Shown: positions 1 through 64,000 of the stretch, piece by piece
How the letters are laid out: every line of letters begins with the position of its first letter
Position numbering within the stretch: the first letter of the stretch is position 1
Assembly: GCA_038134595.1 (NCBI GenBank)
Contig: JAYPVM010000001.1
Coordinates: 4,526-68,525, forward strand
DNA: 64,000 nucleotides
From: Pseudomonadota bacterium
Lineage (GTDB): Bacteria > Bdellovibrionota_C > UBA2361 > OMII01
Direction of reading: 5' to 3'
Program-made: the position numbers and the translations under genes
The notes under the pieces: generated by a model
The model's input: the letters and a program-made list of their open reading frames with translations, nothing else
The model's database searches: none
What the model was told of the DNA's origin: nothing

Positions 1-392
1 TTATCACAAGTTAAAGCGCGCCAAATGCCTCCAACCAAACTCTAAGTACCCCTGCTAGCAATCCGATACAACACAACTACAAGCCGTTTCAAGCAGGAGG
101 AGAAAACCTCTATGTTGCCCCTCACCCTATTGAACAGAGCTAGACATCTCTGGATAAGCACTACATCATTACGGCTCACAGCCAATCTAGACGATTCGCC
201 GAATCCCAGTGTTAGATTCTCGTTCCTTATTCGCAAAACGAAGCTAAAAACAACACAGTAAGGTTGCGATCTATGCGAAATGGATCTGATCGTAAGCATA
301 GATCTAATCTTACTATTTGCTATGGGGTTACTTAGTATTCTAGTTTGCTATACTGATGTGCCCGGGTTTAGAGAAATACGTAGTGCCATAAT

Positions 393-2192
393 ATGTTTGG
401 AAGAAATAAGCCGTTGACTTTTAATCTTGCCGGTCAAGACCGTGCTCGCGCTGAGTTTTTTGAGGGACTAGAAAACGATTCACTTAAAGAGATCGCGTTC
501 TCAGCAGATGTAGTTAGCCGATTGATACTCTCTGGCAAAGTCAATAAAAAGGCAGTCATCGCCGCAATTACTGACAGCTATAAATCTCAGCACTCACCGC
601 TGGGCTATGGAACCAATCTAAAAATACTAACTGCTATCATGAAAGAGCTACCCCAAGCATTTCATGCATTAGAGGAGTTTATATCTGACACAAAAAAAAT
701 TGGATTTGATCAGACTACCGACGAAATAAATGAATTTCGTGAAATCTACGACTCAGAGATATCGCATGCGATTATAAATGAGGGACTTCTTCTTCAATAC
801 TGCGTGCCTCTCTCTCTAAGAACTCACGCCCAAGCGATTGCATCCGCCCTATGGGAAAACCTGCGGACATCTAGCTTCTTTGACGAAGGTCTCGCCGCTC
901 TCGAAGGCCACAACCCGCAGACAACTACCCTCTCCTCTACGCCGAATCATAAAATTATCAGCTTCGACCATCAACTGCTCTCAACTTTTTACTTCATAAG
1001 GCGCCTATGTAATGACGTCGCATTAAACGACGACGAGCCGCACCTTCAACTCAGAGGGCCTACGGCCTGGTCTCTTCGAGGTTTTGAAACACTACTCCTA
1101 CAACAATTCATTACACACTTTCCCTCAGGCACCTGGAACTCCTTACACGATCGCTACGCAGAGCTTGTGGATAAAGTTCGCTTTCAGGACTACACCCTTG
1201 ATGAATTAAAATCGATTGGAGAAAAAGTACGCTTCATGACATCGCTATCCCGGTGTTTAAAGGACGCTCACAACCTTCTTCAAGAGAAGGCTGTTCTTGC
1301 TCTCCAATACGCTCGCATTACCGAACTCAAAACAACAGGCAACACTGATTCTGCCTCCTCTTTTTTTAGGACAAATCCTCCACGATGTTCGATTACCGTA
1401 GATCTTCCCAACTTTCTAGACAGCGGAAGCACAATGCATGTTAGCTTGATGGGAACGATGCTTACCTTCCAGCTAATCAATACAGACGGCTCCTACGCTC
1501 TCAGGTGGACGCTCGATCAGGAAAACGGCCTACGATCTACATCTCGAGTATATCATGTGCCGTATACTCATGGAGATATTGCGATGTCGGCGGAAGAATT
1601 TGAAACTTGGAAGACAGATTTAATAAGGGTCTCCAACTCCGCAAGTGCCGGCCTCTATTCTTTTCTGGAGCAGTATCCAGGTCTCTATTCACAAGCATTT
1701 GATGATTCTACCCACGTATTCATTAATTCTGACGAGTTTGAAACAACATTTTCTTGCCAATCGTGCGATAGAGATACTCTTGAGACGGCGATACGTGAGG
1801 GATTAAAAGATACCGAGTGTGAGATATCGGAACAACAGGCTTCAGATAAAAAAGCAGCTTCTTCGTGGGTTGTCACCTTTCCCAATGGCTGTAAGGAGCT
1901 TGAACCCTCAGATGTGTCTTCTCCAGCCGCTCAAGGACTCGATGAGTACTTTGTGAGCCGCTATTGCAATGAGTACAGCGCTTTTGTGAGCCTCTTAAAA
2001 AAATGCGGGGTTACCGAGTCTATGGGGAAAGGTTCACATCAAGGATTAAACAGAAATGGCCACAAATACGTCACGAGTCAGCGCCTAAGAAACGGAGAGA
2101 TACTGCTTTCGCGCAGCATTATCGCCGATGTCTTAACAACACTAGACATTCCCGTAAATGACTTTATCAACCAGGCGAGTAAAGGCGTATAG
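393..2192 (+). CDS. Large hypothetical protein (599 aa), no recognisable domain
   Basis: Long uninterrupted ORF with an ATG start. I recognise no conserved motifs, so this is lineage-specific. Confidence 0.5.
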   Translation: MFGRNKPLTFNLAGQDRARAEFFEGLENDSLKEIAFSADVVSRLILSGKVNKKAVIAAITDSYKSQHSPLGYGTNLKILTAIMKELPQAFHALEEFISDTKKIGFDQTTDEINEFREIYDSEISHAIINEGLLLQYCVPLSLRTHAQAIASALWENLRTSSFFDEGLAALEGHNPQTTTLSSTPNHKIISFDHQLLSTFYFIRRLCNDVALNDDEPHLQLRGPTAWSLRGFETLLLQQFITHFPSGTWNSLHDRYAELVDKVRFQDYTLDELKSIGEKVRFMTSLSRCLKDAHNLLQEKAVLALQYARITELKTTGNTDSASSFFRTNPPRCSITVDLPNFLDSGSTMHVSLMGTMLTFQLINTDGSYALRWTLDQENGLRSTSRVYHVPYTHGDIAMSAEEFETWKTDLIRVSNSASAGLYSFLEQYPGLYSQAFDDSTHVFINSDEFETTFSCQSCDRDTLETAIREGLKDTECEISEQQASDKKAASSWVVTFPNGCKELEPSDVSSPAAQGLDEYFVSRYCNEYSAFVSLLKKCGVTESMGKGSHQGLNRNGHKYVTSQRLRNGEILLSRSIIADVLTTLDIPVNDFINQASKGV

Positions 2193-2206
2193 AACTAGAC
2201 GTTTAT

Positions 2207-3382
2207 CTAATTACTAGCCAACGCACCCTCAAGATCAGCCATTAAGTCCTCAATTGATTCAATCCCGACAGACAGTCGGATTAAACCATCAACAATTCCG
2301 GTTTTCTCTCGAATCTCTCGCGGAATAGATGCATGGGTCATTAAGGCAGGGTGTTCAATTAGGCTTTCAACTCCTCCTAAGCTTTCTGCTAACAGAAAGA
2401 CCTGCACGTTCTTTAAAAACCTTCGAGCAATTTCAATATCACCTTTTAAAACACACGATATCATTCCACCTCCAAGTCGCATCTGCTTTTGTGCTAGCTC
2501 AAACTGCGGATGACTTGGAAGCCCGGGATATATTACTCTTTCGACTTCCTTTCGTGTTTCAAGGAATGTAGCGATTGCTAACGCATTCGCAGAGCTCTGC
2601 TCCATACGAATAGCAAGTGTTTTTATTCCCCGTAAAATTAAGAAACAGTCAAAGGGACTAGGTACTACACCAATCGAATTCTGTAAGAATTGCAGTCTCT
2701 CACGAATTTCTTCGTTTGCTCCAACAACCGCAACGCCACCGATAACATCGGAGTGTCCATTGATGTACTTGGTAGCAGAATGAACTACCACTGAGAATCC
2801 ATACGAAAGCGGTTGCTGTAGATAGGGCGAGGCGAATGTATTATCGCAGACTGATATCAAACCTTTTTCTGAAGCAAACGCTGCTATCATCTCCAGATCC
2901 ACTAACTTAAGAAGTGGATTGGTTGGGGACTCAACCCAAATCATCTTTGTTTCTGGGCGCATTGCCGATTCTAATGAGCTTACCAATGTATCTGGATTTG
3001 AAAGGTCAACGTATGTGACCTGTAAGCCCATGCTGTGCTTTCGTACTCCTTCAAAGAGCCGATAGGTCCCGCCGTAGAGATCATCTCCGGCTATAATGTG
3101 AGAGTTTGCAGGAAGCAGCTCCAAAACAGCGCTCGCTGCCGCCAAGCCACTTGAAAATGCGAATGCTGCTTTACCGCTTTCAAGACTTGCAACACAATCC
3201 TCATAAGCATATCGGGTCGGATTGTGTGAGCGCGCGTAGTCAAAGCCTTTGTGCTCTCCCGGCCCAGCTTGCGCATAGGTAGAGGTAGCAAAAATCGGCG
3301 GTATTACAGCTCCCGTTGTTGCTTCAGGCTCCTGTCCCACATGTAACGCTCTTGTTGCAAAGCCCCGCTTATCCTCGCCCAC
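2207..3382 (-). CDS. Cys/Met-metabolism PLP-dependent enzyme (cystathionine gamma-synthase / beta-lyase / methionine gamma-lyase family)
   Basis: The N-terminal RALHVGQEPE...GAVIPPI and the PLP-lysine motif SATKYINGHSDVIGG are typical of MetB/MetC/MGL-family enzymes. AGAGGAG Shine-Dalgarno sits upstream of the ATG. Confidence 0.8.
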   Translation of the reverse strand: MGEDKRGFATRALHVGQEPEATTGAVIPPIFATSTYAQAGPGEHKGFDYARSHNPTRYAYEDCVASLESGKAAFAFSSGLAAASAVLELLPANSHIIAGDDLYGGTYRLFEGVRKHSMGLQVTYVDLSNPDTLVSSLESAMRPETKMIWVESPTNPLLKLVDLEMIAAFASEKGLISVCDNTFASPYLQQPLSYGFSVVVHSATKYINGHSDVIGGVAVVGANEEIRERLQFLQNSIGVVPSPFDCFLILRGIKTLAIRMEQSSANALAIATFLETRKEVERVIYPGLPSHPQFELAQKQMRLGGGMISCVLKGDIEIARRFLKNVQVFLLAESLGGVESLIEHPALMTHASIPREIREKTGIVDGLIRLSVGIESIEDLMADLEGALASN

Positions 3383-3546
3383 GTGTCTCTCCTCTTTTTA
3401 CTAACCTTTAGATAAACTCTACCTGAAAGAGTAGCATGGTGACCATATGAAAATCTCATGGCGACAATTAGCCATCGGATAGATTCTGGCGTGCAGATAT
3501 GAAGTATACTGTGGTATTGTAGTTACGAGTTGTTCGGAATTCCGCC

Positions 3547-3846
3547 ATGAAAAACCTCTTTTGCTCACTAGCTCTCAACCTGGTTGCTCTACCACTGGCA
3601 AGTGCAGAGCAGCTTTTCATAACGATGCATACCGCTCCTATCGAGAATTACTGCACAGCATGTATTGTATCAAAGGAGCGACTCAGAAAAGCAGGGCTAA
3701 AATTTAGAGTTATTCTTGAACCCAAGGGTCCTTGGCCTTGGTTTAAGCTAACCGATCAGCAAGGAAATCAGGAGACAATTCACGGCACACTCACTGAACA
3801 AGACGTGGAGAAGATAAAGCAAGGTAAATTTCCTCGCAATCAATAG
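3547..3846 (+). CDS. Small secreted protein with a CxxC motif (possible thioredoxin/glutaredoxin-like fold)
   Basis: N-terminal signal peptide (LALNLVALPLASA). The YCTACIVSKERLRKAGLKF segment resembles a glutaredoxin-like CxxC active-site region. Weak call. Confidence 0.35.
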   Translation: MKNLFCSLALNLVALPLASAEQLFITMHTAPIENYCTACIVSKERLRKAGLKFRVILEPKGPWPWFKLTDQQGNQETIHGTLTEQDVEKIKQGKFPRNQ

Positions 3847-3861
3847 CTCTCGCGAGTCTTT

Positions 3862-5595
3862 TTATGATTTGAGGGTAAACCGATACCTTCCGCCGATATA
3901 AAAAGCTGTGCCCGGCTCTACAGTTTCAGACTTCTCAAGGGGCCTAAATACACCTCTGTCATCTTGTACAAATACGTTCCCTTGTCTCGTCGGATTTTGA
4001 GATGGCTCCAGAGTAAATTTCCCATTAGCGTGACGCATCAAAAAACACTCGACATCACCTAACGCATCGAAATCCTGTTGGAATAAGCCATTTACTTCTT
4101 CGCTCAAAAATAATTCTTTACCAATCGCAATCCACTCATCGAACCGACTAGTTTGGATAGCACGATTCAATTGCTCTTGCTGTTCTTCGGTTTGCTCGCC
4201 TTTTAGAAGAGCCAAAGCTTCGTGTCGTACATCGTAGCGATCCAAAAAGCTATCGGGAAGCTCTACACCTCTCTCTTGAAGATAAACTGCTACATCTGCC
4301 TCACTTGAAATATTAATTTCGTTACTACTAGGTAAAAAGCTCATCATGTTTTGTAATGAAGATGCATCACCACCATTGATGTGTTGCAAAACATGTATGT
4401 ATTCCTCTGCAAGTAACAGGGACAAGCCTTTTTGCCAGGCCTGCAAATTAATTTCTTGCTCCTCATTCTCAGGAACAACTCCTCTCTCCAGGAGGCCTGC
4501 TGCGAGAATCAGTTCTTTGCGTTCTGGAATTAGCCAGGAATTTCCTGCTACAAATTCCAGGGCTCGATCAAGCAATTCTTTATCCAAAGAATTGACAAAA
4601 AATACTCTCGCCTCTTGAAATCTAGACCCGAGAGATTCGAGGAGATCCTGTTGCATAAAAAGAGCTATTGCCTCTGTGTACTTTTGCTGGTTTATGAGGC
4701 TCACCCCCCTGTCGATCTGAGCCTCTACGAGGCTATAGCTAGCCGCTGGTGCAACCGAAATAAGCTCTGCAACACTTTGTTGGAGAGCTTCTCCCTTAAA
4801 CATACTGACCGAATAAAACGACTGCTCCTCAAGGCTGTTCCTAGGGTGCGGAACACGAATCTGCATTCCTCCAGCCTCCACAACACTACCCGCTACAAAC
4901 CGTTTACCGACAACAGGTGTTGACTGTTCTCCATGTATAACAGACACGGGTTTGTCTGCTGGCACACCAAGGGATAACGCAATCGCCATCGAAAACGATC
5001 CATCCTCACGAAACTCCTTTCGCACGACCTCAGCAGTTACGTGCTGGCGACTCACATTTAGCGGTAACGAATCAACAACAGCTCTTCCAAGAATAAGCAC
5101 ATCACCCTGCTCGGCATAGGCTAAATGTGCCTCTAATCCTTGAGTGCCATTAAGTCGTGCATTTTTTTGTCTGGGATCAGGGAGCCCCTCCTGCGAATCT
5201 GGAATTCGAAACACGCACTGCTCACTTAATCTTACAAAATCCCCTGAGCTGAGTGTTATTGCGTATTCCAACGGCTTTTGTGAATGAAATCCATGTTCAG
5301 TAGAAGATACGTACGTATTGTTTCTGGGAGGGAGACCCGCGGTGACTACATATCCACTAGAAGTCGCCTTAAAAGAGACTAACGGCTTACATCCATGCTG
5401 CACAAATTGGCTCTTTTCTTGATGCAACCCTCCCTCTGTGTCTACAAACAATTCCTCTCCAGGATTTAGATTTTTGAGAGCATCTTCTATCCTATCTTTG
5501 GTAGACAGTGCTGAAACCGCTCCAGCATTACTAGGAACGGTTCTAAAAAATCTCCCCGTCTCCCTATTTGAAAAAGATTGAATACTTGACGGCAT
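3862..5595 (-). CDS. Large hypothetical protein (about 577 aa) with a possible FHA-like segment
   Basis: The first ATG at 5637 has no ribosome-binding site. The ATG at 5595 is preceded by a perfect AAGGAGG 7 nt upstream, so I start the gene there (MPSSIQSF...). The segment LILGRAVVDSLPLNVSRQHV resembles the GR...SRxH part of an FHA domain, but the rest of the domain is not convincing. Confidence 0.55.
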   Translation of the reverse strand: MPSSIQSFSNRETGRFFRTVPSNAGAVSALSTKDRIEDALKNLNPGEELFVDTEGGLHQEKSQFVQHGCKPLVSFKATSSGYVVTAGLPPRNNTYVSSTEHGFHSQKPLEYAITLSSGDFVRLSEQCVFRIPDSQEGLPDPRQKNARLNGTQGLEAHLAYAEQGDVLILGRAVVDSLPLNVSRQHVTAEVVRKEFREDGSFSMAIALSLGVPADKPVSVIHGEQSTPVVGKRFVAGSVVEAGGMQIRVPHPRNSLEEQSFYSVSMFKGEALQQSVAELISVAPAASYSLVEAQIDRGVSLINQQKYTEAIALFMQQDLLESLGSRFQEARVFFVNSLDKELLDRALEFVAGNSWLIPERKELILAAGLLERGVVPENEEQEINLQAWQKGLSLLLAEEYIHVLQHINGGDASSLQNMMSFLPSSNEINISSEADVAVYLQERGVELPDSFLDRYDVRHEALALLKGEQTEEQQEQLNRAIQTSRFDEWIAIGKELFLSEEVNGLFQQDFDALGDVECFLMRHANGKFTLEPSQNPTRQGNVFVQDDRGVFRPLEKSETVEPGTAFYIGGRYRFTLKS

Positions 5596-5777
5596 GTAGA
5601 AACCTCCTTGATTCTCGCTTGATTGTGGGCAAACCAAGCTCTAGGTTTGTAACTCTCTAAAGAATACCATATCGCTTACTTGCTACTGTTATGATTATCT
5701 CCTGTGACGACGTGCTCTTAGCGACAACAACAACTTATGCTATTAAAATGGGATTATAAAAGCATAAGTTCAGGTGT

Positions 5778-7310
5778 TTACCGGCCGTATAAGCTAAAGC
5801 CTTCAATGATTCTTAGCCGCTTTGCGCCCTGCTTTCGCACCGCTCTCTCAAGAGGCGTTGTACGCCCTTTGCCGATAAATAGAGCATATACGTCCAAGGA
5901 TCCGTTTGCATAAGACGCTAAAACCCTTTTTCGAGACATGATATGTCTCTGCTCCTGCTCTTCATCACTCATACTTTGGTAACTCGCCCACGTATGTCCA
6001 AATTGATTCTCCGTTCCTGACAAGGCATCCGAATCGGTTTCTAAAAGGTATCCAGGCCACGAGGCAAAAACAGGTTTACCTGAACTGTTATTCTCATCGA
6101 TTAGCTTGGAAACCTTTGATACAAATTCTAGCCTCCATGCCCTACTGTTGTGCGTGCCAACTCCGATAACATCATCACCCGTTATCAAAAATCTCGTAAA
6201 ATCTTTTTGCCCTTCTAAGGAATAAAGAGTCACACTAGTGATGATAAGTACCACAATCAAAACACCTTGAAACCGCTCCTTTGAGAGTATTTGAGAGATC
6301 CCCTGTGAGAGCCACACAAGACCGCTTGCACTAAATGGCACAAGCAGCATGACAAACGGACTAAAGTACTGTAGATACGCAGGCTCAGGTAACAAGCTAA
6401 TCGCAAACAAAACCACTACAACAAGGGCATAAGGCCACCAGAGCACAACAGTTCGACGCGAATACAGCGCACCGAACAGCGCAGCTATACCGAGCATAAG
6501 CACCTGATATCCTCCCATGCCTGCGCCTTTTTTGAATCCAAAAAGTACATTCGTTAAGCGCCATCGTTTTCTGGCAAAAATTGCATCGCTTAAATTCGAT
6601 CGTTGTTGGTGGTATACCCAGTTATCTTGAAAAAAATTGAACGGATCTCCAATATAAAACAACACCGCCAGTGCTACTGATGGAATCACACCAAAAACCA
6701 GAGACGTCAACTGTCTACGATACTCTGTCCATGTTTGACCGGTTGGAATCAAAAGAAGCAGCCCTAGCGGCGCGTAGGTGAGTCGAGTCAACACGCACAG
6801 TCCCATGCAAAACGCAGCCCATCCTGTCCGCTTCCTAATGAGTCCCAAATACAACGCTAACAATAAAAGAAATGTAGCGACCACAGTGTTTTTAGCTATC
6901 GGCATCCACGCCTGAATGCCAACTGACACCGAGAAAATCGGCATCGCTACGAAAGCCGCCCATCTGCCAAAATAAGCGCGCGTAAATAAAAAGATGAGAA
7001 CCCCACAGCCGATAGTACACAGAGCCGCAAACACTCTTGCCGAAAGCCAAGAGAACTCGGTTACGCTCATCCAGGCACCGAAGATATATGGCGACAGAGG
7101 AGCCTGAGGAAAAAAGAAATCGCGGTACGGCACCTGACCTTTTGCGACTAACTTGGCGGCGTATAGATAAAACCCCTCGTCTCTGGCTATGAACCTCTCA
7201 AAAGCCACGTGGCACGTAACCCCGACAAGCATTCCAAATGCTCCAAGATACCCAAGTATCACTAAGAGGCTATTTCCTCCATTTCGACTGTTGTGATTAA
7301 CACTCATCAT
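5778..7310 (-). CDS. GT-C family membrane glycosyltransferase (ArnT/PMT-like, GT39/GT83-type)
   Basis: More than 10 predicted TM helices. The N-terminal DEGFYLYAA...PYRDFFFPQAPL motif is characteristic of ArnT/PMT-type lipid-linked glycosyltransferases. Confidence 0.65.
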   Translation of the reverse strand: MMSVNHNSRNGGNSLLVILGYLGAFGMLVGVTCHVAFERFIARDEGFYLYAAKLVAKGQVPYRDFFFPQAPLSPYIFGAWMSVTEFSWLSARVFAALCTIGCGVLIFLFTRAYFGRWAAFVAMPIFSVSVGIQAWMPIAKNTVVATFLLLLALYLGLIRKRTGWAAFCMGLCVLTRLTYAPLGLLLLIPTGQTWTEYRRQLTSLVFGVIPSVALAVLFYIGDPFNFFQDNWVYHQQRSNLSDAIFARKRWRLTNVLFGFKKGAGMGGYQVLMLGIAALFGALYSRRTVVLWWPYALVVVVLFAISLLPEPAYLQYFSPFVMLLVPFSASGLVWLSQGISQILSKERFQGVLIVVLIITSVTLYSLEGQKDFTRFLITGDDVIGVGTHNSRAWRLEFVSKVSKLIDENNSSGKPVFASWPGYLLETDSDALSGTENQFGHTWASYQSMSDEEQEQRHIMSRKRVLASYANGSLDVYALFIGKGRTTPLERAVRKQGAKRLRIIEGFSLYGR

Positions 7311-7529
7311 GTAACGGCCATTACGACAGAATTATTAGGGCTACTCCATTGGCTGGTCGCCACATCGTAGCCACAGACGGCACGCAGCTCAAGGGCATAT
7401 AGCCCAGAGTGGAGAAGGGACTCTCGGCACCAAGCCATGCCCCGTAGCCAGTTGCAAACCCACGCCTTTCCTGCCTAAACTCAGAAGGCGAGCGCCGTTC
7501 AAGCGTTTCGGCTTAAAATCTACTGTACT

Positions 7530-8957
7530 ATGAATAAGCACGCTCTAAAATACGGCCTCTTCACTAACGGGGACTTCTTCAGATTTCGTTTAATCGCGGT
7601 TCTTACACTCTCGCTAGTCATGGTGATGATGGGCACCATACAAGGTTGTACGTCCTCTAAATCCTCGACATCTAAGGATACCGGTAACACCATTGTTTTG
7701 GTAGTCATCGACACCGTCGGCTACAACCGTGTCCTAGAGAATCAAGAGCAAGCGCCTTTTATGCGATCTCTTACTCGCTCATCAGCCATATTTACCAACG
7801 CTTTTTCAACCGCGCCGTGGACGAAACCCTCCATTGCATCAATTATCACTGGAGTTTATCCCCTCGGCCACGGTGTGACCCATCCTCGGTCAAGAATCAA
7901 GAAGTCCGTACCGACGATGGCTGAGATATTTCGAGAACGAGGTTACGCCACCGGCGGCGTAGTGAGTCACGTTTTTCTGGCCCCTCGAACCGACTATAAA
8001 CGAGGCTTTGATAGCTACCGGTTGACCTCTTTTAAGGGGCACGTTCACGACTCAATCACTGCCGAGCAGGTCACCACTATGGGGCTTGAATGGCTGAAAA
8101 ACGAACAGAATAAGGGCACTAAGAATAAGCTCCTGTTCCTTCACTACTTCGATCCACACTACAACTACAAACATCATCAAGAATTTGATCGAACCAGTTG
8201 GTATAAGGGCTCTCTCTCTGACTCCATGAACTTCGGAGAGTTTAAGAAACGAAAAGATTCGCTGACCTCAGAAGACTTGCGCTACATCAAAGGCCTCTAC
8301 GAAGAAGAAGTTTTAGAGACAGACAAGGAGCTCAAGCGACTTTATAAAGGTATTACGGACCTTAAACTAAAAAACGAAACCACTTTTATCATAACAGCTG
8401 ATCATGGCGAGGCATTCAAAGATCACAACCATCTTGGTCATGGATACCAGCTCTACAACGAACTAGTTCATGTGCCCCTTATCGTTCATGCGCCATCTCG
8501 AATCGGGGCACAGACCATTAATTCAGTTGTTTCCACAATGGACATCCTGCCTACGTTACTTGATTTAACAGGAAACAAAGACAAGAGTGCTCAGATGCAC
8601 GGAGTATCGTTTGCTCCAGCCTTAGTAGGAAAAGCGCCAACGGAAAAAAGCTCGCGAGTCGTTGTTTCCGAGCTTCAGTATCATGCAAATCATATTAGCG
8701 GTGTGCTGTGGCCTTGGAAGGCTATTTTCAATAAAGACGATGGGAACTGGCAGTTCTTTAACTTAGAAAGAGATCCTGTCGAGCAAAAACCTCTCATAGT
8801 GGTAGATATTCCAAACGCTATTACCGACACCTTACGAACCGCGATAGAATCCTATGACTCTGGCGAACTCGTATCACATTCAGAGGAGAAGGAATCTGAA
8901 ATTGAATATACCGCCGAAGAGCTAGAGGTTCTCAAGACCCTTGGTTATGCAATGTAA
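7530..8957 (+). CDS. Sulfatase-like hydrolase/transferase (alkaline-phosphatase superfamily), lipoprotein
   Basis: Lipoprotein signal with lipobox (TIQGCTSS). Alkaline-phosphatase-superfamily motifs are present: VLVVIDTVGYN, SIITGVYPLGHGV and ITADHGEAF...GHG. The canonical CxPSR formylglycine motif is absent (STAPWTKPS instead), so the nucleophile may be Ser/Thr as in phosphoethanolamine/phosphoglycerol transferases. Confidence 0.65.
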   Translation: MNKHALKYGLFTNGDFFRFRLIAVLTLSLVMVMMGTIQGCTSSKSSTSKDTGNTIVLVVIDTVGYNRVLENQEQAPFMRSLTRSSAIFTNAFSTAPWTKPSIASIITGVYPLGHGVTHPRSRIKKSVPTMAEIFRERGYATGGVVSHVFLAPRTDYKRGFDSYRLTSFKGHVHDSITAEQVTTMGLEWLKNEQNKGTKNKLLFLHYFDPHYNYKHHQEFDRTSWYKGSLSDSMNFGEFKKRKDSLTSEDLRYIKGLYEEEVLETDKELKRLYKGITDLKLKNETTFIITADHGEAFKDHNHLGHGYQLYNELVHVPLIVHAPSRIGAQTINSVVSTMDILPTLLDLTGNKDKSAQMHGVSFAPALVGKAPTEKSSRVVVSELQYHANHISGVLWPWKAIFNKDDGNWQFFNLERDPVEQKPLIVVDIPNAITDTLRTAIESYDSGELVSHSEEKESEIEYTAEELEVLKTLGYAM

Positions 8958-9032
8958 TTGAGGAGAGTCTCATTCATCCTTGTCCAGATTTTGTGATAGC
9001 ATCCCATTGAACATCCAGATATCATACGCAGT

Positions 9033-9665
9033 ATGACCCGTAGCCTACTATCTTTGTGTGCGCTTCTTGTTTGCATCTCTACGAGCTTTGCTCACCCTGT
9101 ATCGTTTACTGATGGCAAAGTTTTACAAGCCTGGATTCAGCCTAAACGAGCAGATATTAAACTAAACTATACACTAAAGAATAATCTGGCTGTTGGTGTC
9201 TCCGCTACATCAATAGAGCGACAAAAGAAGCGGTATAATTTCACCTATGCTCAGGGGAATGTTCTTCTCAAAAGGTGGAATATGGAGCAGGCGCAAGCGA
9301 ATCTCTACACTTCGCTTGGTGTTGGAGGGCGTTCAGGTGATGCGGGTCCGAGCATTGTTGGATATGCTGGCGTGCAAGCAGATTACGAAACTCGACGAGT
9401 TTATACACTCTTTGCTGCAGATACACTTCGCTCAAAAGAGCTTGCGGGATTCACTCGTTTTAAGTACCGGTTCGGGCTTTCCCCGTACCTTGCAGGATAC
9501 GATTCGGTCCAAACCTGGCTAGTGACCCAAGTGGATCATATGCCGACTATGGATGATGAGTGGATGATTACTCCGCTTATTCGATTATTCTACAAGAACT
9601 ATTTATTTGAAGCTGGTAGTAGCACCGAAGGGCAAGTATTCATACAAGGCATGATTCACTTTTAA
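9033..9665 (+). CDS. Putative small outer-membrane beta-barrel protein
   Basis: Signal peptide (cleavage after SFA). Alternating hydrophobic pattern and a C-terminal Phe (GMIHF) are typical of outer-membrane proteins. Size is OmpW-like. Confidence 0.4.
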   Translation: MTRSLLSLCALLVCISTSFAHPVSFTDGKVLQAWIQPKRADIKLNYTLKNNLAVGVSATSIERQKKRYNFTYAQGNVLLKRWNMEQAQANLYTSLGVGGRSGDAGPSIVGYAGVQADYETRRVYTLFAADTLRSKELAGFTRFKYRFGLSPYLAGYDSVQTWLVTQVDHMPTMDDEWMITPLIRLFYKNYLFEAGSSTEGQVFIQGMIHF

Positions 9666-9678
9666 GGAGAAATTTTAC

Positions 9679-9963
9679 ATGAAAACCTTACTACTACTTA
9701 TCGCCTCTCTGATAATCCCTCTCGGGAGCATACACGCAGAGACAATTGATATTACAGTAAATGGAATGGTGTGCTCGTTCTGTGCGCAAGGCATAGAAAA
9801 GAAGATAAAGAAAATAGGCGCAGTTAGCACCATAACCGTAGATATGGATACTAAAGTGGTCACGATTATTACCAAAGACAAGCAAACTATTCCCGATGAG
9901 ACACTCAGGAAAATCATTGTTGATTCAGGTTTTGCGATAAAAGATATTACACACAGGGAGTAA
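9679..9963 (+). CDS. Periplasmic heavy-metal-associated (HMA) domain protein, MerP-like
   Basis: Signal peptide followed by the GMVCSFCAQGIEKKI metal-binding motif (GMxCxxC). Strong AAGGAGA ribosome-binding site. Confidence 0.8.
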   Translation: MKTLLLLIASLIIPLGSIHAETIDITVNGMVCSFCAQGIEKKIKKIGAVSTITVDMDTKVVTIITKDKQTIPDETLRKIIVDSGFAIKDITHRE

Positions 9964-9970
9964 CCAATTA

Positions 9971-10333
9971 ATGCGTTCTCTTTGGAGCTATCTCACTCTG
10001 TTTGCGTCCCTCAGCACGCTTCTGTGCTGCGCTCTTCCTGCGTTTCTTGTAGCTATCGGACTCGGAGCTTCATTGGTAGGATTACTTTCAGTATTTCCCC
10101 AACTCGTTTGGTTCTCAGAACACAAGGAGCTTGTCTTTTCCGTAGCGGGAACACTTCTTGTTATCACAGGCTATCGGCAATTTTTTTTAGAGCCTCCTGC
10201 ATGCCCCACCGATGAAACACTAGCGAGAGCCTGCGCTTTGGCTCAAAAGTCTTCGAAAACCATCTACGTAGTCTCTTTCTCGCTGTTCCTGGTGGGCGTT
10301 TTTTTTGCGTTTATCGCTGAGCACATTCTCTGA
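9971..10333 (+). CDS. MerT-like metal-ion transport membrane protein
   Basis: 120 aa with three predicted TM helices. There is a vicinal CC pair in TM1 (LLCCALPAF) and a second Cys pair in the loop (PACP...ARAC), matching MerT topology and motifs. It lies 8 bp downstream of the merP-like gene. Confidence 0.6.
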   Translation: MRSLWSYLTLFASLSTLLCCALPAFLVAIGLGASLVGLLSVFPQLVWFSEHKELVFSVAGTLLVITGYRQFFLEPPACPTDETLARACALAQKSSKTIYVVSFSLFLVGVFFAFIAEHIL

Positions 10334-10625
10334 CTCTGCATCGCTCCCACGGAGTGATTACGAGCATAAGTCTAACCTGACTACTGTACGAGGATGCAGA
10401 GCTCGGTCTAGCAAGGCTTGGATGTACTTGCATACTTCGGCGCACCGCGTGGAAATTAGGAATCAACATTTTGTGTCAGCAGCACCTGTCGCTCACAAAC
10501 TGTAAATGGTAAGGGGACAGTCTATGGATGGCATGTCCTTGGTCGTCTGTTACAGCAAGCGCAGCTAAATTCGTAAAAATACGACGAGTGTACCTTCAAA
10601 CTCCCTACCATATCCCGTGAATAGG

Positions 10626-12620
10626 CTACGCCTTCTTCTGAAGCTCGCGAATCAATAACTCTACTGAGGTCTCCACCGAGCACACGCTTGTATCTATCTC
10701 AATATCAGCCGATTCGGGTGCTTCATAGGGAGAAGATACTCCTGTAAATCCGTCTATTTCACCCGAGCGCGCTTTTCTATACAAGCCGTGTGGATCTCGC
10801 TTTTCACATTCTGCAAGTGGGGTGCTTAAAAACACCTCGATAAAAGAGTCTTCACCGATAATCTCTTTGGCTCTTTCTCTGTCGAGTGCCATAGGAGATA
10901 TAAGCGAGCAAACGACAGTGATACCAGCATCGTTAAAGAGCTTAGCCACCTCAGCGGCGCGGCGTATATTTTCTCGACGATCCTCTTTGCTGAAACCTAG
11001 ATTCTTGTTTAGTCCAAAGCGAAGGTTATCCCCATCGAGTCTATATACTGGGCGCTTATCTTCGAACAACCTATCTTCTAGGGCCTTGGCAATCGTTGAC
11101 TTACCAGAGCCACTTAAGCCTGTGCACCACAGCGTTACTGCCTTGTGACCAAATGCCTCTTCTCGGGCGCTACGATGGATAGCGCTATCTTCCCTATGGA
11201 TAAATTTAGAGCGAGGAGCCTTTGCAACCTGCTCATCAGTTGCTTGATGAAAGACCTCTTGAGGTTGCCTGTCGATAATCATTCCACCAGCAACGGTATG
11301 AAACGTCTCTTCGTCGATTACGATAAAGTTCCCAGTAGCACGATTTTTTCCGTACGGATCAACGAACAGTGGCGTTCGAGTGGTTATGGAGACTCTTCCT
11401 ATCTCGTTTAGATTAAGGGGGCGACCCTCCTCTCGACTCAACGAATTAACATCGATGCGATATGAAACCTCACTGATATAGCTCTTTGTATCGCGAGAGG
11501 TATGCATGATGATATACGACTTACTGCAATCCATCGGCGTCTCAGACATCCACACAAGCATTGCTTCGAACTCTTGGCGCACGTGTGGAACATTATGCGA
11601 TCGTACGAGCATATCACCACGCGAGATATCAATTTCATCCTCAAGAGCGATTACGACAGATTGCGGAGCGCTCGCACTTTCAAGCACACAACCATTCGGA
11701 TCTACCGACAAATAATCGATGCTCTTAACCTTAGACCTCCTCTGCGAGGGAAGCGCCATCACCTCCTCGCCTATCTGAATGTGTCCCGATCTAATTTGTC
11801 CGGCATAGCCTCTATAATTTTGATTCGGTCTAATCACGTATTGAACTGGAAACCTAAAATCTACTGCGTTGGCGTCCCCCGCTACATATACGTTCTCTAA
11901 GTACTCCAGGATAGTCTCTCCAGAGTACCACGGCATGGCATCACCGTGATTTACAACGCAATCGCCCTTGAGTGCAGAGACAGGGATGAACTTAATCTGC
12001 TTAACGCCAAGCTTTGAGGCAAAAGCTGTATATTCAGCCGTTATCGCATCAAAGACCTCCTGTGAGTAATCAACCAGATCCATCTTATTAACTGCAACGA
12101 GCAATCGAGGCACTCCTAACAAGGATGCGATAAATGAGTGTCGCTTTGTTTGGGTAACAATCCCCTTTCGGGCGTCGATAAGAATAATTGTCAGATCGGC
12201 AGTCGAAGCACCTGTAGCCATGTTTCGGGTATACTGCTCATGACCCGGAGTGTCGGCGAGAATAAATCTCCTCTTTGGTGTTGAAAAATATCGATACGCG
12301 ACATCGATAGTAATTCCTTGCTCCTGCTCAGCCTTAAGTCCGTCCGTCAGATGTGCAAGATCAATATCGGCTCCACCCTTGCTCTGCGCCTTCTTCTCCA
12401 ACGCGGATATGTGATCTTCGTACACGTTCTTTGAATCGTGAAGGAGTCGCCCAATAAGAGTTGATTTACCATCATCAACACTTCCAGCAGTTGAAAAACG
12501 CAAAAGAGATGTCTTCTCACCTTTAGCGAGCAATTCTCTAACCTCATCATCACTGATGCGAACATCCAATACTGGAGCTGTTTGTACATCTTGAACGATT
12601 CGTAATCCCTTAGCGGTCAT
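10626..12620 (-). CDS. cysNC: Bifunctional sulfate adenylyltransferase subunit 1 / adenylylsulfate kinase (CysN-CysC fusion)
   Basis: N-terminal GTPase domain (GSVDDGKSTLIGRL, DTPGHEQY, NKMD). C-terminal APS-kinase domain (LWCTGLSGSGKSTIA...RLDGDNLR). The start overlaps the cysD stop (TAATG). Confidence 0.9.
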   Translation of the reverse strand: MTAKGLRIVQDVQTAPVLDVRISDDEVRELLAKGEKTSLLRFSTAGSVDDGKSTLIGRLLHDSKNVYEDHISALEKKAQSKGGADIDLAHLTDGLKAEQEQGITIDVAYRYFSTPKRRFILADTPGHEQYTRNMATGASTADLTIILIDARKGIVTQTKRHSFIASLLGVPRLLVAVNKMDLVDYSQEVFDAITAEYTAFASKLGVKQIKFIPVSALKGDCVVNHGDAMPWYSGETILEYLENVYVAGDANAVDFRFPVQYVIRPNQNYRGYAGQIRSGHIQIGEEVMALPSQRRSKVKSIDYLSVDPNGCVLESASAPQSVVIALEDEIDISRGDMLVRSHNVPHVRQEFEAMLVWMSETPMDCSKSYIIMHTSRDTKSYISEVSYRIDVNSLSREEGRPLNLNEIGRVSITTRTPLFVDPYGKNRATGNFIVIDEETFHTVAGGMIIDRQPQEVFHQATDEQVAKAPRSKFIHREDSAIHRSAREEAFGHKAVTLWCTGLSGSGKSTIAKALEDRLFEDKRPVYRLDGDNLRFGLNKNLGFSKEDRRENIRRAAEVAKLFNDAGITVVCSLISPMALDRERAKEIIGEDSFIEVFLSTPLAECEKRDPHGLYRKARSGEIDGFTGVSSPYEAPESADIEIDTSVCSVETSVELLIRELQKKA

Positions 12621-13531
12621 TAGAAATACCCCTCCCGCTTCTTTGTTTCCATCGAACCATCGCTATCGTGGTCAATAACTCGCGTTGCTCTCTCCGAGGT
12701 TCGCGCCACCATCATTTCAGCAACAATAGACTCAACAGTCGTAGCGTCCGAGCGGATTGCTCCGGTACAGGGAGTACATCCAAGGCTTCGGAATCGACAC
12801 ATCACCTCTTCGGGAGTTTCTCCTTCAAGAACTCGAGCCGCATTATCAATGGGGATAAGATTATCTCCCCGAACAACTACAGGGCGCTTCTTGGCGAAAT
12901 AAAGGGGAACGATGGGTATCTCCTCTTTCAGGATATAGTGCCAGACGTCTAACTCAGTCCAGTTCGAGAGAGGAAATACTCGTATCGATTCACCTTTCTT
13001 GATCCGCCCGTTGTATTGACTCCATAATTCAGGGCGCTGATTTTTTGGATCCCATTGACCAAATGCATCTCGAAACGAAAACACTCGCTCCTTTGCACGC
13101 GACTTCTCTTCATCTCTTCGAGCTCCCCCGATGGCGGCATCAAAGTCCCATTTTTTAAGTCCATCAAGAAGAGCTTTTGTTTTTAGATGACCGCAACACG
13201 CCTGTGTTCCAAGATCGTACGGATTAGCGTTGTTAGAGATCGCATCTTCGTTTCTGTAGATAAGAAGATTTGCTCCGATTTCTTTCGTGAAAGAATCGCG
13301 AAACTCATACATCTCTTGAAACTTAAAACCGGTGTCTACGTGCATCAGAGGAAACGGAATCTTCCCTGGATAGAATGCTTTTTGGGCAAGACGCACTAAA
13401 CACGATGAATCTTTTCCAACTGAATACAAAAGCACAGGTCGCTCAAACTGAGCCGCGACCTCACGCATGATGTAAATGCTTTCAGCCTCAAGTTGCTCTA
13501 AATGGTTTAACGTTGCTACTGGTAAAGACAT
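12620..13531 (-). CDS. cysD: Sulfate adenylyltransferase subunit 2
   Basis: PAPS-reductase-like fold with [15 protein letters not shown] and [16 protein letters not shown], close to CysD. Immediately upstream of and translationally coupled to cysNC. Confidence 0.9.
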
Positions 13532-13735
13532 GAGTCCTTTTGTATCGCTATCAGCTAAATTTCACAAGAATTACACGGTTTTTCGGCCTATTTTTACTCT
13601 TGATTATAACAAGAGCGGAACACTGCAACTTTACCGGTAGCGCACCTGCCTCCTCTACAGTACCCTGTCCGAACCTTTGTCGGGACAAGCACTTCATCTT
13701 GCTCCGAGTAAGGCTAGCAGTTTGTAGTAGTTACG

Positions 13736-15388
13736 ATGTCCTTAGCAGAAAATCAACAAAAGCCTGTCCGGAAACTCCCTAAAGCTCAAATCACAGCCGA
13801 TGTTAAATTAAGGCCCTGGCAGCAAGAGGCTTTTGGCACTTATCTTGACTGCCTTCTGAGGGGAGAGAGGTCACTACTGCTCGAAGCTACTCCTGGTGCT
13901 GGTAAAACAACAGCGGCGTTAGTCTTTGCGCTCCATCAGAAAAGAAAACGCGGTATAGAGAGAATAGGAATCGTCGTTCCAACCGCGCACCTAAAAACCC
14001 AATGGGCACGCTCTGCTCTGGATCTCAATCTTCACCTAGATAGCGCATTTAGTAACAACCGAGCAGCTTTATCCACTGACTACTCAGGTTTTGTCGTAAC
14101 ATATCAACAGGTCGCACAAAAACCTCAGCTCTTTCGACGTCTGACACAGAATGCATGCATCATTTTAGACGAGGTTCATCATGCTGGAGACGGGCTTTCT
14201 TGGGGTGACGGGCTTCGCTCGGCCTTTCAAGATGCTCATTTCCTACTGTGTCTTAGCGGAACACCTTTTCGAAGTGACAACGCGGCAATCCCCTTTGTCC
14301 CCTATGACGATGTCGGCTTTAGCCTTCCTGACTACTCATATGCGTACAGTCGCGCTGTCGAAGAGGGGGTATGTCGACCTACAGCATTCTTTACCTATGC
14401 GGGAGAAGTTTGTTGGAGAGAGGCGAACGGAGACGTATCTGCATGTTTTTCAGATGAACTTGACCACATAGGGCAATCAAGACGCCTACGCGCTGCTCTT
14501 GATCCGGATAGTGGCTGGATCGAACCGATGCTTCGAGACGCTCACACTATGCTTATGAAAACAAGACGTGAGCACCCCGACGCGGGGGGGCTCCTTGTAG
14601 CGGCAGATCAAACAAACGCGCGAAAGCTCGCGCGACTCCTAAAGAAAATAACGAATACTAGCCCTGTAGTTATCCTCTCTGAAGAAGCACTGGCCGCAAA
14701 ACGTTTAAAGGAGTTTAGAAATTCTCGGGAGCCGTGGCTTGTTGCGTGCAACATGGTGAGCGAGGGTGTTGATATTCCACGGCTCCGGGTAGGTGTATAC
14801 GCCACCACAGTTCGAACAAAGATGTATTTTAGGCAATTCCTAGGTCGAATCGTTCGACGTATTCCTACCCTAAAAGCACTCCAGGTCGCTTACTGCTATC
14901 TGCCAGCGGATCCAACACTCATTTCTCTAGCAGAGGAGATTGAGGACGAAATCAGACACTGCATTAGACCTCGTGGAGAGAGTGAATTCGACGACCGTAA
15001 GCAAGAAGCGAAAAACGACGACAAGCCCCCAGCGCCACAATGGGAGGCCTTAACCTCCCACAACTCAGGACTTAACTCCGTGATTGTGCACGGTAATCAG
15101 CTCTCTCTCTTTGGGGGTGCGCCCGCTGAAGCCACTGCAATTGACGAAGTAGTGCAAGAGAAGGTAACCGCTCGCTTAGACGAAAAACGCACCCGCGCTG
15201 AGGAGAAAGCATTTCTTACCCAAGAGATGCGTAAGCTAGTGAATATGATACACAAACGAACCAAACAGTCTCACGCCCAAATACACGCACACCTAAACGC
15301 TCTGCAAAAAGTCAAAAGCCAGACATCCTGCACAGAGAAACAATTAAGAGAAAGGATACTGCTTGTTCGTAAAATGCTGGTAAACTAA
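13736..15388 (+). CDS. Superfamily-2 DEAD/DEAH-box helicase (type III restriction res-subunit-like)
   Basis: Walker A (ATPGAGKT), DEVH box (ILDEVHHAGD), motif III (LSGTPFRSD), motif V (SEGVDIP) and motif VI (QFLGRIVRR) are all present. Standalone gene. Confidence 0.7.
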   Translation: MSLAENQQKPVRKLPKAQITADVKLRPWQQEAFGTYLDCLLRGERSLLLEATPGAGKTTAALVFALHQKRKRGIERIGIVVPTAHLKTQWARSALDLNLHLDSAFSNNRAALSTDYSGFVVTYQQVAQKPQLFRRLTQNACIILDEVHHAGDGLSWGDGLRSAFQDAHFLLCLSGTPFRSDNAAIPFVPYDDVGFSLPDYSYAYSRAVEEGVCRPTAFFTYAGEVCWREANGDVSACFSDELDHIGQSRRLRAALDPDSGWIEPMLRDAHTMLMKTRREHPDAGGLLVAADQTNARKLARLLKKITNTSPVVILSEEALAAKRLKEFRNSREPWLVACNMVSEGVDIPRLRVGVYATTVRTKMYFRQFLGRIVRRIPTLKALQVAYCYLPADPTLISLAEEIEDEIRHCIRPRGESEFDDRKQEAKNDDKPPAPQWEALTSHNSGLNSVIVHGNQLSLFGGAPAEATAIDEVVQEKVTARLDEKRTRAEEKAFLTQEMRKLVNMIHKRTKQSHAQIHAHLNALQKVKSQTSCTEKQLRERILLVRKMLVN

Positions 15389-15649
15389 CAACGGTCCGTA
15401 ACTACCTAAGATAACGGCGTTTTATATTATTCTCGCTGTGATTTTCTCCAAAAGGCTTGCACAACGCCCCCAATCCCCTGTAATCATGAGGATCATAGGC
15501 AGGGGCTTTAAAAAGAGCCGATTCGAGTCAGCACTTTTTTTACTCTTTACCTAAAGACACTATATATATAGTACTTCAAAACTCTTACAAAAGAGCTGCG
15601 CGTACCACGTACTGCATAAGACGTAGACGCCATAGAACGAGATAAAGTT

Positions 15650-18400
15650 ATGTCAAAACGACTAGTTATAGTAGAGTCTCCAACCAAAGCCAGAACCATT
15701 GAGAAGTTTCTTCCAAACGACTTCACCGTACTCGCGTCGTACGGACACATTCGAGACCTACCCAACAGTGCCTCTGAAATCCCTGCTGATATCAAAAAAG
15801 AGAAGTGGTCTCGCCTCGGTGTAAACGTTGATTCCTCTTTCGATCCTCTCTATATCATTCCAAGCGACAAGGAGAAGCGCGTAAAGGAACTCAAGAAAGC
15901 TGTCAAAAACGCCTCTGAAGTCTATCTCGCAACCGACGAAGATAGAGAGGGAGAATCGATTAGCTGGCACTTATTGTCAGTATTAGAGCCAAAGGTGCCC
16001 GTTAAGCGACTGGTATTCCATGAAATTACCAAAAAGGCGATTGAAGAGAGCCTCTCTCACGCACGATCGATCGATGAGAACCTGGTAAAAGCACAAGAGA
16101 CACGACGAATTATCGACAGGCTCTACGGCTACTCTGTTAGTCCACTCTTGTGGAAGAAGATGGTACCTCGACTAAGTGCTGGAAGAGTGCAGAGTGTTGC
16201 TATTAGACTTCTGGTGCAACGTGAACGAGAGCGCGCAAAATTTCGCTCGGCAGATTACTGGGATATTAAAGCTCTGCTCTCTGCTCCCTCCAATCCAGCG
16301 CTACCCTTTGAAGCAGAACTTACGCACGTTGGAGATAAGCGAGTTGCCAGTGGCAAGGATTTCGACGCTAATACCGGTAAGCTTCTCGATAAACCTGATG
16401 TTATACTTCTAGATGAGAAATCCACTCTTGAATTAAAAGGCAGGCTAGAAGCATCCACACCTACAGTCAAAGAGGTTGAAAGCAAACCCTTCACTCAAAA
16501 GCCGTCGCCTCCGTTTACAACAAGCACAATGCAACAAGAAGCAAATAGAAAGCTTGGTTTCGGTGCAAAACGGACAATGGGTGTTGCTCAAAAACTGTAC
16601 GAGAACGGATTTATCACCTACATGCGTACGGATTCAACAACGCTTTCTCAAGAAGCTCTTACCGCGGCTCGAACGCTCATTGAAAGAGAATTCGGTAAAG
16701 ATTACATCGATGCCTCACCGCGTATTTACAAAACTAAAGTCAAAAATGCGCAAGAGGCACACGAAGCGATTCGCCCCGCTGGTTCTGAATTCGCTCACCC
16801 TGATACAGTAAAGGCTCGTCTTGGAGATGAAGCATACAAGCTTTACGAACTTATTTGGAAACGCATGCTTGCGTGCCAAATGAAAGATGCTCAAGGAACA
16901 AGAGTGTCTGTAGCGATCGGAATAGATAACGCAAACTTTAGAGCAAGCGGTAAAACAATTTCATTTCCAGGCTTCCTACGGGCTTACGTAGAGGGCTCAG
17001 ATGATCCAGAAGCCGACTTGGCAGAGCGCGAGAAAAATCTACCGGCTCTCACCAAAGGCGATGAGTTAGACGCGAAAAACTACGATGCTCTCAAACACTC
17101 GACACAGCCTCCAGCGCGCTATACCGAGGGAAGCCTTATCAAAGAGCTTGAAAAGCTCGGCATCGGACGCCCAAGCACATGGGCTACCATCGTAGATGTT
17201 GTACTTTCTCGGGATTATGCATTCAAGAAAGGGACAGCGCTGGTACCAACAATTCTGGCTATGGGGGTTACAGGTCTCCTTGAAGGATACTTCTCACACC
17301 TAGTCGATTATGAATTTACAGCTAAACTAGAAGACGATCTCGATTCGATATCACGTGGAGAACTCGACAACCAGGAGAAACTGCGGGCCTTTTACTTCGG
17401 TGAAGAGGGAAGCCTAAAGGGCTTAAAAGACCTTGTAACTGAGGGCGAGGAAAATATTGATCCACGAGTTGTTTGTGGAATAGGGCTCGGAAAGGGTTCT
17501 ACAGGACAAGACCTAGAAGTTCGTGTAGGTCGCTACGGCCCCTTCCTATCTGATGGTGAAAACCGTGCAAGCGTTCCAGACTCGTTACCGTTTGACGAGC
17601 TAACAAGCTCTACGGCAGAGCAACTTCTTGCAGAAGCAGCCAAAGGACCAGAGTCTTTAGGAAACGATCCTGAAACTAACTTGCCAGTGTATGTTAAAAA
17701 AGGTCGTTTTGGACCTTATATCCAACTGGGAGACATGGTTGAAGGTGGCGAGAAGCCCAAAATGGCGTCCCTGCTCCCTGGCCTAACGCCCGCAGACATC
17801 ACGCTTTCTATCGCGTTAGATATTCTTTCGCTTCCGAAACAGATTGGTGTACACCCAGAGAATGAAGCCGAAATAATGGTATACAACGGTCGCTATGGTC
17901 CCTACATCAAATGCGGATCTGAAAGTAGAACCATCCCCACAGAGGAGTCACCACTAACCATAACACTTCAGCGAGCACTTGAACTTTTAGCTCAACCAAG
18001 AACGAGGGGACGTGCAGCCAGCCAACCAAAAACCTTAAAAGAGCTCGGCAAGCATCCTGATTCACAGGAAACGATATCGCTAAAAAGCGGCCGATACGGT
18101 CCCTACGTTACAGACGGCACCACAAACGCTTCGCTTCCTCAAGGAGCAGATGCTGAAGCGCTCACACTTGATGAAGCCGTTGAACTAATCAGAGCACGGG
18201 CCGCAAAAGGCCCCGCCAAGAAGAAGCGCGCAACAAAGAAATCTACTACTACTACTACAAAAAAGAAGACATCAACTTCAAAAACTACGAAGAAAAAAAC
18301 AGAAACTAAAAAGACTCCTACTAAGAAAGCGGCAGCAAAAACGACTAAGAAAAGCACAGCCAAAAAAGCCACTACCAAAAAAGCTGCCAACGCCGAGTAA
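15650..18400 (+). CDS. topA: DNA topoisomerase I with C-terminal Topo_C repeats and a lysine-rich tail
   Basis: TOPRIM N-terminus (LVIVESPTKARTIEKFL...GHIRDL) and type IA core. There are 3-4 GRYGPY/GRFGPY repeats instead of zinc ribbons. The last roughly 60 aa are a K/T/A-rich low-complexity tail (KKKRATKKSTTTTTKKKTS...). Confidence 0.95.
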   Translation: MSKRLVIVESPTKARTIEKFLPNDFTVLASYGHIRDLPNSASEIPADIKKEKWSRLGVNVDSSFDPLYIIPSDKEKRVKELKKAVKNASEVYLATDEDREGESISWHLLSVLEPKVPVKRLVFHEITKKAIEESLSHARSIDENLVKAQETRRIIDRLYGYSVSPLLWKKMVPRLSAGRVQSVAIRLLVQRERERAKFRSADYWDIKALLSAPSNPALPFEAELTHVGDKRVASGKDFDANTGKLLDKPDVILLDEKSTLELKGRLEASTPTVKEVESKPFTQKPSPPFTTSTMQQEANRKLGFGAKRTMGVAQKLYENGFITYMRTDSTTLSQEALTAARTLIEREFGKDYIDASPRIYKTKVKNAQEAHEAIRPAGSEFAHPDTVKARLGDEAYKLYELIWKRMLACQMKDAQGTRVSVAIGIDNANFRASGKTISFPGFLRAYVEGSDDPEADLAEREKNLPALTKGDELDAKNYDALKHSTQPPARYTEGSLIKELEKLGIGRPSTWATIVDVVLSRDYAFKKGTALVPTILAMGVTGLLEGYFSHLVDYEFTAKLEDDLDSISRGELDNQEKLRAFYFGEEGSLKGLKDLVTEGEENIDPRVVCGIGLGKGSTGQDLEVRVGRYGPFLSDGENRASVPDSLPFDELTSSTAEQLLAEAAKGPESLGNDPETNLPVYVKKGRFGPYIQLGDMVEGGEKPKMASLLPGLTPADITLSIALDILSLPKQIGVHPENEAEIMVYNGRYGPYIKCGSESRTIPTEESPLTITLQRALELLAQPRTRGRAASQPKTLKELGKHPDSQETISLKSGRYGPYVTDGTTNASLPQGADAEALTLDEAVELIRARAAKGPAKKKRATKKSTTTTTKKKTSTSKTTKKKTETKKTPTKKAAAKTTKKSTAKKATTKKAANAE
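18241..18256 (+). repeat. (ACT)5 trinucleotide run inside the topA tail (encodes TTTTT)
   Basis: actactactactact sits within the K/T-rich low-complexity C-terminal tail coding region. Confidence 0.7.
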
Positions 18401-18414
18401 GTGTTGCACGACGC

Positions 18415-19689
18415 TTACATCATCCGCTGTAGGACATACACTCCAGCACCTGCGAGGTATCCAGCAACAGCAAGAAAACTCATCTTCTTTAGATACCAGA
18501 AGAAGTTGACCTTTTCTAAGCCCATCGCTGCTACGCCTGCTGCAGAGCCGACAATAAGAGCACTTCCACCGGTCCCTGCACAGTATGCTAGGAACTGCCA
18601 GAAAAAACTGTCTATCGGAAAATGATTAAGCGTATACATTCCTTGCGCTGCCGCTACCAAAGGCACGTTGTCGATAATCGCCGAGAGAAGTCCGATTGTA
18701 AGCCCAAGCAAAACGAGATTACTGACTGCATGCTCTAGCCACGTGGCTACATACGCCAAAATACCCGTAGATTCCAATGCCGAAATTGCGAGAAGAATCC
18801 CCAAAAAGAATAATATGCTGGGGGTATCTATCTTTCGAATGGCGTGGTTTACCGAAAGCACCCCTTTTTCAGCTTCATTTTTATCTCCATGAATAAATTC
18901 CGTCAGAACCCACATCAGCCCCAATCCAAAGAGCATTCCCATAAACGGTGGCAGACCAGTAACAGTTTTGAAAACTGGTACCATAAACAAGACGCCAACC
19001 CCCAGGCCAAAGACCGTTCTACGCTCAAATGCGGTAGAGCGCATAGTGCGCATCTCTCGCTGTTCCATTGGCTCTACAACGCCTCTCATCTGAAAGGAAA
19101 GAATCGCTAGTGGAACCACAACACACACTAAACTAGGCACGAACAACCCCTTTATTATCGGCATTACCGTGATCTGCCCTCCAATCCACAACATTGTCGT
19201 TGTCACGTCTCCCATCGGAGACCACGCTCCTCCCGCATTTGCAGCGATAACCGTCAATCCCACAAAAAACAATCTATCTGATTTGTGGGGTATTAGCTTC
19301 CTTAAAACACTAATCATTACAATTGTGGTTGTAAGGTTATCAAGGATGGCGGAGAGAAAAAACGTCACCAACGATATCAGCCACATGAGCCTCACTTTGC
19401 CCTGTAATTTTATTCGCGAGGTTATAATGTCAAATCCATCGTGAGCATCGATAAGCTCCACAATGACCATAGCTCCCAACAGAAAGAACAAGATGCCCGA
19501 AAGTTCTCCCATATGCCTCTCAAGCTCATGGACGATTTGATGCGCATCACCGTTTGAGAGGATGTATACAATCCAGCAGGCTATTCCGGTTAGCAGCGCG
19601 GGGGCGGCCTTGTTAATCTTAATTGTATGTTCCAGAGTGATGGCGCTGTATCCGAGGATGAAAATTGTAATAAGTAATGTAGTTGCCAT
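18415..19689 (-). CDS. NhaD/ArsB-superfamily ion transporter (NhaD-type Na+/H+ antiporter-like)
   Basis: Polytopic membrane protein with an NhaD-like N-terminus (MATTLLITIFILGYSAITLEH). I prefer the start at 19689 (ATG with GAGAGG ribosome-binding site) over the upstream in-frame extension. Confidence 0.6.
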   Translation of the reverse strand: MATTLLITIFILGYSAITLEHTIKINKAAPALLTGIACWIVYILSNGDAHQIVHELERHMGELSGILFFLLGAMVIVELIDAHDGFDIITSRIKLQGKVRLMWLISLVTFFLSAILDNLTTTIVMISVLRKLIPHKSDRLFFVGLTVIAANAGGAWSPMGDVTTTMLWIGGQITVMPIIKGLFVPSLVCVVVPLAILSFQMRGVVEPMEQREMRTMRSTAFERRTVFGLGVGVLFMVPVFKTVTGLPPFMGMLFGLGLMWVLTEFIHGDKNEAEKGVLSVNHAIRKIDTPSILFFLGILLAISALESTGILAYVATWLEHAVSNLVLLGLTIGLLSAIIDNVPLVAAAQGMYTLNHFPIDSFFWQFLAYCAGTGGSALIVGSAAGVAAMGLEKVNFFWYLKKMSFLAVAGYLAGAGVYVLQRMM

Positions 19690-19699
19690 GCCGAGAAAC

Positions 19700-19716
19700 C
19701 TCTCTCTCTCTCTTTT
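19700..19716. repeat. (CT)8 dinucleotide repeat in the 5' leader of the NhaD-like transporter
   Basis: ctctctctctctctct lies immediately upstream of the preferred start at 19689, and the ribosome-binding site (GAGAGG on the coding strand) is formed from it. Confidence 0.6.
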
Positions 19717-19836
19717 CAAACCTTCGAAAGTGCTGAACTGTACGCTCTGTAGCTCACAAAGATTTGAGTGTTTCGTTAAACTATAGGCAGTTGACAATCA
19801 CCCTACAAGAGAAAGACGAAGAGCGTGAGGAATATC

Positions 19837-21048
19837 CTACGAATTACCAAAAATTCGCCTCAATGCGAAGAATCTTGCCACTAAACTAGGCTCTAATCCG
19901 AAAGAATGAGAGAGCTGCAGCACCTGTGTTACATTTTCTCGCACTTTATTGCGCGTCATCGCCTTCGCTTCGACCACCTTTGCCTTGTTCTTGAGGTTCT
20001 CTTCGTTGGAAACTTCAGAGGTCATTTCAACAAAAGCGGCGATGATACCGCCAGAATTTACGATAAAGTCTGGAAGCACCAGAACTCCCCTCTCATGCAG
20101 AATGCTACGAGTTGGCGGCTTACACGGACTATTCGCTCCCTCAACGACCATACGAGCCCTTACAGATGAAACAGTATCCATAGTAATGACATCTTGTACC
20201 GCCGCAGGAAACAAAACATCCACATCCTGAGCCAAAACAGCCTCTAATGCCAACTGCTCTCCTTCATCCTGAGCTAACGCTCTAGCTCGCTCTACGTCAT
20301 GGCTGGCTATCGCGCTACATAACTCTTTACTCGCTCCCTCTGAAAATATCCAGCATCCCCCTAAGGAAGGATCAGCTATCGATTTGAGAACTCCACCAGC
20401 CTCACTAAAAAAACGTACAATAGCCGCTCCCATCGCTCCAGCACCCTGAACAGCAAACGTTGCCCCGTGCGCCGAGACTCCCTTGGATTCAAGTCCGCAT
20501 ACGGCCGCCTCACTCACTCCGTATCCAGCGATTCCTTCCCGGTCGTAATCGGTTCCACCGAGCTCAATTGATTTTCCGGTAAAACACCGATACGAATTCA
20601 GTTCATCGCAAACCCATTCGGCGTGCTGGGGCTTCACACCAATATCAAAACCAAATCCACCCCAAATACCACCCCGCTCCACGAGGAGCGGACTTACAAG
20701 TTGCGCATATCTTCGAAGGCGTGTTTCAAAACCTTCTGACCTGGGATTATCGCAAAGGCCAGACTTTGCTCCTCCAATCGGCAATCCAGCCGCTGCGTTC
20801 TTGAGCGCCATAATACGAGCAAGCATTTTGATTTCATCAAGCGAAGTTGCAGGTGTGATTCGAGTGCCACCTTTACCGAAGGGGGCAAGACTCCCTGTAT
20901 TTTCACGCGGTGTATTCCAAACGACCACAAATCCCTCAACCCCTAGCCGTGGGTCACGCACCGTGATTTCCAGCTCGGGTGCGAGATTATTAAAAGACCG
21001 CTCAAGCTCTTCAAGTTCCTGTTTAAATTGTGCTTCTGAAATATTCAT
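19837..21048 (-). CDS. Glu/Leu/Phe/Val-family amino-acid dehydrogenase (glutamate dehydrogenase-like)
   Basis: Contains GVEGFVVVWN...FGKGGTRI, LPIGGAKSG and a Rossmann motif (GAGAMG), all characteristic of the GDH family. Confidence 0.8.
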   Translation of the reverse strand: MNISEAQFKQELEELERSFNNLAPELEITVRDPRLGVEGFVVVWNTPRENTGSLAPFGKGGTRITPATSLDEIKMLARIMALKNAAAGLPIGGAKSGLCDNPRSEGFETRLRRYAQLVSPLLVERGGIWGGFGFDIGVKPQHAEWVCDELNSYRCFTGKSIELGGTDYDREGIAGYGVSEAAVCGLESKGVSAHGATFAVQGAGAMGAAIVRFFSEAGGVLKSIADPSLGGCWIFSEGASKELCSAIASHDVERARALAQDEGEQLALEAVLAQDVDVLFPAAVQDVITMDTVSSVRARMVVEGANSPCKPPTRSILHERGVLVLPDFIVNSGGIIAAFVEMTSEVSNEENLKNKAKVVEAKAMTRNKVRENVTQVLQLSHSFGLEPSLVARFFALRRIFGNS

Positions 21049-21696
21049 CGAGTAGCCTCTTATCCTTCATTCTATCACGGTCACTTCATTCCCCTCTAGC
21101 GGTAAATTAGCTAAAGAGTCTCTCGCTCAGGAGACCTTTGAAAAAAGTTATTGCGAAAACAATTTTTTGTTTAATAAGAATTTGTTGCATGCTATTCTGA
21201 CAAATACTGCAAACGAGGCTAATCTCATTTGCATCAAGAGATAAACCCATATGAATCAGGAAGTACACAACAGAATAGCTCATTGCTCCGTCAAGCATAC
21301 GGTTATGTATAGCAGCATGACATGTGCAAACGACTATGCGGTAGCGAGTGCCTTCCTACGCGCCTCCGCAGCTAAGGGGTATACCACTCCCGCTGGGACA
21401 ACCCCCAAAACCTACGCACCAAAACAATCTCATATGGGTAGAAGTATTAGTTTTTCTCTGTAAGTCATTCGCCGAGGATGTAGCCTCGAACAAATTTAAA
21501 TTCACTTAAAAATAGTAACGCTCTCTCTAGAAAGCGGATGAAAACTATTTTGCTGAGACCAAGGCGGCTTCACTGCCATTCTCTTGCTCAACTCTCCTTT
21601 CTCCTCCCGTTTCGCTGCACCGTCGGCGGATGAAATACGCAAAGGTTTACATATTAGTACGGCATGAGGTCCTAGTGCTTAGGACTCTTCATAACC

Positions 21697-22902
21697 GTGC
21701 GCAACAAGGGGTTTACGATGAATAGTAAAATGTTTAGACGAAATCGGATCATTATGCTTGCACTAACAGTTGCTCGCTTTTCGATGGCGGCGGGTCTACC
21801 GTCGATTACAGAGCTCTGGGCATCAAACGGCTTGAGTCGCGGAGATTTTTATCTCTTAGAGATACTCTTTGCGCTCTCTTTGCTTGTGCTCGAAATTCTG
21901 ACCGGTAGGTTAGCCGATCGATTCGGAATCGTGCACACGCTCCGGCTCGGCTTCCTGGCTATTCTGCTGGGGACTAGCGGTTACGTATTCGCCGGTTCCT
22001 TCAGAGATTTTTTGATAGCTGAGATCTTCCTTGCTCTTGGCTTAGCATTAACCTCTGGAACAGACGAAGCGTGCATGTACCAATCGAGCAAGGCGATTAA
22101 AGAGACTGATTCTCATCAATCGTGGTGGCTTGCCAACACGTCGGTAGGATTTGTCTCGATGGCACTTCTCTCGATTGCAGGTGGCTTTTTAGCAGTGCAA
22201 GGGAGTGCGGCTCCTTTCGAGTTTGCTGCGATTCTTGTCTTGCTAGGGCTCCTTCTCTCCCTCGGGTTGGTGGAGCCTCCAAAAGATAGAACTATTGTCG
22301 CAACAGAAAGGGCGCAACTCCTTCGGGCAATCTCCGCAGTGCTGGTAGATTGTCCAAACGTGCGATGGATGTGCTTTGCTCCAGCGCTCATCATGACGCT
22401 TAACCAAACGTTTCTCTGGATATATCCGGAGATGCTAAAGGGGTGCGGGCTGTCGATGGATGAAAGCGGCTGGGCATTTGCTCTCTTTAATGTAGTGGCG
22501 GGTCTATCAGCACTGCATGCATGGAGAAGCAAGAGAGCACGCGCGTCGGAGACAGCAGTCTTGTTCTTTCTCGGCATTGCACTGGCATGCAGTATATTCG
22601 GACTACTTACCTTTGAGGGGAGACTACTATGGCTTTTCATAGTACCTCAACAGGTGGTGCGTTCCATTGCTGGACCGCTCTTTAGTCAACGGATAAACGA
22701 TGGCATTCCAGATGATGTTCGAGCCACAGCGTTAAGCATACGAAACGCTGTGCGAGTAGCCATCTATGTGTCTGTCATGATTCCGTGGTGGCTCTGGATA
22801 GATGCCTTAGGGCTACGAGGAATGTTCCTCGTTAACTTAAGTATTCTGGTTTTGGGGCTAACTGTCCTGTGGAAAACATCTCCTAAGCGGCAGTCAGCCT
22901 AG
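21697..22902 (+). CDS. MFS-type transporter
   Basis: About 12 TM helices and a GRLADRFG-type MFS signature between TM2 and TM3. Confidence 0.65.
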   Translation: MRNKGFTMNSKMFRRNRIIMLALTVARFSMAAGLPSITELWASNGLSRGDFYLLEILFALSLLVLEILTGRLADRFGIVHTLRLGFLAILLGTSGYVFAGSFRDFLIAEIFLALGLALTSGTDEACMYQSSKAIKETDSHQSWWLANTSVGFVSMALLSIAGGFLAVQGSAAPFEFAAILVLLGLLLSLGLVEPPKDRTIVATERAQLLRAISAVLVDCPNVRWMCFAPALIMTLNQTFLWIYPEMLKGCGLSMDESGWAFALFNVVAGLSALHAWRSKRARASETAVLFFLGIALACSIFGLLTFEGRLLWLFIVPQQVVRSIAGPLFSQRINDGIPDDVRATALSIRNAVRVAIYVSVMIPWWLWIDALGLRGMFLVNLSILVLGLTVLWKTSPKRQSA

Positions 22903-23025
22903 AAGGTTTTTAAATCTTTCTGGCACAGAGGGTGATAAACCCTCTGTGCTTTTTTTCTTTATGTACCCCACGACCTTGCACATAACCTATAGCTTTAGCG
23001 CTCAATACATGGTCTGGTACGACTT

Positions 23026-23562
23026 ATGGCACACATCTTATTTATCACAGGCAACCTTTTACTAGCCGCATACTTCTTCTACACCATTTTGGCCATCTGG
23101 CGAGGGGCGCCTCCTATTCCTACACTCAAGCGTACTCGGCAAACCATGCTTAAACTTGCCGAGATACAACCGGGTAATCTTGTAGTCGATCTCGGTTCTG
23201 GCGACGGTCGGATGCTTATCGCGGCCGCTCGCGCAGGTGCTACTGCAATCGGCTATGAACTAAATCCTTTTTTATATTGGTTCTCAAAAGCACGGGTAAA
23301 AATTCTCGGGCTTTCAGGCCGGATAACAATACACAGAGAAAATCTTTTTACTGCGCCGTTTGAAGAAGTAGACGTAATCACTGCCTACCTAGGCCCCAAA
23401 CTAATGAACCAACTTGAGCCTATTGTAAAAGAGCGAATGAAGCATGGGAGTAGGTTTATTGCAAATACCTTTCCATTTCCTAATCTCATCGCTAAAAAAC
23501 AGAGTGGAAAAGTGTATCAATACATACTTGAACAAACAGAATCACCGCAAGCACAGCGCTAA
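23026..23562 (+). CDS. Small class I SAM-dependent methyltransferase with an N-terminal TM helix
   Basis: Motif I (VVDLGSGDGRML) and motif II (ATAIGYELN). Confidence 0.55.
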   Translation: MAHILFITGNLLLAAYFFYTILAIWRGAPPIPTLKRTRQTMLKLAEIQPGNLVVDLGSGDGRMLIAAARAGATAIGYELNPFLYWFSKARVKILGLSGRITIHRENLFTAPFEEVDVITAYLGPKLMNQLEPIVKERMKHGSRFIANTFPFPNLIAKKQSGKVYQYILEQTESPQAQR

Positions 23563-23573
23563 AATCGACAGCT

Positions 23574-25283
23574 TTAGCGCTCTTTTTTACCGTATTTCCT
23601 TAGGATTTCTTCGGCTTTAGAACGCAACTCTGTGACGTCATGAAACTGTCGCTCCAATGCCTCTGCAAGGACAAACAAAACATCTCCGTATAGCTTACAC
23701 TCAGTACTATTATTTTCTTCGAGCCATGTTCTAGAGCACTCAAGCTCCTCAACCGCGCCATCGATCTGGTCGTCAGCTAGTAGCGCACACCCTAAATGAA
23801 ATCGCAATGTAACTTCAGAGAATGGGCGTGCTGACCGAAAATTGACACCATGCTCGCGTAGCGCTTCTCGCAGCTTCTCTATCTCTAACTTCATCTCGTC
23901 TTCTTCCGCCTCGGAGTTAAGTCGAAGACCTTTTATTCTGTCGAAAAACCCCTTCGCGTCATCATCAGGCAAATCTAATGCCAGCTGTTCCGCTTCCATG
24001 AGGCACTTTTGGTGTCGCGCTACATCACTGTGTTCTACAATACTGGCCATCATCAAGAGAAGAGAACAGCGAGCCTTGCGCTCATCATACCCATAGGAAT
24101 TTGATAGGTTTTTAAGCTCAGACTCGATCCGTTCTAAGGCGTTCTGCCGAGAATCTCCATCCTTCATCGCCATGGCCATGACACGGGTAGAAAATGCGTA
24201 CAAACCTTCAGCCCCTTTATCGGGAGCCTCCAAAAAACTACTTACATCCGCGTCAAAAGAGTCAAACCTCTCCGTCGCCATACAAAAATTAGTCATACTG
24301 GCAAGAGCAGTCTGGACTAACTCGGCCCTCTTTGATTCGTGTGCATAGGTGAGATTTATCCGATAAAAGCTCTCAGCCTCGTCGAATCGACCGTGGTAGA
24401 GAAGTGAATCTGCAATTACATCTCGAAGTTTGAAGGCGCCAGAATAGTGTACACCAGAGCACTCTTCGAGGTCATGAAGCACTCGCAAGCGAATACCGTG
24501 TGCAATATCAAACTCACCAGACTCATCGTACACATCCGCTTTAAACAGTTTGAGCTCGGCTTCTATCATGCTCACAACGTCTTGACTATCTCTCATATTT
24601 GAGAGTGCTTCAATAGCTACATCCGCTACCGCTTGTGCTCTACCACCGTCTCCTTGTTCACGCTCAAAAACCGCCTGATCGTGAAGATGCATCGCGATCT
24701 CAAGAAGTACAGACGTATCAACGCGCTGTAATGCCGCGCATGCTTGCACCATTTCGATATCCGCTAATTTCTGTTTTTGCTCTAGTTTGAAACAACGTGA
24801 TTTTAATACATGGGAAGCGACCAACTCGCCAGTTGTTGCGCCATAGGCTCTCTCTATCATGCTATCGATAGTGCTGTGTGCTTCGCTAAATTTACCCAAC
24901 ATCATTAACAATTCGGCTTTTTCTGAGCAAATTTCAAACGAATGTTGCTGGTGCAAGTCCGCGTAAATATCCATTGCTTCATTTACAACCTCAAGTGCCT
25001 CAGCCGTTGCTCCTGTTTTTCTCAGGATCTCAATGGCCAACTCTCTTACGAGCAAGCGTGATTCTTTTTGTTCTGACGTGAGCCAACGGGTAGTATCCGC
25101 AACCTCTCGAGCATTATCCAAGTAGCGCTGCGCGTGTCCCCATTTCAAATCGTCGGCACTCTGCATCGCTTGACTGCAGAAACTCTCAAAGCACTTCATC
25201 GATTCTCTAAGAGTTCGTTGTTCGGGGGGATTTTCTGGTGATTCGAAACTACTCATAATAGACAAAGTATACCTAAGTAGCAT
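23574..25283 (-). CDS. Hypothetical all-alpha (TPR-like) acidic protein, 569 aa
   Basis: Long ORF with helical-repeat character and no recognisable catalytic motif. The start could instead be the in-frame ATG 9 codons downstream. Confidence 0.45.
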   Translation of the reverse strand: MLLRYTLSIMSSFESPENPPEQRTLRESMKCFESFCSQAMQSADDLKWGHAQRYLDNAREVADTTRWLTSEQKESRLLVRELAIEILRKTGATAEALEVVNEAMDIYADLHQQHSFEICSEKAELLMMLGKFSEAHSTIDSMIERAYGATTGELVASHVLKSRCFKLEQKQKLADIEMVQACAALQRVDTSVLLEIAMHLHDQAVFEREQGDGGRAQAVADVAIEALSNMRDSQDVVSMIEAELKLFKADVYDESGEFDIAHGIRLRVLHDLEECSGVHYSGAFKLRDVIADSLLYHGRFDEAESFYRINLTYAHESKRAELVQTALASMTNFCMATERFDSFDADVSSFLEAPDKGAEGLYAFSTRVMAMAMKDGDSRQNALERIESELKNLSNSYGYDERKARCSLLLMMASIVEHSDVARHQKCLMEAEQLALDLPDDDAKGFFDRIKGLRLNSEAEEDEMKLEIEKLREALREHGVNFRSARPFSEVTLRFHLGCALLADDQIDGAVEELECSRTWLEENNSTECKLYGDVLFVLAEALERQFHDVTELRSKAEEILRKYGKKER

Positions 25284-25420
25284 CCCATAATACAGCTTGC
25301 TAGGTGCCGCTTACTTGTCCTGATGTGCTCGTATTGGGTATTTTCAACGACAAACAGGTCGATTTAGGGGGCGGAAAACCTGTGCGCATTTCGCTCTCAG
25401 TGGGGATGTTCCTACCGGCT

Positions 25421-25924
25421 TTATCTTTCCGCGGCCATCGACAGAAATTCTTGAGATTCCATAAACAAAGTTCCACGCTCAGTTAATTCATACGACCAAC
25501 ACCCCGCTTCATCGCGAGAAGCCTCTATCAGACCAACATCTTTAAGAGCCTCAAGCTTTCGCCGTGATTCTGTCAGGTAATCCTCTCGTGATTCCTGCTG
25601 AGGCCAAGCGAGACCTTGTGCTAAATCATGCAATGCAATCGGGTCGTTTGGGCACCTCTCCTTTAGGAATAAGAGAACCCTCACCGACCGCTCCGCTCGC
25701 TCCGTCGTCATGGAGAGCCAATCTACAAGTCGTTTGTTAGTTACAAGCTCCTGTTGACCACCTGCGGTTCGAGCCCTCTGTGCAGAGTCAATTACACCTC
25801 GAAGTTTTTTTTCTGCCTCTCTGAGCGCGTTCAACTGAGCACCACTAAATTGAGCGCAATTCAAACTAGCAACTTTCTCTGTGAAAGCTTTAATTGCATC
25901 AACACACGTATCCCTTCTGTTCAC
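25421..25924 (-). CDS. Hypothetical protein with a possible C-terminal winged-helix domain
   Basis: 167-aa ORF. The C-terminal segment LAQGLAW...DVGLIEASRD...YELTERG looks like a winged helix-turn-helix. It is divergent from phhA and could be its regulator. Confidence 0.35.
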   Translation of the reverse strand: MNRRDTCVDAIKAFTEKVASLNCAQFSGAQLNALREAEKKLRGVIDSAQRARTAGGQQELVTNKRLVDWLSMTTERAERSVRVLLFLKERCPNDPIALHDLAQGLAWPQQESREDYLTESRRKLEALKDVGLIEASRDEAGCWSYELTERGTLFMESQEFLSMAAER

Positions 25925-26195
25925 AGCAAGTGCTCCTTTGCTAAGGTATTACTTTTTTCCCGATATGAGACAACTCACAACAGTCGTCCTTTTATCCGAA
26001 TGCATAGTACGTTCTTCAGACACAAACTTCATCAAAAAACTCTTGGAGAGGCAGTAAAAACTCGTGCGACTATCTTTGTTATCAGTCCACAGTAGCAGGC
26101 GATTTAAACATCGAATCAATTGGTTATACTGCTTTTTGTCATACTTTCATCTAGATGTGCTCATATAAAATATATAGAACGTGGGTATCGGAATT

Positions 26196-26204
26196 TGGTA
26201 TACT
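26196..26204 (+). promoter_or_regulatory. Candidate extended -10 promoter element (TGGTATACT) for phhA
   Basis: TGnTATACT lies about 30 bp upstream of the phhA start, and an AGGTGA ribosome-binding site follows. A similar GTTATACT occurs about 70 bp further upstream. Confidence 0.3.
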
Positions 26205-26233
26205 AGCGATATCAACTAGGTGAGACACACTCT

Positions 26234-27118
26234 ATGGACGACACAAAGAGTCACGCAGTCCTCGATGCGAAAACATTAGAGGAATGTATCATCGAACAAA
26301 ACTGGGGAGCGTACACCTCTGAAGACCACAAAACGTGGGAGACGCTCTTTAATAGGCAGATGGAAACACTGCGTGGATACGTGTGCTCTGAATATTTTAC
26401 AGGGATAAAAACACTAGGTCTTATTCCAGAAAAGCTCCCAGATTTTGAGAAGATGAACCGAAATCTTCGCGCCGCAACAGGCTGGGAGGTCTTAGCAGTT
26501 CCGGGGCTTATAAGTTCACGCCCATTTTTTACCATGCTTGCCAACAAGCAATTTCCAGCAGGTACTTTTATACGCACTCCTGAGCAACTCGACTACCTCG
26601 AGGAACCTGACATATTTCATGACGTGTTTGGACACGTTCCACTTCTTAGTCACACCCCATACGCTGCATACATGCAGGCATACGGCGAAGCGGGACTAAA
26701 GGCAATGGACCACAAGGGAGTAAAGTTTCTTGCTCGGCTTAACTGGTATACCATCGAATTTGGTCTTGTAAAGGATGGCAATGAGATTAAATCGTACGGA
26801 GCTGGAATCATGTCTAGCTTCGGAGAAGCCCAGTACGTGCGAAATGACCCTTCTGCAAATTTCTTGCAATTCGATCTGGAGCGAGTATTACGCACCGGCT
26901 ACTATATTGACGATTTACAAGCGAGCTACTTTACTATTGATAGTTTTGATGCTCTCTTTGAAGAATGTATCGCTCGACCTTTCATCCCACTCTATGAATC
27001 GTGTAGAGCACTTCCACAACTCTCGCCGTTTGAAATTATAGAATCAGATGCTGTACTGCGAGAGGGAACCGGCGAATACTGGAAAGAGTTTCCTGAAACC
27101 AAATCAAAGTTAAAATAA
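26234..27118 (+). CDS. phhA: Phenylalanine 4-monooxygenase (aromatic amino-acid hydroxylase)
   Basis: Hallmark iron-binding region EPDIFHDVFGHVPLL, and overall collinear with bacterial PhhA. Confidence 0.9.
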   Translation: MDDTKSHAVLDAKTLEECIIEQNWGAYTSEDHKTWETLFNRQMETLRGYVCSEYFTGIKTLGLIPEKLPDFEKMNRNLRAATGWEVLAVPGLISSRPFFTMLANKQFPAGTFIRTPEQLDYLEEPDIFHDVFGHVPLLSHTPYAAYMQAYGEAGLKAMDHKGVKFLARLNWYTIEFGLVKDGNEIKSYGAGIMSSFGEAQYVRNDPSANFLQFDLERVLRTGYYIDDLQASYFTIDSFDALFEECIARPFIPLYESCRALPQLSPFEIIESDAVLREGTGEYWKEFPETKSKLK

Positions 27119-27136
27119 GCACATCAAAGGATATCT

Positions 27137-27484
27137 ATGTCTTTACGCAACAAACATTGCTCTCCATGTCCGCCTGGCACTGCCCCACTCTCCACAGAGG
27201 AACAAGCAACACTAGGAGAGCAGATACCAACGTGGAAAAACTGTGACGGGCTTAGAATACAACGTGAATATAAATTTAAGACTTATATGGATGCCATTAA
27301 GTGGCTTCAAGAGGGTGCGCAAATCGCCGATAACGAGGATCATCACCCCGACATACACGTTTTTTATAAGCGAATCGTTATTGAGCTATGGACACACACC
27401 GTAAATGGATTAAGCGAAAATGATTATATTCTCGCCGCAAAACTAGACGCATCCTTTAATGACTATCCGGGTAGCAAATCCTAG
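27137..27484 (+). CDS. phhB: Pterin-4a-carbinolamine dehydratase
   Basis: PCD/DCoH signature (EDHHPDIHV). Immediately downstream of phhA. Confidence 0.85.
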   Translation: MSLRNKHCSPCPPGTAPLSTEEQATLGEQIPTWKNCDGLRIQREYKFKTYMDAIKWLQEGAQIADNEDHHPDIHVFYKRIVIELWTHTVNGLSENDYILAAKLDASFNDYPGSKS

Positions 27485-27755
27485 ACTCCGATAGTCGCGT
27501 TTAATTAGCACCAGCGATTTTAATGGTGCCCTTCTCTTGACCAAAAATTCACCGAGCCTTATAGTTTCCGACATGTCTCGGCAATTACAATCTTCAACAA
27601 GCGCTTCTCTTTGCTGCATCGGCCAGGCATCGATGTCTATTATTATCGCGATTTAATTGGAGATTTAAGCCTTTTTTAGTGGCTATCTCCCAGAACCCCA
27701 GACCCCTACCTTCGTAATAATATAGTACACTTTTTCTTTTTTGCTTTTTCTCCCG

Positions 27756-29264
27756 ATGTTTAGTACCGCAACCATACAAACCGATTCGCACTTTAAAGAA
27801 CAAGCTCGCTCTCTACCGTTAGCTGAGAGCCTCGCAGACCTCTCCGAAGAGCTCCTCCCTATTATGGAAAAATGCGGGCTAGCAATGTCTTTTGGCCCGC
27901 TCAACCCTGGAGGGGTATGTATTGCTGACGCTACTTGTAATCCCACAAATGCGTATAAAGCCCGAGGAGCTCTAGCAAGTGCATTTGCCGCTCAAAACCA
28001 AGGGGCACAAACAGTTTGGACCGCCTCTGCCGGAAATCATGGAGCTGGTCTGGCGTATGCCGCAGAACGACTAGGACTTAACGCACTTATATACGTTCCA
28101 ACGACCGCACCTCAAACAAAGGTGGATAAGATTACTGCCTTTGGTGCCGCTGTGGTTCGAACAGGTAGCGACTTTGACTCGTGTCTTGCGCTTGCGCAGG
28201 CAAGCCAACGCAGTACTGAAAGTGCATCCGTATTTGTGCATCCTTTTGATGAGCACACTGTTGTTGCTGGGCAAGGAACTATCGGTTTTGAGATAATTCG
28301 ACACGTAGCCAAACTCGCATCTAGTCGTGACTTTGATACGGTGCGTGTTTTCGTTCCAATCGGTGGAGGAGGCCTAGCCGCAGGGATAGCGAGTGTACTT
28401 AAGACGAGATGGCCTGCTTTTTTACCAAAACCTGAGATTATAGGTGTAGCAGACGAGAGTTCCCCATCTTCTGTTGTTGGCGCTCTTTTTGGCCGGCCCG
28501 TGCGGGCTCTTTCTGACACGATTGCCGATGGAATCCGCGTGGCACAGGTGGGCAAGACGTTCGCTTCGATTACTCCCCTGCTCGATAATATTATTCTTAT
28601 TCCACACGACGAAATAGTCGCGACTATGCAAGAGATGCAACACCTACACGGTCGCGCACTGGAGCCAGCGGGTGCCCTAGCAATCGCCGGTGAGCGGTTT
28701 GTAAGAAGGCATTCATTACTTCCAGAAGTTTCTAGTACTCTTTCAATACCAGTGATCTCAGGAAGCAATGTGGACTTGGATATCTTTTCGGAAACGCTCT
28801 CAGCGCCCCGAAGAATCAACCCAACCTCCCATCAGCGATGTGCGTTCGATATACTCCTCAAAGAGCGTGACGGCGAACTTCTATCGCTCTTACGAACCGT
28901 TTGTGACTTTAACATTGCAAGTCTGACATACAAGCAACATCCGCATGTATCAGCAAATACTCTCCGAATTGAATTCGAGGTGCTTCGGGGATCTATCACC
29001 GAATTAGAGCGCATCCTAGTTAACGCTTTTCCAGGCTCCGAACGCCTACGAGATGGCATGCAAGTAGCATTCTCTGTGGGTGTTCCGGTAGCTCAAGACT
29101 TCAAGGATGAACTTGTAACACTAACTGACCGTCCCGGGGCCTTTTTGGAATACCTACTCGATTTACATACTCAAGGTGAATTGGGATCCATTGGCTTTCT
29201 ATTCTATAGAAAGCCCGCTACGGAAGGGGCATTGTCTCAGATAGTACTTGGAAGACGTCCATAA
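27756..29264 (+). CDS. Threonine/serine dehydratase-family PLP enzyme with C-terminal regulatory domains (IlvA-like)
   Basis: PLP-Lys region NPTNAYKARGA, SAGNHGAGLAYAAERLG and a glycine-rich loop (GGGGLAAG). The roughly 500-aa length with a C-terminal extension resembles biosynthetic threonine ammonia-lyase. The ORF-track start at 27741 is TTG; I prefer the ATG at 27756. Confidence 0.7.
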   Translation: MFSTATIQTDSHFKEQARSLPLAESLADLSEELLPIMEKCGLAMSFGPLNPGGVCIADATCNPTNAYKARGALASAFAAQNQGAQTVWTASAGNHGAGLAYAAERLGLNALIYVPTTAPQTKVDKITAFGAAVVRTGSDFDSCLALAQASQRSTESASVFVHPFDEHTVVAGQGTIGFEIIRHVAKLASSRDFDTVRVFVPIGGGGLAAGIASVLKTRWPAFLPKPEIIGVADESSPSSVVGALFGRPVRALSDTIADGIRVAQVGKTFASITPLLDNIILIPHDEIVATMQEMQHLHGRALEPAGALAIAGERFVRRHSLLPEVSSTLSIPVISGSNVDLDIFSETLSAPRRINPTSHQRCAFDILLKERDGELLSLLRTVCDFNIASLTYKQHPHVSANTLRIEFEVLRGSITELERILVNAFPGSERLRDGMQVAFSVGVPVAQDFKDELVTLTDRPGAFLEYLLDLHTQGELGSIGFLFYRKPATEGALSQIVLGRRP

Positions 29265-29302
29265 CGAGGCAAGCTATCCCGCAGCCACATACTAGCCCAG
29301 CA

Positions 29303-31189
29303 TTAAACCGACGTTGCACCCTCACTACGGTACCGTTTGAGATATACCGAAAGAAGAGAGATAGTGCTCGGCGTCATCCCCGGAATCCGCATAGCCTGAC
29401 CAAGCGAGTCAGGGCGATGCTTCTTTAACTTCTCTCGCGCTTCATTACGAAGTTGCGTAACAGAATCATAGGGGAAATCCGCAGGGATTTTCTCTTTTTC
29501 AATCTTTCGAAGTTTCTTCACATCCTCTTCTTGCCTATCGAGGTAGCCACTAAATTTACATTCTATTTCAAGCGCGGCGCGAAGATCATCGGCAAGCTCC
29601 CCATCACACGGCTGATGCTTTAAAAGCTCCTCTATCGTTATCTGCGGACGCTTTAACAACTGTGCAAGTGTCACACTGTCTTTTAGTGCCGCTGTGCCTT
29701 GTGCTTCTAACCACGCATTCGTCTCTTCACTTGGTTTTATCCGAGTTGTTTGCAGCCACTTTGAAGCATACTCATATTGCCGTGTCTTACGTTCAAAACG
29801 CTCTAGCTGTTTCTCGCTTAGTAAATCAAGTTCAACTGCTTTCGGTGTCAGCCGTTTCATCGCATTGTCTTCACGGAGGATTAATCTGTACTCTGCCCGC
29901 GAGGTAAACATTCGATACGGCTCATCTACTCCTGTGGATGTCAGGTCATCAGTCATAACACCGATGTATCCTTCTCCCCTTCCAATGGTGAAGTGTTCTC
30001 TCTCCAAGACTATATGTGCGGCATTGATTCCAGCAATAATACCCTGCGCAGCGGCCTCTTCATAACCGCTTGTGCCATTTATCTGCCCGGCAAGAAACAA
30101 ACCAGCTACATCTTTTGTTTCATACGTTGGAGCAAGCTGTCGTGGATCAACAAAGTCGTATTCAACGGCGTAGCCTGGTGCTAAAAATTCAACATTCTCA
30201 AGCCCCGCTATCGATCGAATAAACTCCTGCTGTACGTCGATAGGAAGTGAGGTAGATATTCCGTTCGGGTACACAATGTCCGAAGTAAACCCCTCTGGTT
30301 CTAAAAACACAGTGTGGCTTAATTTATCGGCAAACCGAAACACCTTATCTTCGATAGATGGACAGTAGCGTGGTCCACCAGATTGGATCTGCCCATTAAA
30401 CATTGGGCTTCGCTCTTTGTTCGCACGGATAACGTCATGTGATTTTTCGTTTGTTGCTGTCATCCAGCACGATATTTGTGGCCTCTCAATAGCATCGGTC
30501 ATAAACGAAAACGGCTGTGGCCTCGCGTCTCCTGGCTGTTCTCTACACACTGAAAAATCGATACTCGAGAGTCGCAAGCGAGGGGGTGTTCCTGTTTTCA
30601 ATCTTCCGAGCGGAAAACCCAAAGCACGCAAAGAATCGCTTAGGCTATTTGATGCGATATCTCCCAATCGTCCGCCCGCAGTTTGCGTCTCGCCTGAATG
30701 CATCAGCCCACGCAAGAATGTTCCGGTCGTCACAACGACGGCTCTGCATGGTATTACACTCCCATCAGCGAGAATAACACCAGTTACTGCTTGTCCCTTT
30801 GTTTCAATTCCGCTGACTTCACCCTCAATGATTGAAAGATTTGGAACGGTTTGCAAATAACTCTGAATCCATCCTTTGTAGAGATCTCTATCGGCTTGCG
30901 CTCTTGAGGCCCGTGCGGCAGCTCCTTTACTTGTGTTGAGCATACGAAACTGAATACCGGTAGCATCGATAGCACGACCCATAAGGCCACCTAAGGCATC
31001 GACCTCCTTAACAAGATGTCCCTTTCCAACCCCACCAATAGCAGGATTACACGACATCTGGCCGATGCCGTCCTTTCTAAGCGAGACAAGCACTGTAGCA
31101 ACTCCTAAGCGCGCAGAGGCATACGCTGCCTCAACGCCAGCGTGGCCCCCTCCAACAACTACAATTTGATTAGTGCTTTGCTTTGACAT
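29303..31189 (-). CDS. mnmG: tRNA uridine-5-carboxymethylaminomethyl modification enzyme MnmG (GidA)
   Basis: FAD-binding N-terminus (VVVGGGHAGVEAAYASARLG) and full-length collinearity with GidA. Confidence 0.95.
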   Translation of the reverse strand: MSKQSTNQIVVVGGGHAGVEAAYASARLGVATVLVSLRKDGIGQMSCNPAIGGVGKGHLVKEVDALGGLMGRAIDATGIQFRMLNTSKGAAARASRAQADRDLYKGWIQSYLQTVPNLSIIEGEVSGIETKGQAVTGVILADGSVIPCRAVVVTTGTFLRGLMHSGETQTAGGRLGDIASNSLSDSLRALGFPLGRLKTGTPPRLRLSSIDFSVCREQPGDARPQPFSFMTDAIERPQISCWMTATNEKSHDVIRANKERSPMFNGQIQSGGPRYCPSIEDKVFRFADKLSHTVFLEPEGFTSDIVYPNGISTSLPIDVQQEFIRSIAGLENVEFLAPGYAVEYDFVDPRQLAPTYETKDVAGLFLAGQINGTSGYEEAAAQGIIAGINAAHIVLEREHFTIGRGEGYIGVMTDDLTSTGVDEPYRMFTSRAEYRLILREDNAMKRLTPKAVELDLLSEKQLERFERKTRQYEYASKWLQTTRIKPSEETNAWLEAQGTAALKDSVTLAQLLKRPQITIEELLKHQPCDGELADDLRAALEIECKFSGYLDRQEEDVKKLRKIEKEKIPADFPYDSVTQLRNEAREKLKKHRPDSLGQAMRIPGMTPSTISLLSVYLKRYRSEGATSV

Positions 31190-31662
31190 TCACTCTTCCC
31201 ACCTTAAATCGCATAAGGTAAGTGAGAATAGTACAGAGTGTCGCGTTCTTTCTCAAGAAAGGAGCCTTTCTGTCATATTTCGTTCCTCTTTTCACGGTCA
31301 CCGCACGCGCTCCGATGAAAACCATATTAAACCGGTGTTTAAGGGCTATATTGGTCAGTTTTATTTGATTGTTATAACTAAAAGTCTTGAAAACATTGAG
31401 AAGAATTACCTCAGCCCGACCCCTATGCTAATGACGCTAAAACACGACACTTTATCCGTATCTTCTACATCCTGACGGCAGACATGAAGTTTTTGAATTT
31501 AAAAAGTGCTACCGTTACTGTGTTTTTTGAATGAAGCGCTTTGAAAATACGTCAAAGTGCCTGAATAAAGCAAAAGCTTCGTATTTATAGACAGTTATGG
31601 ATATCCAAGTCCTTTAGCTGTCATTATTTGGAATCAACAGTCATACCGTTTGCATCGATTAA

Positions 31663-32445
31663 ATGAGTAAACAACTTCTTCACATCTTTGATGGCACACG
31701 TGGAGCAGTACGGCGAGGTATGACCGTTATGAATCATTTAGTCAGATATCTACATTCATGGATGGGACGTAACATACACGTTACGTGCGTGCTTTCGTCA
31801 GTGCTCTCTGTTTACTTGCTGACATACGGCTCTCTTACGACTCAACCAACACCGATAGGAGCCATGAAACACAGTGTGGAGTCTCGAGGCGCTATTGGCG
31901 CTCTTCTTTCGGTACAAGATAAAAAGCAGGTTGCGTTCGTCGCCTCACTTATCGAAACTCACCAGCCAGCATTGGAAGAGAGTGATTCGCTTGCTACGCT
32001 TATTGTTACAGAGAGCAAGCGCGCCAGAATTGATCCTTTGTTCGTTGCGGCAGTTATTCAAGCCGAAAGTAGTTTTAGACCAACCGCAGTTTCCTATCGA
32101 GGCGCTAAGGGACTAATGCAGTTAATGCCTGCAACGGGGCGTCATCTATCGAAACAATTAAACGTATACCTCAAAGACGCTACAGCACTACACGATCCAA
32201 AAACTAACATCAAACTCGGGATCGCATATCTAAAAGAACTTAATCGACGCTTTAAGGGCGACAAGGAACATGCGCTCGTTGCATATAACTGGGGACCCAC
32301 AAACGTTTCAAAGGCCCTTGATGGTCAGAAGCGATTCCCTCGATCCTCAGTGAAGTATGCTCGTTCTATTCTCTCTCGACGCAACTCCTGGGCACTTAAG
32401 ATGAATCATTTTGTTGCCCAAACTTCTATTCCAACTTTTGGATAG
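31663..32445 (+). CDS. Lytic transglycosylase (SLT domain)
   Basis: SLT catalytic motif AESSFRPTAVSYRGAKGLMQLMPATG, and an N-terminal TM/signal-anchor. Confidence 0.75.
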   Translation: MSKQLLHIFDGTRGAVRRGMTVMNHLVRYLHSWMGRNIHVTCVLSSVLSVYLLTYGSLTTQPTPIGAMKHSVESRGAIGALLSVQDKKQVAFVASLIETHQPALEESDSLATLIVTESKRARIDPLFVAAVIQAESSFRPTAVSYRGAKGLMQLMPATGRHLSKQLNVYLKDATALHDPKTNIKLGIAYLKELNRRFKGDKEHALVAYNWGPTNVSKALDGQKRFPRSSVKYARSILSRRNSWALKMNHFVAQTSIPTFG

Positions 32446-32511
32446 TGTTTTTTTTCCTATCTCAGAGTACACTGGGAAGGTAAACAGCTGCCCTAATACA
32501 CAAGATCTCAC

Positions 32512-33045
32512 ATGACGCCCAACGATCCTACACTCATTGCAATTCATCGCGAATTACACATTCCCTTTGACTATGCTACGGAGAGAAAACTTCCATTTTA
32601 TTCCCAAGTCGCATTATCTGAATTAATTGTAGCGCAGCTTGACGACGCAGGTAGACCTCTCATCCTTACCGCACCTGCTGCCAAGGCTCTCTCTGCGATG
32701 CGTAAAGCCGCTGGAAGTGCTGGAGTAGCACTGCTGCCTTTCTCGGGATTTCGCTCTTATGCCTATCAAAAGGGGCTCATTGAGCGAAAATTAACGCAAG
32801 GTCTCGACATCAAGACGATCCTGTCAGTTCTGGCTGCTCCCGGATATTCTGAACATCATACCGGTGAGGCGATAGACATTACTACAATTGGTTGCCCTCC
32901 TGCTACCGAGGCATTTGAATCTACCAATGCGTACTCATGGCTTGCAAAGCATGCTAGAGATTTTGGTTTTACCGAGAGTTTTCCACGAAACAATCCACAT
33001 AAACTCGTATTTGAGCCGTGGCATTGGAGATTTAAAGCTTCATAA
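32512..33045 (+). CDS. M15-family D-alanyl-D-alanine carboxypeptidase (VanY-like)
   Basis: Motifs SGFRSYAYQ, SEHHTGEAIDI and a terminal WHWR, typical of Zn-dependent M15B peptidases. Confidence 0.7.
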   Translation: MTPNDPTLIAIHRELHIPFDYATERKLPFYSQVALSELIVAQLDDAGRPLILTAPAAKALSAMRKAAGSAGVALLPFSGFRSYAYQKGLIERKLTQGLDIKTILSVLAAPGYSEHHTGEAIDITTIGCPPATEAFESTNAYSWLAKHARDFGFTESFPRNNPHKLVFEPWHWRFKAS

Positions 33046-33061
33046 GCGTTTTTAAAAAGCT

Positions 33062-33934
33062 CTATATTCTCTCAATGATTCCTTTAGACGAAACTCGAAT
33101 TAATTTATCGGTTTTAAGTCGAGAGACCTGTTCTTGTACTCTATTCTGATCAGCATCTAGAAGCGTAGCAAGTTTTCTGATGGATACCGAATACGGAGGA
33201 TGCAAGACAAGTTTTAGAATCTTGGCGGCGAGCTCTCGATTCGAACCATGAAACTTCGACTGACGAACGTACTGTGTGCTTCGCTGGTTCAGCGAGGAAT
33301 CGTATTTTTTTAAGACAACTCCGATATCCATCAACGAATAAAACCATTCCCGTGGATGATTTCGGTCCATCGTCTTATCAATAAGAACCATAATCTCCTT
33401 GTCGGTAACTTGTATACGCTCAGGAAAAAATGTGTGCGTGTAAACACATCGGATATTTGTCTCAATCATCGGTATCGCTATATTGTGCGCAAACACCGAG
33501 ATAGCCGCGGCCGTATAGGAGCCAATCCCTGGTAGTGATAAAAGCGTATCGTATTCTTTGGGAATGCGTCCGTTGAAACTTTCGCAAACGTATTGTGCGC
33601 ACGCATGCAAATTTTTGGCACGGCGATAGTATCCCATACCCTCCCATATCTTAAGCACCTCATATAACGGTGCCGCTGCCAACGCTTTAACGGTCGGAAA
33701 TCTCTCCAAGAACTTCGGATATCGTTCAGATACTCGAGAGGTTTGAGTCTGTTGTAGCATTACTTCACTTACTAGAATCCGGTATGGATTTCGGGTCTTA
33801 CGCCACGAGAAGTCTCGTCCGTGCTGCCGATAAAAAAGGCGGACAAGTCTACGAAATTCGGCCGATTGGGCCTTCAAATTAGACTTCTTGCAAGTTAGCG
33901 CGCCCAATCGGGCAATGTATATCTCGGGTTTCAT
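33062..33934 (-). CDS. MutY-like HhH-GPD DNA glycosylase, atypical (no Fe-S cluster cysteines)
   Basis: The N-terminal 120 aa are highly similar to MutY (ILVSEVMLQQTQ...YEVLKIWEGMGYYRRAKNLH). An HhH motif is present (LSLPGIGSYTAAAI). The C-x6-C-x2-C-x5-C cluster is absent, and the MutY catalytic-Asp position reads IETN rather than LDGN. The C-terminal 60 aa look like a winged helix. Confidence 0.7.
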   Translation of the reverse strand: MKPEIYIARLGALTCKKSNLKAQSAEFRRLVRLFYRQHGRDFSWRKTRNPYRILVSEVMLQQTQTSRVSERYPKFLERFPTVKALAAAPLYEVLKIWEGMGYYRRAKNLHACAQYVCESFNGRIPKEYDTLLSLPGIGSYTAAAISVFAHNIAIPMIETNIRCVYTHTFFPERIQVTDKEIMVLIDKTMDRNHPREWFYSLMDIGVVLKKYDSSLNQRSTQYVRQSKFHGSNRELAAKILKLVLHPPYSVSIRKLATLLDADQNRVQEQVSRLKTDKLIRVSSKGIIERI

Positions 33935-34035
33935 CTCTTAGGCACTGCATGCTGTAGCTAACAAGAACGATATCACCTCGCTGTAAATATTGGTATACTA
34001 TCCGCAGCGCTGCCCAAACTAACTATCTTTTTGCT

Positions 34036-34749
34036 ATGGCCTTACCGACCCTGACCTCGCTATACCTCTATCAAGATGAGTATATCTTTGCTCTTAACAA
34101 ACCGGCTGGTCTGCATTCTGTCGGACTTAAATCCGGAGGAGGTGCGTCACTTGCTGATCTACTACTTGCTCACAGTCCTGATTTAGCTACCATTTCTAAA
34201 CAGGAATGCGATGCAGGGCTCGTACAGCGATTAGATTTTGATACAAGTGGAATTATACTTGGCGCAAAGACAAAAGAAGCCTGGACGCTTCTTCATAAAG
34301 AAATTACAAGCGGCGCGCTTATCAAGCGATACATTGCTCTCGTAGATGGAGACTTTAGAGAATCCGCTACAATCTCATCATACATAGGTTCTCCAAACCG
34401 GGGGGCTAAAAAGATGCGTAGCTATAAAGATCTGCCTACTGGAAATATCCGTGCACTATTCGGGACGAGTAACTTCGTACCGTTTAAAACAACCGAAAAT
34501 AATTTCAGAACATTTGTAGAGGTTTCGGCATCTCCGGCAAGACGGCATCAGGTAAGGGTGCATGCAGCTCAGCTCGGCCATCCTCTTACCGGGGACACCC
34601 TCTACGGATCAACACAGTGCTTACCGAACAAGCTGCAGCAAACGTCTCGCGCTTTTTTCTTACACGCCCATTATATCAAAGGAATTCATCCAATCACAAA
34701 ACAGCCTATAGAAATTCACAGCTGCCTTGAACACGTGGGAATCGGGTAA
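34036..34749 (+). CDS. RluA-family pseudouridine synthase
   Basis: ALNKPAGLHSV and the catalytic-Asp motif HRLDFDTSGIIL. Confidence 0.8.
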   Translation: MALPTLTSLYLYQDEYIFALNKPAGLHSVGLKSGGGASLADLLLAHSPDLATISKQECDAGLVQRLDFDTSGIILGAKTKEAWTLLHKEITSGALIKRYIALVDGDFRESATISSYIGSPNRGAKKMRSYKDLPTGNIRALFGTSNFVPFKTTENNFRTFVEVSASPARRHQVRVHAAQLGHPLTGDTLYGSTQCLPNKLQQTSRAFFLHAHYIKGIHPITKQPIEIHSCLEHVGIG

Positions 34750-34801
34750 TCTATCTTTTGCGCTTCACGTAAAGTCATCTATAACAAAAGTCGTATTTAT
34801 T

Positions 34802-35257
34802 TCATTTGAAGTTAAAATCATCGAGGCCTTTCCTGACACATGCTAGATTACTAGCAAGCACCTCTGCATCCCAACGGATACTACCGACACCTTCTCCAAA
34901 TTCAGATTCCTGTTCCAATGTTACAGCCGTCTCCTCCAGCCCCCAAATCGCCGCTTGAATATGCCCTGCAAATTCCATCAAACCGAGCATCTGCCGTTGT
35001 TCGCTTTTTTGACTTTCGATCTGCACCACGCGCTGTATCACCGCAGATAAGAGTTCAGTGAGAGCCTCAACTCGCATCAAGGGTGCTGTAAGTTCTGACA
35101 GGTAATCCTCTGATACTCCATGATGAAGAGATGATGCCTCGCGTCTTTGCATAGCCTCTTCTCGGCAGGCTTTTCCAAGCCTGCCAATAGAACTCATTAC
35201 CATGAGATGTCCATCAGAATCTGGATGGCACGAGCCCCATTGTAATTTTCGGGTCAT
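34802..35257 (-). CDS. Hypothetical protein (151 aa)
   Basis: ORF only; I recognise no motif. Confidence 0.35.
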   Translation of the reverse strand: MTRKLQWGSCHPDSDGHLMVMSSIGRLGKACREEAMQRREASSLHHGVSEDYLSELTAPLMRVEALTELLSAVIQRVVQIESQKSEQRQMLGLMEFAGHIQAAIWGLEETAVTLEQESEFGEGVGSIRWDAEVLASNLACVRKGLDDFNFK

Positions 35258-35463
35258 ACGTCACAAGCCCTAATCAGACGGTTCTTTACGCCAAATACTC
35301 ACTCTCTTCGTTGATAAGAAAATGTACGCCACTCTGGCATTCGTTCATGTAAGCCTAAAAACATCCGCACTCATACGCAAGAAAATAGTAATAGATGTGG
35401 AGCCTAATTGATTACTCCATTAACTAGATAGGATTCTGCGCGATAAATACCACGAAGTCGATT

Positions 35464-36261
35464 TTATCCCCTCGGCTCCCTCTTTGCGATCAAAAATTTA
35501 GACTCTTCCCTTAAGCGTTTCATTCGATCGACAGTCAGAGGATGACTCCGAAGAAGAAAACTCCACCGGCTCTCTCCATTTTCGTACTGCTCATGAATTT
35601 TTTCAAAAAATTCAAGATATGAATCACTTGGCCCCAAAACCTGTGAGGCCAGATCAAGACCGATGCTATCAGCTTCATACTCCTGTGCTCGTGAATGGGC
35701 CGAGGACATCATGTGAATAGCTAACGAACTCGCGGTTCCAGAGGTCTCTTCCAATACGTACAGTTGAATCACTGTCCAAATAAGAGAGCGACCAATAGCT
35801 CGTAGAACGTGGCGCTTCTGCTGGTGGCCTAACTCGTGTCCTAAAACCATTGCAAGCCCCTCTTCGTGCTCTACCAACTCAAGAAGCCCCCGAGTTACAC
35901 CCACACCTCCTCCAGGAATCGCAAAGGCATTCGGCTCCTTCATGTCTACGTACAGAAGTTTATACGGTAACGGCCGAAGAGAGCCTGCTCGAACCAATCG
36001 TTCGAAGAGCTGCTCTGCCCTTCGATACTTCTCGGCTACAAATCCTTTTTTGGGAGCATGTGCTTCCATACCTGCAAATAGTTTTGCCTCGAGTCGCTCC
36101 GGAATCTGCTCGGCAATGGTATCGGCGACGACTCCAAGCACGGCGTAGCCAACGACAAAGGCGACACCGAGGAGAACCAGTAGTTTCGCAAACTCATATT
36201 TCGGAGAATCTCCCCGGGAGATGTCTACTGTATCCTTTAATTCCTTGACTACATGCTTCAT
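35464..36261 (-). CDS. M48-family zinc metallopeptidase (HtpX-like), membrane-anchored
   Basis: N-terminal TM helix and HELGHQQKRH (HExxH). Its start overlaps the stop of the upstream ybjQ-like gene. Confidence 0.8.
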   Translation of the reverse strand: MKHVVKELKDTVDISRGDSPKYEFAKLLVLLGVAFVVGYAVLGVVADTIAEQIPERLEAKLFAGMEAHAPKKGFVAEKYRRAEQLFERLVRAGSLRPLPYKLLYVDMKEPNAFAIPGGGVGVTRGLLELVEHEEGLAMVLGHELGHQQKRHVLRAIGRSLIWTVIQLYVLEETSGTASSLAIHMMSSAHSRAQEYEADSIGLDLASQVLGPSDSYLEFFEKIHEQYENGESRWSFLLRSHPLTVDRMKRLREESKFLIAKREPRG

Positions 36262-36698
36262 TTCGAAAGGTAAATGGCGGTTCCATATGCGAGAACCTCA
36301 ACCGTACCTACAGCTCTTCCTTGTCCATTGGAGAGCGTAGATGTTTCTATCCGACAATTTACAAAATAATCCGCGTGAGGATGGCTTTCCTTCATCCTCA
36401 GAAACGCTTCACGTCTTGCCCTGTCGATAAGAGAGGCATACGAGGCTACTTCTCCACCAAAAATATTTCTCAAGCCTGCCAGAAACCGCTTGAAGCGATC
36501 TATGGACACGACAACCGAGCCATACGCTAGCGTCGCCTCTGAAATCCGCTGCTGATCTCCCTCTTGAACTGTCTTTCGAGTACTGATGGGTACACGAAGC
36601 GTCTCTTTTTCTCGCGCCGCAATCGAGCGATAATGCTTACGCTCAACAGCTGTTCCTATGAGATACGCTCCCCCTAGAATAAAAATTATCTCAAACAT
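36258..36698 (-). CDS. YbjQ/UPF0145-family protein with an N-terminal TM helix
   Basis: The C-terminal domain has the YbjQ pattern (ASYASLIDRARREA...VGTVEVLAYGTAIYL). Predicted N-terminal TM (IIFILGGAYLIGTAV). Confidence 0.7.
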   Translation of the reverse strand: MFEIIFILGGAYLIGTAVERKHYRSIAAREKETLRVPISTRKTVQEGDQQRISEATLAYGSVVVSIDRFKRFLAGLRNIFGGEVASYASLIDRARREAFLRMKESHPHADYFVNCRIETSTLSNGQGRAVGTVEVLAYGTAIYLSK

Positions 36699-37012
36699 TA
36701 AGAGACCTTCACTGCAGTTCCGTAGGCCAATATCTCTGCTGCCCCTTGCGCGACTGACGAGGTTGAAAACCTCACATTGACAATCGCATTTGCCCCCATC
36801 TCCTGCGCCTGCCGAATCATCCTAGAAAGCGCCTCCTCTCGAGACTCTACAAGGAGTTCAGTATAGCCCTTAAGTTCACCTCCAAAGATATTCTTAAGGC
36901 TTGCCATCATATCGCGTCCAACGTGCTTTGCTCGTATCGTGCTTCCCTGTACGATTCCGTAATGCTCATCTATCGCTTTTCCAGGAACAGTTTCTAAATT
37001 TGTCACTATCAT
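36698..37012 (-). CDS. YbjQ/UPF0145-family protein (soluble paralog)
   Basis: Full-length YbjQ-like (GIVQGSTIRAKHVGRD...GYTELLVESREEAL...ILAYGTAVKV). Translationally coupled to the downstream paralog. Confidence 0.8.
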   Translation of the reverse strand: MIVTNLETVPGKAIDEHYGIVQGSTIRAKHVGRDMMASLKNIFGGELKGYTELLVESREEALSRMIRQAQEMGANAIVNVRFSTSSVAQGAAEILAYGTAVKVS

Positions 37013-37089
37013 GATTCCCCTCCCTATTCGAACGTTGGGACCACTTACCCTCTCAATGATAAGGCAGCTCAGCTTAGGTTGCCAATCTA

Positions 37090-37135
37090 TTTTTAGGACC
37101 TACAGACTTCATGCATCGCTACGAGGCCCTAAAAA
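37090..37135. promoter_or_regulatory. Near-perfect 11-bp inverted repeat (TTTTTAGGACC...GGCCCTAAAAA) in the divergent ybjQ/cysK intergenic region
   Basis: 10 of 11 positions are complementary across a 24-nt spacer that itself contains an ATGCAT palindrome. No gene end is nearby, so this reads as an operator or structured element rather than a terminator. Confidence 0.35.
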
Positions 37136-37203
37136 CACCTTAGACTATCGCTCCGATTTGACCTATCGTTAGAACCAGAACAAGTTAAATCGGAAAATCC
37201 CCT

Positions 37204-38130
37204 ATGCGCTTACATTCAATCCTCGAAGCTATCGGAAACACGCCTCACCTAAGACTGAACAAGCTCTTTGGAGAAACGCATTCCATCTGGATGAAACTAG
37301 AGAGAACAAATCCTGCCGGAAGCATTAAGGATAGGATAGCCCTTGCGATGATAGAGGATGCTGAGAGTCGTGGGGCATTAAAAGCCGGGGGCGTTATCAT
37401 AGAACCTACTTCAGGAAACACCGGCGTTGCACTTGCAATGATAGCGGCGGTCAAAGGTTACAGAGCGATAATTGTTATGCCTGAGTCGATGTCGGTTGAG
37501 CGTAGGACTTTAATCAAAGGGTTCGGCGCAACGCTGGTTCTTACGCCACGTGAATTGGGAATGAAGGGTGCTATCGAAAAAGCGCTCGAGCTTGCGGCAT
37601 TGACTCCTAACGCATGGATCCCACAACAATTTGAAAACCCCGCAAATCCACGTGTTCACGAGGAGACTACAGCAAACGAGATCCGCGCCGATTTTCCTGA
37701 AGGGATAGATTACCTCATCACAGGTATCGGAACCGGTGGGCACATCACGGGATGTGCCCGTGTTCTTAAAGAATACATGCCGAACCTTACCGTCATCGGT
37801 GTGGAGCCCGCAGCATCTCCGGTTCTAAGCGGAGGAGATCCTTCACCACACCCTATTCAAGGAATCGGTGCGGGATTCATTCCGACAAACTGCGACACGG
37901 CAATAATAGACAGCTTTATCACTGTAACAAACGAGGACGCCTTTCACTATGCACAGCAGGCGATGCAGAAAGAAGGGCTTTGTATCGGCATCTCCTCTGG
38001 AGCATCCCTAGCAGCTGTAGCTAAGGCGCTTCCAACTATTCCCGAAGGGAGCACTGTGCTCACTTTTTGTTACGACACGGGCGAACGGTATGTTTCCAAC
38101 ACCAATTTATTTCCTTCTGATCAAGCGTAA
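37204..38130 (+). CDS. cysK: Cysteine synthase A (O-acetylserine sulfhydrylase)
   Basis: [15 protein letters not shown] (PLP Lys), [10 protein letters not shown] and [10 protein letters not shown]. Confidence 0.9.
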
Positions 38131-38852
38131 TGATTGACGAAACAACCGTTCTCATCGGCGTCGGCCTTCTTGTCGGCTTTGTCAAAACCGGACTTCCCGC
38201 AGGAGGAATTTTTGTTCCTGTGCTCATGGCACTTGCCTTTCCGGCACGCGCTTCTGTGGCAATTCTACTACCGTATTTGATCGTTGGAGATGTAATCGCA
38301 GTCTGTCTCTATCGAAAAAAAGCAAATCTTCGAGAGGTCAAAAGAGTTTTTCCTTGGATCTTTGTAGGTATTCTTATGGGTGTCTGCATACTTGGCATTG
38401 TCAACGAACAGCTCTTCAAGACGCTCTTTGGTGGATTAATACTAGCTCTAATCGCATTCGACTCAGCACGAAGTGCTCTTAGAAATACAACGTTTCCAAC
38501 ATGGGCGAAGCGATCTCTTGGAGTAAGCGCTGGTGTCGCAACAGCGCTGGCAAATGCTGCGGGACCGCTCATGGCGGTATATCTACTTATCATGAAACTG
38601 GATAAACATGCATTCATGGGCACTACAGCGGTGCTCTTTTGCATAGTAAATATATCAAAGGTTCCATTCTATGCTTCTCTTGGATTGTTCCAGCTTCAGT
38701 ACGTGCTTCTTTGGCTCGTGAGCATCCCAGTCATTCTTATCGGTGCATTTCTAGGGAAGCTCTTCGTTGATAAAATATCTCAACGCACATTTTCTCTCCT
38801 GATCCGCGTACTTACTGTGGTGGCTGGGGGTATCCTGCTAGGGCTCATATAA
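38130..38852 (+). CDS. TSUP-family (TauE/SafE) sulfite/sulfur-anion exporter-like membrane protein
   Basis: 240 aa with about 8 TM helices and internal repeat architecture. Glycine-rich TM segments are typical of TSUP. The start overlaps the cysK stop (ATGA). Confidence 0.6.
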   Translation: MIDETTVLIGVGLLVGFVKTGLPAGGIFVPVLMALAFPARASVAILLPYLIVGDVIAVCLYRKKANLREVKRVFPWIFVGILMGVCILGIVNEQLFKTLFGGLILALIAFDSARSALRNTTFPTWAKRSLGVSAGVATALANAAGPLMAVYLLIMKLDKHAFMGTTAVLFCIVNISKVPFYASLGLFQLQYVLLWLVSIPVILIGAFLGKLFVDKISQRTFSLLIRVLTVVAGGILLGLI

Positions 38853-38945
38853 GGGCACAAAACATTAGCTAGTCTATATCGTGTGTTTACGGTACCTTCT
38901 GTAGAGTAGCTTACAAACATCTTCTTACTGAAGAGAGAGAACACA

Positions 38946-39233
38946 ATGATTAAAGGCTTTCTTTTAACCCTATTGATAACGGTGTCAACTGGATGCCTGT
39001 ACTCAAATGTGCGTTTTCCGCTTGATAAAGATCTCTGGAAGACTGAACTTGGCACAAAAGTGGGCGTATCCTCAAACCACTCCGTTGCTTGGCTAGTAGC
39101 TTGGGGGGATGCTGGTGTTGAAGCCGCTGCGAAAAATGGCGACATTCAAACTATCAATCATATGGACATGGGTATAGAGAGCTACGTCTTTGGGCTCTAT
39201 ACTCGCAGAGATACAATCGTATATGGAGAGTAA
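38946..39233 (+). CDS. TRL-like small lipoprotein
   Basis: Lipobox (VSTGCLYS) and a C-terminal ...IVYGE motif shared with the downstream paralog. Confidence 0.5.
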   Translation: MIKGFLLTLLITVSTGCLYSNVRFPLDKDLWKTELGTKVGVSSNHSVAWLVAWGDAGVEAAAKNGDIQTINHMDMGIESYVFGLYTRRDTIVYGE

Positions 39234-39576
39234 GTGCTCGCGAGCTATTGCTCTTGCGGCTTGCGTTTTCTTAATCTCAATTCTTATTAGTGGGTGCGGA
39301 ATGCTGCCTCGAGGACTTCTTTACACTGACATCACCGAACCGCTTTGCGTTGACGCTCGCGGAACTCCGCTTGGTCGAAGTAGTGCTGTCGGAAACTCAA
39401 AGCGCATAAAAATCCCCACCACACAGGTAGACCTCTCTGCTGAGTGGGATACGAGAGCAATCGGTGATATCGCAAAACGGCACAACCTTTCAGTGGTATA
39501 TAGTTGTGATGCCAGGCGTCGCTCGTATGTGTTCGGCATCTGGCAAAGTGATGAGGTTATCATCTACGGTGAGTAG
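39223..39576 (+). CDS. TRL-like small lipoprotein (paralog)
   Basis: Lipobox (LISGCGML) and a C-terminal ...VIIYGE. I chose the ATG 11 codons into the longer ORF as the start. Confidence 0.5.
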   Translation: MESKCSRAIALAACVFLISILISGCGMLPRGLLYTDITEPLCVDARGTPLGRSSAVGNSKRIKIPTTQVDLSAEWDTRAIGDIAKRHNLSVVYSCDARRRSYVFGIWQSDEVIIYGE

Positions 39577-39579
39577 TAA

Positions 39580-41199
39580 CTAACGCTCATCACTCCAACC
39601 GTGTAAAAGCGCATCTCGTACGTTCGATCGCCGCCACGTCGATGTGTCTAAGGGGTTGCCGGATTGATCTAATGGAACTCCCAAAAAAGTCCCGCCCGGC
39701 TCGTGCACTATCTTCAATCGCACCGCCGAGTGTGGCAAAGTGGCAACGTCCTCAACCAGCTCTTCTGATGGAGCAGAATACATCGTGGCACTTTGATGAG
39801 CCGGATCAACAAACAGAAGCGCCTCCGCTCTCTCCACCTCCTCTAATGTAAAGTGCCTCTCTACATAGCCAATATCGATACCGTTTTGTTGGAAATCTCT
39901 ATTAGCCAATATCCAAGCATGAAAAGGAATAGTAGTCGGAACACCTTCTATGGCGTACTGCTTGACTATCTGGAAGGCTTGAAACAGTGCATCTCTTCGA
40001 GTGGGAGCATGCACAATTACTTTACTGATAAGAGAATCGTAAAATGGCGGAATGGAATCCCCAACTCGGTACCCACACTCCTCCCGCATCGGTATCTTTT
40101 CAGGCCTCGACCATGCAGTAATGGTTCCAAGAGATGGGCGAAATCCTTCACGTGTGTCTTCGGCGTTTATCCGCAACTCAATAGAGTGGCCTGAAAACAC
40201 GACGTTTTCCTGCTTTATCGGAAGTGCTTCTCCCATTGCAACATGCAATTGAAGTTTCACAAGATCAACTCCAGTTATCATCTCTGTTGCAGGATGCTCG
40301 ACCTGAATTCGTGTGTTAATCTCTAAGAAAAAAAACTCCTCGCCCTGAACCAAAAATTCAGCCGTGCCCGCATTGTAATATCCAACACTCTGCGCTGCCG
40401 CGACCGCTGCCTGATGGATTTTTTCTCGAGTCTCATCGGAAAGAAATGGAGCTGGCGCTTCTTCTAATAGTTTTTGATGTCGCCTCTGACTTGAGCAGTC
40501 TCGGGTGCCAAAATGAATGACTGCTCCTTGAGTATCGCCAAAGAGCTGGACTTCTACGTGTCTCGGTCGTTCAACAAACCGCTCCAGATACACATCACTA
40601 CTACCAAAGTTCTTTTGTGCTTCATCACGAGCGAGTGGAAGCGCCGCTTCAAGCTCCTGTTTTGAGCGAACAATCCGCATGCCTCGCCCACCACCACCAG
40701 CAGCAGCTTTGACGATAACGGGAAAGCCAACCGTATCGACTGCTGTTACTAAGCCTTCATCAGAAAGCCCACCATCGGTACCGGGAGTGATAGGTACTCC
40801 TACAGCCGCCACGGTCGCCCGCGCGGTGGTCTTAACACCCAAAGCCCGGATGCTTTCCGGAGAGGGACCTACGAAGATAAGACCTGCATCAAGCACAGCT
40901 TGTGCAAAGTCGGGGTCTTCCGAGAGAAATCCGTATCCAGGATGCACTGCCGAACATCCGCGAGACACCGCTTCTTGTACTATCCTTTCGCTGTTAAGGT
41001 ACGAATCTCGGGCCGGTCCTTGGCCGACAACCACAATTTCATCCGCCTCAGTGGCTGCCCACGAATCACTATCAGCTTCCGACACCACTAAAACAGTTGT
41101 TATTTCAAGCTCTTGGCAGGCTCGAATTATCCGTCGTGCAATCTCGCCACGATTTGCAATCAATAACTTTTTAATCCTAGAATGATGTGACATAACCAA
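39580..41199 (-). CDS. Biotin carboxylase (ATP-grasp) homolog with a roughly 80-aa C-terminal extension
   Basis: N-terminus KLLIANRGEIARRIIRAC plus the ATP-grasp and biotin-carboxylase C-domain motifs. At 539 aa it is longer than the typical 450. No accB/BCCP gene is adjacent. Confidence 0.8.
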   Translation of the reverse strand: MVMSHHSRIKKLLIANRGEIARRIIRACQELEITTVLVVSEADSDSWAATEADEIVVVGQGPARDSYLNSERIVQEAVSRGCSAVHPGYGFLSEDPDFAQAVLDAGLIFVGPSPESIRALGVKTTARATVAAVGVPITPGTDGGLSDEGLVTAVDTVGFPVIVKAAAGGGGRGMRIVRSKQELEAALPLARDEAQKNFGSSDVYLERFVERPRHVEVQLFGDTQGAVIHFGTRDCSSQRRHQKLLEEAPAPFLSDETREKIHQAAVAAAQSVGYYNAGTAEFLVQGEEFFFLEINTRIQVEHPATEMITGVDLVKLQLHVAMGEALPIKQENVVFSGHSIELRINAEDTREGFRPSLGTITAWSRPEKIPMREECGYRVGDSIPPFYDSLISKVIVHAPTRRDALFQAFQIVKQYAIEGVPTTIPFHAWILANRDFQQNGIDIGYVERHFTLEEVERAEALLFVDPAHQSATMYSAPSEELVEDVATLPHSAVRLKIVHEPGGTFLGVPLDQSGNPLDTSTWRRSNVRDALLHGWSDER

Positions 41200-41238
41200 G
41201 CGTTATCCAAACATAACCGTGAAATCTAATAGGCACTT

Positions 41239-42192
41239 ATGACTAATACTACCCCAGCTACCCCCTCTCATCACAAGGTTATTATTCTTGGCTCAGGTCC
41301 TGCAGGACTAACTGCGGCTATCTATACAGCTCGAGCTAGTCTATCTCCCCTACTCCTGCACGGGCCACTAGCAGGCGGACAGCTTACTACCACAACCGAC
41401 GTTGAAAACTTTCCAGGTTTTCCAGAGGGTGTTATGGGGCCTGATCTGATGCAACAAATGGAGCAACAAGCCACTCGATTTGGCACTACTATTAAAGTAG
41501 ACACCATCGTTGAAGCCGATGTAACGGCAAAACCGATATCGCTTCGCGGTCAGTCTGGCGCTTATACGTGCGACTCTCTCATCATAGCAACGGGAGCAGC
41601 ACCTAAGTACATCGGAGCTCAAAACGAACGAGAACTCCTTGGCTACGGAGTATCAACATGTGCAACATGCGACGGAGCATTTTTTAGAGACAAGGTAATA
41701 GCTGTAGTTGGTGGCGGCGACTCTGCATGCGAAGAAGCATCCTTCCTCACGCGTTTTGCCAGCAAGCTTTACCTAATCCACAGAAGAGATGCCCTACGGG
41801 CCTCGAAAATTATGCAAGATCGTGTACTGTCGAACCCTAAAATAGAGATGATTTGGAACAAGACTGTTTCTTCTGTTGAAGGTAGCAAGCAAGATGGTGT
41901 CACCGGTCTCGTTTTGACCGACACAACCTCAGGAGAGGAATCAACACTGGCAACAGATGCTCTCTTTGTTGCGATCGGGCACACGCCAAATTCTTCGCTT
42001 TTTGAAGGACAACTCAAGATGGATGAAAATGGCTACCTCCTTCACGAACCAAACTCTGCTGCCACAACGACTCCAGGTGTGTTTGTCTGTGGCGATGTAC
42101 AAGACCACGTATTTAGACAAGCTATTACAGCGGCGGGATCGGGTTGTATGGCAGCCATAGGCGCTGAACGCTGGTTAGAGGAACAGCACTAA
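41239..42192 (+). CDS. trxB: Thioredoxin reductase
   Basis: FAD motif ILGSGPAGLTAAIY, redox-active CATCDG and NADPH motif VVGGGDSA. Confidence 0.9.
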   Translation: MTNTTPATPSHHKVIILGSGPAGLTAAIYTARASLSPLLLHGPLAGGQLTTTTDVENFPGFPEGVMGPDLMQQMEQQATRFGTTIKVDTIVEADVTAKPISLRGQSGAYTCDSLIIATGAAPKYIGAQNERELLGYGVSTCATCDGAFFRDKVIAVVGGGDSACEEASFLTRFASKLYLIHRRDALRASKIMQDRVLSNPKIEMIWNKTVSSVEGSKQDGVTGLVLTDTTSGEESTLATDALFVAIGHTPNSSLFEGQLKMDENGYLLHEPNSAATTTPGVFVCGDVQDHVFRQAITAAGSGCMAAIGAERWLEEQH

Positions 42193-42652
42193 GATAGCTA
42201 AGAGAGAACGATTCTCTATTGTTATTAATGCCATTTTCTGTCGGTCGATTACCTTCGTGTTTTTTCGTACGAAGTACTATCAATCGTCGGCTATCACAAA
42301 CGTAAAAATTAGACTCGGAATATCAAGCTTCTGTTCATTGCACCGATCCCTTTGCTTTGGAATATGTTTTCAATCAGAGGTTTGTTATGGGCATAAACGT
42401 AGAGGCAGCAACTGGTCCATCGGCAATTTCATCGCGAGCGGGGGTGCGCCCTGCAGAGATCACACCAACTAAACCGCCCTCTGCCTATCTGACAAACGAG
42501 TCAACTCTTCCGAAGGCAAAAACTGCAATCGTAAACCGAAAGCCCGATACGAGAGGTCTCGTAGACAAGATAGCTTGAAAACAAAGACTCCTAAGAGCTC
42601 TCCGCCGTTACCTCGAATTCGATACCCAGCGAATCATCATGAGCAAAAAAAG

Positions 42653-43396
42653 TCACAGCCATTGCGCCCCATAGGAAACGACATCTACTCCCTCCGAGAA
42701 ATAGCATCTCATATCGTCACGTTCAGGTCGCACATTAATTCCATCAAGCATGGAAGAGTGCGACAAATCAACTTCAGCCGAGTGCTGCACCCAGGGAGCA
42801 TGATGCACTTCCAAACGAAGAAGTCTTCCGAGATGGCGTGAATACAAACAATACCGCTCCGCTGACCAGTGCTCAAAAGACCCAGGTTGAGCATCAACGG
42901 CATTACCTATCGGTCGATAACGCGCCTCAAAACGGGCAGCTCCGAGGCACCGATTGCTCGTATATTCGAACCACTCGCCGCGTTTCTCACACGCCATAGA
43001 GGATTTGTAATACGGCAATCCGTACAGTGTCCGCGCGCCCAATACAAGAGACAGTGAGGTAGTGTCTAGACTAAAGAAAAACACTCCCGGCTTTTTTCCA
43101 TCGGTAACGTAGGTACGAACATTGAGCTCCGGAAATGAGCGAAACATAGGAATGCACGGCACGTTTTTTGGCATCATCTCAGCCATTCTAAAAGGCACTG
43201 TAGAGATCCAAGCCGACCCCTCAAACGTGTCTACCTGTAATTGCTGTGGCACTAATTTCTGCATTGCCGACACAGATATCCGTTGGTGGATAAACAAAAG
43301 ATCGAGCCACGACAACCTCCATAGCCACCGCCTATCTGGCAAGGGCCACGGTCGATGATCAATATAATCTAGAGCAGGATGGCGCAGCATATACAA
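42653..43396 (-). CDS. DUF2071 (YqjF-like) family protein
   Basis: The pattern WLDLLFIHQRIS...GSAWISTVPFRM...ELNVRTYV...GKKPGVFFFSLD matches the YqjF/DUF2071 family. Confidence 0.55.
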   Translation of the reverse strand: MYMLRHPALDYIDHRPWPLPDRRWLWRLSWLDLLFIHQRISVSAMQKLVPQQLQVDTFEGSAWISTVPFRMAEMMPKNVPCIPMFRSFPELNVRTYVTDGKKPGVFFFSLDTTSLSLVLGARTLYGLPYYKSSMACEKRGEWFEYTSNRCLGAARFEARYRPIGNAVDAQPGSFEHWSAERYCLYSRHLGRLLRLEVHHAPWVQHSAEVDLSHSSMLDGINVRPERDDMRCYFSEGVDVVSYGAQWL

Positions 43397-43492
43397 TACG
43401 TAGTAATTCTGATTGAGGAGACGATTTTAGACTAAATATACACCGACAAGCTGGTCTCAACTACTCTCCGTTTAAATCAGAGCGCTACACGT

Positions 43493-44014
43493 CTAGGAGC
43501 AGACCGCGTACGATGCTTGTAAGGTTGCAATTTTTCGTTTGAATCTTTTGCGTTGGGCTTTTTGCCTGTTTTTCAGGCTCTCCAAGCCGCGGGGAAAGGA
43601 AACCGAAAAAATAGCATCGAAAGCTTTGAGAAGCTTTTTCTTAGGCACACTCTGCACCTCGCAAGCCGACACCTCGTCGATATTGCAAGACGCATTTGAC
43701 ACATCAAGCTGTCCAAGCAAGGCTTTAATTCTACTCAGCGAGCGAGCTCCTCTTCGTAAAAATGTATCCGCAAAGTTTCTATCAGGGCGCCAAACTCCCC
43801 TATCCCGGAGCCTAACTGCTCTGTTAGAGATATTCGTAATCGTAGTTAAAGCCTGATTAAAAACATCGTCAATGGCAGATTGATCTACCGCTCCGCACTG
43901 AACCGCTTGAGCGCGCTGAACATCTTCCTGGGCATATACACAATGAGAAACTATCAACATAAGCACCATACAAAGAGTGCCCGTTATAACCCTTTTGAAT
44001 GTGACAATGTTCAT
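43493..44014 (-). CDS. Secreted hypothetical protein (173 aa)
   Basis: Signal peptide (LCMVLMLIVSHCVYA) and a basic C-terminus. Confidence 0.4.
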   Translation of the reverse strand: MNIVTFKRVITGTLCMVLMLIVSHCVYAQEDVQRAQAVQCGAVDQSAIDDVFNQALTTITNISNRAVRLRDRGVWRPDRNFADTFLRRGARSLSRIKALLGQLDVSNASCNIDEVSACEVQSVPKKKLLKAFDAIFSVSFPRGLESLKNRQKAQRKRFKRKIATLQASYAVCS

Positions 44015-44236
44015 ATGCTCGCTCCCCCTCTCTTCACCGACTCTGACGACCTTATAACGCCCCTCATATTTAGACTACCGTTTTTTTCGATTCTAACGAA
44101 ACCATCTCTATTGCCCCCCTCTCGCTTTCATGATGCCAATCAGCACTTGCGATGTCGTATCAGTCGCCACTGGAGATAATATGTTGCAAGCTGTGTGTAT
44201 GTGCGGTATCCAACTAGCAAAACTGGAATAAACACC

Positions 44237-44605
44237 ATGAAATTCTTACCGTATTTTGCCCAAATCTTCGTTGCCCTCACAGTTATCAGCGTCTGGACAA
44301 TTCGATTCAATCGGGCCACGAGATGGAGAGGTGGAAACGCCAAGAACATGTGTGAGGAGTTTTCCGTCTACGGACTCTCCGCTGGGTTACGAAAAGCCGT
44401 TTGCTGCCTAAAGCTTTCGGGGAGCCTATTACTTCTCGTCGGCCTCTGGTGCGATCAGTGTGCGTTTTGGGGTGCGGCACTACTAAGCATTCTTATGGTT
44501 AGCGCCGTAGCCATGCATGTTAAAGTCAGAGACCCAATACGCAAATCACTACCAGCTTCAGTAATTTTTATTTTATGCCTGTATCTGATATCGGTTTATC
44601 AATAA
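44237..44605 (+). CDS. DoxX-family small membrane protein
   Basis: Four TM helices with DoxX-like size and pattern. I chose the internal ATG (MKFLPYF) as the start. Confidence 0.5.
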   Translation: MKFLPYFAQIFVALTVISVWTIRFNRATRWRGGNAKNMCEEFSVYGLSAGLRKAVCCLKLSGSLLLLVGLWCDQCAFWGAALLSILMVSAVAMHVKVRDPIRKSLPASVIFILCLYLISVYQ

Positions 44606-44688
44606 GCTTGTGTGGGGCTTATCAGACTTGCATGGCGCTTTTCGGGCCGCTGATGGTCTCAATGCAAAAAACCGTCTGAAAAAAATAT

Positions 44689-45039
44689 CTATTCTTCTAA
44701 TTTTTTCCGCTGCTCATCCCCAAAACCTACAAACTGCGTATCCTCAGATATAACAAAGGGGCGTTTCACGAGCATACCTTCACCATGAAGAACTGTAATC
44801 GCATCAGCAACACTCATGTCCTTTATTTTATCTTTATATCCCCCCTCTCGATACAACTTACCCGAGGTGTTAAACAGTTTTCTTAGGTCGCCACCCATGG
44901 CTAGGTACATTTTCTTTAGCTCTGATTTAGTCGGTGCTTTTTCGGATATATCAATCGCCTGATAACTTGTCTTTTTGCTATCTAGGTACTTAAGTGCCTG
45001 CCTGCACGTACTGCATTTGGGATAAAAATAAACTTTCAT
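44689..45039 (-). CDS. ArsC/Spx-family thioredoxin-fold protein (arsenate-reductase-like / YffB-type)
   Basis: MKVYFYPKCSTCRQALKYL with CxxC-type N-terminal Cys placement, and an ArsC-family length. Confidence 0.65.
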   Translation of the reverse strand: MKVYFYPKCSTCRQALKYLDSKKTSYQAIDISEKAPTKSELKKMYLAMGGDLRKLFNTSGKLYREGGYKDKIKDMSVADAITVLHGEGMLVKRPFVISEDTQFVGFGDEQRKKLEE

Positions 45040-45202
45040 CGATTATTTTCTTTTATAAATTCTAACGCCTGGCACCATCAACTTACACCACATCGCCAGA
45101 CTGAAACAGTCCTCAGCAACAAAATAGCTCGCTAATACAATACAGAGGCCGTGCTCTCAGCTGTCGAATCTCATGAGATGCGATGCTTTATTTTCTAGTT
45201 CT

Positions 45203-45565
45203 CTAAGCAGAAACTATGTCCTGTTCGAGTGAACCAACAGCTGTCAACATCGCTTGAACATCGGCATCTTCCATTCCCGCCTCCTGCAGCGATTCTCGGA
45301 GAGCTATCGCTACGAGTGCAAAGGCCTCTTTTGAGACCTTAAGATGCGCATGAGCATCTTTTAGCGAACGGCCCTCATAAAACGTAGTAGGTGCACCCAT
45401 AGCCTCCGCGATAAAGTTAACCTGATGTTCAGTCAACTTCTGCATATCGATCCCATCAAAATACGGACGCAGTTCTGGAACGGCGAGCACCTTGCGGTAA
45501 AAAGAATTTACTATCGGAACGGTTGTTACAATCCCTCCGTACTTATCAAACAGTGATTGGTCCAT
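45203..45565 (-). CDS. Truncated hemoglobin (2/2 Hb)
   Basis: The F..YGG hallmark (FDKYGGIVTT) and the remainder fit the trHb fold at about 120 aa. Confidence 0.75.
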   Translation of the reverse strand: MDQSLFDKYGGIVTTVPIVNSFYRKVLAVPELRPYFDGIDMQKLTEHQVNFIAEAMGAPTTFYEGRSLKDAHAHLKVSKEAFALVAIALRESLQEAGMEDADVQAMLTAVGSLEQDIVSA

Positions 45566-45669
45566 TGCTTCTCCCTTTTTAAGGGCGCACTTTAAACGAT
45601 AGTACCCGATACGGCTTCCGGCTGGTGTCCACCTAATTTAGTAGTCGACGGACAGAAGAAGCGCATCGC

Positions 45670-47205
45670 TCAAGGCTTAAGAAATTGCAGCGTCTTTTTA
45701 AGACGACTATACAATACCTTTAGAAACACGAAAACACTTAGTTCATGACGACCCGAGCCGTTATTTCTTGAGATCGAGAAATCGATTTCTTCTTGTATAT
45801 CTGCACCCGCTACATTTCCTCCATTACTAAAACTATTTTCGTTGAATGCACTAAGCCTACCCTCGAACTCTTGCGTTCTTTGTGCAATCTCGGCCCGTAT
45901 ATTGAAATTAGATACCTCCTGCTTAACCTTCTCGATAGCCTCAAACAAACTCTGGGAGGCTGCTCGAACTCTCTCACAGGACAATCCACTTACATCCCTC
46001 TGATGGCGGTCGGACATCTCCCGCAATGCTTCCGCCAAGCAAATTAGGTGCTCTACCTCACTAAGTTCCTGATTATCCCGTATACCCTGGCTTCTCTCGA
46101 GATACGCAACAAGCAATCGCTCAAAGGCCTCAAGATCTGCTTCCTTGGGACATACGATCTCATCGAATTGCCAGTTACGAATCGAATGCATCGTAGTAGA
46201 CCAACTCTCAAGCTTTTCATGCACTCCCACGCTATTGTCTTCTGCCTTCACGCACGTATCGCCTATCAAGAACGTATGGAGCACGTGGCTTCCCATAGGA
46301 TTATCTCTTAGAGTAGAAAGGCCATCGGTAACTAACATCACATCAATACGGCGGGACTTAGGCCAAGTATCGAGGTCCGTAGCGGTAAACTCCAATGCCT
46401 CCTGAAGCTTCGTTGTCCCTATGTTTTCAAAGCCCATCAGCTCACGAGCTAGCGGCGCGAGCTCTTCTGCACTGTGTTTTGAACTAAGATTGCCTACCTC
46501 TGAATTAAATGGTCGAACATGCATCTCCGCGCCACGCTCCAAGGCATTGATGAGAAAAGCGAGGCCCAAGCCACGCGCCACAGCATTTCTCACATCCGGC
46601 TTGTATTCACCCTCTGGTATAGCTCCGTTCATAGATTGAGAGGTATCAAGAACTAGATACGCTCTTAATTCACTATGAGCTGTACTACCAAAATCTTCGC
46701 TGTCGCTCTGGGAGCGCTCATCTGGCAGTTCCTCAGTGCGGCTGGAACTCGGGTGAAGCATCGCGCGCTTCGATAGATTGCCATTGACTAATTGATACAA
46801 CAGAACATCATCTGGATAGCAACGCTGGTAGGGCAAAACAAATGGCAGATCGAAGACCCCTGCTCTGCCGATATCCATTCTCTCGGAAGGTGCGTTTGAC
46901 TTATGATGACTGGAGCCCTCTGGGAGTATATGAGTCACACCGGCATTATTATCATTCTGTACCACACCATCGCCTACGCCCTTTTCTTGCGTGGTCGGCA
47001 ACTTGATCTCCTCTACTACTCCCATCAACGATCGTGCTGCCAAGAAATATGCGAGTGCTTTTGGCGAAACTTCAGATAAGCTTACACCATAGCAATCCAC
47101 AAAGTCGGGCAATGGCAACCGCGCGGAACATTTTGGAAGTGCCGTATTGACCAAATCTTTTCTCTCAGCGTTATGCGAGCGCCCGGAGGGAAATTCGTAT
47201 TGCAC
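45670..47205 (-). CDS. von Willebrand factor A (vWA) domain protein, partner of the MoxR ATPase
   Basis: MIDAS motif LVLDTSQSM with downstream vWA elements (TDGLS). It starts 12 bp after the AAA+ gene stop. Confidence 0.7.
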   Translation of the reverse strand: MQYEFPSGRSHNAERKDLVNTALPKCSARLPLPDFVDCYGVSLSEVSPKALAYFLAARSLMGVVEEIKLPTTQEKGVGDGVVQNDNNAGVTHILPEGSSHHKSNAPSERMDIGRAGVFDLPFVLPYQRCYPDDVLLYQLVNGNLSKRAMLHPSSSRTEELPDERSQSDSEDFGSTAHSELRAYLVLDTSQSMNGAIPEGEYKPDVRNAVARGLGLAFLINALERGAEMHVRPFNSEVGNLSSKHSAEELAPLARELMGFENIGTTKLQEALEFTATDLDTWPKSRRIDVMLVTDGLSTLRDNPMGSHVLHTFLIGDTCVKAEDNSVGVHEKLESWSTTMHSIRNWQFDEIVCPKEADLEAFERLLVAYLERSQGIRDNQELSEVEHLICLAEALREMSDRHQRDVSGLSCERVRAASQSLFEAIEKVKQEVSNFNIRAEIAQRTQEFEGRLSAFNENSFSNGGNVAGADIQEEIDFSISRNNGSGRHELSVFVFLKVLYSRLKKTLQFLKP

Positions 47206-47217
47206 GCCGCCTCCCTC

Positions 47218-48579
47218 TTAATACTGCCCCTGAGTCACATCAGTGTCCTGCCCTTCAGCGGCCCTGCTTTGCTTTATTGCTTCTTGCACCGTAGCTCGGA
47301 GGTCGTCCCGATATCGCCTAAAATACGGTAACGATGGCTGCAATTTATCAAGAGCCGCAAGAACACCCTGATAAGAGCACTTCTGCGCGGAGGTAATCCC
47401 TAGAAACGTCAACAAATGCTGCGATAGCGTTAGTTTACAAAGCTCTTCTCCCCTCTCAATCAGTCGAGTCAGCTCTGTCAAAGATCCCAAAGTCGACACC
47501 ACGTTCGCCTCTCCGCCACTAGCGCTTCGCATAACCTCTGACCACGAACCCCTAAAAGCTTCTCTATCTGCTTCGCTCAGGTGCACAGGAACCAACAATG
47601 CAAGGCAAGAGAGATCATCTAAGGTAGCGGCTAATTGCCCCCGCAATAGTGCATGAGCTTTGATTATGCGCCCCATCTGCCGAAACGTTCTGCCGCTAAC
47701 ATCGACTGACGACTCTGATGTTCGACTGTTATACTCTGAAATAATTGCATCAAGATACATAGCAACATCATGTGAAAGATTCATTTCATCAACATGCCGA
47801 TTTATCGCTGATAATTCTGTGGTTGATATCTTTTGGGCCTCAGATATCGAAGGAACATCACAAAGAGCCTCTCGGTTCCGGAGAATAGCCTGTCTTTCGA
47901 TGGTAGAGAGATTGGGAGAAATTTCAGATTGAAATATAAACCGATCCAGGAAAGCCCCGGTTTTTTCATTCTTCCGAACATAATTACCACAGGCAATGAC
48001 TGTTCGAAGCGGTGACTGCACCATCTGATCGCCGTTCTTGTACCGTCTATCGGATAGCGTCCACAACAAACTACGGAGCAGTTCATCACGCCCATCGAAT
48101 ATCTCATCAAGAAAGGCCACCTCCGACGCGACTATGCCACTTTCAACATTTCGGCGGCCTGTTCCATCTTTAATACGGTCAAATGGAATAAACCCATATA
48201 ACTGGTCCTCTGTGGTCTCAAGCGTTATCTGGTTCTCGTAGCGTTTTACATCTGATGCAAACAAATTAAGCACTGCTCTTGCATAGTATGATTTTCCTAG
48301 TCCAGTAGGCCCCACCAGGAGGTGATGATTTCCGGTAGCTAGCGCCAACTGCGTTTGTACCATTACCTGATCATATCCCCTGACATATTTTGAAATATGC
48401 TCAAACCCTGCTTTCATTTTAGCAACAACTTGCTGAATGGAATGTGTTTCCCGCTCGCGGGAGTCTTGCAACGCGCATCTATCGATAGAGGGATGCAACG
48501 TAACATTCAAGTCAACTTGATCCGAACCAACTGGCGCACGGAGATGATAGTCCTCGTTAGGCATCTGTAATTGGGTCAT
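47218..48579 (-). CDS. MoxR-family AAA+ ATPase
   Basis: Walker A (LLVGPTGLGKS), Walker B (VAFLDEI) and sensor/arginine-finger regions. Single AAA+ module with a C-terminal helical extension. Confidence 0.75.
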   Translation of the reverse strand: MTQLQMPNEDYHLRAPVGSDQVDLNVTLHPSIDRCALQDSRERETHSIQQVVAKMKAGFEHISKYVRGYDQVMVQTQLALATGNHHLLVGPTGLGKSYYARAVLNLFASDVKRYENQITLETTEDQLYGFIPFDRIKDGTGRRNVESGIVASEVAFLDEIFDGRDELLRSLLWTLSDRRYKNGDQMVQSPLRTVIACGNYVRKNEKTGAFLDRFIFQSEISPNLSTIERQAILRNREALCDVPSISEAQKISTTELSAINRHVDEMNLSHDVAMYLDAIISEYNSRTSESSVDVSGRTFRQMGRIIKAHALLRGQLAATLDDLSCLALLVPVHLSEADREAFRGSWSEVMRSASGGEANVVSTLGSLTELTRLIERGEELCKLTLSQHLLTFLGITSAQKCSYQGVLAALDKLQPSLPYFRRYRDDLRATVQEAIKQSRAAEGQDTDVTQGQY

Positions 48580-48884
48580 GATTGATTTCTCCTTCCTGCC
48601 AATCGTCTGTATCCGAGACTATCAAATGATTCTGGACTATTAAAACCAAACAAGAATCTTGCTTTGCCACGCAAACAACAACCTCTCGATAAAGATAGAT
48701 TCGATCTCTTGAGTGCCCTAGAATTCTTACGCCCATTTCAATCGGAGCCAACCTGCAGGACAAAACAATGTCACAAACGTCAGACAAGTTGCCGCCTCCT
48801 CTGCATGGACGGTTCCACAGACACCAGACTAGAAAGTACGGGCTACTTCTTTCCATTTTAGGGCTATGGGTATACATTTCGCCC

Positions 48885-49754
48885 ATGGCTGACTCTATTA
48901 TCAACTCTCAATCTATCAATTCTGCGGACATTCTTTTGCTTGGCGCCTGTTACGATCTCACATCCAGCTTTGGAAAGGGTGCCAATCGTGGCCCCCAAGC
49001 TATCGTTGATACGCTTCATACCCAAATCGAGTTTCTTGACCGCGAAAGTCAAGTATCTCCGGCAGAGCACTTGGCTATTGCGTACAACGAGATCGAAGGT
49101 CTCCCTGATGCATCACCAGAGGATATGGTCTCCTCAATTGCCGCCCAATATGCTGAGCACTCATCGTCATTTAAAATCCTACTAGGAGGAGAGCATTCAG
49201 TAACAAATGGACCGTTACGCTATTTTGCTTCAGACGCTAGCGATATCACTGTTCTACAGATAGATGCCCACGCTGATTTGCGCTTCGACGATAGCGACTA
49301 CAACGATACCCCCTACGGTATATACGCTCATTCAGCTGTTATGAGACGAGGTCTTGAATTAGGATATAATATTGTTCAAGTCGGTCTTCGCGCCTTCTCT
49401 GCCGAAGAACAGAGCTTGTTTTCTCACGAGCGGATCACAGCACTCGAAAGAAGGCGACAAGAAATATCTCCGGAGGCGGTTCTTTCTCACATCAAAACCG
49501 ACAAAGTATACCTTACAATCGATCTAGATGGTTTCGATCCCAGTGTCATGCCTGCCACGGGCACTCCAGTACCCGGCGGTCTCGGTTGGTACGAGGGGCT
49601 CGATATTGCGCGAGCAGTTATTCAGAATCACTCATTAGTTGGATTCGATATTGTAGAACTCGCGACCCGATCGATAGACTCAATCACGCAATACAACGCC
49701 GCTCAACTTTGTTATTCACTAATTGCCGAACTGTATAAAAAAGGAGAAATATAG
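48885..49754 (+). CDS. speB: Agmatinase (ureohydrolase family)
   Basis: Arginase-fold motifs GGEHSVT, DAHADL and DLDGFDPSVMPATGTPVPGGL. I chose the start at MADSII... so that the conserved LLGACYD comes near the N-terminus. Confidence 0.8.
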   Translation: MADSIINSQSINSADILLLGACYDLTSSFGKGANRGPQAIVDTLHTQIEFLDRESQVSPAEHLAIAYNEIEGLPDASPEDMVSSIAAQYAEHSSSFKILLGGEHSVTNGPLRYFASDASDITVLQIDAHADLRFDDSDYNDTPYGIYAHSAVMRRGLELGYNIVQVGLRAFSAEEQSLFSHERITALERRRQEISPEAVLSHIKTDKVYLTIDLDGFDPSVMPATGTPVPGGLGWYEGLDIARAVIQNHSLVGFDIVELATRSIDSITQYNAAQLCYSLIAELYKKGEI

Positions 49755-49756
49755 AA

Positions 49757-51661
49757 TTGGAAGACCGGTGGAATATATCGAAAAGCGCCCAAACGTATCG
49801 ACTCGAAGCTTGGGGCACACCCTACTTTACCATAACCAAAGACGGGCATTTAAACGTTCAGCCCTCAGCCGACAATAAATCAATCGACCTCTACAAGCTT
49901 ACGAGCTCAATGGCACGCAGAGGAGTAAAAACTCCGATTCTATTTCGATTTGAAGGTATTATCTGGGACAGACTAGAGAGGATTTTTCAAAGCTTTGACA
50001 AAGCATGTCGCGAGTACGAATACGGGGGATCGTATCGATTAGCATTCCCGATTAAAGTCAATCAGCAACGACACGTCATCGACTCCGTTCGAAAGGCTCG
50101 CTCTGATGCTCGATTGGGTCTTGAAGTGGGAAGCAAGCCAGAGCTCGTTGCAATGCTTGCAGCGCATAACACTCCCGATTCGCTATTACTCTGCAATGGC
50201 TACAAGGATGACGAATATATCGAACTGGCTCTGCTTAACCGAAAGCTTGGTCGCCGAACTATTATCACGGTCGAGCAACTCCACGAAATCGATATGATCC
50301 TAGACGTTGCAAAGAAACTAGACGTCCAACCAGAGATAGGAATTCGGTTTAAACCCTCCGGAAAGGGATTCGGCCGGTGGGAGAGCTCGGCAGGGCCGAA
50401 GGCAAAATTTGGCCTCACAGCTCATGAAGTAGTACAGGCAATGGACCTCCTAAAACAGCGTGGTGCCGATGATTCCTTAAAGCTTCTACACTTTCATGTT
50501 GGCAGTCAAATCACCTCAATATCCGCTCTCAAGGATGTCCTACGGGAAGCCTCACAGATGTATACAGAGGTGGCCAAGGAATTTCCTAGCCTTTGCTTCT
50601 GGGATGTCGGTGGAGGGCTGGCTGTTGACTATGACGGCTCGCGCACCACATTTGATTCCTCAATGAACTATACAATCGATGAGTACGCTATGGACGTAGT
50701 TGCCTACATCCATGAGGCCTGCGAATCGGCAAATATTCCTGCACCCGACATTATTAGTGAATCGGGCCGAGCTATATTAGCCCATCACGCCGTCCTCGTA
50801 ACAGAGGTAACGGATGTTATGCTTAGCGAACCCGAAATGCCCGATGTAGACAATCCCCCGGGCTCTTGTAGTGAGCTACTCGAACTATGTGAAACCGCAA
50901 AAGAACTAACCCTTAAAAACTGTTTAGTATCTTTCCACGATATGCAAGATTCAGGTATTGCTATTGAACAGCTGTTTAAACTAGGGCAGATATCTCTCCG
51001 GGAACGGGCATTTGCACAACAAGTAATCTCTGCCAGCCGACGAAAGATTATAAACTTAAGCAAGCAACTCTCTCACATTCCAGAGGAGATAGCTTTAGCC
51101 CGCGAGAAAATGACTGATACGTATTTCTGTAACTTCTCAGTGTTCCAGTCGATTCCTGACTTCTGGGCAATCGGTCAGCTTTTTCCGACAATTCCGCTAC
51201 AACGGCTCGACGAAGAACCCACGCAACGAGGAATAATAGCAGACCTGACATGCGACAGCGACGGTAAGATCGATAAGTTTATCGATCTTCGAGATGTTGC
51301 TAACGCCCTGCCCCTTCATACGTTCCGTGAAGACGAGCCGTACTATATCGGCTTCTTTTTGGTCGGCGCATATCAAGAAATCCTAGGAGATCTTCACAAT
51401 CTTTTCGGAGATACCCACGCCGTTCATATTCATATCAATGAAGACGGATCATATGAAATCCCATCGCTCGTTGAAGGCGACACAGTTAAGGAGGTTCTTA
51501 AGTATGTTCAATACGACTCTGAAGAACTTGAGGAGCAAATTCGTACTGCAATAGATCTTGCATGTCGATACAAGGGTCTAAGTGATAGTGATGCCGCATA
51601 CATTAGAGCAAGATATCGCGATGCACTCGGAGGATATACCTACCTTGTAAAACACAACTAG
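49757..51661 (+). CDS. speA: Biosynthetic arginine decarboxylase
   Basis: SpeA-like N-terminus (YRLEAWGTPYFTITKDGHLNV), PLP-Lys region (FPIKVNQQ) and full-length collinearity. TTG start with a GGAGA ribosome-binding site. Confidence 0.85.
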   Translation: MEDRWNISKSAQTYRLEAWGTPYFTITKDGHLNVQPSADNKSIDLYKLTSSMARRGVKTPILFRFEGIIWDRLERIFQSFDKACREYEYGGSYRLAFPIKVNQQRHVIDSVRKARSDARLGLEVGSKPELVAMLAAHNTPDSLLLCNGYKDDEYIELALLNRKLGRRTIITVEQLHEIDMILDVAKKLDVQPEIGIRFKPSGKGFGRWESSAGPKAKFGLTAHEVVQAMDLLKQRGADDSLKLLHFHVGSQITSISALKDVLREASQMYTEVAKEFPSLCFWDVGGGLAVDYDGSRTTFDSSMNYTIDEYAMDVVAYIHEACESANIPAPDIISESGRAILAHHAVLVTEVTDVMLSEPEMPDVDNPPGSCSELLELCETAKELTLKNCLVSFHDMQDSGIAIEQLFKLGQISLRERAFAQQVISASRRKIINLSKQLSHIPEEIALAREKMTDTYFCNFSVFQSIPDFWAIGQLFPTIPLQRLDEEPTQRGIIADLTCDSDGKIDKFIDLRDVANALPLHTFREDEPYYIGFFLVGAYQEILGDLHNLFGDTHAVHIHINEDGSYEIPSLVEGDTVKEVLKYVQYDSEELEEQIRTAIDLACRYKGLSDSDAAYIRARYRDALGGYTYLVKHN

Positions 51662-51709
51662 ACAAACACTTAGCAACTTACTTTCACTATTAAACACGGA
51701 ACGAACACA

Positions 51710-52807
51710 ATGAAAAAGAAATACACAAAACTCTCAAAAGAACTCCGTAAATTCATAGTTCCTGAGAGTGATCTATCCTCTCACGGAAGACTCTCAACAT
51801 CCAAGGGAACAAAAACTGGTGTAGTATCATCATATGCTGAACGCACTCTACGGCATTGCAATGGGGGCGCAACGCTTCAATCAGCTTTGTGGCTTAAAGA
51901 GCATCTCGATAATGGTGGAAAACTTGTTGTAAGCGTTGCCGGGGCGCTCAGCTCATTTCAAGTTGGCATTATGCTCTCTGAGCTAATTCGTCAGGACAAA
52001 GTTCACCTTGTCTCCGCAACTGCGGCCAACCACGAAGAGTCTTTTTATAGATATGTGGCACACTCCCATTACGCCTATATTCCTCGTTATACAGAACTTA
52101 CTCCAGTCCAGGAAGCAGAGCTCCGTGATGCTGGATTAAGGCGGATTACGGACACGTTCCTACCAGAGGATGAGAGTGTGCGTATTATGGAGCCTCATTT
52201 GGTTAAGATGTGGCACGCGGCTCAACAAAATGGAGAGCGATACTTTCCTCACGAGTACTTCCGCAGGCTCTTTAAGGAAAAGCTCATCAAACCTGATTCT
52301 ATGGCAAACCCCGATGATTGCTGGACGTATGCAGCGTATGAAAAAGACATTCCTATTGTCATTCCAGGATTTGAGGACAGCACCATGGGTAACATCTTTG
52401 CGAGCTATACATACTCCGGAAAATACCGAAAAAATCCTGACGTTGTTTTCGAGCAAAATATCATGAAATCTGGGCTTGAATACTTTACCATGCTCTATGA
52501 CTGGTACGGAGACATCTCGAAAAAACATCCCGTTGCATTCTTACAATTAGGCGGTGGCATTGCAGCAGATTTTCCAATCTGTGTCGTACCCTCTATCAAA
52601 CACGACTTGCAAAAACACCGCGTGCGTGATTGGGCAGGATTTATAGAAATCGGCTCTTCTCCCATGTCGTACGGCTCCTACTCCGGAGCTGGTGGAAAAG
52701 AAAAGATTACCTGGGATAAGCTTTCAACGAAGAGCTATTATCAGATTATACAGAGCGATGTGACGGTTGTTTTTCCGTGGATAGCGGCGATCTTGTTAGG
52801 GCTATAA
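51710..52807 (+). CDS. Deoxyhypusine-synthase-like protein (probable homospermidine synthase-type)
   Basis: DHS-family pattern VSVAGALSSFQVG...LIRQDKVHLVSATAANHEE and a C-terminal GGGIAADFP...KH region. Confidence 0.6.
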   Translation: MKKKYTKLSKELRKFIVPESDLSSHGRLSTSKGTKTGVVSSYAERTLRHCNGGATLQSALWLKEHLDNGGKLVVSVAGALSSFQVGIMLSELIRQDKVHLVSATAANHEESFYRYVAHSHYAYIPRYTELTPVQEAELRDAGLRRITDTFLPEDESVRIMEPHLVKMWHAAQQNGERYFPHEYFRRLFKEKLIKPDSMANPDDCWTYAAYEKDIPIVIPGFEDSTMGNIFASYTYSGKYRKNPDVVFEQNIMKSGLEYFTMLYDWYGDISKKHPVAFLQLGGGIAADFPICVVPSIKHDLQKHRVRDWAGFIEIGSSPMSYGSYSGAGGKEKITWDKLSTKSYYQIIQSDVTVVFPWIAAILLGL

Positions 52808-53033
52808 CGGCATTTAATCTCACATCCATGCGCCGCAAACAACTAAAAATAGTACGTTTTTTACGGTTACCATTCCTGCCGCAAAACCGTTTCCCGTAGG
52901 GATAGGAGATCCCACTAGAGTGGTGTGGCTCATCCCCTGTAGGCTACATACAAATAACTTTGTGGCTGATGCTTCCCAGTGGGGTACAATGGTCAGAGAA
53001 CACTGATCTATTATATCAACCCGCATCAGCAAT

Positions 53034-54521
53034 ATGAAAGAAACTGGTATCATACCACCTCCCGATCCCTTTCAGGCCAGCAATCTCTCTAACGGGATGT
53101 GGTGTCGAAGCACCGCAAGCACAATCATTCACTCGCCATATACAAACACACCACTTTGCTCTGTAAGCTACGCCGGAGAATCGCTCATAGAGGAAACTAT
53201 CGCCTCAGCGAGTAATGCATTCAAGGAGTGGCGCCTTGTTCCAATAAAGGAGCGCTGTGCAATCTTACTCCGCTTTCGAGAACTTCTTCTTCGAGACATC
53301 GAGAGACTTTCAATAAGTGCAAGCCTTGAATCAGGAAAAGTTCTTGCAGAAGCTCGCGCGGAGGTCCTTAAAGGCATCGAGGTCTTAGAATTTGCCACCA
53401 GCCTCCAAAATACAGACTATGGAGGGAGTCTAGAAGTAAGTCGCGGAGTGACCTGCGAATACCGACGCGAACCCCTGGGAGTAGTGCTCGGCATTACCCC
53501 GTTTAACTTTCCAGCGATGGTTCCTATGTGGATGATTCCCATTGCAATTGCGGTCGGAAACGCATTTATTTTAAAGCCCTCCGAAAAGGTGCCCTATACT
53601 GCTTGTATTTTGGGAGAGCTTTTAGTTGAGGCTGGCCTTCCATCGGGTGTCTTTTCAATTCTTCATGGAGATAAAGAAGTAGTAGAAAAGCTAGCTTCTC
53701 ATCCGAACATTTCAGCGGTTGGTTTCGTCGGCTCTACCTCCGCCGCTAGAGCTGTATACAAAAAAGCAACTCAAGCAGATAAAAGAGCCCTCTGCTTAGG
53801 GGGCGCAAAAAACCATATTATCGTTGTCCCGGATGCTCCACACGACCTTACAGTAGATGGGATTGTAGCTTCCTACACAGGTTGCGCTGGTCAGCGATGT
53901 ATGGCCACAAGCGTTCTCGTATGCGTCGGAGATACATCAAAAATTATCGATGATGTTATTCTTAAATCCAAGAGACTTCGTCTTGGCGAAGATATGGGCT
54001 GCCTTATCGACACGCAGGCCATTACTCGACTCCGAGACGCTCTCGACATCGCAAGCGAGCAGGGCGCAGAGATTCTACTCGATGGAAGACAAGGTGAAAA
54101 CGATATACCAACACTATATAAAAACGGAAATTGGCTCGGACCATCAATACTCGACAACACCTCTCAAAATATGGACTGCGGATGTACCGAACTATTTGGG
54201 CCTATTCTCTCAATCACACATGTAGATACCCTCGACGAAGCGCTTAAACTCGAACATAGGTGTCCATACGGCAATGCAACGTCGGTGTTTACTACAAGTG
54301 GCAATGTCGCCCGTCACGTAGCACACAACGCCTCATCAGGCATGATTGGTATAAACATCGGCGTTCCCGTTCCCCGAGAGCCGTTTTCTTTTGGTGGAAC
54401 CAAAGGCTCAAAATTTGGTCACGGCGATATCACTGGTACGGATGGAGTGGATTTTTGGTCGACGAAGAAGAAGATCACAACGAAATGGAGCAAGCAAACC
54501 GACAAGAACTGGATGTCATAG
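53034..54521 (+). CDS. mmsA: CoA-acylating methylmalonate/malonate-semialdehyde dehydrogenase
   Basis: ITPFNFPAMVPMWMIPIAIAVGNAFILKPSEKVP is nearly identical to the MmsA signature. Catalytic Cys region GQRCMA. Confidence 0.85.
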   Translation: MKETGIIPPPDPFQASNLSNGMWCRSTASTIIHSPYTNTPLCSVSYAGESLIEETIASASNAFKEWRLVPIKERCAILLRFRELLLRDIERLSISASLESGKVLAEARAEVLKGIEVLEFATSLQNTDYGGSLEVSRGVTCEYRREPLGVVLGITPFNFPAMVPMWMIPIAIAVGNAFILKPSEKVPYTACILGELLVEAGLPSGVFSILHGDKEVVEKLASHPNISAVGFVGSTSAARAVYKKATQADKRALCLGGAKNHIIVVPDAPHDLTVDGIVASYTGCAGQRCMATSVLVCVGDTSKIIDDVILKSKRLRLGEDMGCLIDTQAITRLRDALDIASEQGAEILLDGRQGENDIPTLYKNGNWLGPSILDNTSQNMDCGCTELFGPILSITHVDTLDEALKLEHRCPYGNATSVFTTSGNVARHVAHNASSGMIGINIGVPVPREPFSFGGTKGSKFGHGDITGTDGVDFWSTKKKITTKWSKQTDKNWMS

Positions 54522-54541
54522 GTTTTATCAAAGGTCCTCAA

Positions 54542-55807
54542 ATGGGTAGTGAAAAAAAGCCGATCAAACCAATAATCCTAACCTCTCATCCAGCTCGAGA
54601 TGAAGCCTTACTGCATCCGATTCATTGGGGCGCTCCAACGGCGCACGAACGCGGGCCAATTGTGGGTGGAATCGCTGATTCACATCATCGAAATTGTATC
54701 GGAACTCACTCTGGCTCATATTCAGTGTATCGTGCTCTTGCAGTTGCCTCGGGGGCTCTAAAATCAGACCATATACCTGATCTAACAGACACGCGCCCCG
54801 TGGTGTCGGTCGGGCCCTTTGATAGCTGGAAGAATTCGCAAAGGATAATCTCAATCGACCCATGGGGCGCCGAAGTAGATCGACACTTCTCGCACCTAAG
54901 TAGTAGCGGCGTTCACGCGCAACCCACCATCGCCATCACTCAGGCTCACATATCAATCCCTGAGATAGTTACTCTCGTCGATAACAAGAAGATCCGTGCC
55001 GACGGCTGTGTTATACAAGAAGACGGAGATTGTTTCGTTACAAAAGCCGCCATTGAACCCGTCTGGTACCTACCTGCCATTGCACAGCGCTTTAAGATCG
55101 AAGAGAGTGATTTACGACGTGGGCTCTTTGAGCAAACCGCTGGAATGTTTCCCGAGCTTATTACGCGGCCAGACCTCTCTGTTCTTCTGCCCCCAATAGG
55201 AGGTCACACGGTTTATTTTTTCGGAGATCCCGAACTCATCCGAGATCCCTCCAAAGAGGTGACCGTTCGAGTCCATGATGAATGTAACGGCTCTGACGTA
55301 TTCGGTTCAGACATCTGTACATGCAGGCCCTATCTAATTCACGGAATTGAAGAATGTATCCTGACAGCACAAGATGGAGGTATCGGCATTATCGTTTACA
55401 ATAGAAAGGAGGGGCGCGCACTCGGAGAGGTCACGAAGTTTCTGGTATATAACGCACGAAAGCGTCAGGAAGGCGGAGACACCGCCGACAAATATTTTCA
55501 CCGAACAGAGTGCGTAGCAGGTGTTCAAGACATGCGATTTCAAGAACTCATGCCAGATGTTCTTCACTGGATAGGGATAACAAAAATAGACCGTTTTGTT
55601 TCCATGAGTGATATGAAATACGACGCTATAACCAACTCGGGCATACAAATCCTCAAGCGCGTCTCTATACCAGCAGATAGAATCCCCGCCGATGCGCATG
55701 TAGAAATTCAAGCTAAACGAGCGGCCGGCTACTTTGTCGAAGAAGCAAAACCGACAAAAAAAGAACTTACCACCGTAAAAGGGCGCTCAATGTCTATAAA
55801 AAAATAA
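54542..55807 (+). CDS. GTP cyclohydrolase II-like protein with an N-terminal extension (URC1/urg1-type)
   Basis: The C-terminal half has the RibA Zn-binding arrangement (VRVHDECNGSDVFGSDICTCRPYL) and downstream RibA-like motifs (YNRKEGRALGE). There is a roughly 200-aa N-terminal extension. The longer ORF from 54260 overlaps mmsA and is not credible; I start at the ATG at 54542. Confidence 0.7.
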   Translation: MGSEKKPIKPIILTSHPARDEALLHPIHWGAPTAHERGPIVGGIADSHHRNCIGTHSGSYSVYRALAVASGALKSDHIPDLTDTRPVVSVGPFDSWKNSQRIISIDPWGAEVDRHFSHLSSSGVHAQPTIAITQAHISIPEIVTLVDNKKIRADGCVIQEDGDCFVTKAAIEPVWYLPAIAQRFKIEESDLRRGLFEQTAGMFPELITRPDLSVLLPPIGGHTVYFFGDPELIRDPSKEVTVRVHDECNGSDVFGSDICTCRPYLIHGIEECILTAQDGGIGIIVYNRKEGRALGEVTKFLVYNARKRQEGGDTADKYFHRTECVAGVQDMRFQELMPDVLHWIGITKIDRFVSMSDMKYDAITNSGIQILKRVSIPADRIPADAHVEIQAKRAAGYFVEEAKPTKKELTTVKGRSMSIKK

Positions 55808-55831
55808 TACGTATACGCAGGACAAACCTCA

Positions 55832-57046
55832 ATGAGTGAAGACATTAAGTATCTCCTTACCCCTACTGCCATTCGAGAGCGCTCGAATCAGATCTTAGCC
55901 CTGGCTAAAAATGATCTCTTAAACCACTTTAGTTTGCACGAAGATCAGATTCATTACCTTTCTAGAGCGCTCTTAGAGGAGATACATCAGAACTATCCTG
56001 AGCGAAATATCCCCTATCACAGCAGATGGCGGCATTTCTCCGTGGATGGATCCAACAGAATCGACAGGCTCAATTCATCGCTAGAAGGGCTATCCTCTAT
56101 GGAAGCCTGCATGGCAAAACTGGAACTTACAGTTATAAGTGTTCTCCTTGATGCCGGCGCCGGAAACTCGTGGAACTACATCGACAAAGCAACCGGAAAG
56201 ACCTTCGCTCGCTCAGAAGGTCTAGCCATAGCATCACTTAATGGATTTGCATCCGGAGCATTCGGAGAGAGGCCCTTTACGGCTTCTGCAGATAGTTTGC
56301 GTGCCATCTCTGTAGAGAGTCTTGAGCAGATATTCCAAGCGACTTCATCTAATCCCCTGGCTGGAGTCGATGGTCGCGCCGCTCTCATGAATACCCTCGG
56401 TGAGTGTGCGCGAAGGATGCCGTGCGTTTTGCCCTCTACAACACCCCGACTTGGAAATATATTAGGAGAAATACTCGAGCAGACTACAGAAAACATCCTC
56501 GATGCCGAGGATCTACTCGCTATCGTACTAACAGCCTTCGGCTCAATCTGGCCTGGCCGACTACTCGTTGACGGCGTTGCTCTCGGTGATGTCTGGAAGC
56601 ATTCACAGGTGAGAGGCGAGGGTAAAACTGACAAATTAGTGCCCTTCCATAAACTTTCACAGTGGCTTACTTACTCGTTACTCGAGCCACTTGAAAGTTT
56701 TGGAATTCAGATTGTAGGCCTTGAAAAGCTGACGGGCCTCGCGGAATACCGCAACGGCGGACTCTTCATTGATGCCGGGGTTATCGCACTTCGAGAGTCC
56801 GATAGCTACCGTATCGAACATTCTCCCTCCTCTGAACTTATCGTTGAATGGCGAGCGTTAACAATTGCTCTTTTAGATCGGCTCGCCTCACAGCTCCGCG
56901 CTGATTTAGGCGTTTCTACCGAGGAAATGCCGCTTGCAAAGATCCTACAAGGAGGCACGTGGAGTCTGGGAAGGAAATTTGCTAACCGAGCCCGCACCGA
57001 TGGCAGTCCTCCTTTAGCGATTAAAAGTGATGGCACCGTATTTTAA
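55832..57046 (+). CDS. Conserved protein of unknown function, candidate URC4/urg3 (DUF1688) equivalent
   Basis: 404-aa ORF tightly packed between the RibA-like gene and upp. The family assignment is inferred from gene order and size only. Confidence 0.5.
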   Translation: MSEDIKYLLTPTAIRERSNQILALAKNDLLNHFSLHEDQIHYLSRALLEEIHQNYPERNIPYHSRWRHFSVDGSNRIDRLNSSLEGLSSMEACMAKLELTVISVLLDAGAGNSWNYIDKATGKTFARSEGLAIASLNGFASGAFGERPFTASADSLRAISVESLEQIFQATSSNPLAGVDGRAALMNTLGECARRMPCVLPSTTPRLGNILGEILEQTTENILDAEDLLAIVLTAFGSIWPGRLLVDGVALGDVWKHSQVRGEGKTDKLVPFHKLSQWLTYSLLEPLESFGIQIVGLEKLTGLAEYRNGGLFIDAGVIALRESDSYRIEHSPSSELIVEWRALTIALLDRLASQLRADLGVSTEEMPLAKILQGGTWSLGRKFANRARTDGSPPLAIKSDGTVF

Positions 57047-57061
57047 AATAAAAGGATTACT

Positions 57062-57700
57062 ATGAAAAAATCACACGCCTTAACTGTTGTCTCTCATCCA
57101 CTCATTCAACATAAACTCACTCTCATGCGAAAGGAAGAAACCCCTTGTTCGGAATTTCGCATGCTCCTCAAGGAAATCAGCCTCCTGCTTGCCTATGAGG
57201 TAACCAGAGACCTCGAGCTTACAAGCATAGACATCAAGACTCCAATTCAATCCATGAAGGCTCCCGTAGTCAAAAATACAGAGATCACCCTGGTGTCGAT
57301 TTTACGAGCGGGAAATGGGTTGTTAGAGGGAATGCTTGAGCTGCTCCCATTTGCCCGAGTTGGTCATATCGGTCTTTATCGAGATCCCGCAACGCTTGCT
57401 CCAGTTGAATACTACTTTAAGATGCCACCTCAGATATCGAAGCAAGGCATCATCGTAGTGGATCCAATGCTTGCCACCGGAAACTCAAGTATAGCAGCAA
57501 TAGCACGGATTAAAGAAAAGACTCCTCAATCTATTAAATTCATGTCTCTACTAGCAGCGCCTGAAGGTATCGAGCTTATGCAGCAGGAACATCCGGACGT
57601 TCACATTTATACCGCCGCTATTGATACATGCCTAAATGAACACGGATACATCACTCCGGGTCTTGGAGATGCTGGAGATCGCATCTTTGGAACGCGGTAA
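57062..57700 (+). CDS. upp: Uracil phosphoribosyltransferase
   Basis: The C-terminus [30 protein letters not shown] is nearly identical to E. coli Upp. PRPP-binding loop [11 protein letters not shown]. Confidence 0.95.
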
Positions 57701-57733
57701 TAACACGCTTTTTTTCAGTCTCGGCTATTTAGC

Positions 57734-58855
57734 TTATCTCGACTCAAGCAACTCGTCGATAATGTGAGGCTGACGACTGGGCTCCTCATCCCATTGGTCA
57801 CTCCATAAGTGAAGCACCTGGGTAGCCCCATGTGCTTTAAAGAGCTTGTCCTGAAACACATCTCTTCCTGAACCTCGCTTTCCGTCAGGACCTATTGAGC
57901 TATGGAAAAGATCTCCGTCACATTCAACGACAATTTTCTTCCTGTCTTTTGTGACGATAAGATAATCTGCCGCCACAAGTGCCATGAGCGGCTGCTCTAT
58001 TAATACATGTCCTCTTGATTCACAGTAGCGCCTCAGGGCATCTCCAACACTTTTCTCAAAGCGGGTATTACCATAGTAATCCTGTTGTCTTTCGAAGCTC
58101 TGCAATTTATCGACATAGGCCATCTCCTCTGGCTTAATAACCTCAGCCACAATCAAAGAGTGATAAATGAGTGTCCAATTTTCCTTTGAGAGGTCTCGTG
58201 AAAGATCTTGTTCTCTGACAACTTGATCCAGACGTTCTGGGTAGTCTTTAGCAATTGCCCATGCTGTTTGCGCCAACGTCGTTTCATCGAGACAGCCCAT
58301 TTTAGAAGACCGCCTCTCTTTCGTTATTTCGTTGATACTCTGCTTGGCAAGTTCTCGCGATTGAATGTCGAGATGTGCGGAAGCAAATAGCAGTTGGCTA
58401 AAGTCTCGAGATGAAGTTTTTCTATCGCTCTTCAATCGTTCAAAAGATCTTTCAAAAAATTGGCAGTGTCTGTAACCGATATGCGAAAAGTCGCTGCATA
58501 GGTCTATAACATTGCGACAATTGTACCGACCGGTGTTTCCTAGAAAGTGATCCGCTACTTGCCCTAAGACTCTCTGAAAGGAGGATTCAAATCTTACCAT
58601 GCGATCTTCCTCGCACAATCCTCGTAACGCCCTTACGATGCGAGAACTAACCACTGGCATCTTTTTAAAATTGGGCTTGGCGAGGTACAAGCGATAGGTG
58701 AGCGCTAAGTACTGTACTCGGTCAAGCACCTCAAGCGATCTATCTTGCACAATTTCCGATACTTTGTCTGAGATCAACGCGGGATTACTTGGCAAGTCAA
58801 AGCTTACTCTTGCTGTAGGAGGCGTTGGTAATGTGTCACGATGGAATTGTTGCAT
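57734..58855 (-). CDS. Protein with a C-terminal RAP/DUF559-like PD-(D/E)xK-fold domain and an N-terminal helical region
   Basis: C-terminal pattern SVGDALRRY...HVLIEQPL...ADYLIV...KIVVECDGDLFHS...GRDVFQDKLFKAHGATQVLHLWSDQWD matches the RAP / DUF559 (Vsr-like) nuclease fold. The ORF-track start is TTG; I chose the in-frame ATG at 58855 (MQQFHRD). Confidence 0.55.
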   Translation of the reverse strand: MQQFHRDTLPTPPTARVSFDLPSNPALISDKVSEIVQDRSLEVLDRVQYLALTYRLYLAKPNFKKMPVVSSRIVRALRGLCEEDRMVRFESSFQRVLGQVADHFLGNTGRYNCRNVIDLCSDFSHIGYRHCQFFERSFERLKSDRKTSSRDFSQLLFASAHLDIQSRELAKQSINEITKERRSSKMGCLDETTLAQTAWAIAKDYPERLDQVVREQDLSRDLSKENWTLIYHSLIVAEVIKPEEMAYVDKLQSFERQQDYYGNTRFEKSVGDALRRYCESRGHVLIEQPLMALVAADYLIVTKDRKKIVVECDGDLFHSSIGPDGKRGSGRDVFQDKLFKAHGATQVLHLWSDQWDEEPSRQPHIIDELLESR

Positions 58856-59146
58856 TACTCGAGTATACAACTGGTAGCAATCTTACTCCACATCACCCCA
58901 AGACTATCCATATACCTGAAATTAATTGCTATTTTCTAAACATATCATCTATGCTGCCAGTCTCCTAAGCAGCTCTCTTGGAACCCTTTACCTCGGGCAC
59001 CCATCTTCAAGCTTGTGAAAAACCTGCAAATAACTTGATTTAAGGACTATCGTGACGGAGATTTCTACTACGAAATAACCACAGACCCCTTGCATTCGTC
59101 TTTAGAAACAGTCCTCGGCTACTGCGCGACTACCTTGTTTAGTCTC

Positions 59147-61726
59147 CTAACACCAATACGGTGAGGCATCCCCGTTAGAATCAAGCAATTCCAAGTGTTT
59201 TAGCAAGTCACTTATCGCAGGAGAATTTATAAATTCGATAAGGGCACTTTGGTCGCCATGGAGCAATGTATTAAAAACCAATCCCTGAAACTCCTCGGCA
59301 ATATCCTCATGAGCAATAGAATCTGGCAAGAATGTTTGACTTCGGGGATGATCAAAAACTCTCCGAAACACTCGCGCCATCTCCAAGCGAGCCTCTCTAA
59401 CAGTATCTGATGGAGTTAACAGAAAGCCTCCCAACAATACCGATATCCCGCTCCGACATTCCTGCTCGGACGCTTCAGGTAAATCTTTTACGAGAAAGCT
59501 CTTTGAATATTCAAGTAAAGCATCAAAAACCAAGGAGCGCAGGCCAGAATGAACTTGAAGCTCTTCCCGTCTAATCGCATCAAAAAACTGACTTAAGAAC
59601 TCCCTTCTTGCCGGGCTTTCAGGATCTCCGATTAATCCATCAGACCACAACTTCAATCGCTTCGCATACCACGGCTGACTTAATGCCGATACGTCATTGC
59701 CGCCCATTCCATGTTGCGCGCGCAGAACTCCGTAGCCAGACAGTGTACAGGCTTCAAGATATTTCATTATCGGTACCGGAAGCGAGTCCTTCACGTGGCC
59801 TGGGCTTGCATCATAAATCATCTCGGCAGCAACACTAGCCTCGAATTCCGACTGAACATCGTGCAGAGAAGTTCCTTCTACCTTTACAAGCGAGAGAGCA
59901 TCATCTAACTGTTTGTTCGTAGACGCTATAAAATCGCTCGCATATGAGGCGACATCTAACCTTGAGCGTCGAAATACCAAGCCAAGGCAATGAGCCTGTG
60001 CTAGCTCATGTTTTTGCATAGTAGAGAGCAGTCGACCAGCCTCCCTTGCTCCAGCATATGAAGGAGGAAGGATCTCGTCGTCTTGACTTGGCTTGCCCAC
60101 ACGCCTCTTTATGAAAGTATCAGCATGAAACAGTGCATCAAAAACATGTGCCACCCCGAGAACAAACTTTCCCTCTATCGCTGTTTCCTGCGTAGGACGA
60201 ATAAGCACGGAAATCCCAGCACTATATGACCTTAAGGTCTCCTCGAGTTCCTCTCTCTTTATCATATCATATGATTCAAGTTCTCGAGGAATTCTTCTAG
60301 CCAGCTTTTTCGAGGCTTCCAAAAATCCATCTGCAATAATTGATTGATTGCCAGCGATATAATCATCAACTGGATAGCGACAGATATCGGAACACTCACA
60401 TACGTCTTCAGGAAAAAACAATCTTAGGTTTAGAGCGCTCTGTAGATCTCCATTTGCTATAAACTTATCAAATAACGGCAGTAGGGTCCTATCGGCAAAA
60501 GACTTTCCTGACCTGTTAGTAGATAAGTACTCATCTAAAAAGATTCCACTGCGTTCGGCTACTTCACAAGCAGTTCGGGTGAAATCTAGTGGAAGACTGG
60601 CACCACTTTCCTTACATCGGAGAGCGGTACATAAAATTTCAAGTGTATCAGCATACGAGCGACCTAAGGCCTTCTGTAAGTATTCCCTAAATCTGGCCTC
60701 ATAATATTCTATTGGATCGACCTTGTAGTCCATTCTCTGCTGTGTAGTTTTTGGCGCAAGCCTGCAAAAAACTGGATCCAGCATAAGATTCTGCTCTTTA
60801 TAGGAAAGATACTGGCAGAATACAGACATACTGTCATAGAGCTCTTGTAGCTCTGTCTCAATCTGCATATCAAATGTCGGCGAGACACTACTCTGGCCTT
60901 GCGCTCCAGCACTCGAGGACAATGCCTTCTGCATCGTCTGCAATCTTTCCCTACTAGCCTTGAGGGCTCCGTCAAAAAATTGCACCGCTGACTCTATTGG
61001 AATCCCCCACGAAAGGTCTTCTCTTACTTCGTCCGAGCAAGCCTTCCACAATGAAGGTGGTAAAAAATAACCTTCTGTAGTGAGGTCCTGAGCAGTCTCA
61101 AGGAGCTTATGCTTATCTGCACTCATTTCCGCAGTAGTTGTATCTGCAATAGAAATCAGGGGATCTGTAAACCCCAATGCTTCCTGATACGCATGCGGTG
61201 ACGCGCTAAATAGCGGGTCTCGATAGCCCCAAATAACAGAGCGACTGGCTAACATCTGCCACTCATTGAGTGCTTCTTTGTTCATTTTCTGACAAAGATT
61301 GCGGGCCACCGGTTGCAGCCTTTCAGCATATTGGCCCCCTTGAAATCGGTGAAACAGAAGTGGGGCTAGAAGAGTCGGCGCCAAATGCTCGGCCACAACA
61401 CTATTACTCAGCATCGCATCAATAAAATTGCCGTGCCTACATATGAAAACATCAAGATCCTCGACGTCATATGAAGACTTCTCTAATTCTGGTGCATTGA
61501 GCGCTAGCCCGATGAGCTTTCGAAGCGGCGTATCCTCGGCCCTCTGCTCGATTTGGTGTGCTGGAGCTGGAATCCGAACAAGAGCCTTCATGAGATCGGC
61601 AAAAGGAGCACTAGCACCCGTGATAGAAGTAGCTACTTGATAAATATCACTTAGGTACTCTAACACCACAGCTTGGGTATCGCGCGTTGCGCGTGGAGAC
61701 TTTTTACGGGACTGCTCGGGATTCAT
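59147..61726 (-). CDS. Large hypothetical protein (859 aa), orphan
   Basis: Long ORF with no recognisable motif. Confidence 0.5.
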   Translation of the reverse strand: MNPEQSRKKSPRATRDTQAVVLEYLSDIYQVATSITGASAPFADLMKALVRIPAPAHQIEQRAEDTPLRKLIGLALNAPELEKSSYDVEDLDVFICRHGNFIDAMLSNSVVAEHLAPTLLAPLLFHRFQGGQYAERLQPVARNLCQKMNKEALNEWQMLASRSVIWGYRDPLFSASPHAYQEALGFTDPLISIADTTTAEMSADKHKLLETAQDLTTEGYFLPPSLWKACSDEVREDLSWGIPIESAVQFFDGALKASRERLQTMQKALSSSAGAQGQSSVSPTFDMQIETELQELYDSMSVFCQYLSYKEQNLMLDPVFCRLAPKTTQQRMDYKVDPIEYYEARFREYLQKALGRSYADTLEILCTALRCKESGASLPLDFTRTACEVAERSGIFLDEYLSTNRSGKSFADRTLLPLFDKFIANGDLQSALNLRLFFPEDVCECSDICRYPVDDYIAGNQSIIADGFLEASKKLARRIPRELESYDMIKREELEETLRSYSAGISVLIRPTQETAIEGKFVLGVAHVFDALFHADTFIKRRVGKPSQDDEILPPSYAGAREAGRLLSTMQKHELAQAHCLGLVFRRSRLDVASYASDFIASTNKQLDDALSLVKVEGTSLHDVQSEFEASVAAEMIYDASPGHVKDSLPVPIMKYLEACTLSGYGVLRAQHGMGGNDVSALSQPWYAKRLKLWSDGLIGDPESPARREFLSQFFDAIRREELQVHSGLRSLVFDALLEYSKSFLVKDLPEASEQECRSGISVLLGGFLLTPSDTVREARLEMARVFRRVFDHPRSQTFLPDSIAHEDIAEEFQGLVFNTLLHGDQSALIEFINSPAISDLLKHLELLDSNGDASPYWC

Positions 61727-61969
61727 TGCTATCGATTACCTGTCCAAGATCACATACTTGCCTATAAAAACCATTCTCTCAATACCCCGTCTACAAAATG
61801 GGCAAGGTCACGGTGGCGCACTCCCCGAAGTTGATTGGTTGACGAATTTGTCTACCATACCGCCACTCAATTATCGACCACTTACTATACTTTTGAGCAA
61901 ACAAAGCTAAAAAACAGATAAGAACATGTAGCAATCTGATCGCATATGAGCCAATTTAATGAGCTGGCT

Positions 61970-62824
61970 CTACCGTCCCGCAAAGTCAGTCATGATAGTG
62001 TCCGTTCCACGAGTACGAAAGTAGTGCCTAGTGGTTTTTCTATCTAACCTGGAACCAGCTAGATTTATTGAAACCAACACGCCGTGCTCATGCGCAAGTC
62101 TAATAGCATCTGCACTTATCCAGCGCTCCAATTCAACTCCCCAAACGCCAGTTACCAGCGCCTGTCTAAGCTGTGTCATCGAACGACATCGCGCAACAAC
62201 TCTTACCGCTCTCGCAGGCTTCGCCAGTCGAATCATCCGTTGGACATCTTTTAATTGAATTACCACATTATCAAATGCCCGCATCTTGGTAATAACGCGC
62301 AAGACATCCTGCAACAATGAGTCTGACTCTCCCTTTAAATCAAGCTGTAAAGAACTATCAGTTCCTTTAACAAGAGCCAAAGCATCCTGTAGAGTCGGTA
62401 TACCGATTGTCCCCTCTCGGTTTAAAAAAACCTTCGCCCGTTCAGTAGCAGAAAGCGTTTCTATCCTCCTACCTCGGAAGATGCGGGGAGTAAATGAATT
62501 TTGAAAAGATACGGTGCTATCGTGAAACAGAAACAGATCTCCTTCTGCACTCCTTCGAACATCTACCTCAAGAAAACGCACACCGGCATCAACTGCTTCT
62601 TGCAACGCTGGTAGAGAATTATCTGGCAATCCCCTGTGAAGATTCCCCCTGTGTGCCACTTCAAATGAGTCCAACGAAGCCTGCTCCAGCAACGGAGGGA
62701 CATCAAGCATCGAAACTCTTGGACAACATCCAAGCAAAACGACATAAAACCAGATACATGCTATGGAAAACACTCTTTTCTTCACAATGCGCCTCAAATG
62801 AAACATTACACAGCAAGCTCCCAC
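61970..62824 (-). CDS. Glycerophosphodiester phosphodiesterase family protein
   Basis: GDPD motifs FEVAHRG, FLEVDVRRSAEGDLFLFHD. N-terminal signal/TM. Confidence 0.7.
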   Translation of the reverse strand: MGACCVMFHLRRIVKKRVFSIACIWFYVVLLGCCPRVSMLDVPPLLEQASLDSFEVAHRGNLHRGLPDNSLPALQEAVDAGVRFLEVDVRRSAEGDLFLFHDSTVSFQNSFTPRIFRGRRIETLSATERAKVFLNREGTIGIPTLQDALALVKGTDSSLQLDLKGESDSLLQDVLRVITKMRAFDNVVIQLKDVQRMIRLAKPARAVRVVARCRSMTQLRQALVTGVWGVELERWISADAIRLAHEHGVLVSINLAGSRLDRKTTRHYFRTRGTDTIMTDFAGR

Positions 62825-62930
62825 ACCACCCCAAGCCCCAACACGGACCTGATTTTGGTTTCTAGCACAAGATGTTTCGCAAGTTTCTATTTATAATAAC
62901 AAGCTAATGGCTGCTCAAACAGCATCAAAG

Positions 62931-63404
62931 TCAGAGAGCGCTCCTCGTCCATGCAGTCGAAAGAGCATCTGCATATTCATTCCACAACCATCCATTATGC
63001 GCCTTTATCCACTGAAGCTTTACCCCAGGTTTGGCCTTGTGCAGTGCATATAACTCTTGAACGAGCTCAAGATTAGCTATCGGACCCGAGCTACGTCTCC
63101 ACCCTCTTCGCTCCCATGAAGGTGCCCATTCATTGATTGTTTTTACACAAAGCTGACTATCGGAATGAATCGTGACAGTAGCGTCGGCTGGCAGCATCGT
63201 AAACGCTTTGATGAGCGCAGTAAGCTCCATTCTGTTATTCGTTGTATCGGCATCGTATCCATGGTCTTGTCCCTGTATGTCGCCATCAACGACGTATACA
63301 TATCCCCATCCACCTGGACCGGGATTAGGCTGACAACCCCCATCAGTAAAAACTCCTGACTGGGGACCTTCGGAATACGCCTGCAATACCTCTTCAAGAG
63401 TCAT
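62931..63404 (-). CDS. rnhA: Ribonuclease HI
   Basis: VFTDGGCQPNPGPGGWGYV and TNNRMEL match the DEDD catalytic motifs of RNase H. Confidence 0.9.
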   Translation of the reverse strand: MTLEEVLQAYSEGPQSGVFTDGGCQPNPGPGGWGYVYVVDGDIQGQDHGYDADTTNNRMELTALIKAFTMLPADATVTIHSDSQLCVKTINEWAPSWERRGWRRSSGPIANLELVQELYALHKAKPGVKLQWIKAHNGWLWNEYADALSTAWTRSAL

Positions 63405-63425
63405 AAAAAATACTTCCTGATACTA

Positions 63426-63998
63426 CTAGGCGACTTTCTTTCGCAAGCGATTCATAAGGCCGGAGAACTCCTCTTTTCTGATTATCCCTGAGAATTCATT
63501 GCGATAGTTTGCAACCAGACCGATATTCTCAATTACCACGTCGTACACCTGCCAAACGTTATCTTTGAGAGCCATTTTATAGTTTATGGGAAACTTATCA
63601 CCCTTACTGAAGACTACCGTCTTCACAATTGCACGCGGAATTCTCACTTGCTCGCCCTTTACCTTAACCATACCGGGCTTTACCGTTTCGATTTTTGAAA
63701 GATATGTCCGGGCAAGTAGCTCTGAAAAAACTTCCGTAAATTCATTTTGCTGTTCAGACGTAATCGCTTTCCAATTAGGACCAAGTGAGCGCTTTGCCAT
63801 TTCAGCGAAATCAAACCTTGGATTAATGAGCTCTCGTAACTTCGTCCTCCGAATCTCACGCTGTTCGTCTGCACTATAGGTATTAGCTATCTCAATAATA
63901 GAATCAACCGTCTTTTCCATTTCAGCGCTCGGCGAGGGCGTGCTTCCAGCAGGCTTTGCGTACGCCCCTGACACAGCGCACAGAAGCGTTATTCCCAT
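63426..63998 (-). CDS. mlaC: MlaC/Ttg2D-family periplasmic phospholipid-binding protein (N-terminus may extend beyond the window)
   Basis: Signal peptide, then MlaC-like segments (INPRFDFAEMAKRSLGPNWKAIT...FTEVFSELLARTY). The ORF abuts the window edge. Confidence 0.7.
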   Translation of the reverse strand: MGITLLCAVSGAYAKPAGSTPSPSAEMEKTVDSIIEIANTYSADEQREIRRTKLRELINPRFDFAEMAKRSLGPNWKAITSEQQNEFTEVFSELLARTYLSKIETVKPGMVKVKGEQVRIPRAIVKTVVFSKGDKFPINYKMALKDNVWQVYDVVIENIGLVANYRNEFSGIIRKEEFSGLMNRLRKKVA

Positions 63999-64000
63999 AA

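Follow-up and report, generated by a model that had tools for sequence, protein, structure and literature searches.

Gene content and organization of the locus

Four co-oriented genes occupy positions 53034-57700 on the plus strand of the 64-kb stretch of DNA analysed here (the window), and ORF analysis placed gaps of 20, 24 and 15 bp between them (Table 1), which bears out the four plus-strand genes with 15-25 bp gaps described in an earlier, sequence-only reading of this DNA. Ribosome-binding-like motifs (AGGA/AAGGA/AAAGG) precede each of the three internal genes. The start of urcA was taken as the ATG at 54542, giving a protein of 421 aa; the mechanical ORF list begins this gene at an upstream in-frame GTG at 54260. 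No further copy of any of the four genes, and no second ribA or upp, was found in the 64-kb window. Seven metagenome contigs belonging to the window's own lineage carry the four genes in the same order, as do 10 of 80 species-representative genomes, which argues that the arrangement is not due to chance, and the four genes probably form a genuine chromosomal bacterial operon of the already-described URC pathway of uracil catabolism.

Table 1. Features of the mmsA-urcA-URC4-upp locus and its upstream region
Feature	Position	Strand	Basis
mmsA, CoA-acylating malonate/methylmalonate-semialdehyde dehydrogenase, 495 aa	53034-54521	+	TIGR01722, PDB matches, synteny
urcA/URC1/urg1 homologue, predicted UTP cyclohydrolase, 421 aa	54542-55807	+	PF12471, PF00925, NF005536, identity to 7EJ3/7EEV
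URC4/urg3 homologue, DUF1688, 404 aa; predicted Qng1-like N-glycosylase	55832-57046	+	PF07958, fold comparison
upp, uracil phosphoribosyltransferase, 212 aa, URC6/urg2 counterpart	57062-57700	+	TIGR01091, NF001097
Candidate promoter AAATAAC(T/C)TTGTGG, 19 nt, TACAAT	52952-52990	+	Conservation among four loci; putative function
Upstream polyamine genes: agmatinase, speA, deoxyhypusine-synthase-like		+ (as URC operon)	

The candidate promoter ends in a TACAAT element at 52985-52990, about 45 nt 5' of the mmsA ATG. This promoter-like block, which is conserved upstream of mmsA only, is common to the window and three other loci (L001, L086 and L088), and the remainder of the 226-bp spacer in which it lies diverges. 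A consensus promoter scan missed the conserved block, and promoter-like sites overall were no commoner than in shuffled sequences. Terminator counts likewise equalled those of shuffles, with no convincing terminator in the 226-bp gap 5' of mmsA, and 3' of upp there is merely a weak 3-bp stem followed by a T-run. Rfam gave no matches across the whole window at gathering thresholds, and hence no known riboswitch; in the 5' region, relaxing the threshold to E values of up to 10 gave two matches only, both at chance level. The 233-nt upstream region is not unusually structured (fold z = -0.55), and the absence of inverted repeats from 52700-53100 leaves no obvious operator.

Dehydrogenase and uracil phosphoribosyltransferase

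The product of the first gene is an aldehyde dehydrogenase (Aldedh, 3.5e-117) that passes the TIGR01722 MMSDH model narrowly (467.9 bits against a cut-off of 448.5). Its ten best matches in the PDB are all MMSDH or MSDH structures (E values of 1e-94 to 1e-110), with other aldehyde dehydrogenases at 1e-57 or weaker, so that over 35 orders of magnitude separate the two groups. Alignment with ALDH6A1 shows identical GAKNH and AGQRCMA (Arg-Cys) motifs. In the Bacillus subtilis MSDH literature, the catalytic Cys of QRCMA is preceded by the Arg that binds the substrate carboxylate, and GAKNH replaces the ELGGK general-base motif of hydrolytic aldehyde dehydrogenases. The assignment of MmsA to this family is thus strong; its predicted link to uracil breakdown rests on conserved synteny.

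The last gene encodes a protein with a UPRTase domain (PF14681, 1.5e-74) that scores above the cut-offs of both TIGR01091 (272.3 against 208.35 bits) and NF001097 (279.8 against 114 bits) and matches E. coli Upp along its full length at 50% identity. The yeast URC6 protein is itself a FUR1-type UPRT, so that a upp gene serving as the sole housekeeping copy would still be compatible with a URC role.

The UrcA-type cyclohydrolase

The second protein combines a GTP_CH_N domain (PF12471, 1.7e-72, residues 10-198) with a GTP_cyclohydro2 domain (PF00925, 3.5e-15, residues 222-374) and scores 713 bits against NF005536. It is 64% identical to the protein in PDB entries 7EJ3 and 7EEV over 407 of 421 residues (E 2.4e-176), shares with it the two-domain architecture and the Cys-x10-Cys-x-Cys zinc motif, and is its orthologue, differing in nothing of substance. 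These entries were deposited under the name "GTP cyclohydrolase II", and presumably belong to the study of the UTP cyclohydrolase. The family is related to RibA, which has the same catalytic-domain fold and also opens a nucleoside triphosphate ring by hydrolysis: the zinc triad C248/C259/C261 and Tyr303 of the window protein align with C54/C65/C67 and Tyr105 of RibA, although RibA Arg128 aligns ambiguously, opposite Q329, with R332 close by. The two differ in that RibA acts on a purine and UrcA on a pyrimidine, in the extra N-terminal domain of about 200 aa in the window protein, and in sequence, as identity to E. coli RibA is 28% over the catalytic domain and the ribA equivalog models are failed (TIGR00505, 50.8 against 205.85 bits; NF001591, 62.5 against 148 bits). 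The evidence therefore supports placing the 421-aa protein on the URC1/urg1 side rather than with RibA, as the sequence-only reading had proposed, with UTP as a substrate predicted by orthology. UrcA has been described as a UTP cyclohydrolase that acts in uracil breakdown by hydrolysing UTP in two steps (PMC9499338), so the earlier proposal that the ring is opened at the nucleotide level is supported and can be refined to the level of UTP.

The DUF1688 protein and its likeness to Qng1

The expectation that the 404-aa protein belongs to DUF1688 was confirmed by a match along the entire PF07958 profile (positions 1-420 of 420, 3.1e-135), and NCBI already names close bacterial homologues "URC4/urg3 family protein". 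A sequence search of the PDB for DUF1688 gave no match, not even with a profile and E values of up to 10 allowed. Fold comparison gave a strong match, in which DUF1688/URC4 shares the fold of Qng1/QNG1 (DUF2419, PF10343), the queuosine-5'-monophosphate N-glycosylase. Similarity in sequence is low: the window protein is 16-18% identical to Qng1 and about 80 residues longer, it scores 12 bits against the 25-bit cut-off of PF10343 Q_salvage, and the best member of the DUF1688 family reaches a sub-threshold 22.1 bits (E 1.3e-4). The candidate residues R307, D314 and E339-W340-R341 are conserved, with R307 and E339-W340 at 98-99% and D314 at 100%, and the 32-residue spacing of R307 and E339-W340 equals that of K199 and D231-Y232 in StQng1, a member of a family whose catalytic pair is an HhH-motif Lys and an Asp. 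This likeness suggests that DUF1688/URC4 may be an N-glycosylase that cleaves urea from ribosylurea (5'-phosphate), the leaving group then being urea as opposed to the 7-deazapurine released by Qng1. URC4 has been reported to degrade ribosylurea to urea (PMC7530994). The literature that could be searched yielded neither a statement of a URC4-Qng1 relationship nor a definition of the biochemical function of URC4, and the fold match makes DUF1688 a directly testable enzyme hypothesis with named conserved residues.

Conservation of gene order

Synteny was surveyed in 80 species-level GTDB genomes, with gene linkage taken from a tblastn table because long antisense ORFs in high-GC genomes had in part distorted our own ORF clustering. 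The order URC1-URC4(-upp) holds in most of the 80 loci, and in about 55 genomes upp follows the URC4 homologue; throughout the sample the URC1-type cyclohydrolase is always accompanied by DUF1688 and never by rib genes. Urea-utilisation genes are not a defining feature of bacterial URC clusters.

What is new here is a modest variant, the mmsA-headed form: in 10 of the 80 genomes the gene immediately 5' of the URC1 homologue is mmsA, and in the trees of URC1 and of URC4 these loci are split among three branches, those of the window's group, of Bacteriovoracaceae and of Myxococcota. Most URC clusters of the sample have no mmsA within ±8 kb, among them those of cyanobacteria, alphaproteobacteria, Tatlockia and Sandaracinaceae, which marks the gene as accessory. 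Across lineages MmsA is 51-63% identical and co-varies with the products of the other three genes; the identities of the four proteins rank the loci in a broadly similar way, as a jointly inherited unit would be expected to do. In URC4, the best GTDB locus reaches only 54% identity to the window, and the closest genomes that carry the operon bear the labels Bdellovibrionota, unclassified or Pseudomonadota. For MnmG, homologues at 77-94% identity include entries labelled "Pseudomonadota bacterium", and its 52% identity to E. coli MnmG makes a gammaproteobacterial origin unlikely.

Predicted pathway

The conversion of uracil to urea and 3-hydroxypropionate depends on URC1 and URC4, which in bacteria are conserved and lie in clusters with UPRT (PMC3869809), a clustering for which that source cites Andersen et al. 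2008. The URC-type interpretation of the sequence-only reading is supported, all of its proposed checks that were run having favoured it, and most of it is not new; the locus adds little on the existence of URC in bacteria. The description of the system as poorly characterised is in part out of date, given the clustering reported in 2008 and the description of UrcA. Of the four routes by which pyrimidine rings are known to be degraded, URC is the least understood, and to our knowledge the only enzyme within it that has been characterised in vitro is the first, ring-opening one.

The locus likely encodes URC-type uracil catabolism, a nucleotide-level route that is neither reductive nor oxidative, in an uncultivated Gram-negative bacterium. 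In the predicted sequence of steps, Upp, whose family assignment is strong, would join uracil and PRPP to give UMP. Ring opening at the level of UTP means that UMP and NDP kinases are needed between Upp and UrcA, and housekeeping enzymes encoded outside the window would supply them. UrcA, a RibA-related zinc hydrolase, would then open and cut the uracil ring of UTP by two rounds of hydrolysis; judging from the end products in yeast and the chemistry of RibA, C4-C6 would leave as malonate semialdehyde and N1-C2-N3 would stay on the ribose as ribosylurea phosphate. By its fold and by yeast genetics, URC4 would cleave the N-glycosidic bond to give urea and ribose-5-phosphate, the latter recyclable to PRPP. 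MmsA, finally, probably turns the three-carbon fragment into acetyl-CoA (malonate semialdehyde + CoA + NAD+ to acetyl-CoA + CO2 + NADH), so that the fragment could serve as a source of carbon and energy, or failing that be detoxified, as against its reduction to 3-hydroxypropionate in yeast. Calling the operon self-contained, as the sequence-only reading did, is too strong: neither it nor the window holds a urea-utilisation gene, a kinase or a transporter, with urease, urea amidolyase, a uracil transporter and a regulator all missing among the scanned window ORFs.

The recurrence of mmsA-urcA-URC4-upp lends independent genomic support to malonate semialdehyde as the bacterial C3 product and suggests an acetyl-CoA-yielding version of the pathway. 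The combined proposal, that URC4 is a Qng1-like metal-independent ribosylurea 5'-phosphate N-glycosylase and that the mmsA operon is a carbon- and energy-yielding URC variant, is tentative, and we lean slightly against both parts holding together. If they do, URC4 would complete a catalytic cycle of ribose phosphate, with PRPP entering and ribose-5-phosphate leaving, and mmsA would shift URC from nitrogen scavenging to the conversion of uracil to acetyl-CoA, CO2, NADH and urea. Among the named genomes of the 80-locus sample, the mmsA-headed form occurs only in Bdellovibrionota/Bacteriovoracaceae and Myxococcota, which are known as groups that prey on other bacteria, and under the same proposal prey RNA would give such hosts abundant uridine nucleotides.

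Alternative interpretations

One alternative is that mmsA is a bystander that shares a promoter by accident with a URC module consisting of urcA-URC4-upp only. The MMSDH family is multifunctional and also serves valine, beta-alanine and inositol catabolism, so that a dehydrogenase of this kind could act in any of these or in general aldehyde detoxification; the narrow pass of TIGR01722 and the lack of mmsA within ±8 kb in most URC clusters fit such a role. We nevertheless regard it as unlikely, since mmsA is directly upstream and co-oriented in three divergent branches, co-varies with its three neighbours at 51-63% identity, lies 20 bp from urcA in the window, and has no mmsB, iol or beta-alanine aminotransferase genes beside it, and since malonate semialdehyde is the C3 product expected on chemical grounds. 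The conserved adjacency likewise supports the link between mmsA and the C3 product drawn in the sequence-only reading.

The limits of the operon could also be drawn more widely, with the four URC genes as the tail of a seven-gene operon tied to the upstream polyamine genes through urea or nitrogen metabolism. All seven genes share a strand, this neighbourhood is conserved in three other loci (L001, L086 and L087), agmatinase too releases urea, and the 226-bp gap lacks a convincing terminator. That gap is nevertheless long beside the 15-24 bp inside the operon and holds the conserved TACAAT promoter-like block, and polyamine genes adjoin none of the other mmsA-URC loci (L005-L007, Bacteriovorax, Myxococcota), which makes the larger unit improbable. 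A third reading, in which the cyclohydrolase belongs to riboflavin synthesis as a GTP cyclohydrolase II carrying an additional domain, in a cluster combining pyrimidine salvage with cofactor synthesis and not serving catabolism, is very improbable. The name "GTP cyclohydrolase II" given to the family by the PDB depositors and NCBIfam NF005536 would fit this, as would the RibA-like zinc site and Tyr105 equivalent; against it stand the wide failure of the ribA equivalog models, the low identity to RibA, the constant company of DUF1688 and never of rib genes in the 80 loci, and the assignment of UTP hydrolysis to UrcA in the literature (PMC9499338). A four-gene URC operon headed by mmsA is accordingly preferred to all three.

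Comparison with known uracil degradation systems

Among the known systems closest to the locus is the fungal URC system (Lachancea kluyveri URC1/URC4/URC6; Schizosaccharomyces pombe urg1/urg3/urg2), in which S. pombe urg1-3 are described in the literature as uracil-induced neighbours and correspond to the window genes as the sequence-only reading stated. The likeness lies in three protein families, a GTP_CH_N plus GTP-cyclohydrolase-II-like enzyme, DUF1688 and UPRT, which are physically clustered in both, and in the products, urea and a C3 unit, predicted to be alike at the window locus. The fungal system differs in having the URC2 transcription factor, which the bacterial operon lacks, and urea amidolyase (URC3,5) and a permease, neither of which is near the window operon. 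The yeast end product is 3-hydroxypropionate, with URC8 reducing malonate semialdehyde, whereas the window locus has a CoA-acylating malonate-semialdehyde dehydrogenase.

The Rut system of E. coli (rutA-G), whose features are well established, resembles the predicted pathway in degrading uracil without reduction and via malonate semialdehyde, for which an aldehyde-disposing enzyme is needed. It has no protein family in common with the window operon, acts through a flavin monooxygenase on the free base, and releases ammonia and carbamate. In Rut, malonate semialdehyde is reduced to 3-hydroxypropionate, whereas in the variant found here it would be oxidised to acetyl-CoA.

Operon organization and upstream region

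The four plus-strand ORFs at 53034-57700, identified in the ORF listing of the window, agree exactly in size, strand and spacing with the arrangement described in the sequence-only reading. The second gene is assigned the start codon ATG 54542, on which gene callers agree in near-identical contigs; a GTG at 54260 suggested by a mechanical ORF list was rejected, as it would overlap gene 1. Inside the operon the genes are separated by 20, 24 and 15 bp, and a ribosome-binding motif of the AGGA/AAGG type occurs in every one of these gaps; the gap ahead of mmsA is 226 bp, and a convergent gene terminates 33 bp past upp. Judged by this spacing, the four genes are likely co-transcribed.

Upstream of mmsA, the block AAATAAC(T/C)TTGTGG-N19-TACAAT is kept in the window and in the homologous loci L001, L086 and L088 within a diverging spacer, and is a candidate promoter for the four-gene transcript; with TACAAT as the -10 element, transcription would begin at about 52997-53000. 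Scans for consensus promoters and terminators performed at chance level, a search of Rfam returned no family match, no inverted repeat was found upstream of the operon, and RNA folding indicated that the mmsA leader is not unusually structured. Unlike the three internal genes, mmsA has no Shine-Dalgarno-like motif before its ATG (…TATATCAACCCGCATCAGCAAT ATG); the TATATCAACC stretch found there is conserved in L086 and L088.

Coordinates of the operon and other features of the window, and of one gene in a homologous locus
Feature	Coordinates	Strand	Product or remark
mmsA (gene 1)	53034-54521	+	495 aa
urcA, URC1 homolog (gene 2)	54542-55807	+	421 aa
URC4/DUF1688 (gene 3)	55832-57046	+	404 aa
upp (gene 4)	57062-57700	+	212 aa
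Conserved block, candidate promoter	52952-52990
Stretch before the mmsA ATG	53000-53033
Agmatinase, biosynthetic arginine decarboxylase, deoxyhypusine-synthase-like protein	48768-52807	+	just upstream of operon
Protein adjoining operon	57734-58870	-	378 aa
Protein adjoining operon	59147-61726	-	859 aa
MoxR-type AAA+ ATPase, then 511-aa protein	45670-48579	-
Fused CysN/CysC and CysD-like protein	10626-13531	-	sulfate-activation pair
Sulfatase	7530-8957
TauE exporter	38130-38852
ORF without Pfam match	393-2192	+
ORF without Pfam match	3862-5637	-
ORF without Pfam match	9033-9665	+
ORF without Pfam match	25421-25924	-
ORF without Pfam match	34802-35257	-
ORF without Pfam match	43493-44014	-
Uridine kinase, Bacteriovorax-type locus L016	8431-9048		PRK family, 2.7e-38

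Identity of MmsA, UrcA and Upp

The gene 1 product passed the NCBIfam model TIGR01722 for CoA-acylating methylmalonate-semialdehyde dehydrogenase (467.9 bits, cut-off 448.5). Its ten best matches among solved structures are all (methyl)malonate-semialdehyde dehydrogenases (E 1e-94 to 1e-110), with the next aldehyde dehydrogenase class at 1e-57, and its alignment with ALDH6A1 shows the GAKNH and AGQRCMA motifs in common. The proposal that gene 2 encodes a URC1-type protein rather than RibA was borne out: the protein carries the URC1-specific N-terminal domain PF12471 (1.7e-72) followed by a GTP cyclohydrolase II domain, while its scores fall far short of the ribA model cut-offs. Against PDB 7EJ3/7EEV it shows 64% identity over 407 positions; identity to E. 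coli RibA is 28%, although the residues that bind zinc and the counterpart of Tyr105 are retained. The gene 4 product passed the upp equivalog models and shares 50% of its residues with E. coli Upp.

The DUF1688 protein

Gene 3, which had been predicted to encode a DUF1688 protein, matches that family over its full length (3.1e-135), and its bacterial homologs are named "URC4/urg3 family protein" by NCBI. Sequence searches of gene 3 against solved structures gave no match. An AlphaFold2 model built from a 22-sequence alignment was confident (pLDDT 92.4, pTM 0.92), and Foldseek matched it at E 3e-10, all hits with E < 1e-3 being DUF2419 entries. The Pfam Q_salvage profile of that family was also weakly matched by 11 of the 22 aligned members (best 1.3e-4), in two colinear stretches. 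Qng1, a DUF2419 protein, is an N-glycosylase that needs no metal and liberates queuine from queuosine-5'-monophosphate; its active site comprises the HhH lysine K199, D231, the adjacent ribose-stacking Y232 and its own C-terminal carboxylate (PMC9881137). That paper mentions neither DUF1688 nor URC4. Qng1 is inactivated by tagging its C terminus, and 7U91 is its structure with bound Q-5'MP.

Searching 1.84 billion representatives by profile yielded 3344 DUF1688 clusters, and in the alignment of the best 150 nearly all members end at one position (...SDGTVF), the terminal Phe being kept in 98%. In the same alignment D314, R341, D253 and R182 are invariant, and R307, E339 and W340 are 98-99% conserved. 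R307 and E339-W340 share with K199 and D231-Y232 of Qng1 a spacing of 32 residues; that they are counterparts is only a hypothesis, drawn from spacing and not from superposition. Taken together with yeast work pointing to ribosylurea as the substrate, the Qng1-like fold is most economically read as making URC4 an N-glycosylase that would free urea from ribosylurea, probably as the 5'-phosphate, and regenerate ribose-5-phosphate. The fold relationship between URC4 and Qng1 is the most useful new lead from the locus; the locus itself is of moderate to low interest, the enzyme hypothesis of somewhat higher interest.

Distribution and gene order

With each GTDB species represented by a single genome, a DUF1688 profile scan detected at least 593 loci, the best 80 of which were compared with the four window proteins by tblastn. 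Among these 80, the DUF1688 gene is immediately preceded by a URC1 homolog in ~70 and followed by upp in ~55, the linked loci spanning cyanobacteria, alphaproteobacteria, Legionellaceae (Tatlockia), Bdellovibrionota and Myxococcota. The four-gene order of the window, with an MmsA homolog immediately upstream, occurs in 10 of the 80; none of the other 70 has an mmsA homolog within ±8 kb. The ten comprise L005-L007, the closest relatives (labeled unclassified, Bdellovibrionota or Pseudomonadota); L016, L023, L043 and L075, three labeled Bacteriovorax or Halobacteriovorax and L023 Deltaproteobacteria; and L060, L064 and L078, labeled Archangium, Vitiosangium and "delta proteobacterium". They are distributed over three separate branches in neighbor-joining trees of both URC1 and URC4. 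MmsA identity falls from 76% to 52% across loci in broadly the same rank order as the other three proteins, as expected of a unit inherited together. The operon is also present in seven metagenome contigs of the window's lineage (URC4 57-94% identical), with the wider synteny kept where the contig extends far enough.

In the Bacteriovorax-type loci (L016, L023, L043, L075), upp is followed by a uridine kinase gene, making a five-gene array mmsA-urcA-URC4-upp-udk through which uridine, besides uracil, could feed the pathway. Loci from Microcoleus and related organisms (L017, L026-L028, L031, L035, L036, L039) have ~1.2 kb between URC1 and URC4, containing a class III adenylate/guanylate cyclase gene, and an Amidohydro_1/3 protein just upstream of URC1 whose motifs suggest a possible cytosine deaminase; QueC lies near the URC genes in five of these.

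Neighboring genes

The organism belongs to an uncultivated lineage (MnmG 52% identical to that of E. coli) whose closest named relatives are labeled "Pseudomonadota bacterium". Genes for a urease, a urea amidolyase, a kinase, a transporter or a regulator were absent from the 64-kb window, as were a second ribA and a second upp. The polyamine genes upstream are limited to the window's own lineage, and are therefore not considered part of the URC module. Their 365-aa deoxyhypusine-synthase-like protein scored far under all NCBIfam cut-offs (66 bits versus 304 for dhys, 64 versus 450 for the homospermidine protein), is 91% identical to its L086 counterpart, where flanking genes are 45-60% identical, and may be an uncharacterized aminobutyl-transferase of polyamine synthesis. 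On the other side of the operon, the 378-aa protein has a weak C-terminal REase_MTES_1575 match, below cut-off (21 bits versus 38), and the 859-aa protein matched nothing in Pfam or NCBIfam; both are syntenic beside the operon in L086-L088 (38-49% identity). Elsewhere, the MoxR-type ATPase carries a bpMoxR domain of MoxR-vWA-beta-propeller ternary systems (2e-24) and its 511-aa neighbor a weak VWA match, CysN/CysC is a 664-aa fusion of GTPase and APS kinase adjoining a PAPS_reduct protein, and six predicted ORFs of 151-599 aa matched no Pfam family under the thresholds applied.

Proposed route and relation to known systems

In the proposed route, Upp would convert uracil and PRPP to UMP, which housekeeping kinases would raise to UTP; UrcA would then open UTP to malonate semialdehyde and ribosylurea phosphate, URC4 would split the latter into urea and ribose-5-P, and MmsA would convert malonate semialdehyde, CoA and NAD+ to acetyl-CoA, CO2 and NADH. 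Upp, UrcA and MmsA are assigned by family membership or orthology; we infer the products of UrcA, the whole of the URC4 step and the connection of MmsA to the pathway. At a rough estimate, breaking down one uracil by this route consumes about four phosphoanhydride bonds, an outlay that the addition of MmsA could repay in carbon and energy; alternatively, MmsA may merely remove a reactive aldehyde.

In S. pombe, the uracil-induced genes urg1, urg2 and urg3 encode cyclohydrolase-like, UPRT-like and DUF1688 proteins and are adjacent (PMC2174524). In L. kluyveri, conversion of uracil to urea and 3-hydroxypropionate requires URC1, URC4 and URC6, ribosylurea being the substrate of URC4 (PMC7530994). 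A bacterial URC gene cluster is attributed to Andersen et al. 2008 by a citing paper (PMC3869809), and PMC9499338 describes two-step UTP hydrolysis by UrcA in uracil breakdown, citing a 2022 "UTP cyclohydrolase" mechanistic study. The core of the sequence-only reading, a bacterial URC-type module, is therefore correct and was already published; where that reading calls the module poorly characterized biochemically, this is out of date for the first enzyme, UrcA. No description of the mmsA-headed architecture was found in the literature searched, which stopped short of the key primary papers. The operon is a real feature, rightly interpreted, of a known pathway and a known bacterial gene cluster, and the form headed by mmsA represents a modest variant that recurs.

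Follow-up and report, generated by a model that had tools for sequence, protein, structure and literature searches.

FASTK, HPR-RAP and OPR-RAP proteins play a major part in regulating RNA in mitochondria and plastids. The RNA specificity of these proteins is set by helical repeats located upstream of the RAP domain (PMC5449608, PMC6212722), and repeats of the HPR, OPR and FAST types are known RNA binders (PMC6212722, PMC12242768). The catalytic status of the proteins is debated, as FASTKD5 is active and cleaves RNA in vitro (PMC12242768) while FASTKD4 is not. Recombinant production of the human FASTK proteins is technically difficult (PMC12687428). According to published papers and reviews, HPR proteins have not been detected in bacteria and fastk genes are lacking there (PMC6212722, PMC12687428), and bacterial RAP candidates appear in the literature only as stray mentions (PMC7729196; bioRxiv 2026.07.12.738046).

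The protein described here, which is 373 residues in length, is encoded within a 64,000-nucleotide stretch of bacterial DNA (the window) and joins an arm of helical repeats to a nuclease-fold domain. The features of the locus are as follows, each with the evidence on which it is based:
57734..58855, minus strand: complete gene for the 373-residue FASTK-like/RAP-like protein (ORF list, homologs, syntenic ortholog, dN/dS, AF2 model)
57734-57736, minus strand: stop codon of this gene (ORF list)
57737..58069, minus strand: C-terminal Vsr-like PD-(D/E)xK-fold domain (sub-threshold MTES_1575 match, family consensus, 3HRL, AF2 fold, translation checked)
57878..57892, minus strand: GPDGK, the version in residues 322-326 of a GPDGG loop that is peculiar to the family and inserted after the motif (kept across relatives; a gap versus 3HRL)
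57902..57925, minus strand: residues 311-318 with the sequence ECDGDLFH, which form the E-x-D-G-x3-H motif of strand 3 (translation, conservation, alignment to EADGGQH of 3HRL)
57965..57967, minus strand: codon of D297 on strand 2 (conservation; the 3HRL alignment puts D297 on VDF)
58085..58786, minus strand: alpha-solenoid arm of about six helical hairpins, residues 24-257 (AF2 secondary structure, Foldseek)
58244..58525, minus strand: the three best-preserved FAST_1/HPR/OPR-type repeats, residues 111-204, about 37 residues each, YNCRNVIDLCSDFSHIGYRH, SRDFSQLLFASAHLDIQ and LDETTLAQTAWAIAKD (repeat HMM, translation checked)
58856..59146, minus strand: 291-nucleotide spacer 5' of the gene (sequence, alignment with the orthologous loci L014 and L013)
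59147..61726, minus strand: 859-residue orphan directly 5' of the gene and in the same orientation (found at this place in every orthologous contig)

The open reading frame to which an earlier note had drawn attention is a real, conserved gene, and the C-terminal peptides quoted in that note are found in its translation. The gene begins with the ATG that is common to its orthologs in an alignment, and the ORF listing runs on to a TTG at 58870. A word-index search found only three close homologs on other contigs, one of them identical and the others sharing 90% and 49% identity, and an ortholog with 41% identity occupies the same chromosomal position. In comparison with the 90% ortholog the gene has a dN/dS of 0.50, and constraint is strongest in the region encoding the C-terminal domain (0.37 versus 0.54). 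Neither a Sec/N-terminal signal peptide nor a targeting peptide was found in the protein, and its pI of 6.6 is near-neutral rather than strongly basic. The C-terminal tail is acidic (DEEPSRQPHIIDELLESR). A search of NCBIfam with the protein gave no match, and a search of PDB sequences with the single sequence returned nothing useful.

An AF2 model of the protein built on an alignment of 74 sequences reached a pLDDT of 92.2 and a pTM of 0.90, and replaced an earlier model from a three-sequence alignment in which the nuclease domain was poor (pLDDT 67). In AF2 model m9c7bf1b03365, residues 25 to 256 are helical and are followed by a helix at residues 265-281; the C-terminal part then consists of strands at 284-287, 298-301 and 307-313, a helix at 330-341, a strand at 344-351 and two terminal helices. 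This layout agrees with the helical region of about 280 residues followed by a nuclease fold that the earlier note had proposed, except that the C-terminal domain is nearer 110 than 90 residues in length. A repeat HMM made from relatives of the protein, leaving out the protein itself and P0025, matches residues 114-203 at 22-23.5 bits, while 500 shuffled sequences reach at most 9.5 bits. Together, the hairpins and the repeat HMM mark the arm as an alpha-solenoid placed upstream of the nuclease domain and made of HPR/OPR-type repeats, each about 37-38 residues long.

Foldseek searches with the model align it over its full length with solved RAP proteins, namely the Toxoplasma mitoribosomal RAP proteins 9i05_Xi (E 7.7e-7, TMq 0.70) and 9g6k_LJ (TMq 0.67), and reveal structural equivalence to the FAST1-FAST2-RAP module in the crystal structure of FASTKD4 (9gek, E 9.3e-6, TMq 0.52). 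All of the top 19 matches are eukaryotic organellar helical-repeat proteins, and the weaker first model gave the same trend. The FASTK-like architecture is supported because a model with a pLDDT of 92 matches both the Toxoplasma RAP proteins and the FASTKD4 module. Taken with the matches of the protein family and the repeat HMM, the model and Foldseek searches bear out the suggestion of a FASTK/RAP-like architecture, in which a helical-repeat arm precedes a Vsr-like PD-(D/E)xK-fold domain.

The C-terminal domain carries the E-x-D-G-x3-H motif that is common to DUF559, MTES_1575 and RAP domains. Residues D297, E311, D313, G314, H318, G330, D332 and H349 are each shared by 90% or more of 74 relatives; D297 shows no variation in an alignment of 29 domain sequences. 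The acidic and histidine residues of the motif are thus nearly invariant. The secondary structure of a nuclease fold together with conserved D297, E311, D313, G314 and H318 corresponds to the RAP fold as it has been defined (PMC12687428). Searching PDB sequences with a profile of the domain gave a single match, the DUF559-type protein 3HRL (E 0.004), with the D...ExDG..H motif aligned; no eukaryotic RAP chain was retrieved in that search. Based on an alignment by eye, D297 would be the counterpart of Asp51, the active-site aspartate of Vsr (PMC5449608, PMC11879112).

The only Pfam match of the 373-residue protein is to MTES_1575 (PF18741); the full protein scores 21.3 bits and the isolated domain 24.7 bits (E 2.5e-5), short of the gathering score of 38.2. 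RAP (PF08373, gathering score 24.2 bits) finds neither the protein nor the C-terminal domain when the limit is relaxed to E<=10, DUF559 (PF04480, cut-off 20.6 bits) does not match the protein, FAST_1 (PF06743) matches neither the protein nor residues 1-262, and FAST_2 (PF08368) is absent from the protein and from all 74 relatives. The consensus of the C-terminal domain in the 76-member family, in comparison, passes three cut-offs, with MTES_1575 the best-scoring model (56.8 bits) ahead of RAP (30.4) and DUF559 (24.8), and the repeat consensus of the family scores 50.6 bits against FAST_1, for which the cut-off is 27.4. The earlier note had asked whether the domain was RAP rather than DUF559. 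The best match is neither and the family consensus passes all three models, so profiles do not separate the two names, and judging from these scores the choice between RAP and DUF559 appears to be a false dichotomy.

The protein is homologous to a bacterial family that carries FAST_1 repeats and that is rare and unstudied. When 1.84 billion representatives were searched with a profile, 76 relatives emerged, and in most of them the alignment spans the helical part as well as the nuclease part. Among the 74 that were scanned (E<=0.01), MTES_1575 matches 61, FAST_1 27 (the best at 4.2e-18), RAP 19 and DUF559 12. Long members of the family contain perfect tandem repeats, for example FxPxELAxTAWAFATLGFRDxxLFxALAxEAA, and it is through the repeats that the family profile finds RESC6 (1.6e-48), mL115, Toxoplasma RAP proteins and FASTKD4 (2.8e-11). 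The relatives all sit on metagenomic bacterial contigs, those that could be identified being Bdellovibrionota metagenome-assembled genomes (MAGs), and no eukaryotic sequence is among them; this distribution does not favor the eukaryotic origin that had been suggested. A scan of GTDB genomes with patterns from the close homologs gave no relative, while a hand-made degenerate DNA pattern for ECDGxxxHxxxGPDG recovered Bdellovibrionota members from these genomes. Three of the 11 loci found with the degenerate pattern (L006, L007 and L009) were chance matches. In the Bdellovibrionota MAGs the family gene stands alone in ordinary chromosomal contexts. A word-index search with the family profile returned mostly helicase-MTES_1575 proteins rather than further members; these are SF1 helicases of about 1525 residues that end in MTES_1575/DUF559 domains and are annotated as "very-short-patch-repair endonuclease".

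Genes surrounding this one on the bacterial chromosome include topA, mnmG, cysDN and mla genes, and no second family member is present within the window. The MnmG protein is 77% identical to that of its best named relative, a MAG labeled "Pseudomonadota bacterium", and 52% identical to MnmG of E. coli. In the orthologs with 90, 49 and 41% identity the gene is likewise located between the 859-residue orphan and upp. Its GC content resembles that of the remaining window, and searches of plasmids and phages gave no copy of the protein or of the family consensus. The gene is vertically inherited, and its fixed position, native GC content and lack of mobile copies give no sign of recent transfer, so that the horizontal acquisition that had been considered is not supported. 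A reading of the gene as part of a mobile element was rejected on the lack of plasmid and phage matches. Blocks in the spacer that are kept in the orthologs are TAATTTCA, TGGAGTA and GTATACT, the last directly before the ATG, and the spacer probably holds the gene's own promoter. A scan for consensus promoters and terminators gave nothing convincing, and no ORF of note was found in the spacer. A toxin-immunity pair was discounted, as neither the spacer nor the downstream region has a small partner ORF.

The 859-residue orphan is a conserved neighbor without a match in Pfam, NCBIfam or PADLOC; its one weak match among PDB sequences (E 0.015) is probably due to chance. No relationship between the orphan and the 373-residue protein was found, and any functional link between them is putative. 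Both are fast-evolving. At the locus of the 41% ortholog the 373-residue protein and the orphan (38% identity) have diverged further than the metabolic neighbors, which share 72-90% identity, and the dN/dS of the gene exceeds the values of 0.10-0.19 for its neighbors. The earlier note had counted two large orphans next to the gene and taken them as a hint of a host-associated lifestyle. Only the 859-residue one adjoins it, since the next gene (61970-62824) encodes an ordinary GDPD-family phosphodiesterase of 284 residues, and the metabolism encoded in the window is broadly biosynthetic (sulfate assimilation, polyamine, amino-acid and pyrimidine pathways) rather than a reduced, host-dependent set, which leaves the proposed lifestyle without backing. 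Several large orphans occur within the window as a whole. No rRNA or other Rfam match and no secretion genes were seen in it.

The preferred reading, to which a probability of roughly 0.55 is assigned, is that the protein is a stand-alone bacterial representative of the helical-repeat-plus-RAP kind that acts as a target-selective endoribonuclease or an RNA-processing factor. Its most likely function would be that of an endonuclease that binds single-stranded RNA. A solenoid of about six hairpins, with at least three recognizable FAST_1/HPR-type repeats of about 37 residues, is fused to a Vsr-like nuclease-fold domain that retains in full a candidate active-site set consisting of E267, D297, E311, D313 and H318. 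The inner surface of the solenoid may bind extended single-stranded nucleic acid, most likely RNA, and would then present the bound strand to the nuclease domain, which would cut it. The presumed site of action is the bacterium's own cytoplasm, and RNA as the substrate and catalysis by the domain are likewise presumed. Because FASTKD4 is a non-catalytic RAP-fold protein with an asparagine at the second active-site position (PMC11879112) and the active-site residue of FASTKD5 is not the classical RAP aspartate (PMC12242768), the mechanism is not simply transferable from the eukaryotic proteins.

Alternatively, the protein could be a DNA-directed nuclease in which the Vsr/DUF559/MTES_1575-like domain serves repair, restriction-like defense or the control of mobile elements and the arm binds DNA or a partner, which is considered unlikely but is the best placed of the alternatives. 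MTES_1575, the best-scoring Pfam family for the protein and 61 of the 74 relatives, is restriction-endonuclease-like, the one solved chain found by sequence (3HRL) is of the DUF559 type and endonuclease-like, and the helicases retrieved with the family profile end in the same domains. By sequence, the domain is closest to bacterial MTES_1575/DUF559 domains, whose characterized relative Vsr cuts DNA, and this may be held against an RNA nuclease, as may the near-neutral pI of the protein and its failure on its own to pass the FAST_1, FAST_2 or RAP cut-off. The structural neighbors of the whole protein, however, are all RNA-binding organellar proteins, and the HPR, OPR and FAST repeats to which its arm belongs bind RNA. 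No methylase, helicase or defense-type partner adjoins the gene, either here or at the Bdellovibrionota loci, and plasmid or phage copies were not found. PADLOC matched neither the protein nor its 859-residue neighbor to a defense family, and a defense-system reading was rejected on this basis.

A still less probable explanation is that the protein is a secreted, eukaryote-like effector, delivered by a type III, IV or VI system into a eukaryotic host, that imitates the FASTK/RAP proteins of organelles and targets the RNA of mitochondria or plastids, which would represent a new way to interfere with the expression of host organelle genes. Whole-protein likeness to mitochondrial RAP proteins is consistent with this idea, as is the speed with which the gene and the adjacent orphan outpace their neighbors, a pattern frequent in effectors. 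Proteins with OPR, FAST and RAP features have been described from the intracellular Orientia and Rickettsiella, and OPR-like repeats occur in the RipS type III effectors (PMC7729196; bioRxiv 2026.07.12.738046). The large orphans in the window and the acidic tail might also be cited in its favor. Against it, the window shows neither a secretion system nor a chaperone or signal, the encoded metabolism is broad, and the gene has been inherited vertically at a fixed locus with native GC content. The resemblance of the nuclease domain to bacterial MTES_1575/DUF559 is no weaker than its resemblance to eukaryotic RAP, and the relatives that can be assigned to an organism are Bdellovibrionota MAGs. 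Bdellovibrionota are mainly known as predators of bacteria, and such prey lack organelles. The suggestion in the earlier note of an effector or a horizontal acquisition therefore finds no support in the bacterial relatives, the locus or the GC content. Least probable is a non-catalytic scaffold that binds protein or RNA (for example rRNA or a specific mRNA) but does not cut, in the manner of FASTKD4 and of the RAP proteins in the mitoribosome of Toxoplasma. In its favor, the proteins most similar in structure serve as structural components of mitoribosomes, and FASTKD4 has reportedly lost its nuclease activity (PMC11879112). Against it, the E...D...ExDG...H set is retained in the 373-residue protein and conserved across the 74 relatives, FASTKD4 differs in having an asparagine for the second active-site partner (PMC11879112), and no part of the gene is more constrained than the C-terminal domain.

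A broader proposal can be put forward, although it must be regarded as speculative and rather doubtful. The family may comprise native bacterial members of an HPR/OPR/FAST-plus-RAP superfamily, with a nuclease domain that lies between MTES_1575/DUF559 and RAP, and may act as natural repeat-guided, sequence-selective RNA endonucleases. An architecture later expanded by eukaryotes for the control of organellar RNA would then have originated in bacteria or have been exchanged with them early, and the intermediate character of the nuclease domain bears on the origin of the eukaryotic families. The family could be used to study how RNA is read by the repeats and whether it is cut by a RAP-type fold, and it may be a simpler subject than the human proteins because it is compact (about 375 residues), has the full motif and yields a confident model.

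Among known systems, the eukaryotic organellar RAP helical-repeat proteins (Toxoplasma HPR-RAP, Chlamydomonas OPR-RAP and trypanosome RESC6) resemble the protein over its full length (TM 0.70) and are found by the family profile through their repeats. The 373-residue protein differs from them in being encoded on a bacterial chromosome, in its lack of a targeting peptide and much shorter length, in scoring below the Pfam RAP cut-off with bacterial MTES_1575 as its best family, and in its GPDGG-type loop. [quoted passage not shown] The bacterial family, however, lacks FAST_2 in its 74 relatives, occurs in bacteria, for which a review reports no fastk genes (PMC12687428), rather than in animal mitochondria, and keeps H318 where FASTKD4 has an asparagine at the second site. 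By description only, the protein also resembles uncharacterized proteins of Orientia tsutsugamushi (KJV97331.1) and Candidatus Rickettsiella isopodorum in which OPR-like repeats are reported together with a RAP domain and a region like FAST kinase (PMC7729196; bioRxiv 2026.07.12.738046). Those organisms are intracellular, whereas the members of this family that carry an organism name derive from Bdellovibrionota MAGs and the relatives of the window from an uncultured lineage, neither being known as an obligate intracellular group.

MTES_1575 (PF18741), DUF559 (PF04480) and Vsr share the nuclease-fold core and the D...ExDG...H motif with the protein, which has no match to the Vsr family itself. 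MTES_1575 and DUF559 domains also occur as small stand-alone proteins. The usual position of MTES_1575 is C-terminal to SF1 helicase domains, as in the retrieved proteins of about 1525 residues, none of which was seen to carry such a domain behind FAST_1-type repeats. In the 373-residue protein, in contrast, the place of the helicase is taken by the helical-repeat arm.

By comparison with its homologs, the RAP-like ORF is a real gene:

57734-58855, minus strand: RAP-like gene, 373 aa, ATG start

This assessment is based on one identical, one 90%-identical and one 49%-identical homolog found on other assemblies with the window protein as query, on a 41%-identical ortholog in the same chromosomal slot of a 94-kb contig, and on a dN/dS of 0.50 against the 90%-identical ortholog (N-terminal part 0.54, C-terminal domain 0.37). 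The corresponding values for the neighbors upp and DUF1688 are 0.10 and 0.19, respectively. A mechanical ORF list places the start five codons further out, at a TTG at 58870; judging from the orthologs, which have it in common, the ATG is the start. The peptides quoted in the earlier note occur in the translated protein.

The window protein is best read as a FASTK/RAP-type endonuclease guided by its helical repeats, a reading which draws on architecture, homology and motif conservation. By analogy with the eukaryotic relatives, which also suggest its substrate, activity and cellular location, the solenoid would bind a single strand in extended form (RNA being the most likely) and would pass the bound strand to the intact Vsr-like active site. 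FASTKD5 cleaves RNA in vitro (PMC12242768), and RNA specificity is set by the region upstream of RAP (PMC5449608, PMC6212722).

An AlphaFold2 model of the window protein, built on a 74-sequence alignment, has a pLDDT of 92.2 and a pTM of 0.90 and includes the following parts:

about 23 residues: disordered N-terminus
residues 25-256: six helical hairpins
C-terminal end: two terminal helices

Foldseek searches of the PDB bore out the FASTK/RAP-like architecture raised in the earlier note, a helical arm joined to a nuclease fold. Over its whole length the model matched two Toxoplasma mitoribosomal RAP-domain proteins (9i05_Xi, E 7.7e-7, TMq 0.70; 9g6k_LJ, TMq 0.67), and it also matched the FAST1-FAST2-RAP crystal structure of human FASTKD4 (9gek, E 9.3e-6, TMq 0.52). 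All 19 of the top 19 matches were eukaryotic organellar helical-repeat proteins, and a previous model of low confidence agreed with this. By sequence, the family profile matched RESC6, mL115, Toxoplasma RAP proteins and FASTKD4 through the repeats. The protein ends in an acidic tail, DEEPSRQPHIIDELLESR (residues ~356-373; 57734-57790, minus strand), which is modeled as helices packing after the nuclease domain and, in that model, recalls the C-terminal 'Key' helix of FASTKD4 (PMC11879112).

A profile of three close homologs, searched against 1.84 billion representative proteins, recovered 76 relatives at E<=1e-3 (41 at E<=1e-10). Most of these align across profile positions ~100-360 and so have the helical as well as the nuclease region in common. 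P0027 and other long members of the family carry near-perfect tandem repeats of ~37 residues ahead of the nuclease domain (consensus FxPxELAxTAWAFATLGFRDxxLFxALAxEAA), and about a dozen short forms of 355-390 aa, such as P0033, P0040 and P0045, are colinear with the window protein. A repeat HMM built from the relatives, with the window protein and its 41%-identical ortholog excluded, matched window protein residues 114-203 at 22-23.5 bits and reached at most 9.5 bits in 500 shuffles of the N-terminal 262 residues, which indicates that the window protein has the repeats in degenerate form.

Whether the C-terminal domain is RAP or DUF559, the question posed in the earlier note, received no clean answer from profile searches. 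The only Pfam match of the window protein was a sub-threshold one to MTES_1575 (PF18741; 21.3 bits for the full protein and 24.7 bits for the isolated domain, cut-off 38.2); neither sequence matched RAP or DUF559 in Pfam even at E<=10, and the full protein had no match in NCBIfam or in a PDB sequence search. Judged on its own sequence, the window protein cannot formally be assigned to any named family. Among 74 relatives scanned with Pfam, MTES_1575 was matched in 61, FAST_1 in 27 (best 4.2e-18), RAP in 19 (best 8.4e-9), DUF6832 in 14, DUF559 in 12 and FAST_2 in none. Consensus sequences of the family pass curated cut-offs which single members miss:

Scores of family consensus sequences against Pfam models
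Repeat consensus, FAST_1: 50.6 bits (cut-off 27.4)
Repeat consensus, DUF6832: 26.9 bits (cut-off 26)
C-terminal domain consensus, MTES_1575: 56.8 bits (cut-off 38.2)
C-terminal domain consensus, RAP: 30.4 bits (cut-off 24.2)
C-terminal domain consensus, DUF559: 24.8 bits (cut-off 20.6)

With a RAP model of just 58 positions, MTES_1575 and RAP score about equally per matched position (about 0.6 bit each), so Pfam cannot choose between them. The strongest rival reading is a DNA-directed nuclease of the DUF559/MTES_1575 type: the sole PDB entry matched by sequence with the domain profile was 3HRL, a DUF559-type protein (E 0.004), eukaryotic RAP chains being absent from the results, and a word-index search with the family profile brought up MTES_1575/DUF559 domains at the ends of ~1525-aa SF1 helicases. 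Together with the consensus scores, these matches place the nuclease domain, on sequence grounds, as a Vsr-like domain intermediate between bacterial MTES_1575/DUF559 and the RAP domain of eukaryotes.

Another rival is a non-catalytic scaffold like FASTKD4 (PMC11879112), on which the state of the active site bears. Eight positions are at least 90% conserved in 74 relatives (D297, E311, D313, G314, H318, G330, D332 and H349), E267 reaches at least 90% in an alignment of 29 domain sequences, and the 17 closest relatives all have Q335 and D336; the window protein retains all of these residues. The lysine of the classical (D/E)xK type is absent from its nuclease domain. Lack of this lysine is normal for the Vsr/DUF559/RAP branch. 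In alignment with 3HRL the conserved residues form a D...ExDG..H arrangement, followed in the family by a signature GPDGG loop which 3HRL lacks. From the alignments, D297 would be the counterpart of the aspartate of the Vsr Asp51 type that has been discussed for FASTK proteins (PMC5449608, PMC11879112).

When one genome per GTDB species was scanned with a degenerate DNA pattern for ECDGxxxHxxxGPDG, 11 loci turned up, eight of which are true members: five in Bdellovibrionota or Bdellovibrionales MAGs, two in unclassified 'Bacterium' MAGs and one in a Sediminibacterium (Bacteroidota) MAG. The last (L003, JALRFB010000358.1) lies on a 524-bp contig and is 99% identical to family member P0052; this very short contig may reflect a binning error rather than the presence of the family in Bacteroidota. 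All 74 relatives resemble the scan members, and those looked up are metagenomic and annotated at most as 'hypothetical protein'. Genes around family members are ordinary bacterial ones, and no conserved partner gene was found in these neighborhoods.

Gene order is kept in the window and the orthologous contigs: mlaEFDC, rnhA, GDPD, the 859-aa orphan and the RAP-like gene, then the convergent genes upp, DUF1688, GTP-cyclohydrolase-II-like, aldehyde dehydrogenase, deoxyhypusine-synthase-like, arginine decarboxylase and agmatinase. In the most distant ortholog, metabolic neighbors are 72-90% identical versus 41% for the RAP-like gene and 38% for the 859-aa orphan, and GC content is uniform over the whole window. 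By these comparisons the RAP-like gene is old, vertically inherited in its lineage and fast-evolving, and not a recent island. A recent horizontal acquisition finds no support in the kept locus, the uniform GC and the plasmid and phage searches, which gave no copies. A secreted effector mimicking organellar RAP proteins is an unlikely rival; no signal peptide was found in the window protein, and the protein does not count as evidence for an effector of eukaryotic origin. PADLOC gave no defense-family match, and no small partner ORF was found beside the gene. Elsewhere in the window lie topA, mnmG and genes for sulfate assimilation and for the metabolism of amino acids, polyamines and pyrimidines; this content does not look like part of a reduced host-dependent genome, though 64 kb is too short to settle lifestyle. 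The MnmG encoded here, from an uncultured bacterium, shares 77% identity with the MnmG of a MAG labelled 'Pseudomonadota bacterium' and only 52% with the E. coli protein.

Only one of the two large orphan neighbors described previously is an orphan. The 859-aa ORF (59147-61726, minus strand) has no family match and one weak, probably chance, PDB match; it is always upstream of the RAP-like gene and evolves equally fast. The other (61970-62824, minus strand, 284 aa) is a GDPD-family glycerophosphodiester phosphodiesterase with weak partial PI-PLC-X and AvrBs2-type matches, a hydrophobic, lipoprotein-like N-terminus and only 55% identity in the distant ortholog contig. On contig L017 (4920-7520 and 7552-9762), which carries the 41%-identical ortholog, a 736-aa orphan with no Pfam match and no homolog in the window lies on the opposite strand between the counterparts of the 859-aa orphan and the RAP-like gene. 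Four consecutive genes, in an order kept in orthologous contigs, span 53034-57700 (plus strand):

53034-54521, plus strand: aldehyde dehydrogenase
about 54485-55807, plus strand: GTP_CH_N + GTP-cyclohydrolase-II-like protein
55832-57046, plus strand: DUF1688
57062-57700, plus strand: uracil phosphoribosyltransferase

The last three genes presumably are the counterparts of URC1, URC4 and URC6 in the uracil-catabolism (URC) pathway of yeast, so the four genes may form a bacterial cluster for pyrimidine degradation of the URC type. A polyamine cluster (48768-52807, plus strand; 78-90% identity in the distant ortholog contig) encodes an agmatinase-like member of the arginase family, arginine decarboxylase and a protein resembling deoxyhypusine synthase, which may be a homospermidine synthase. 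A MoxR-type AAA ATPase of the 'MoxR-vWA-beta-propeller ternary system' family (bpMoxR, 47218-48579, minus strand) adjoins a 511-aa orphan (45670-47205, minus strand). Like that orphan, the large ORFs at 393-2192 (plus strand, 599 aa), 3862-5637 (minus strand, 591 aa) and 23574-25283 (minus strand, 569 aa) match neither Pfam nor PADLOC; with the 859-aa ORF, the 64 kb holds five large orphans.

HPR proteins were not detected in bacteria in a study that sampled only three genomes (PMC6212722), and bacteria are described as lacking fastk genes (PMC12687428). One survey lists one or two RAP candidates in a few prokaryotes, and two papers mention uncharacterized RAP/OPR proteins in Orientia and Rickettsiella (PMC7729196; bioRxiv 2026.07.12.738046). 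Our literature search found no paper tying the RAP domain to Bdellovibrio and no described bacterial family with the short form or the GPDGG signature. We therefore regard the short form with its GPDGG signature as new among bacteria, the FASTK/RAP kind itself being already known, and its main interest lies in what it may show about where the FASTK/RAP superfamily came from and about its enzymology.
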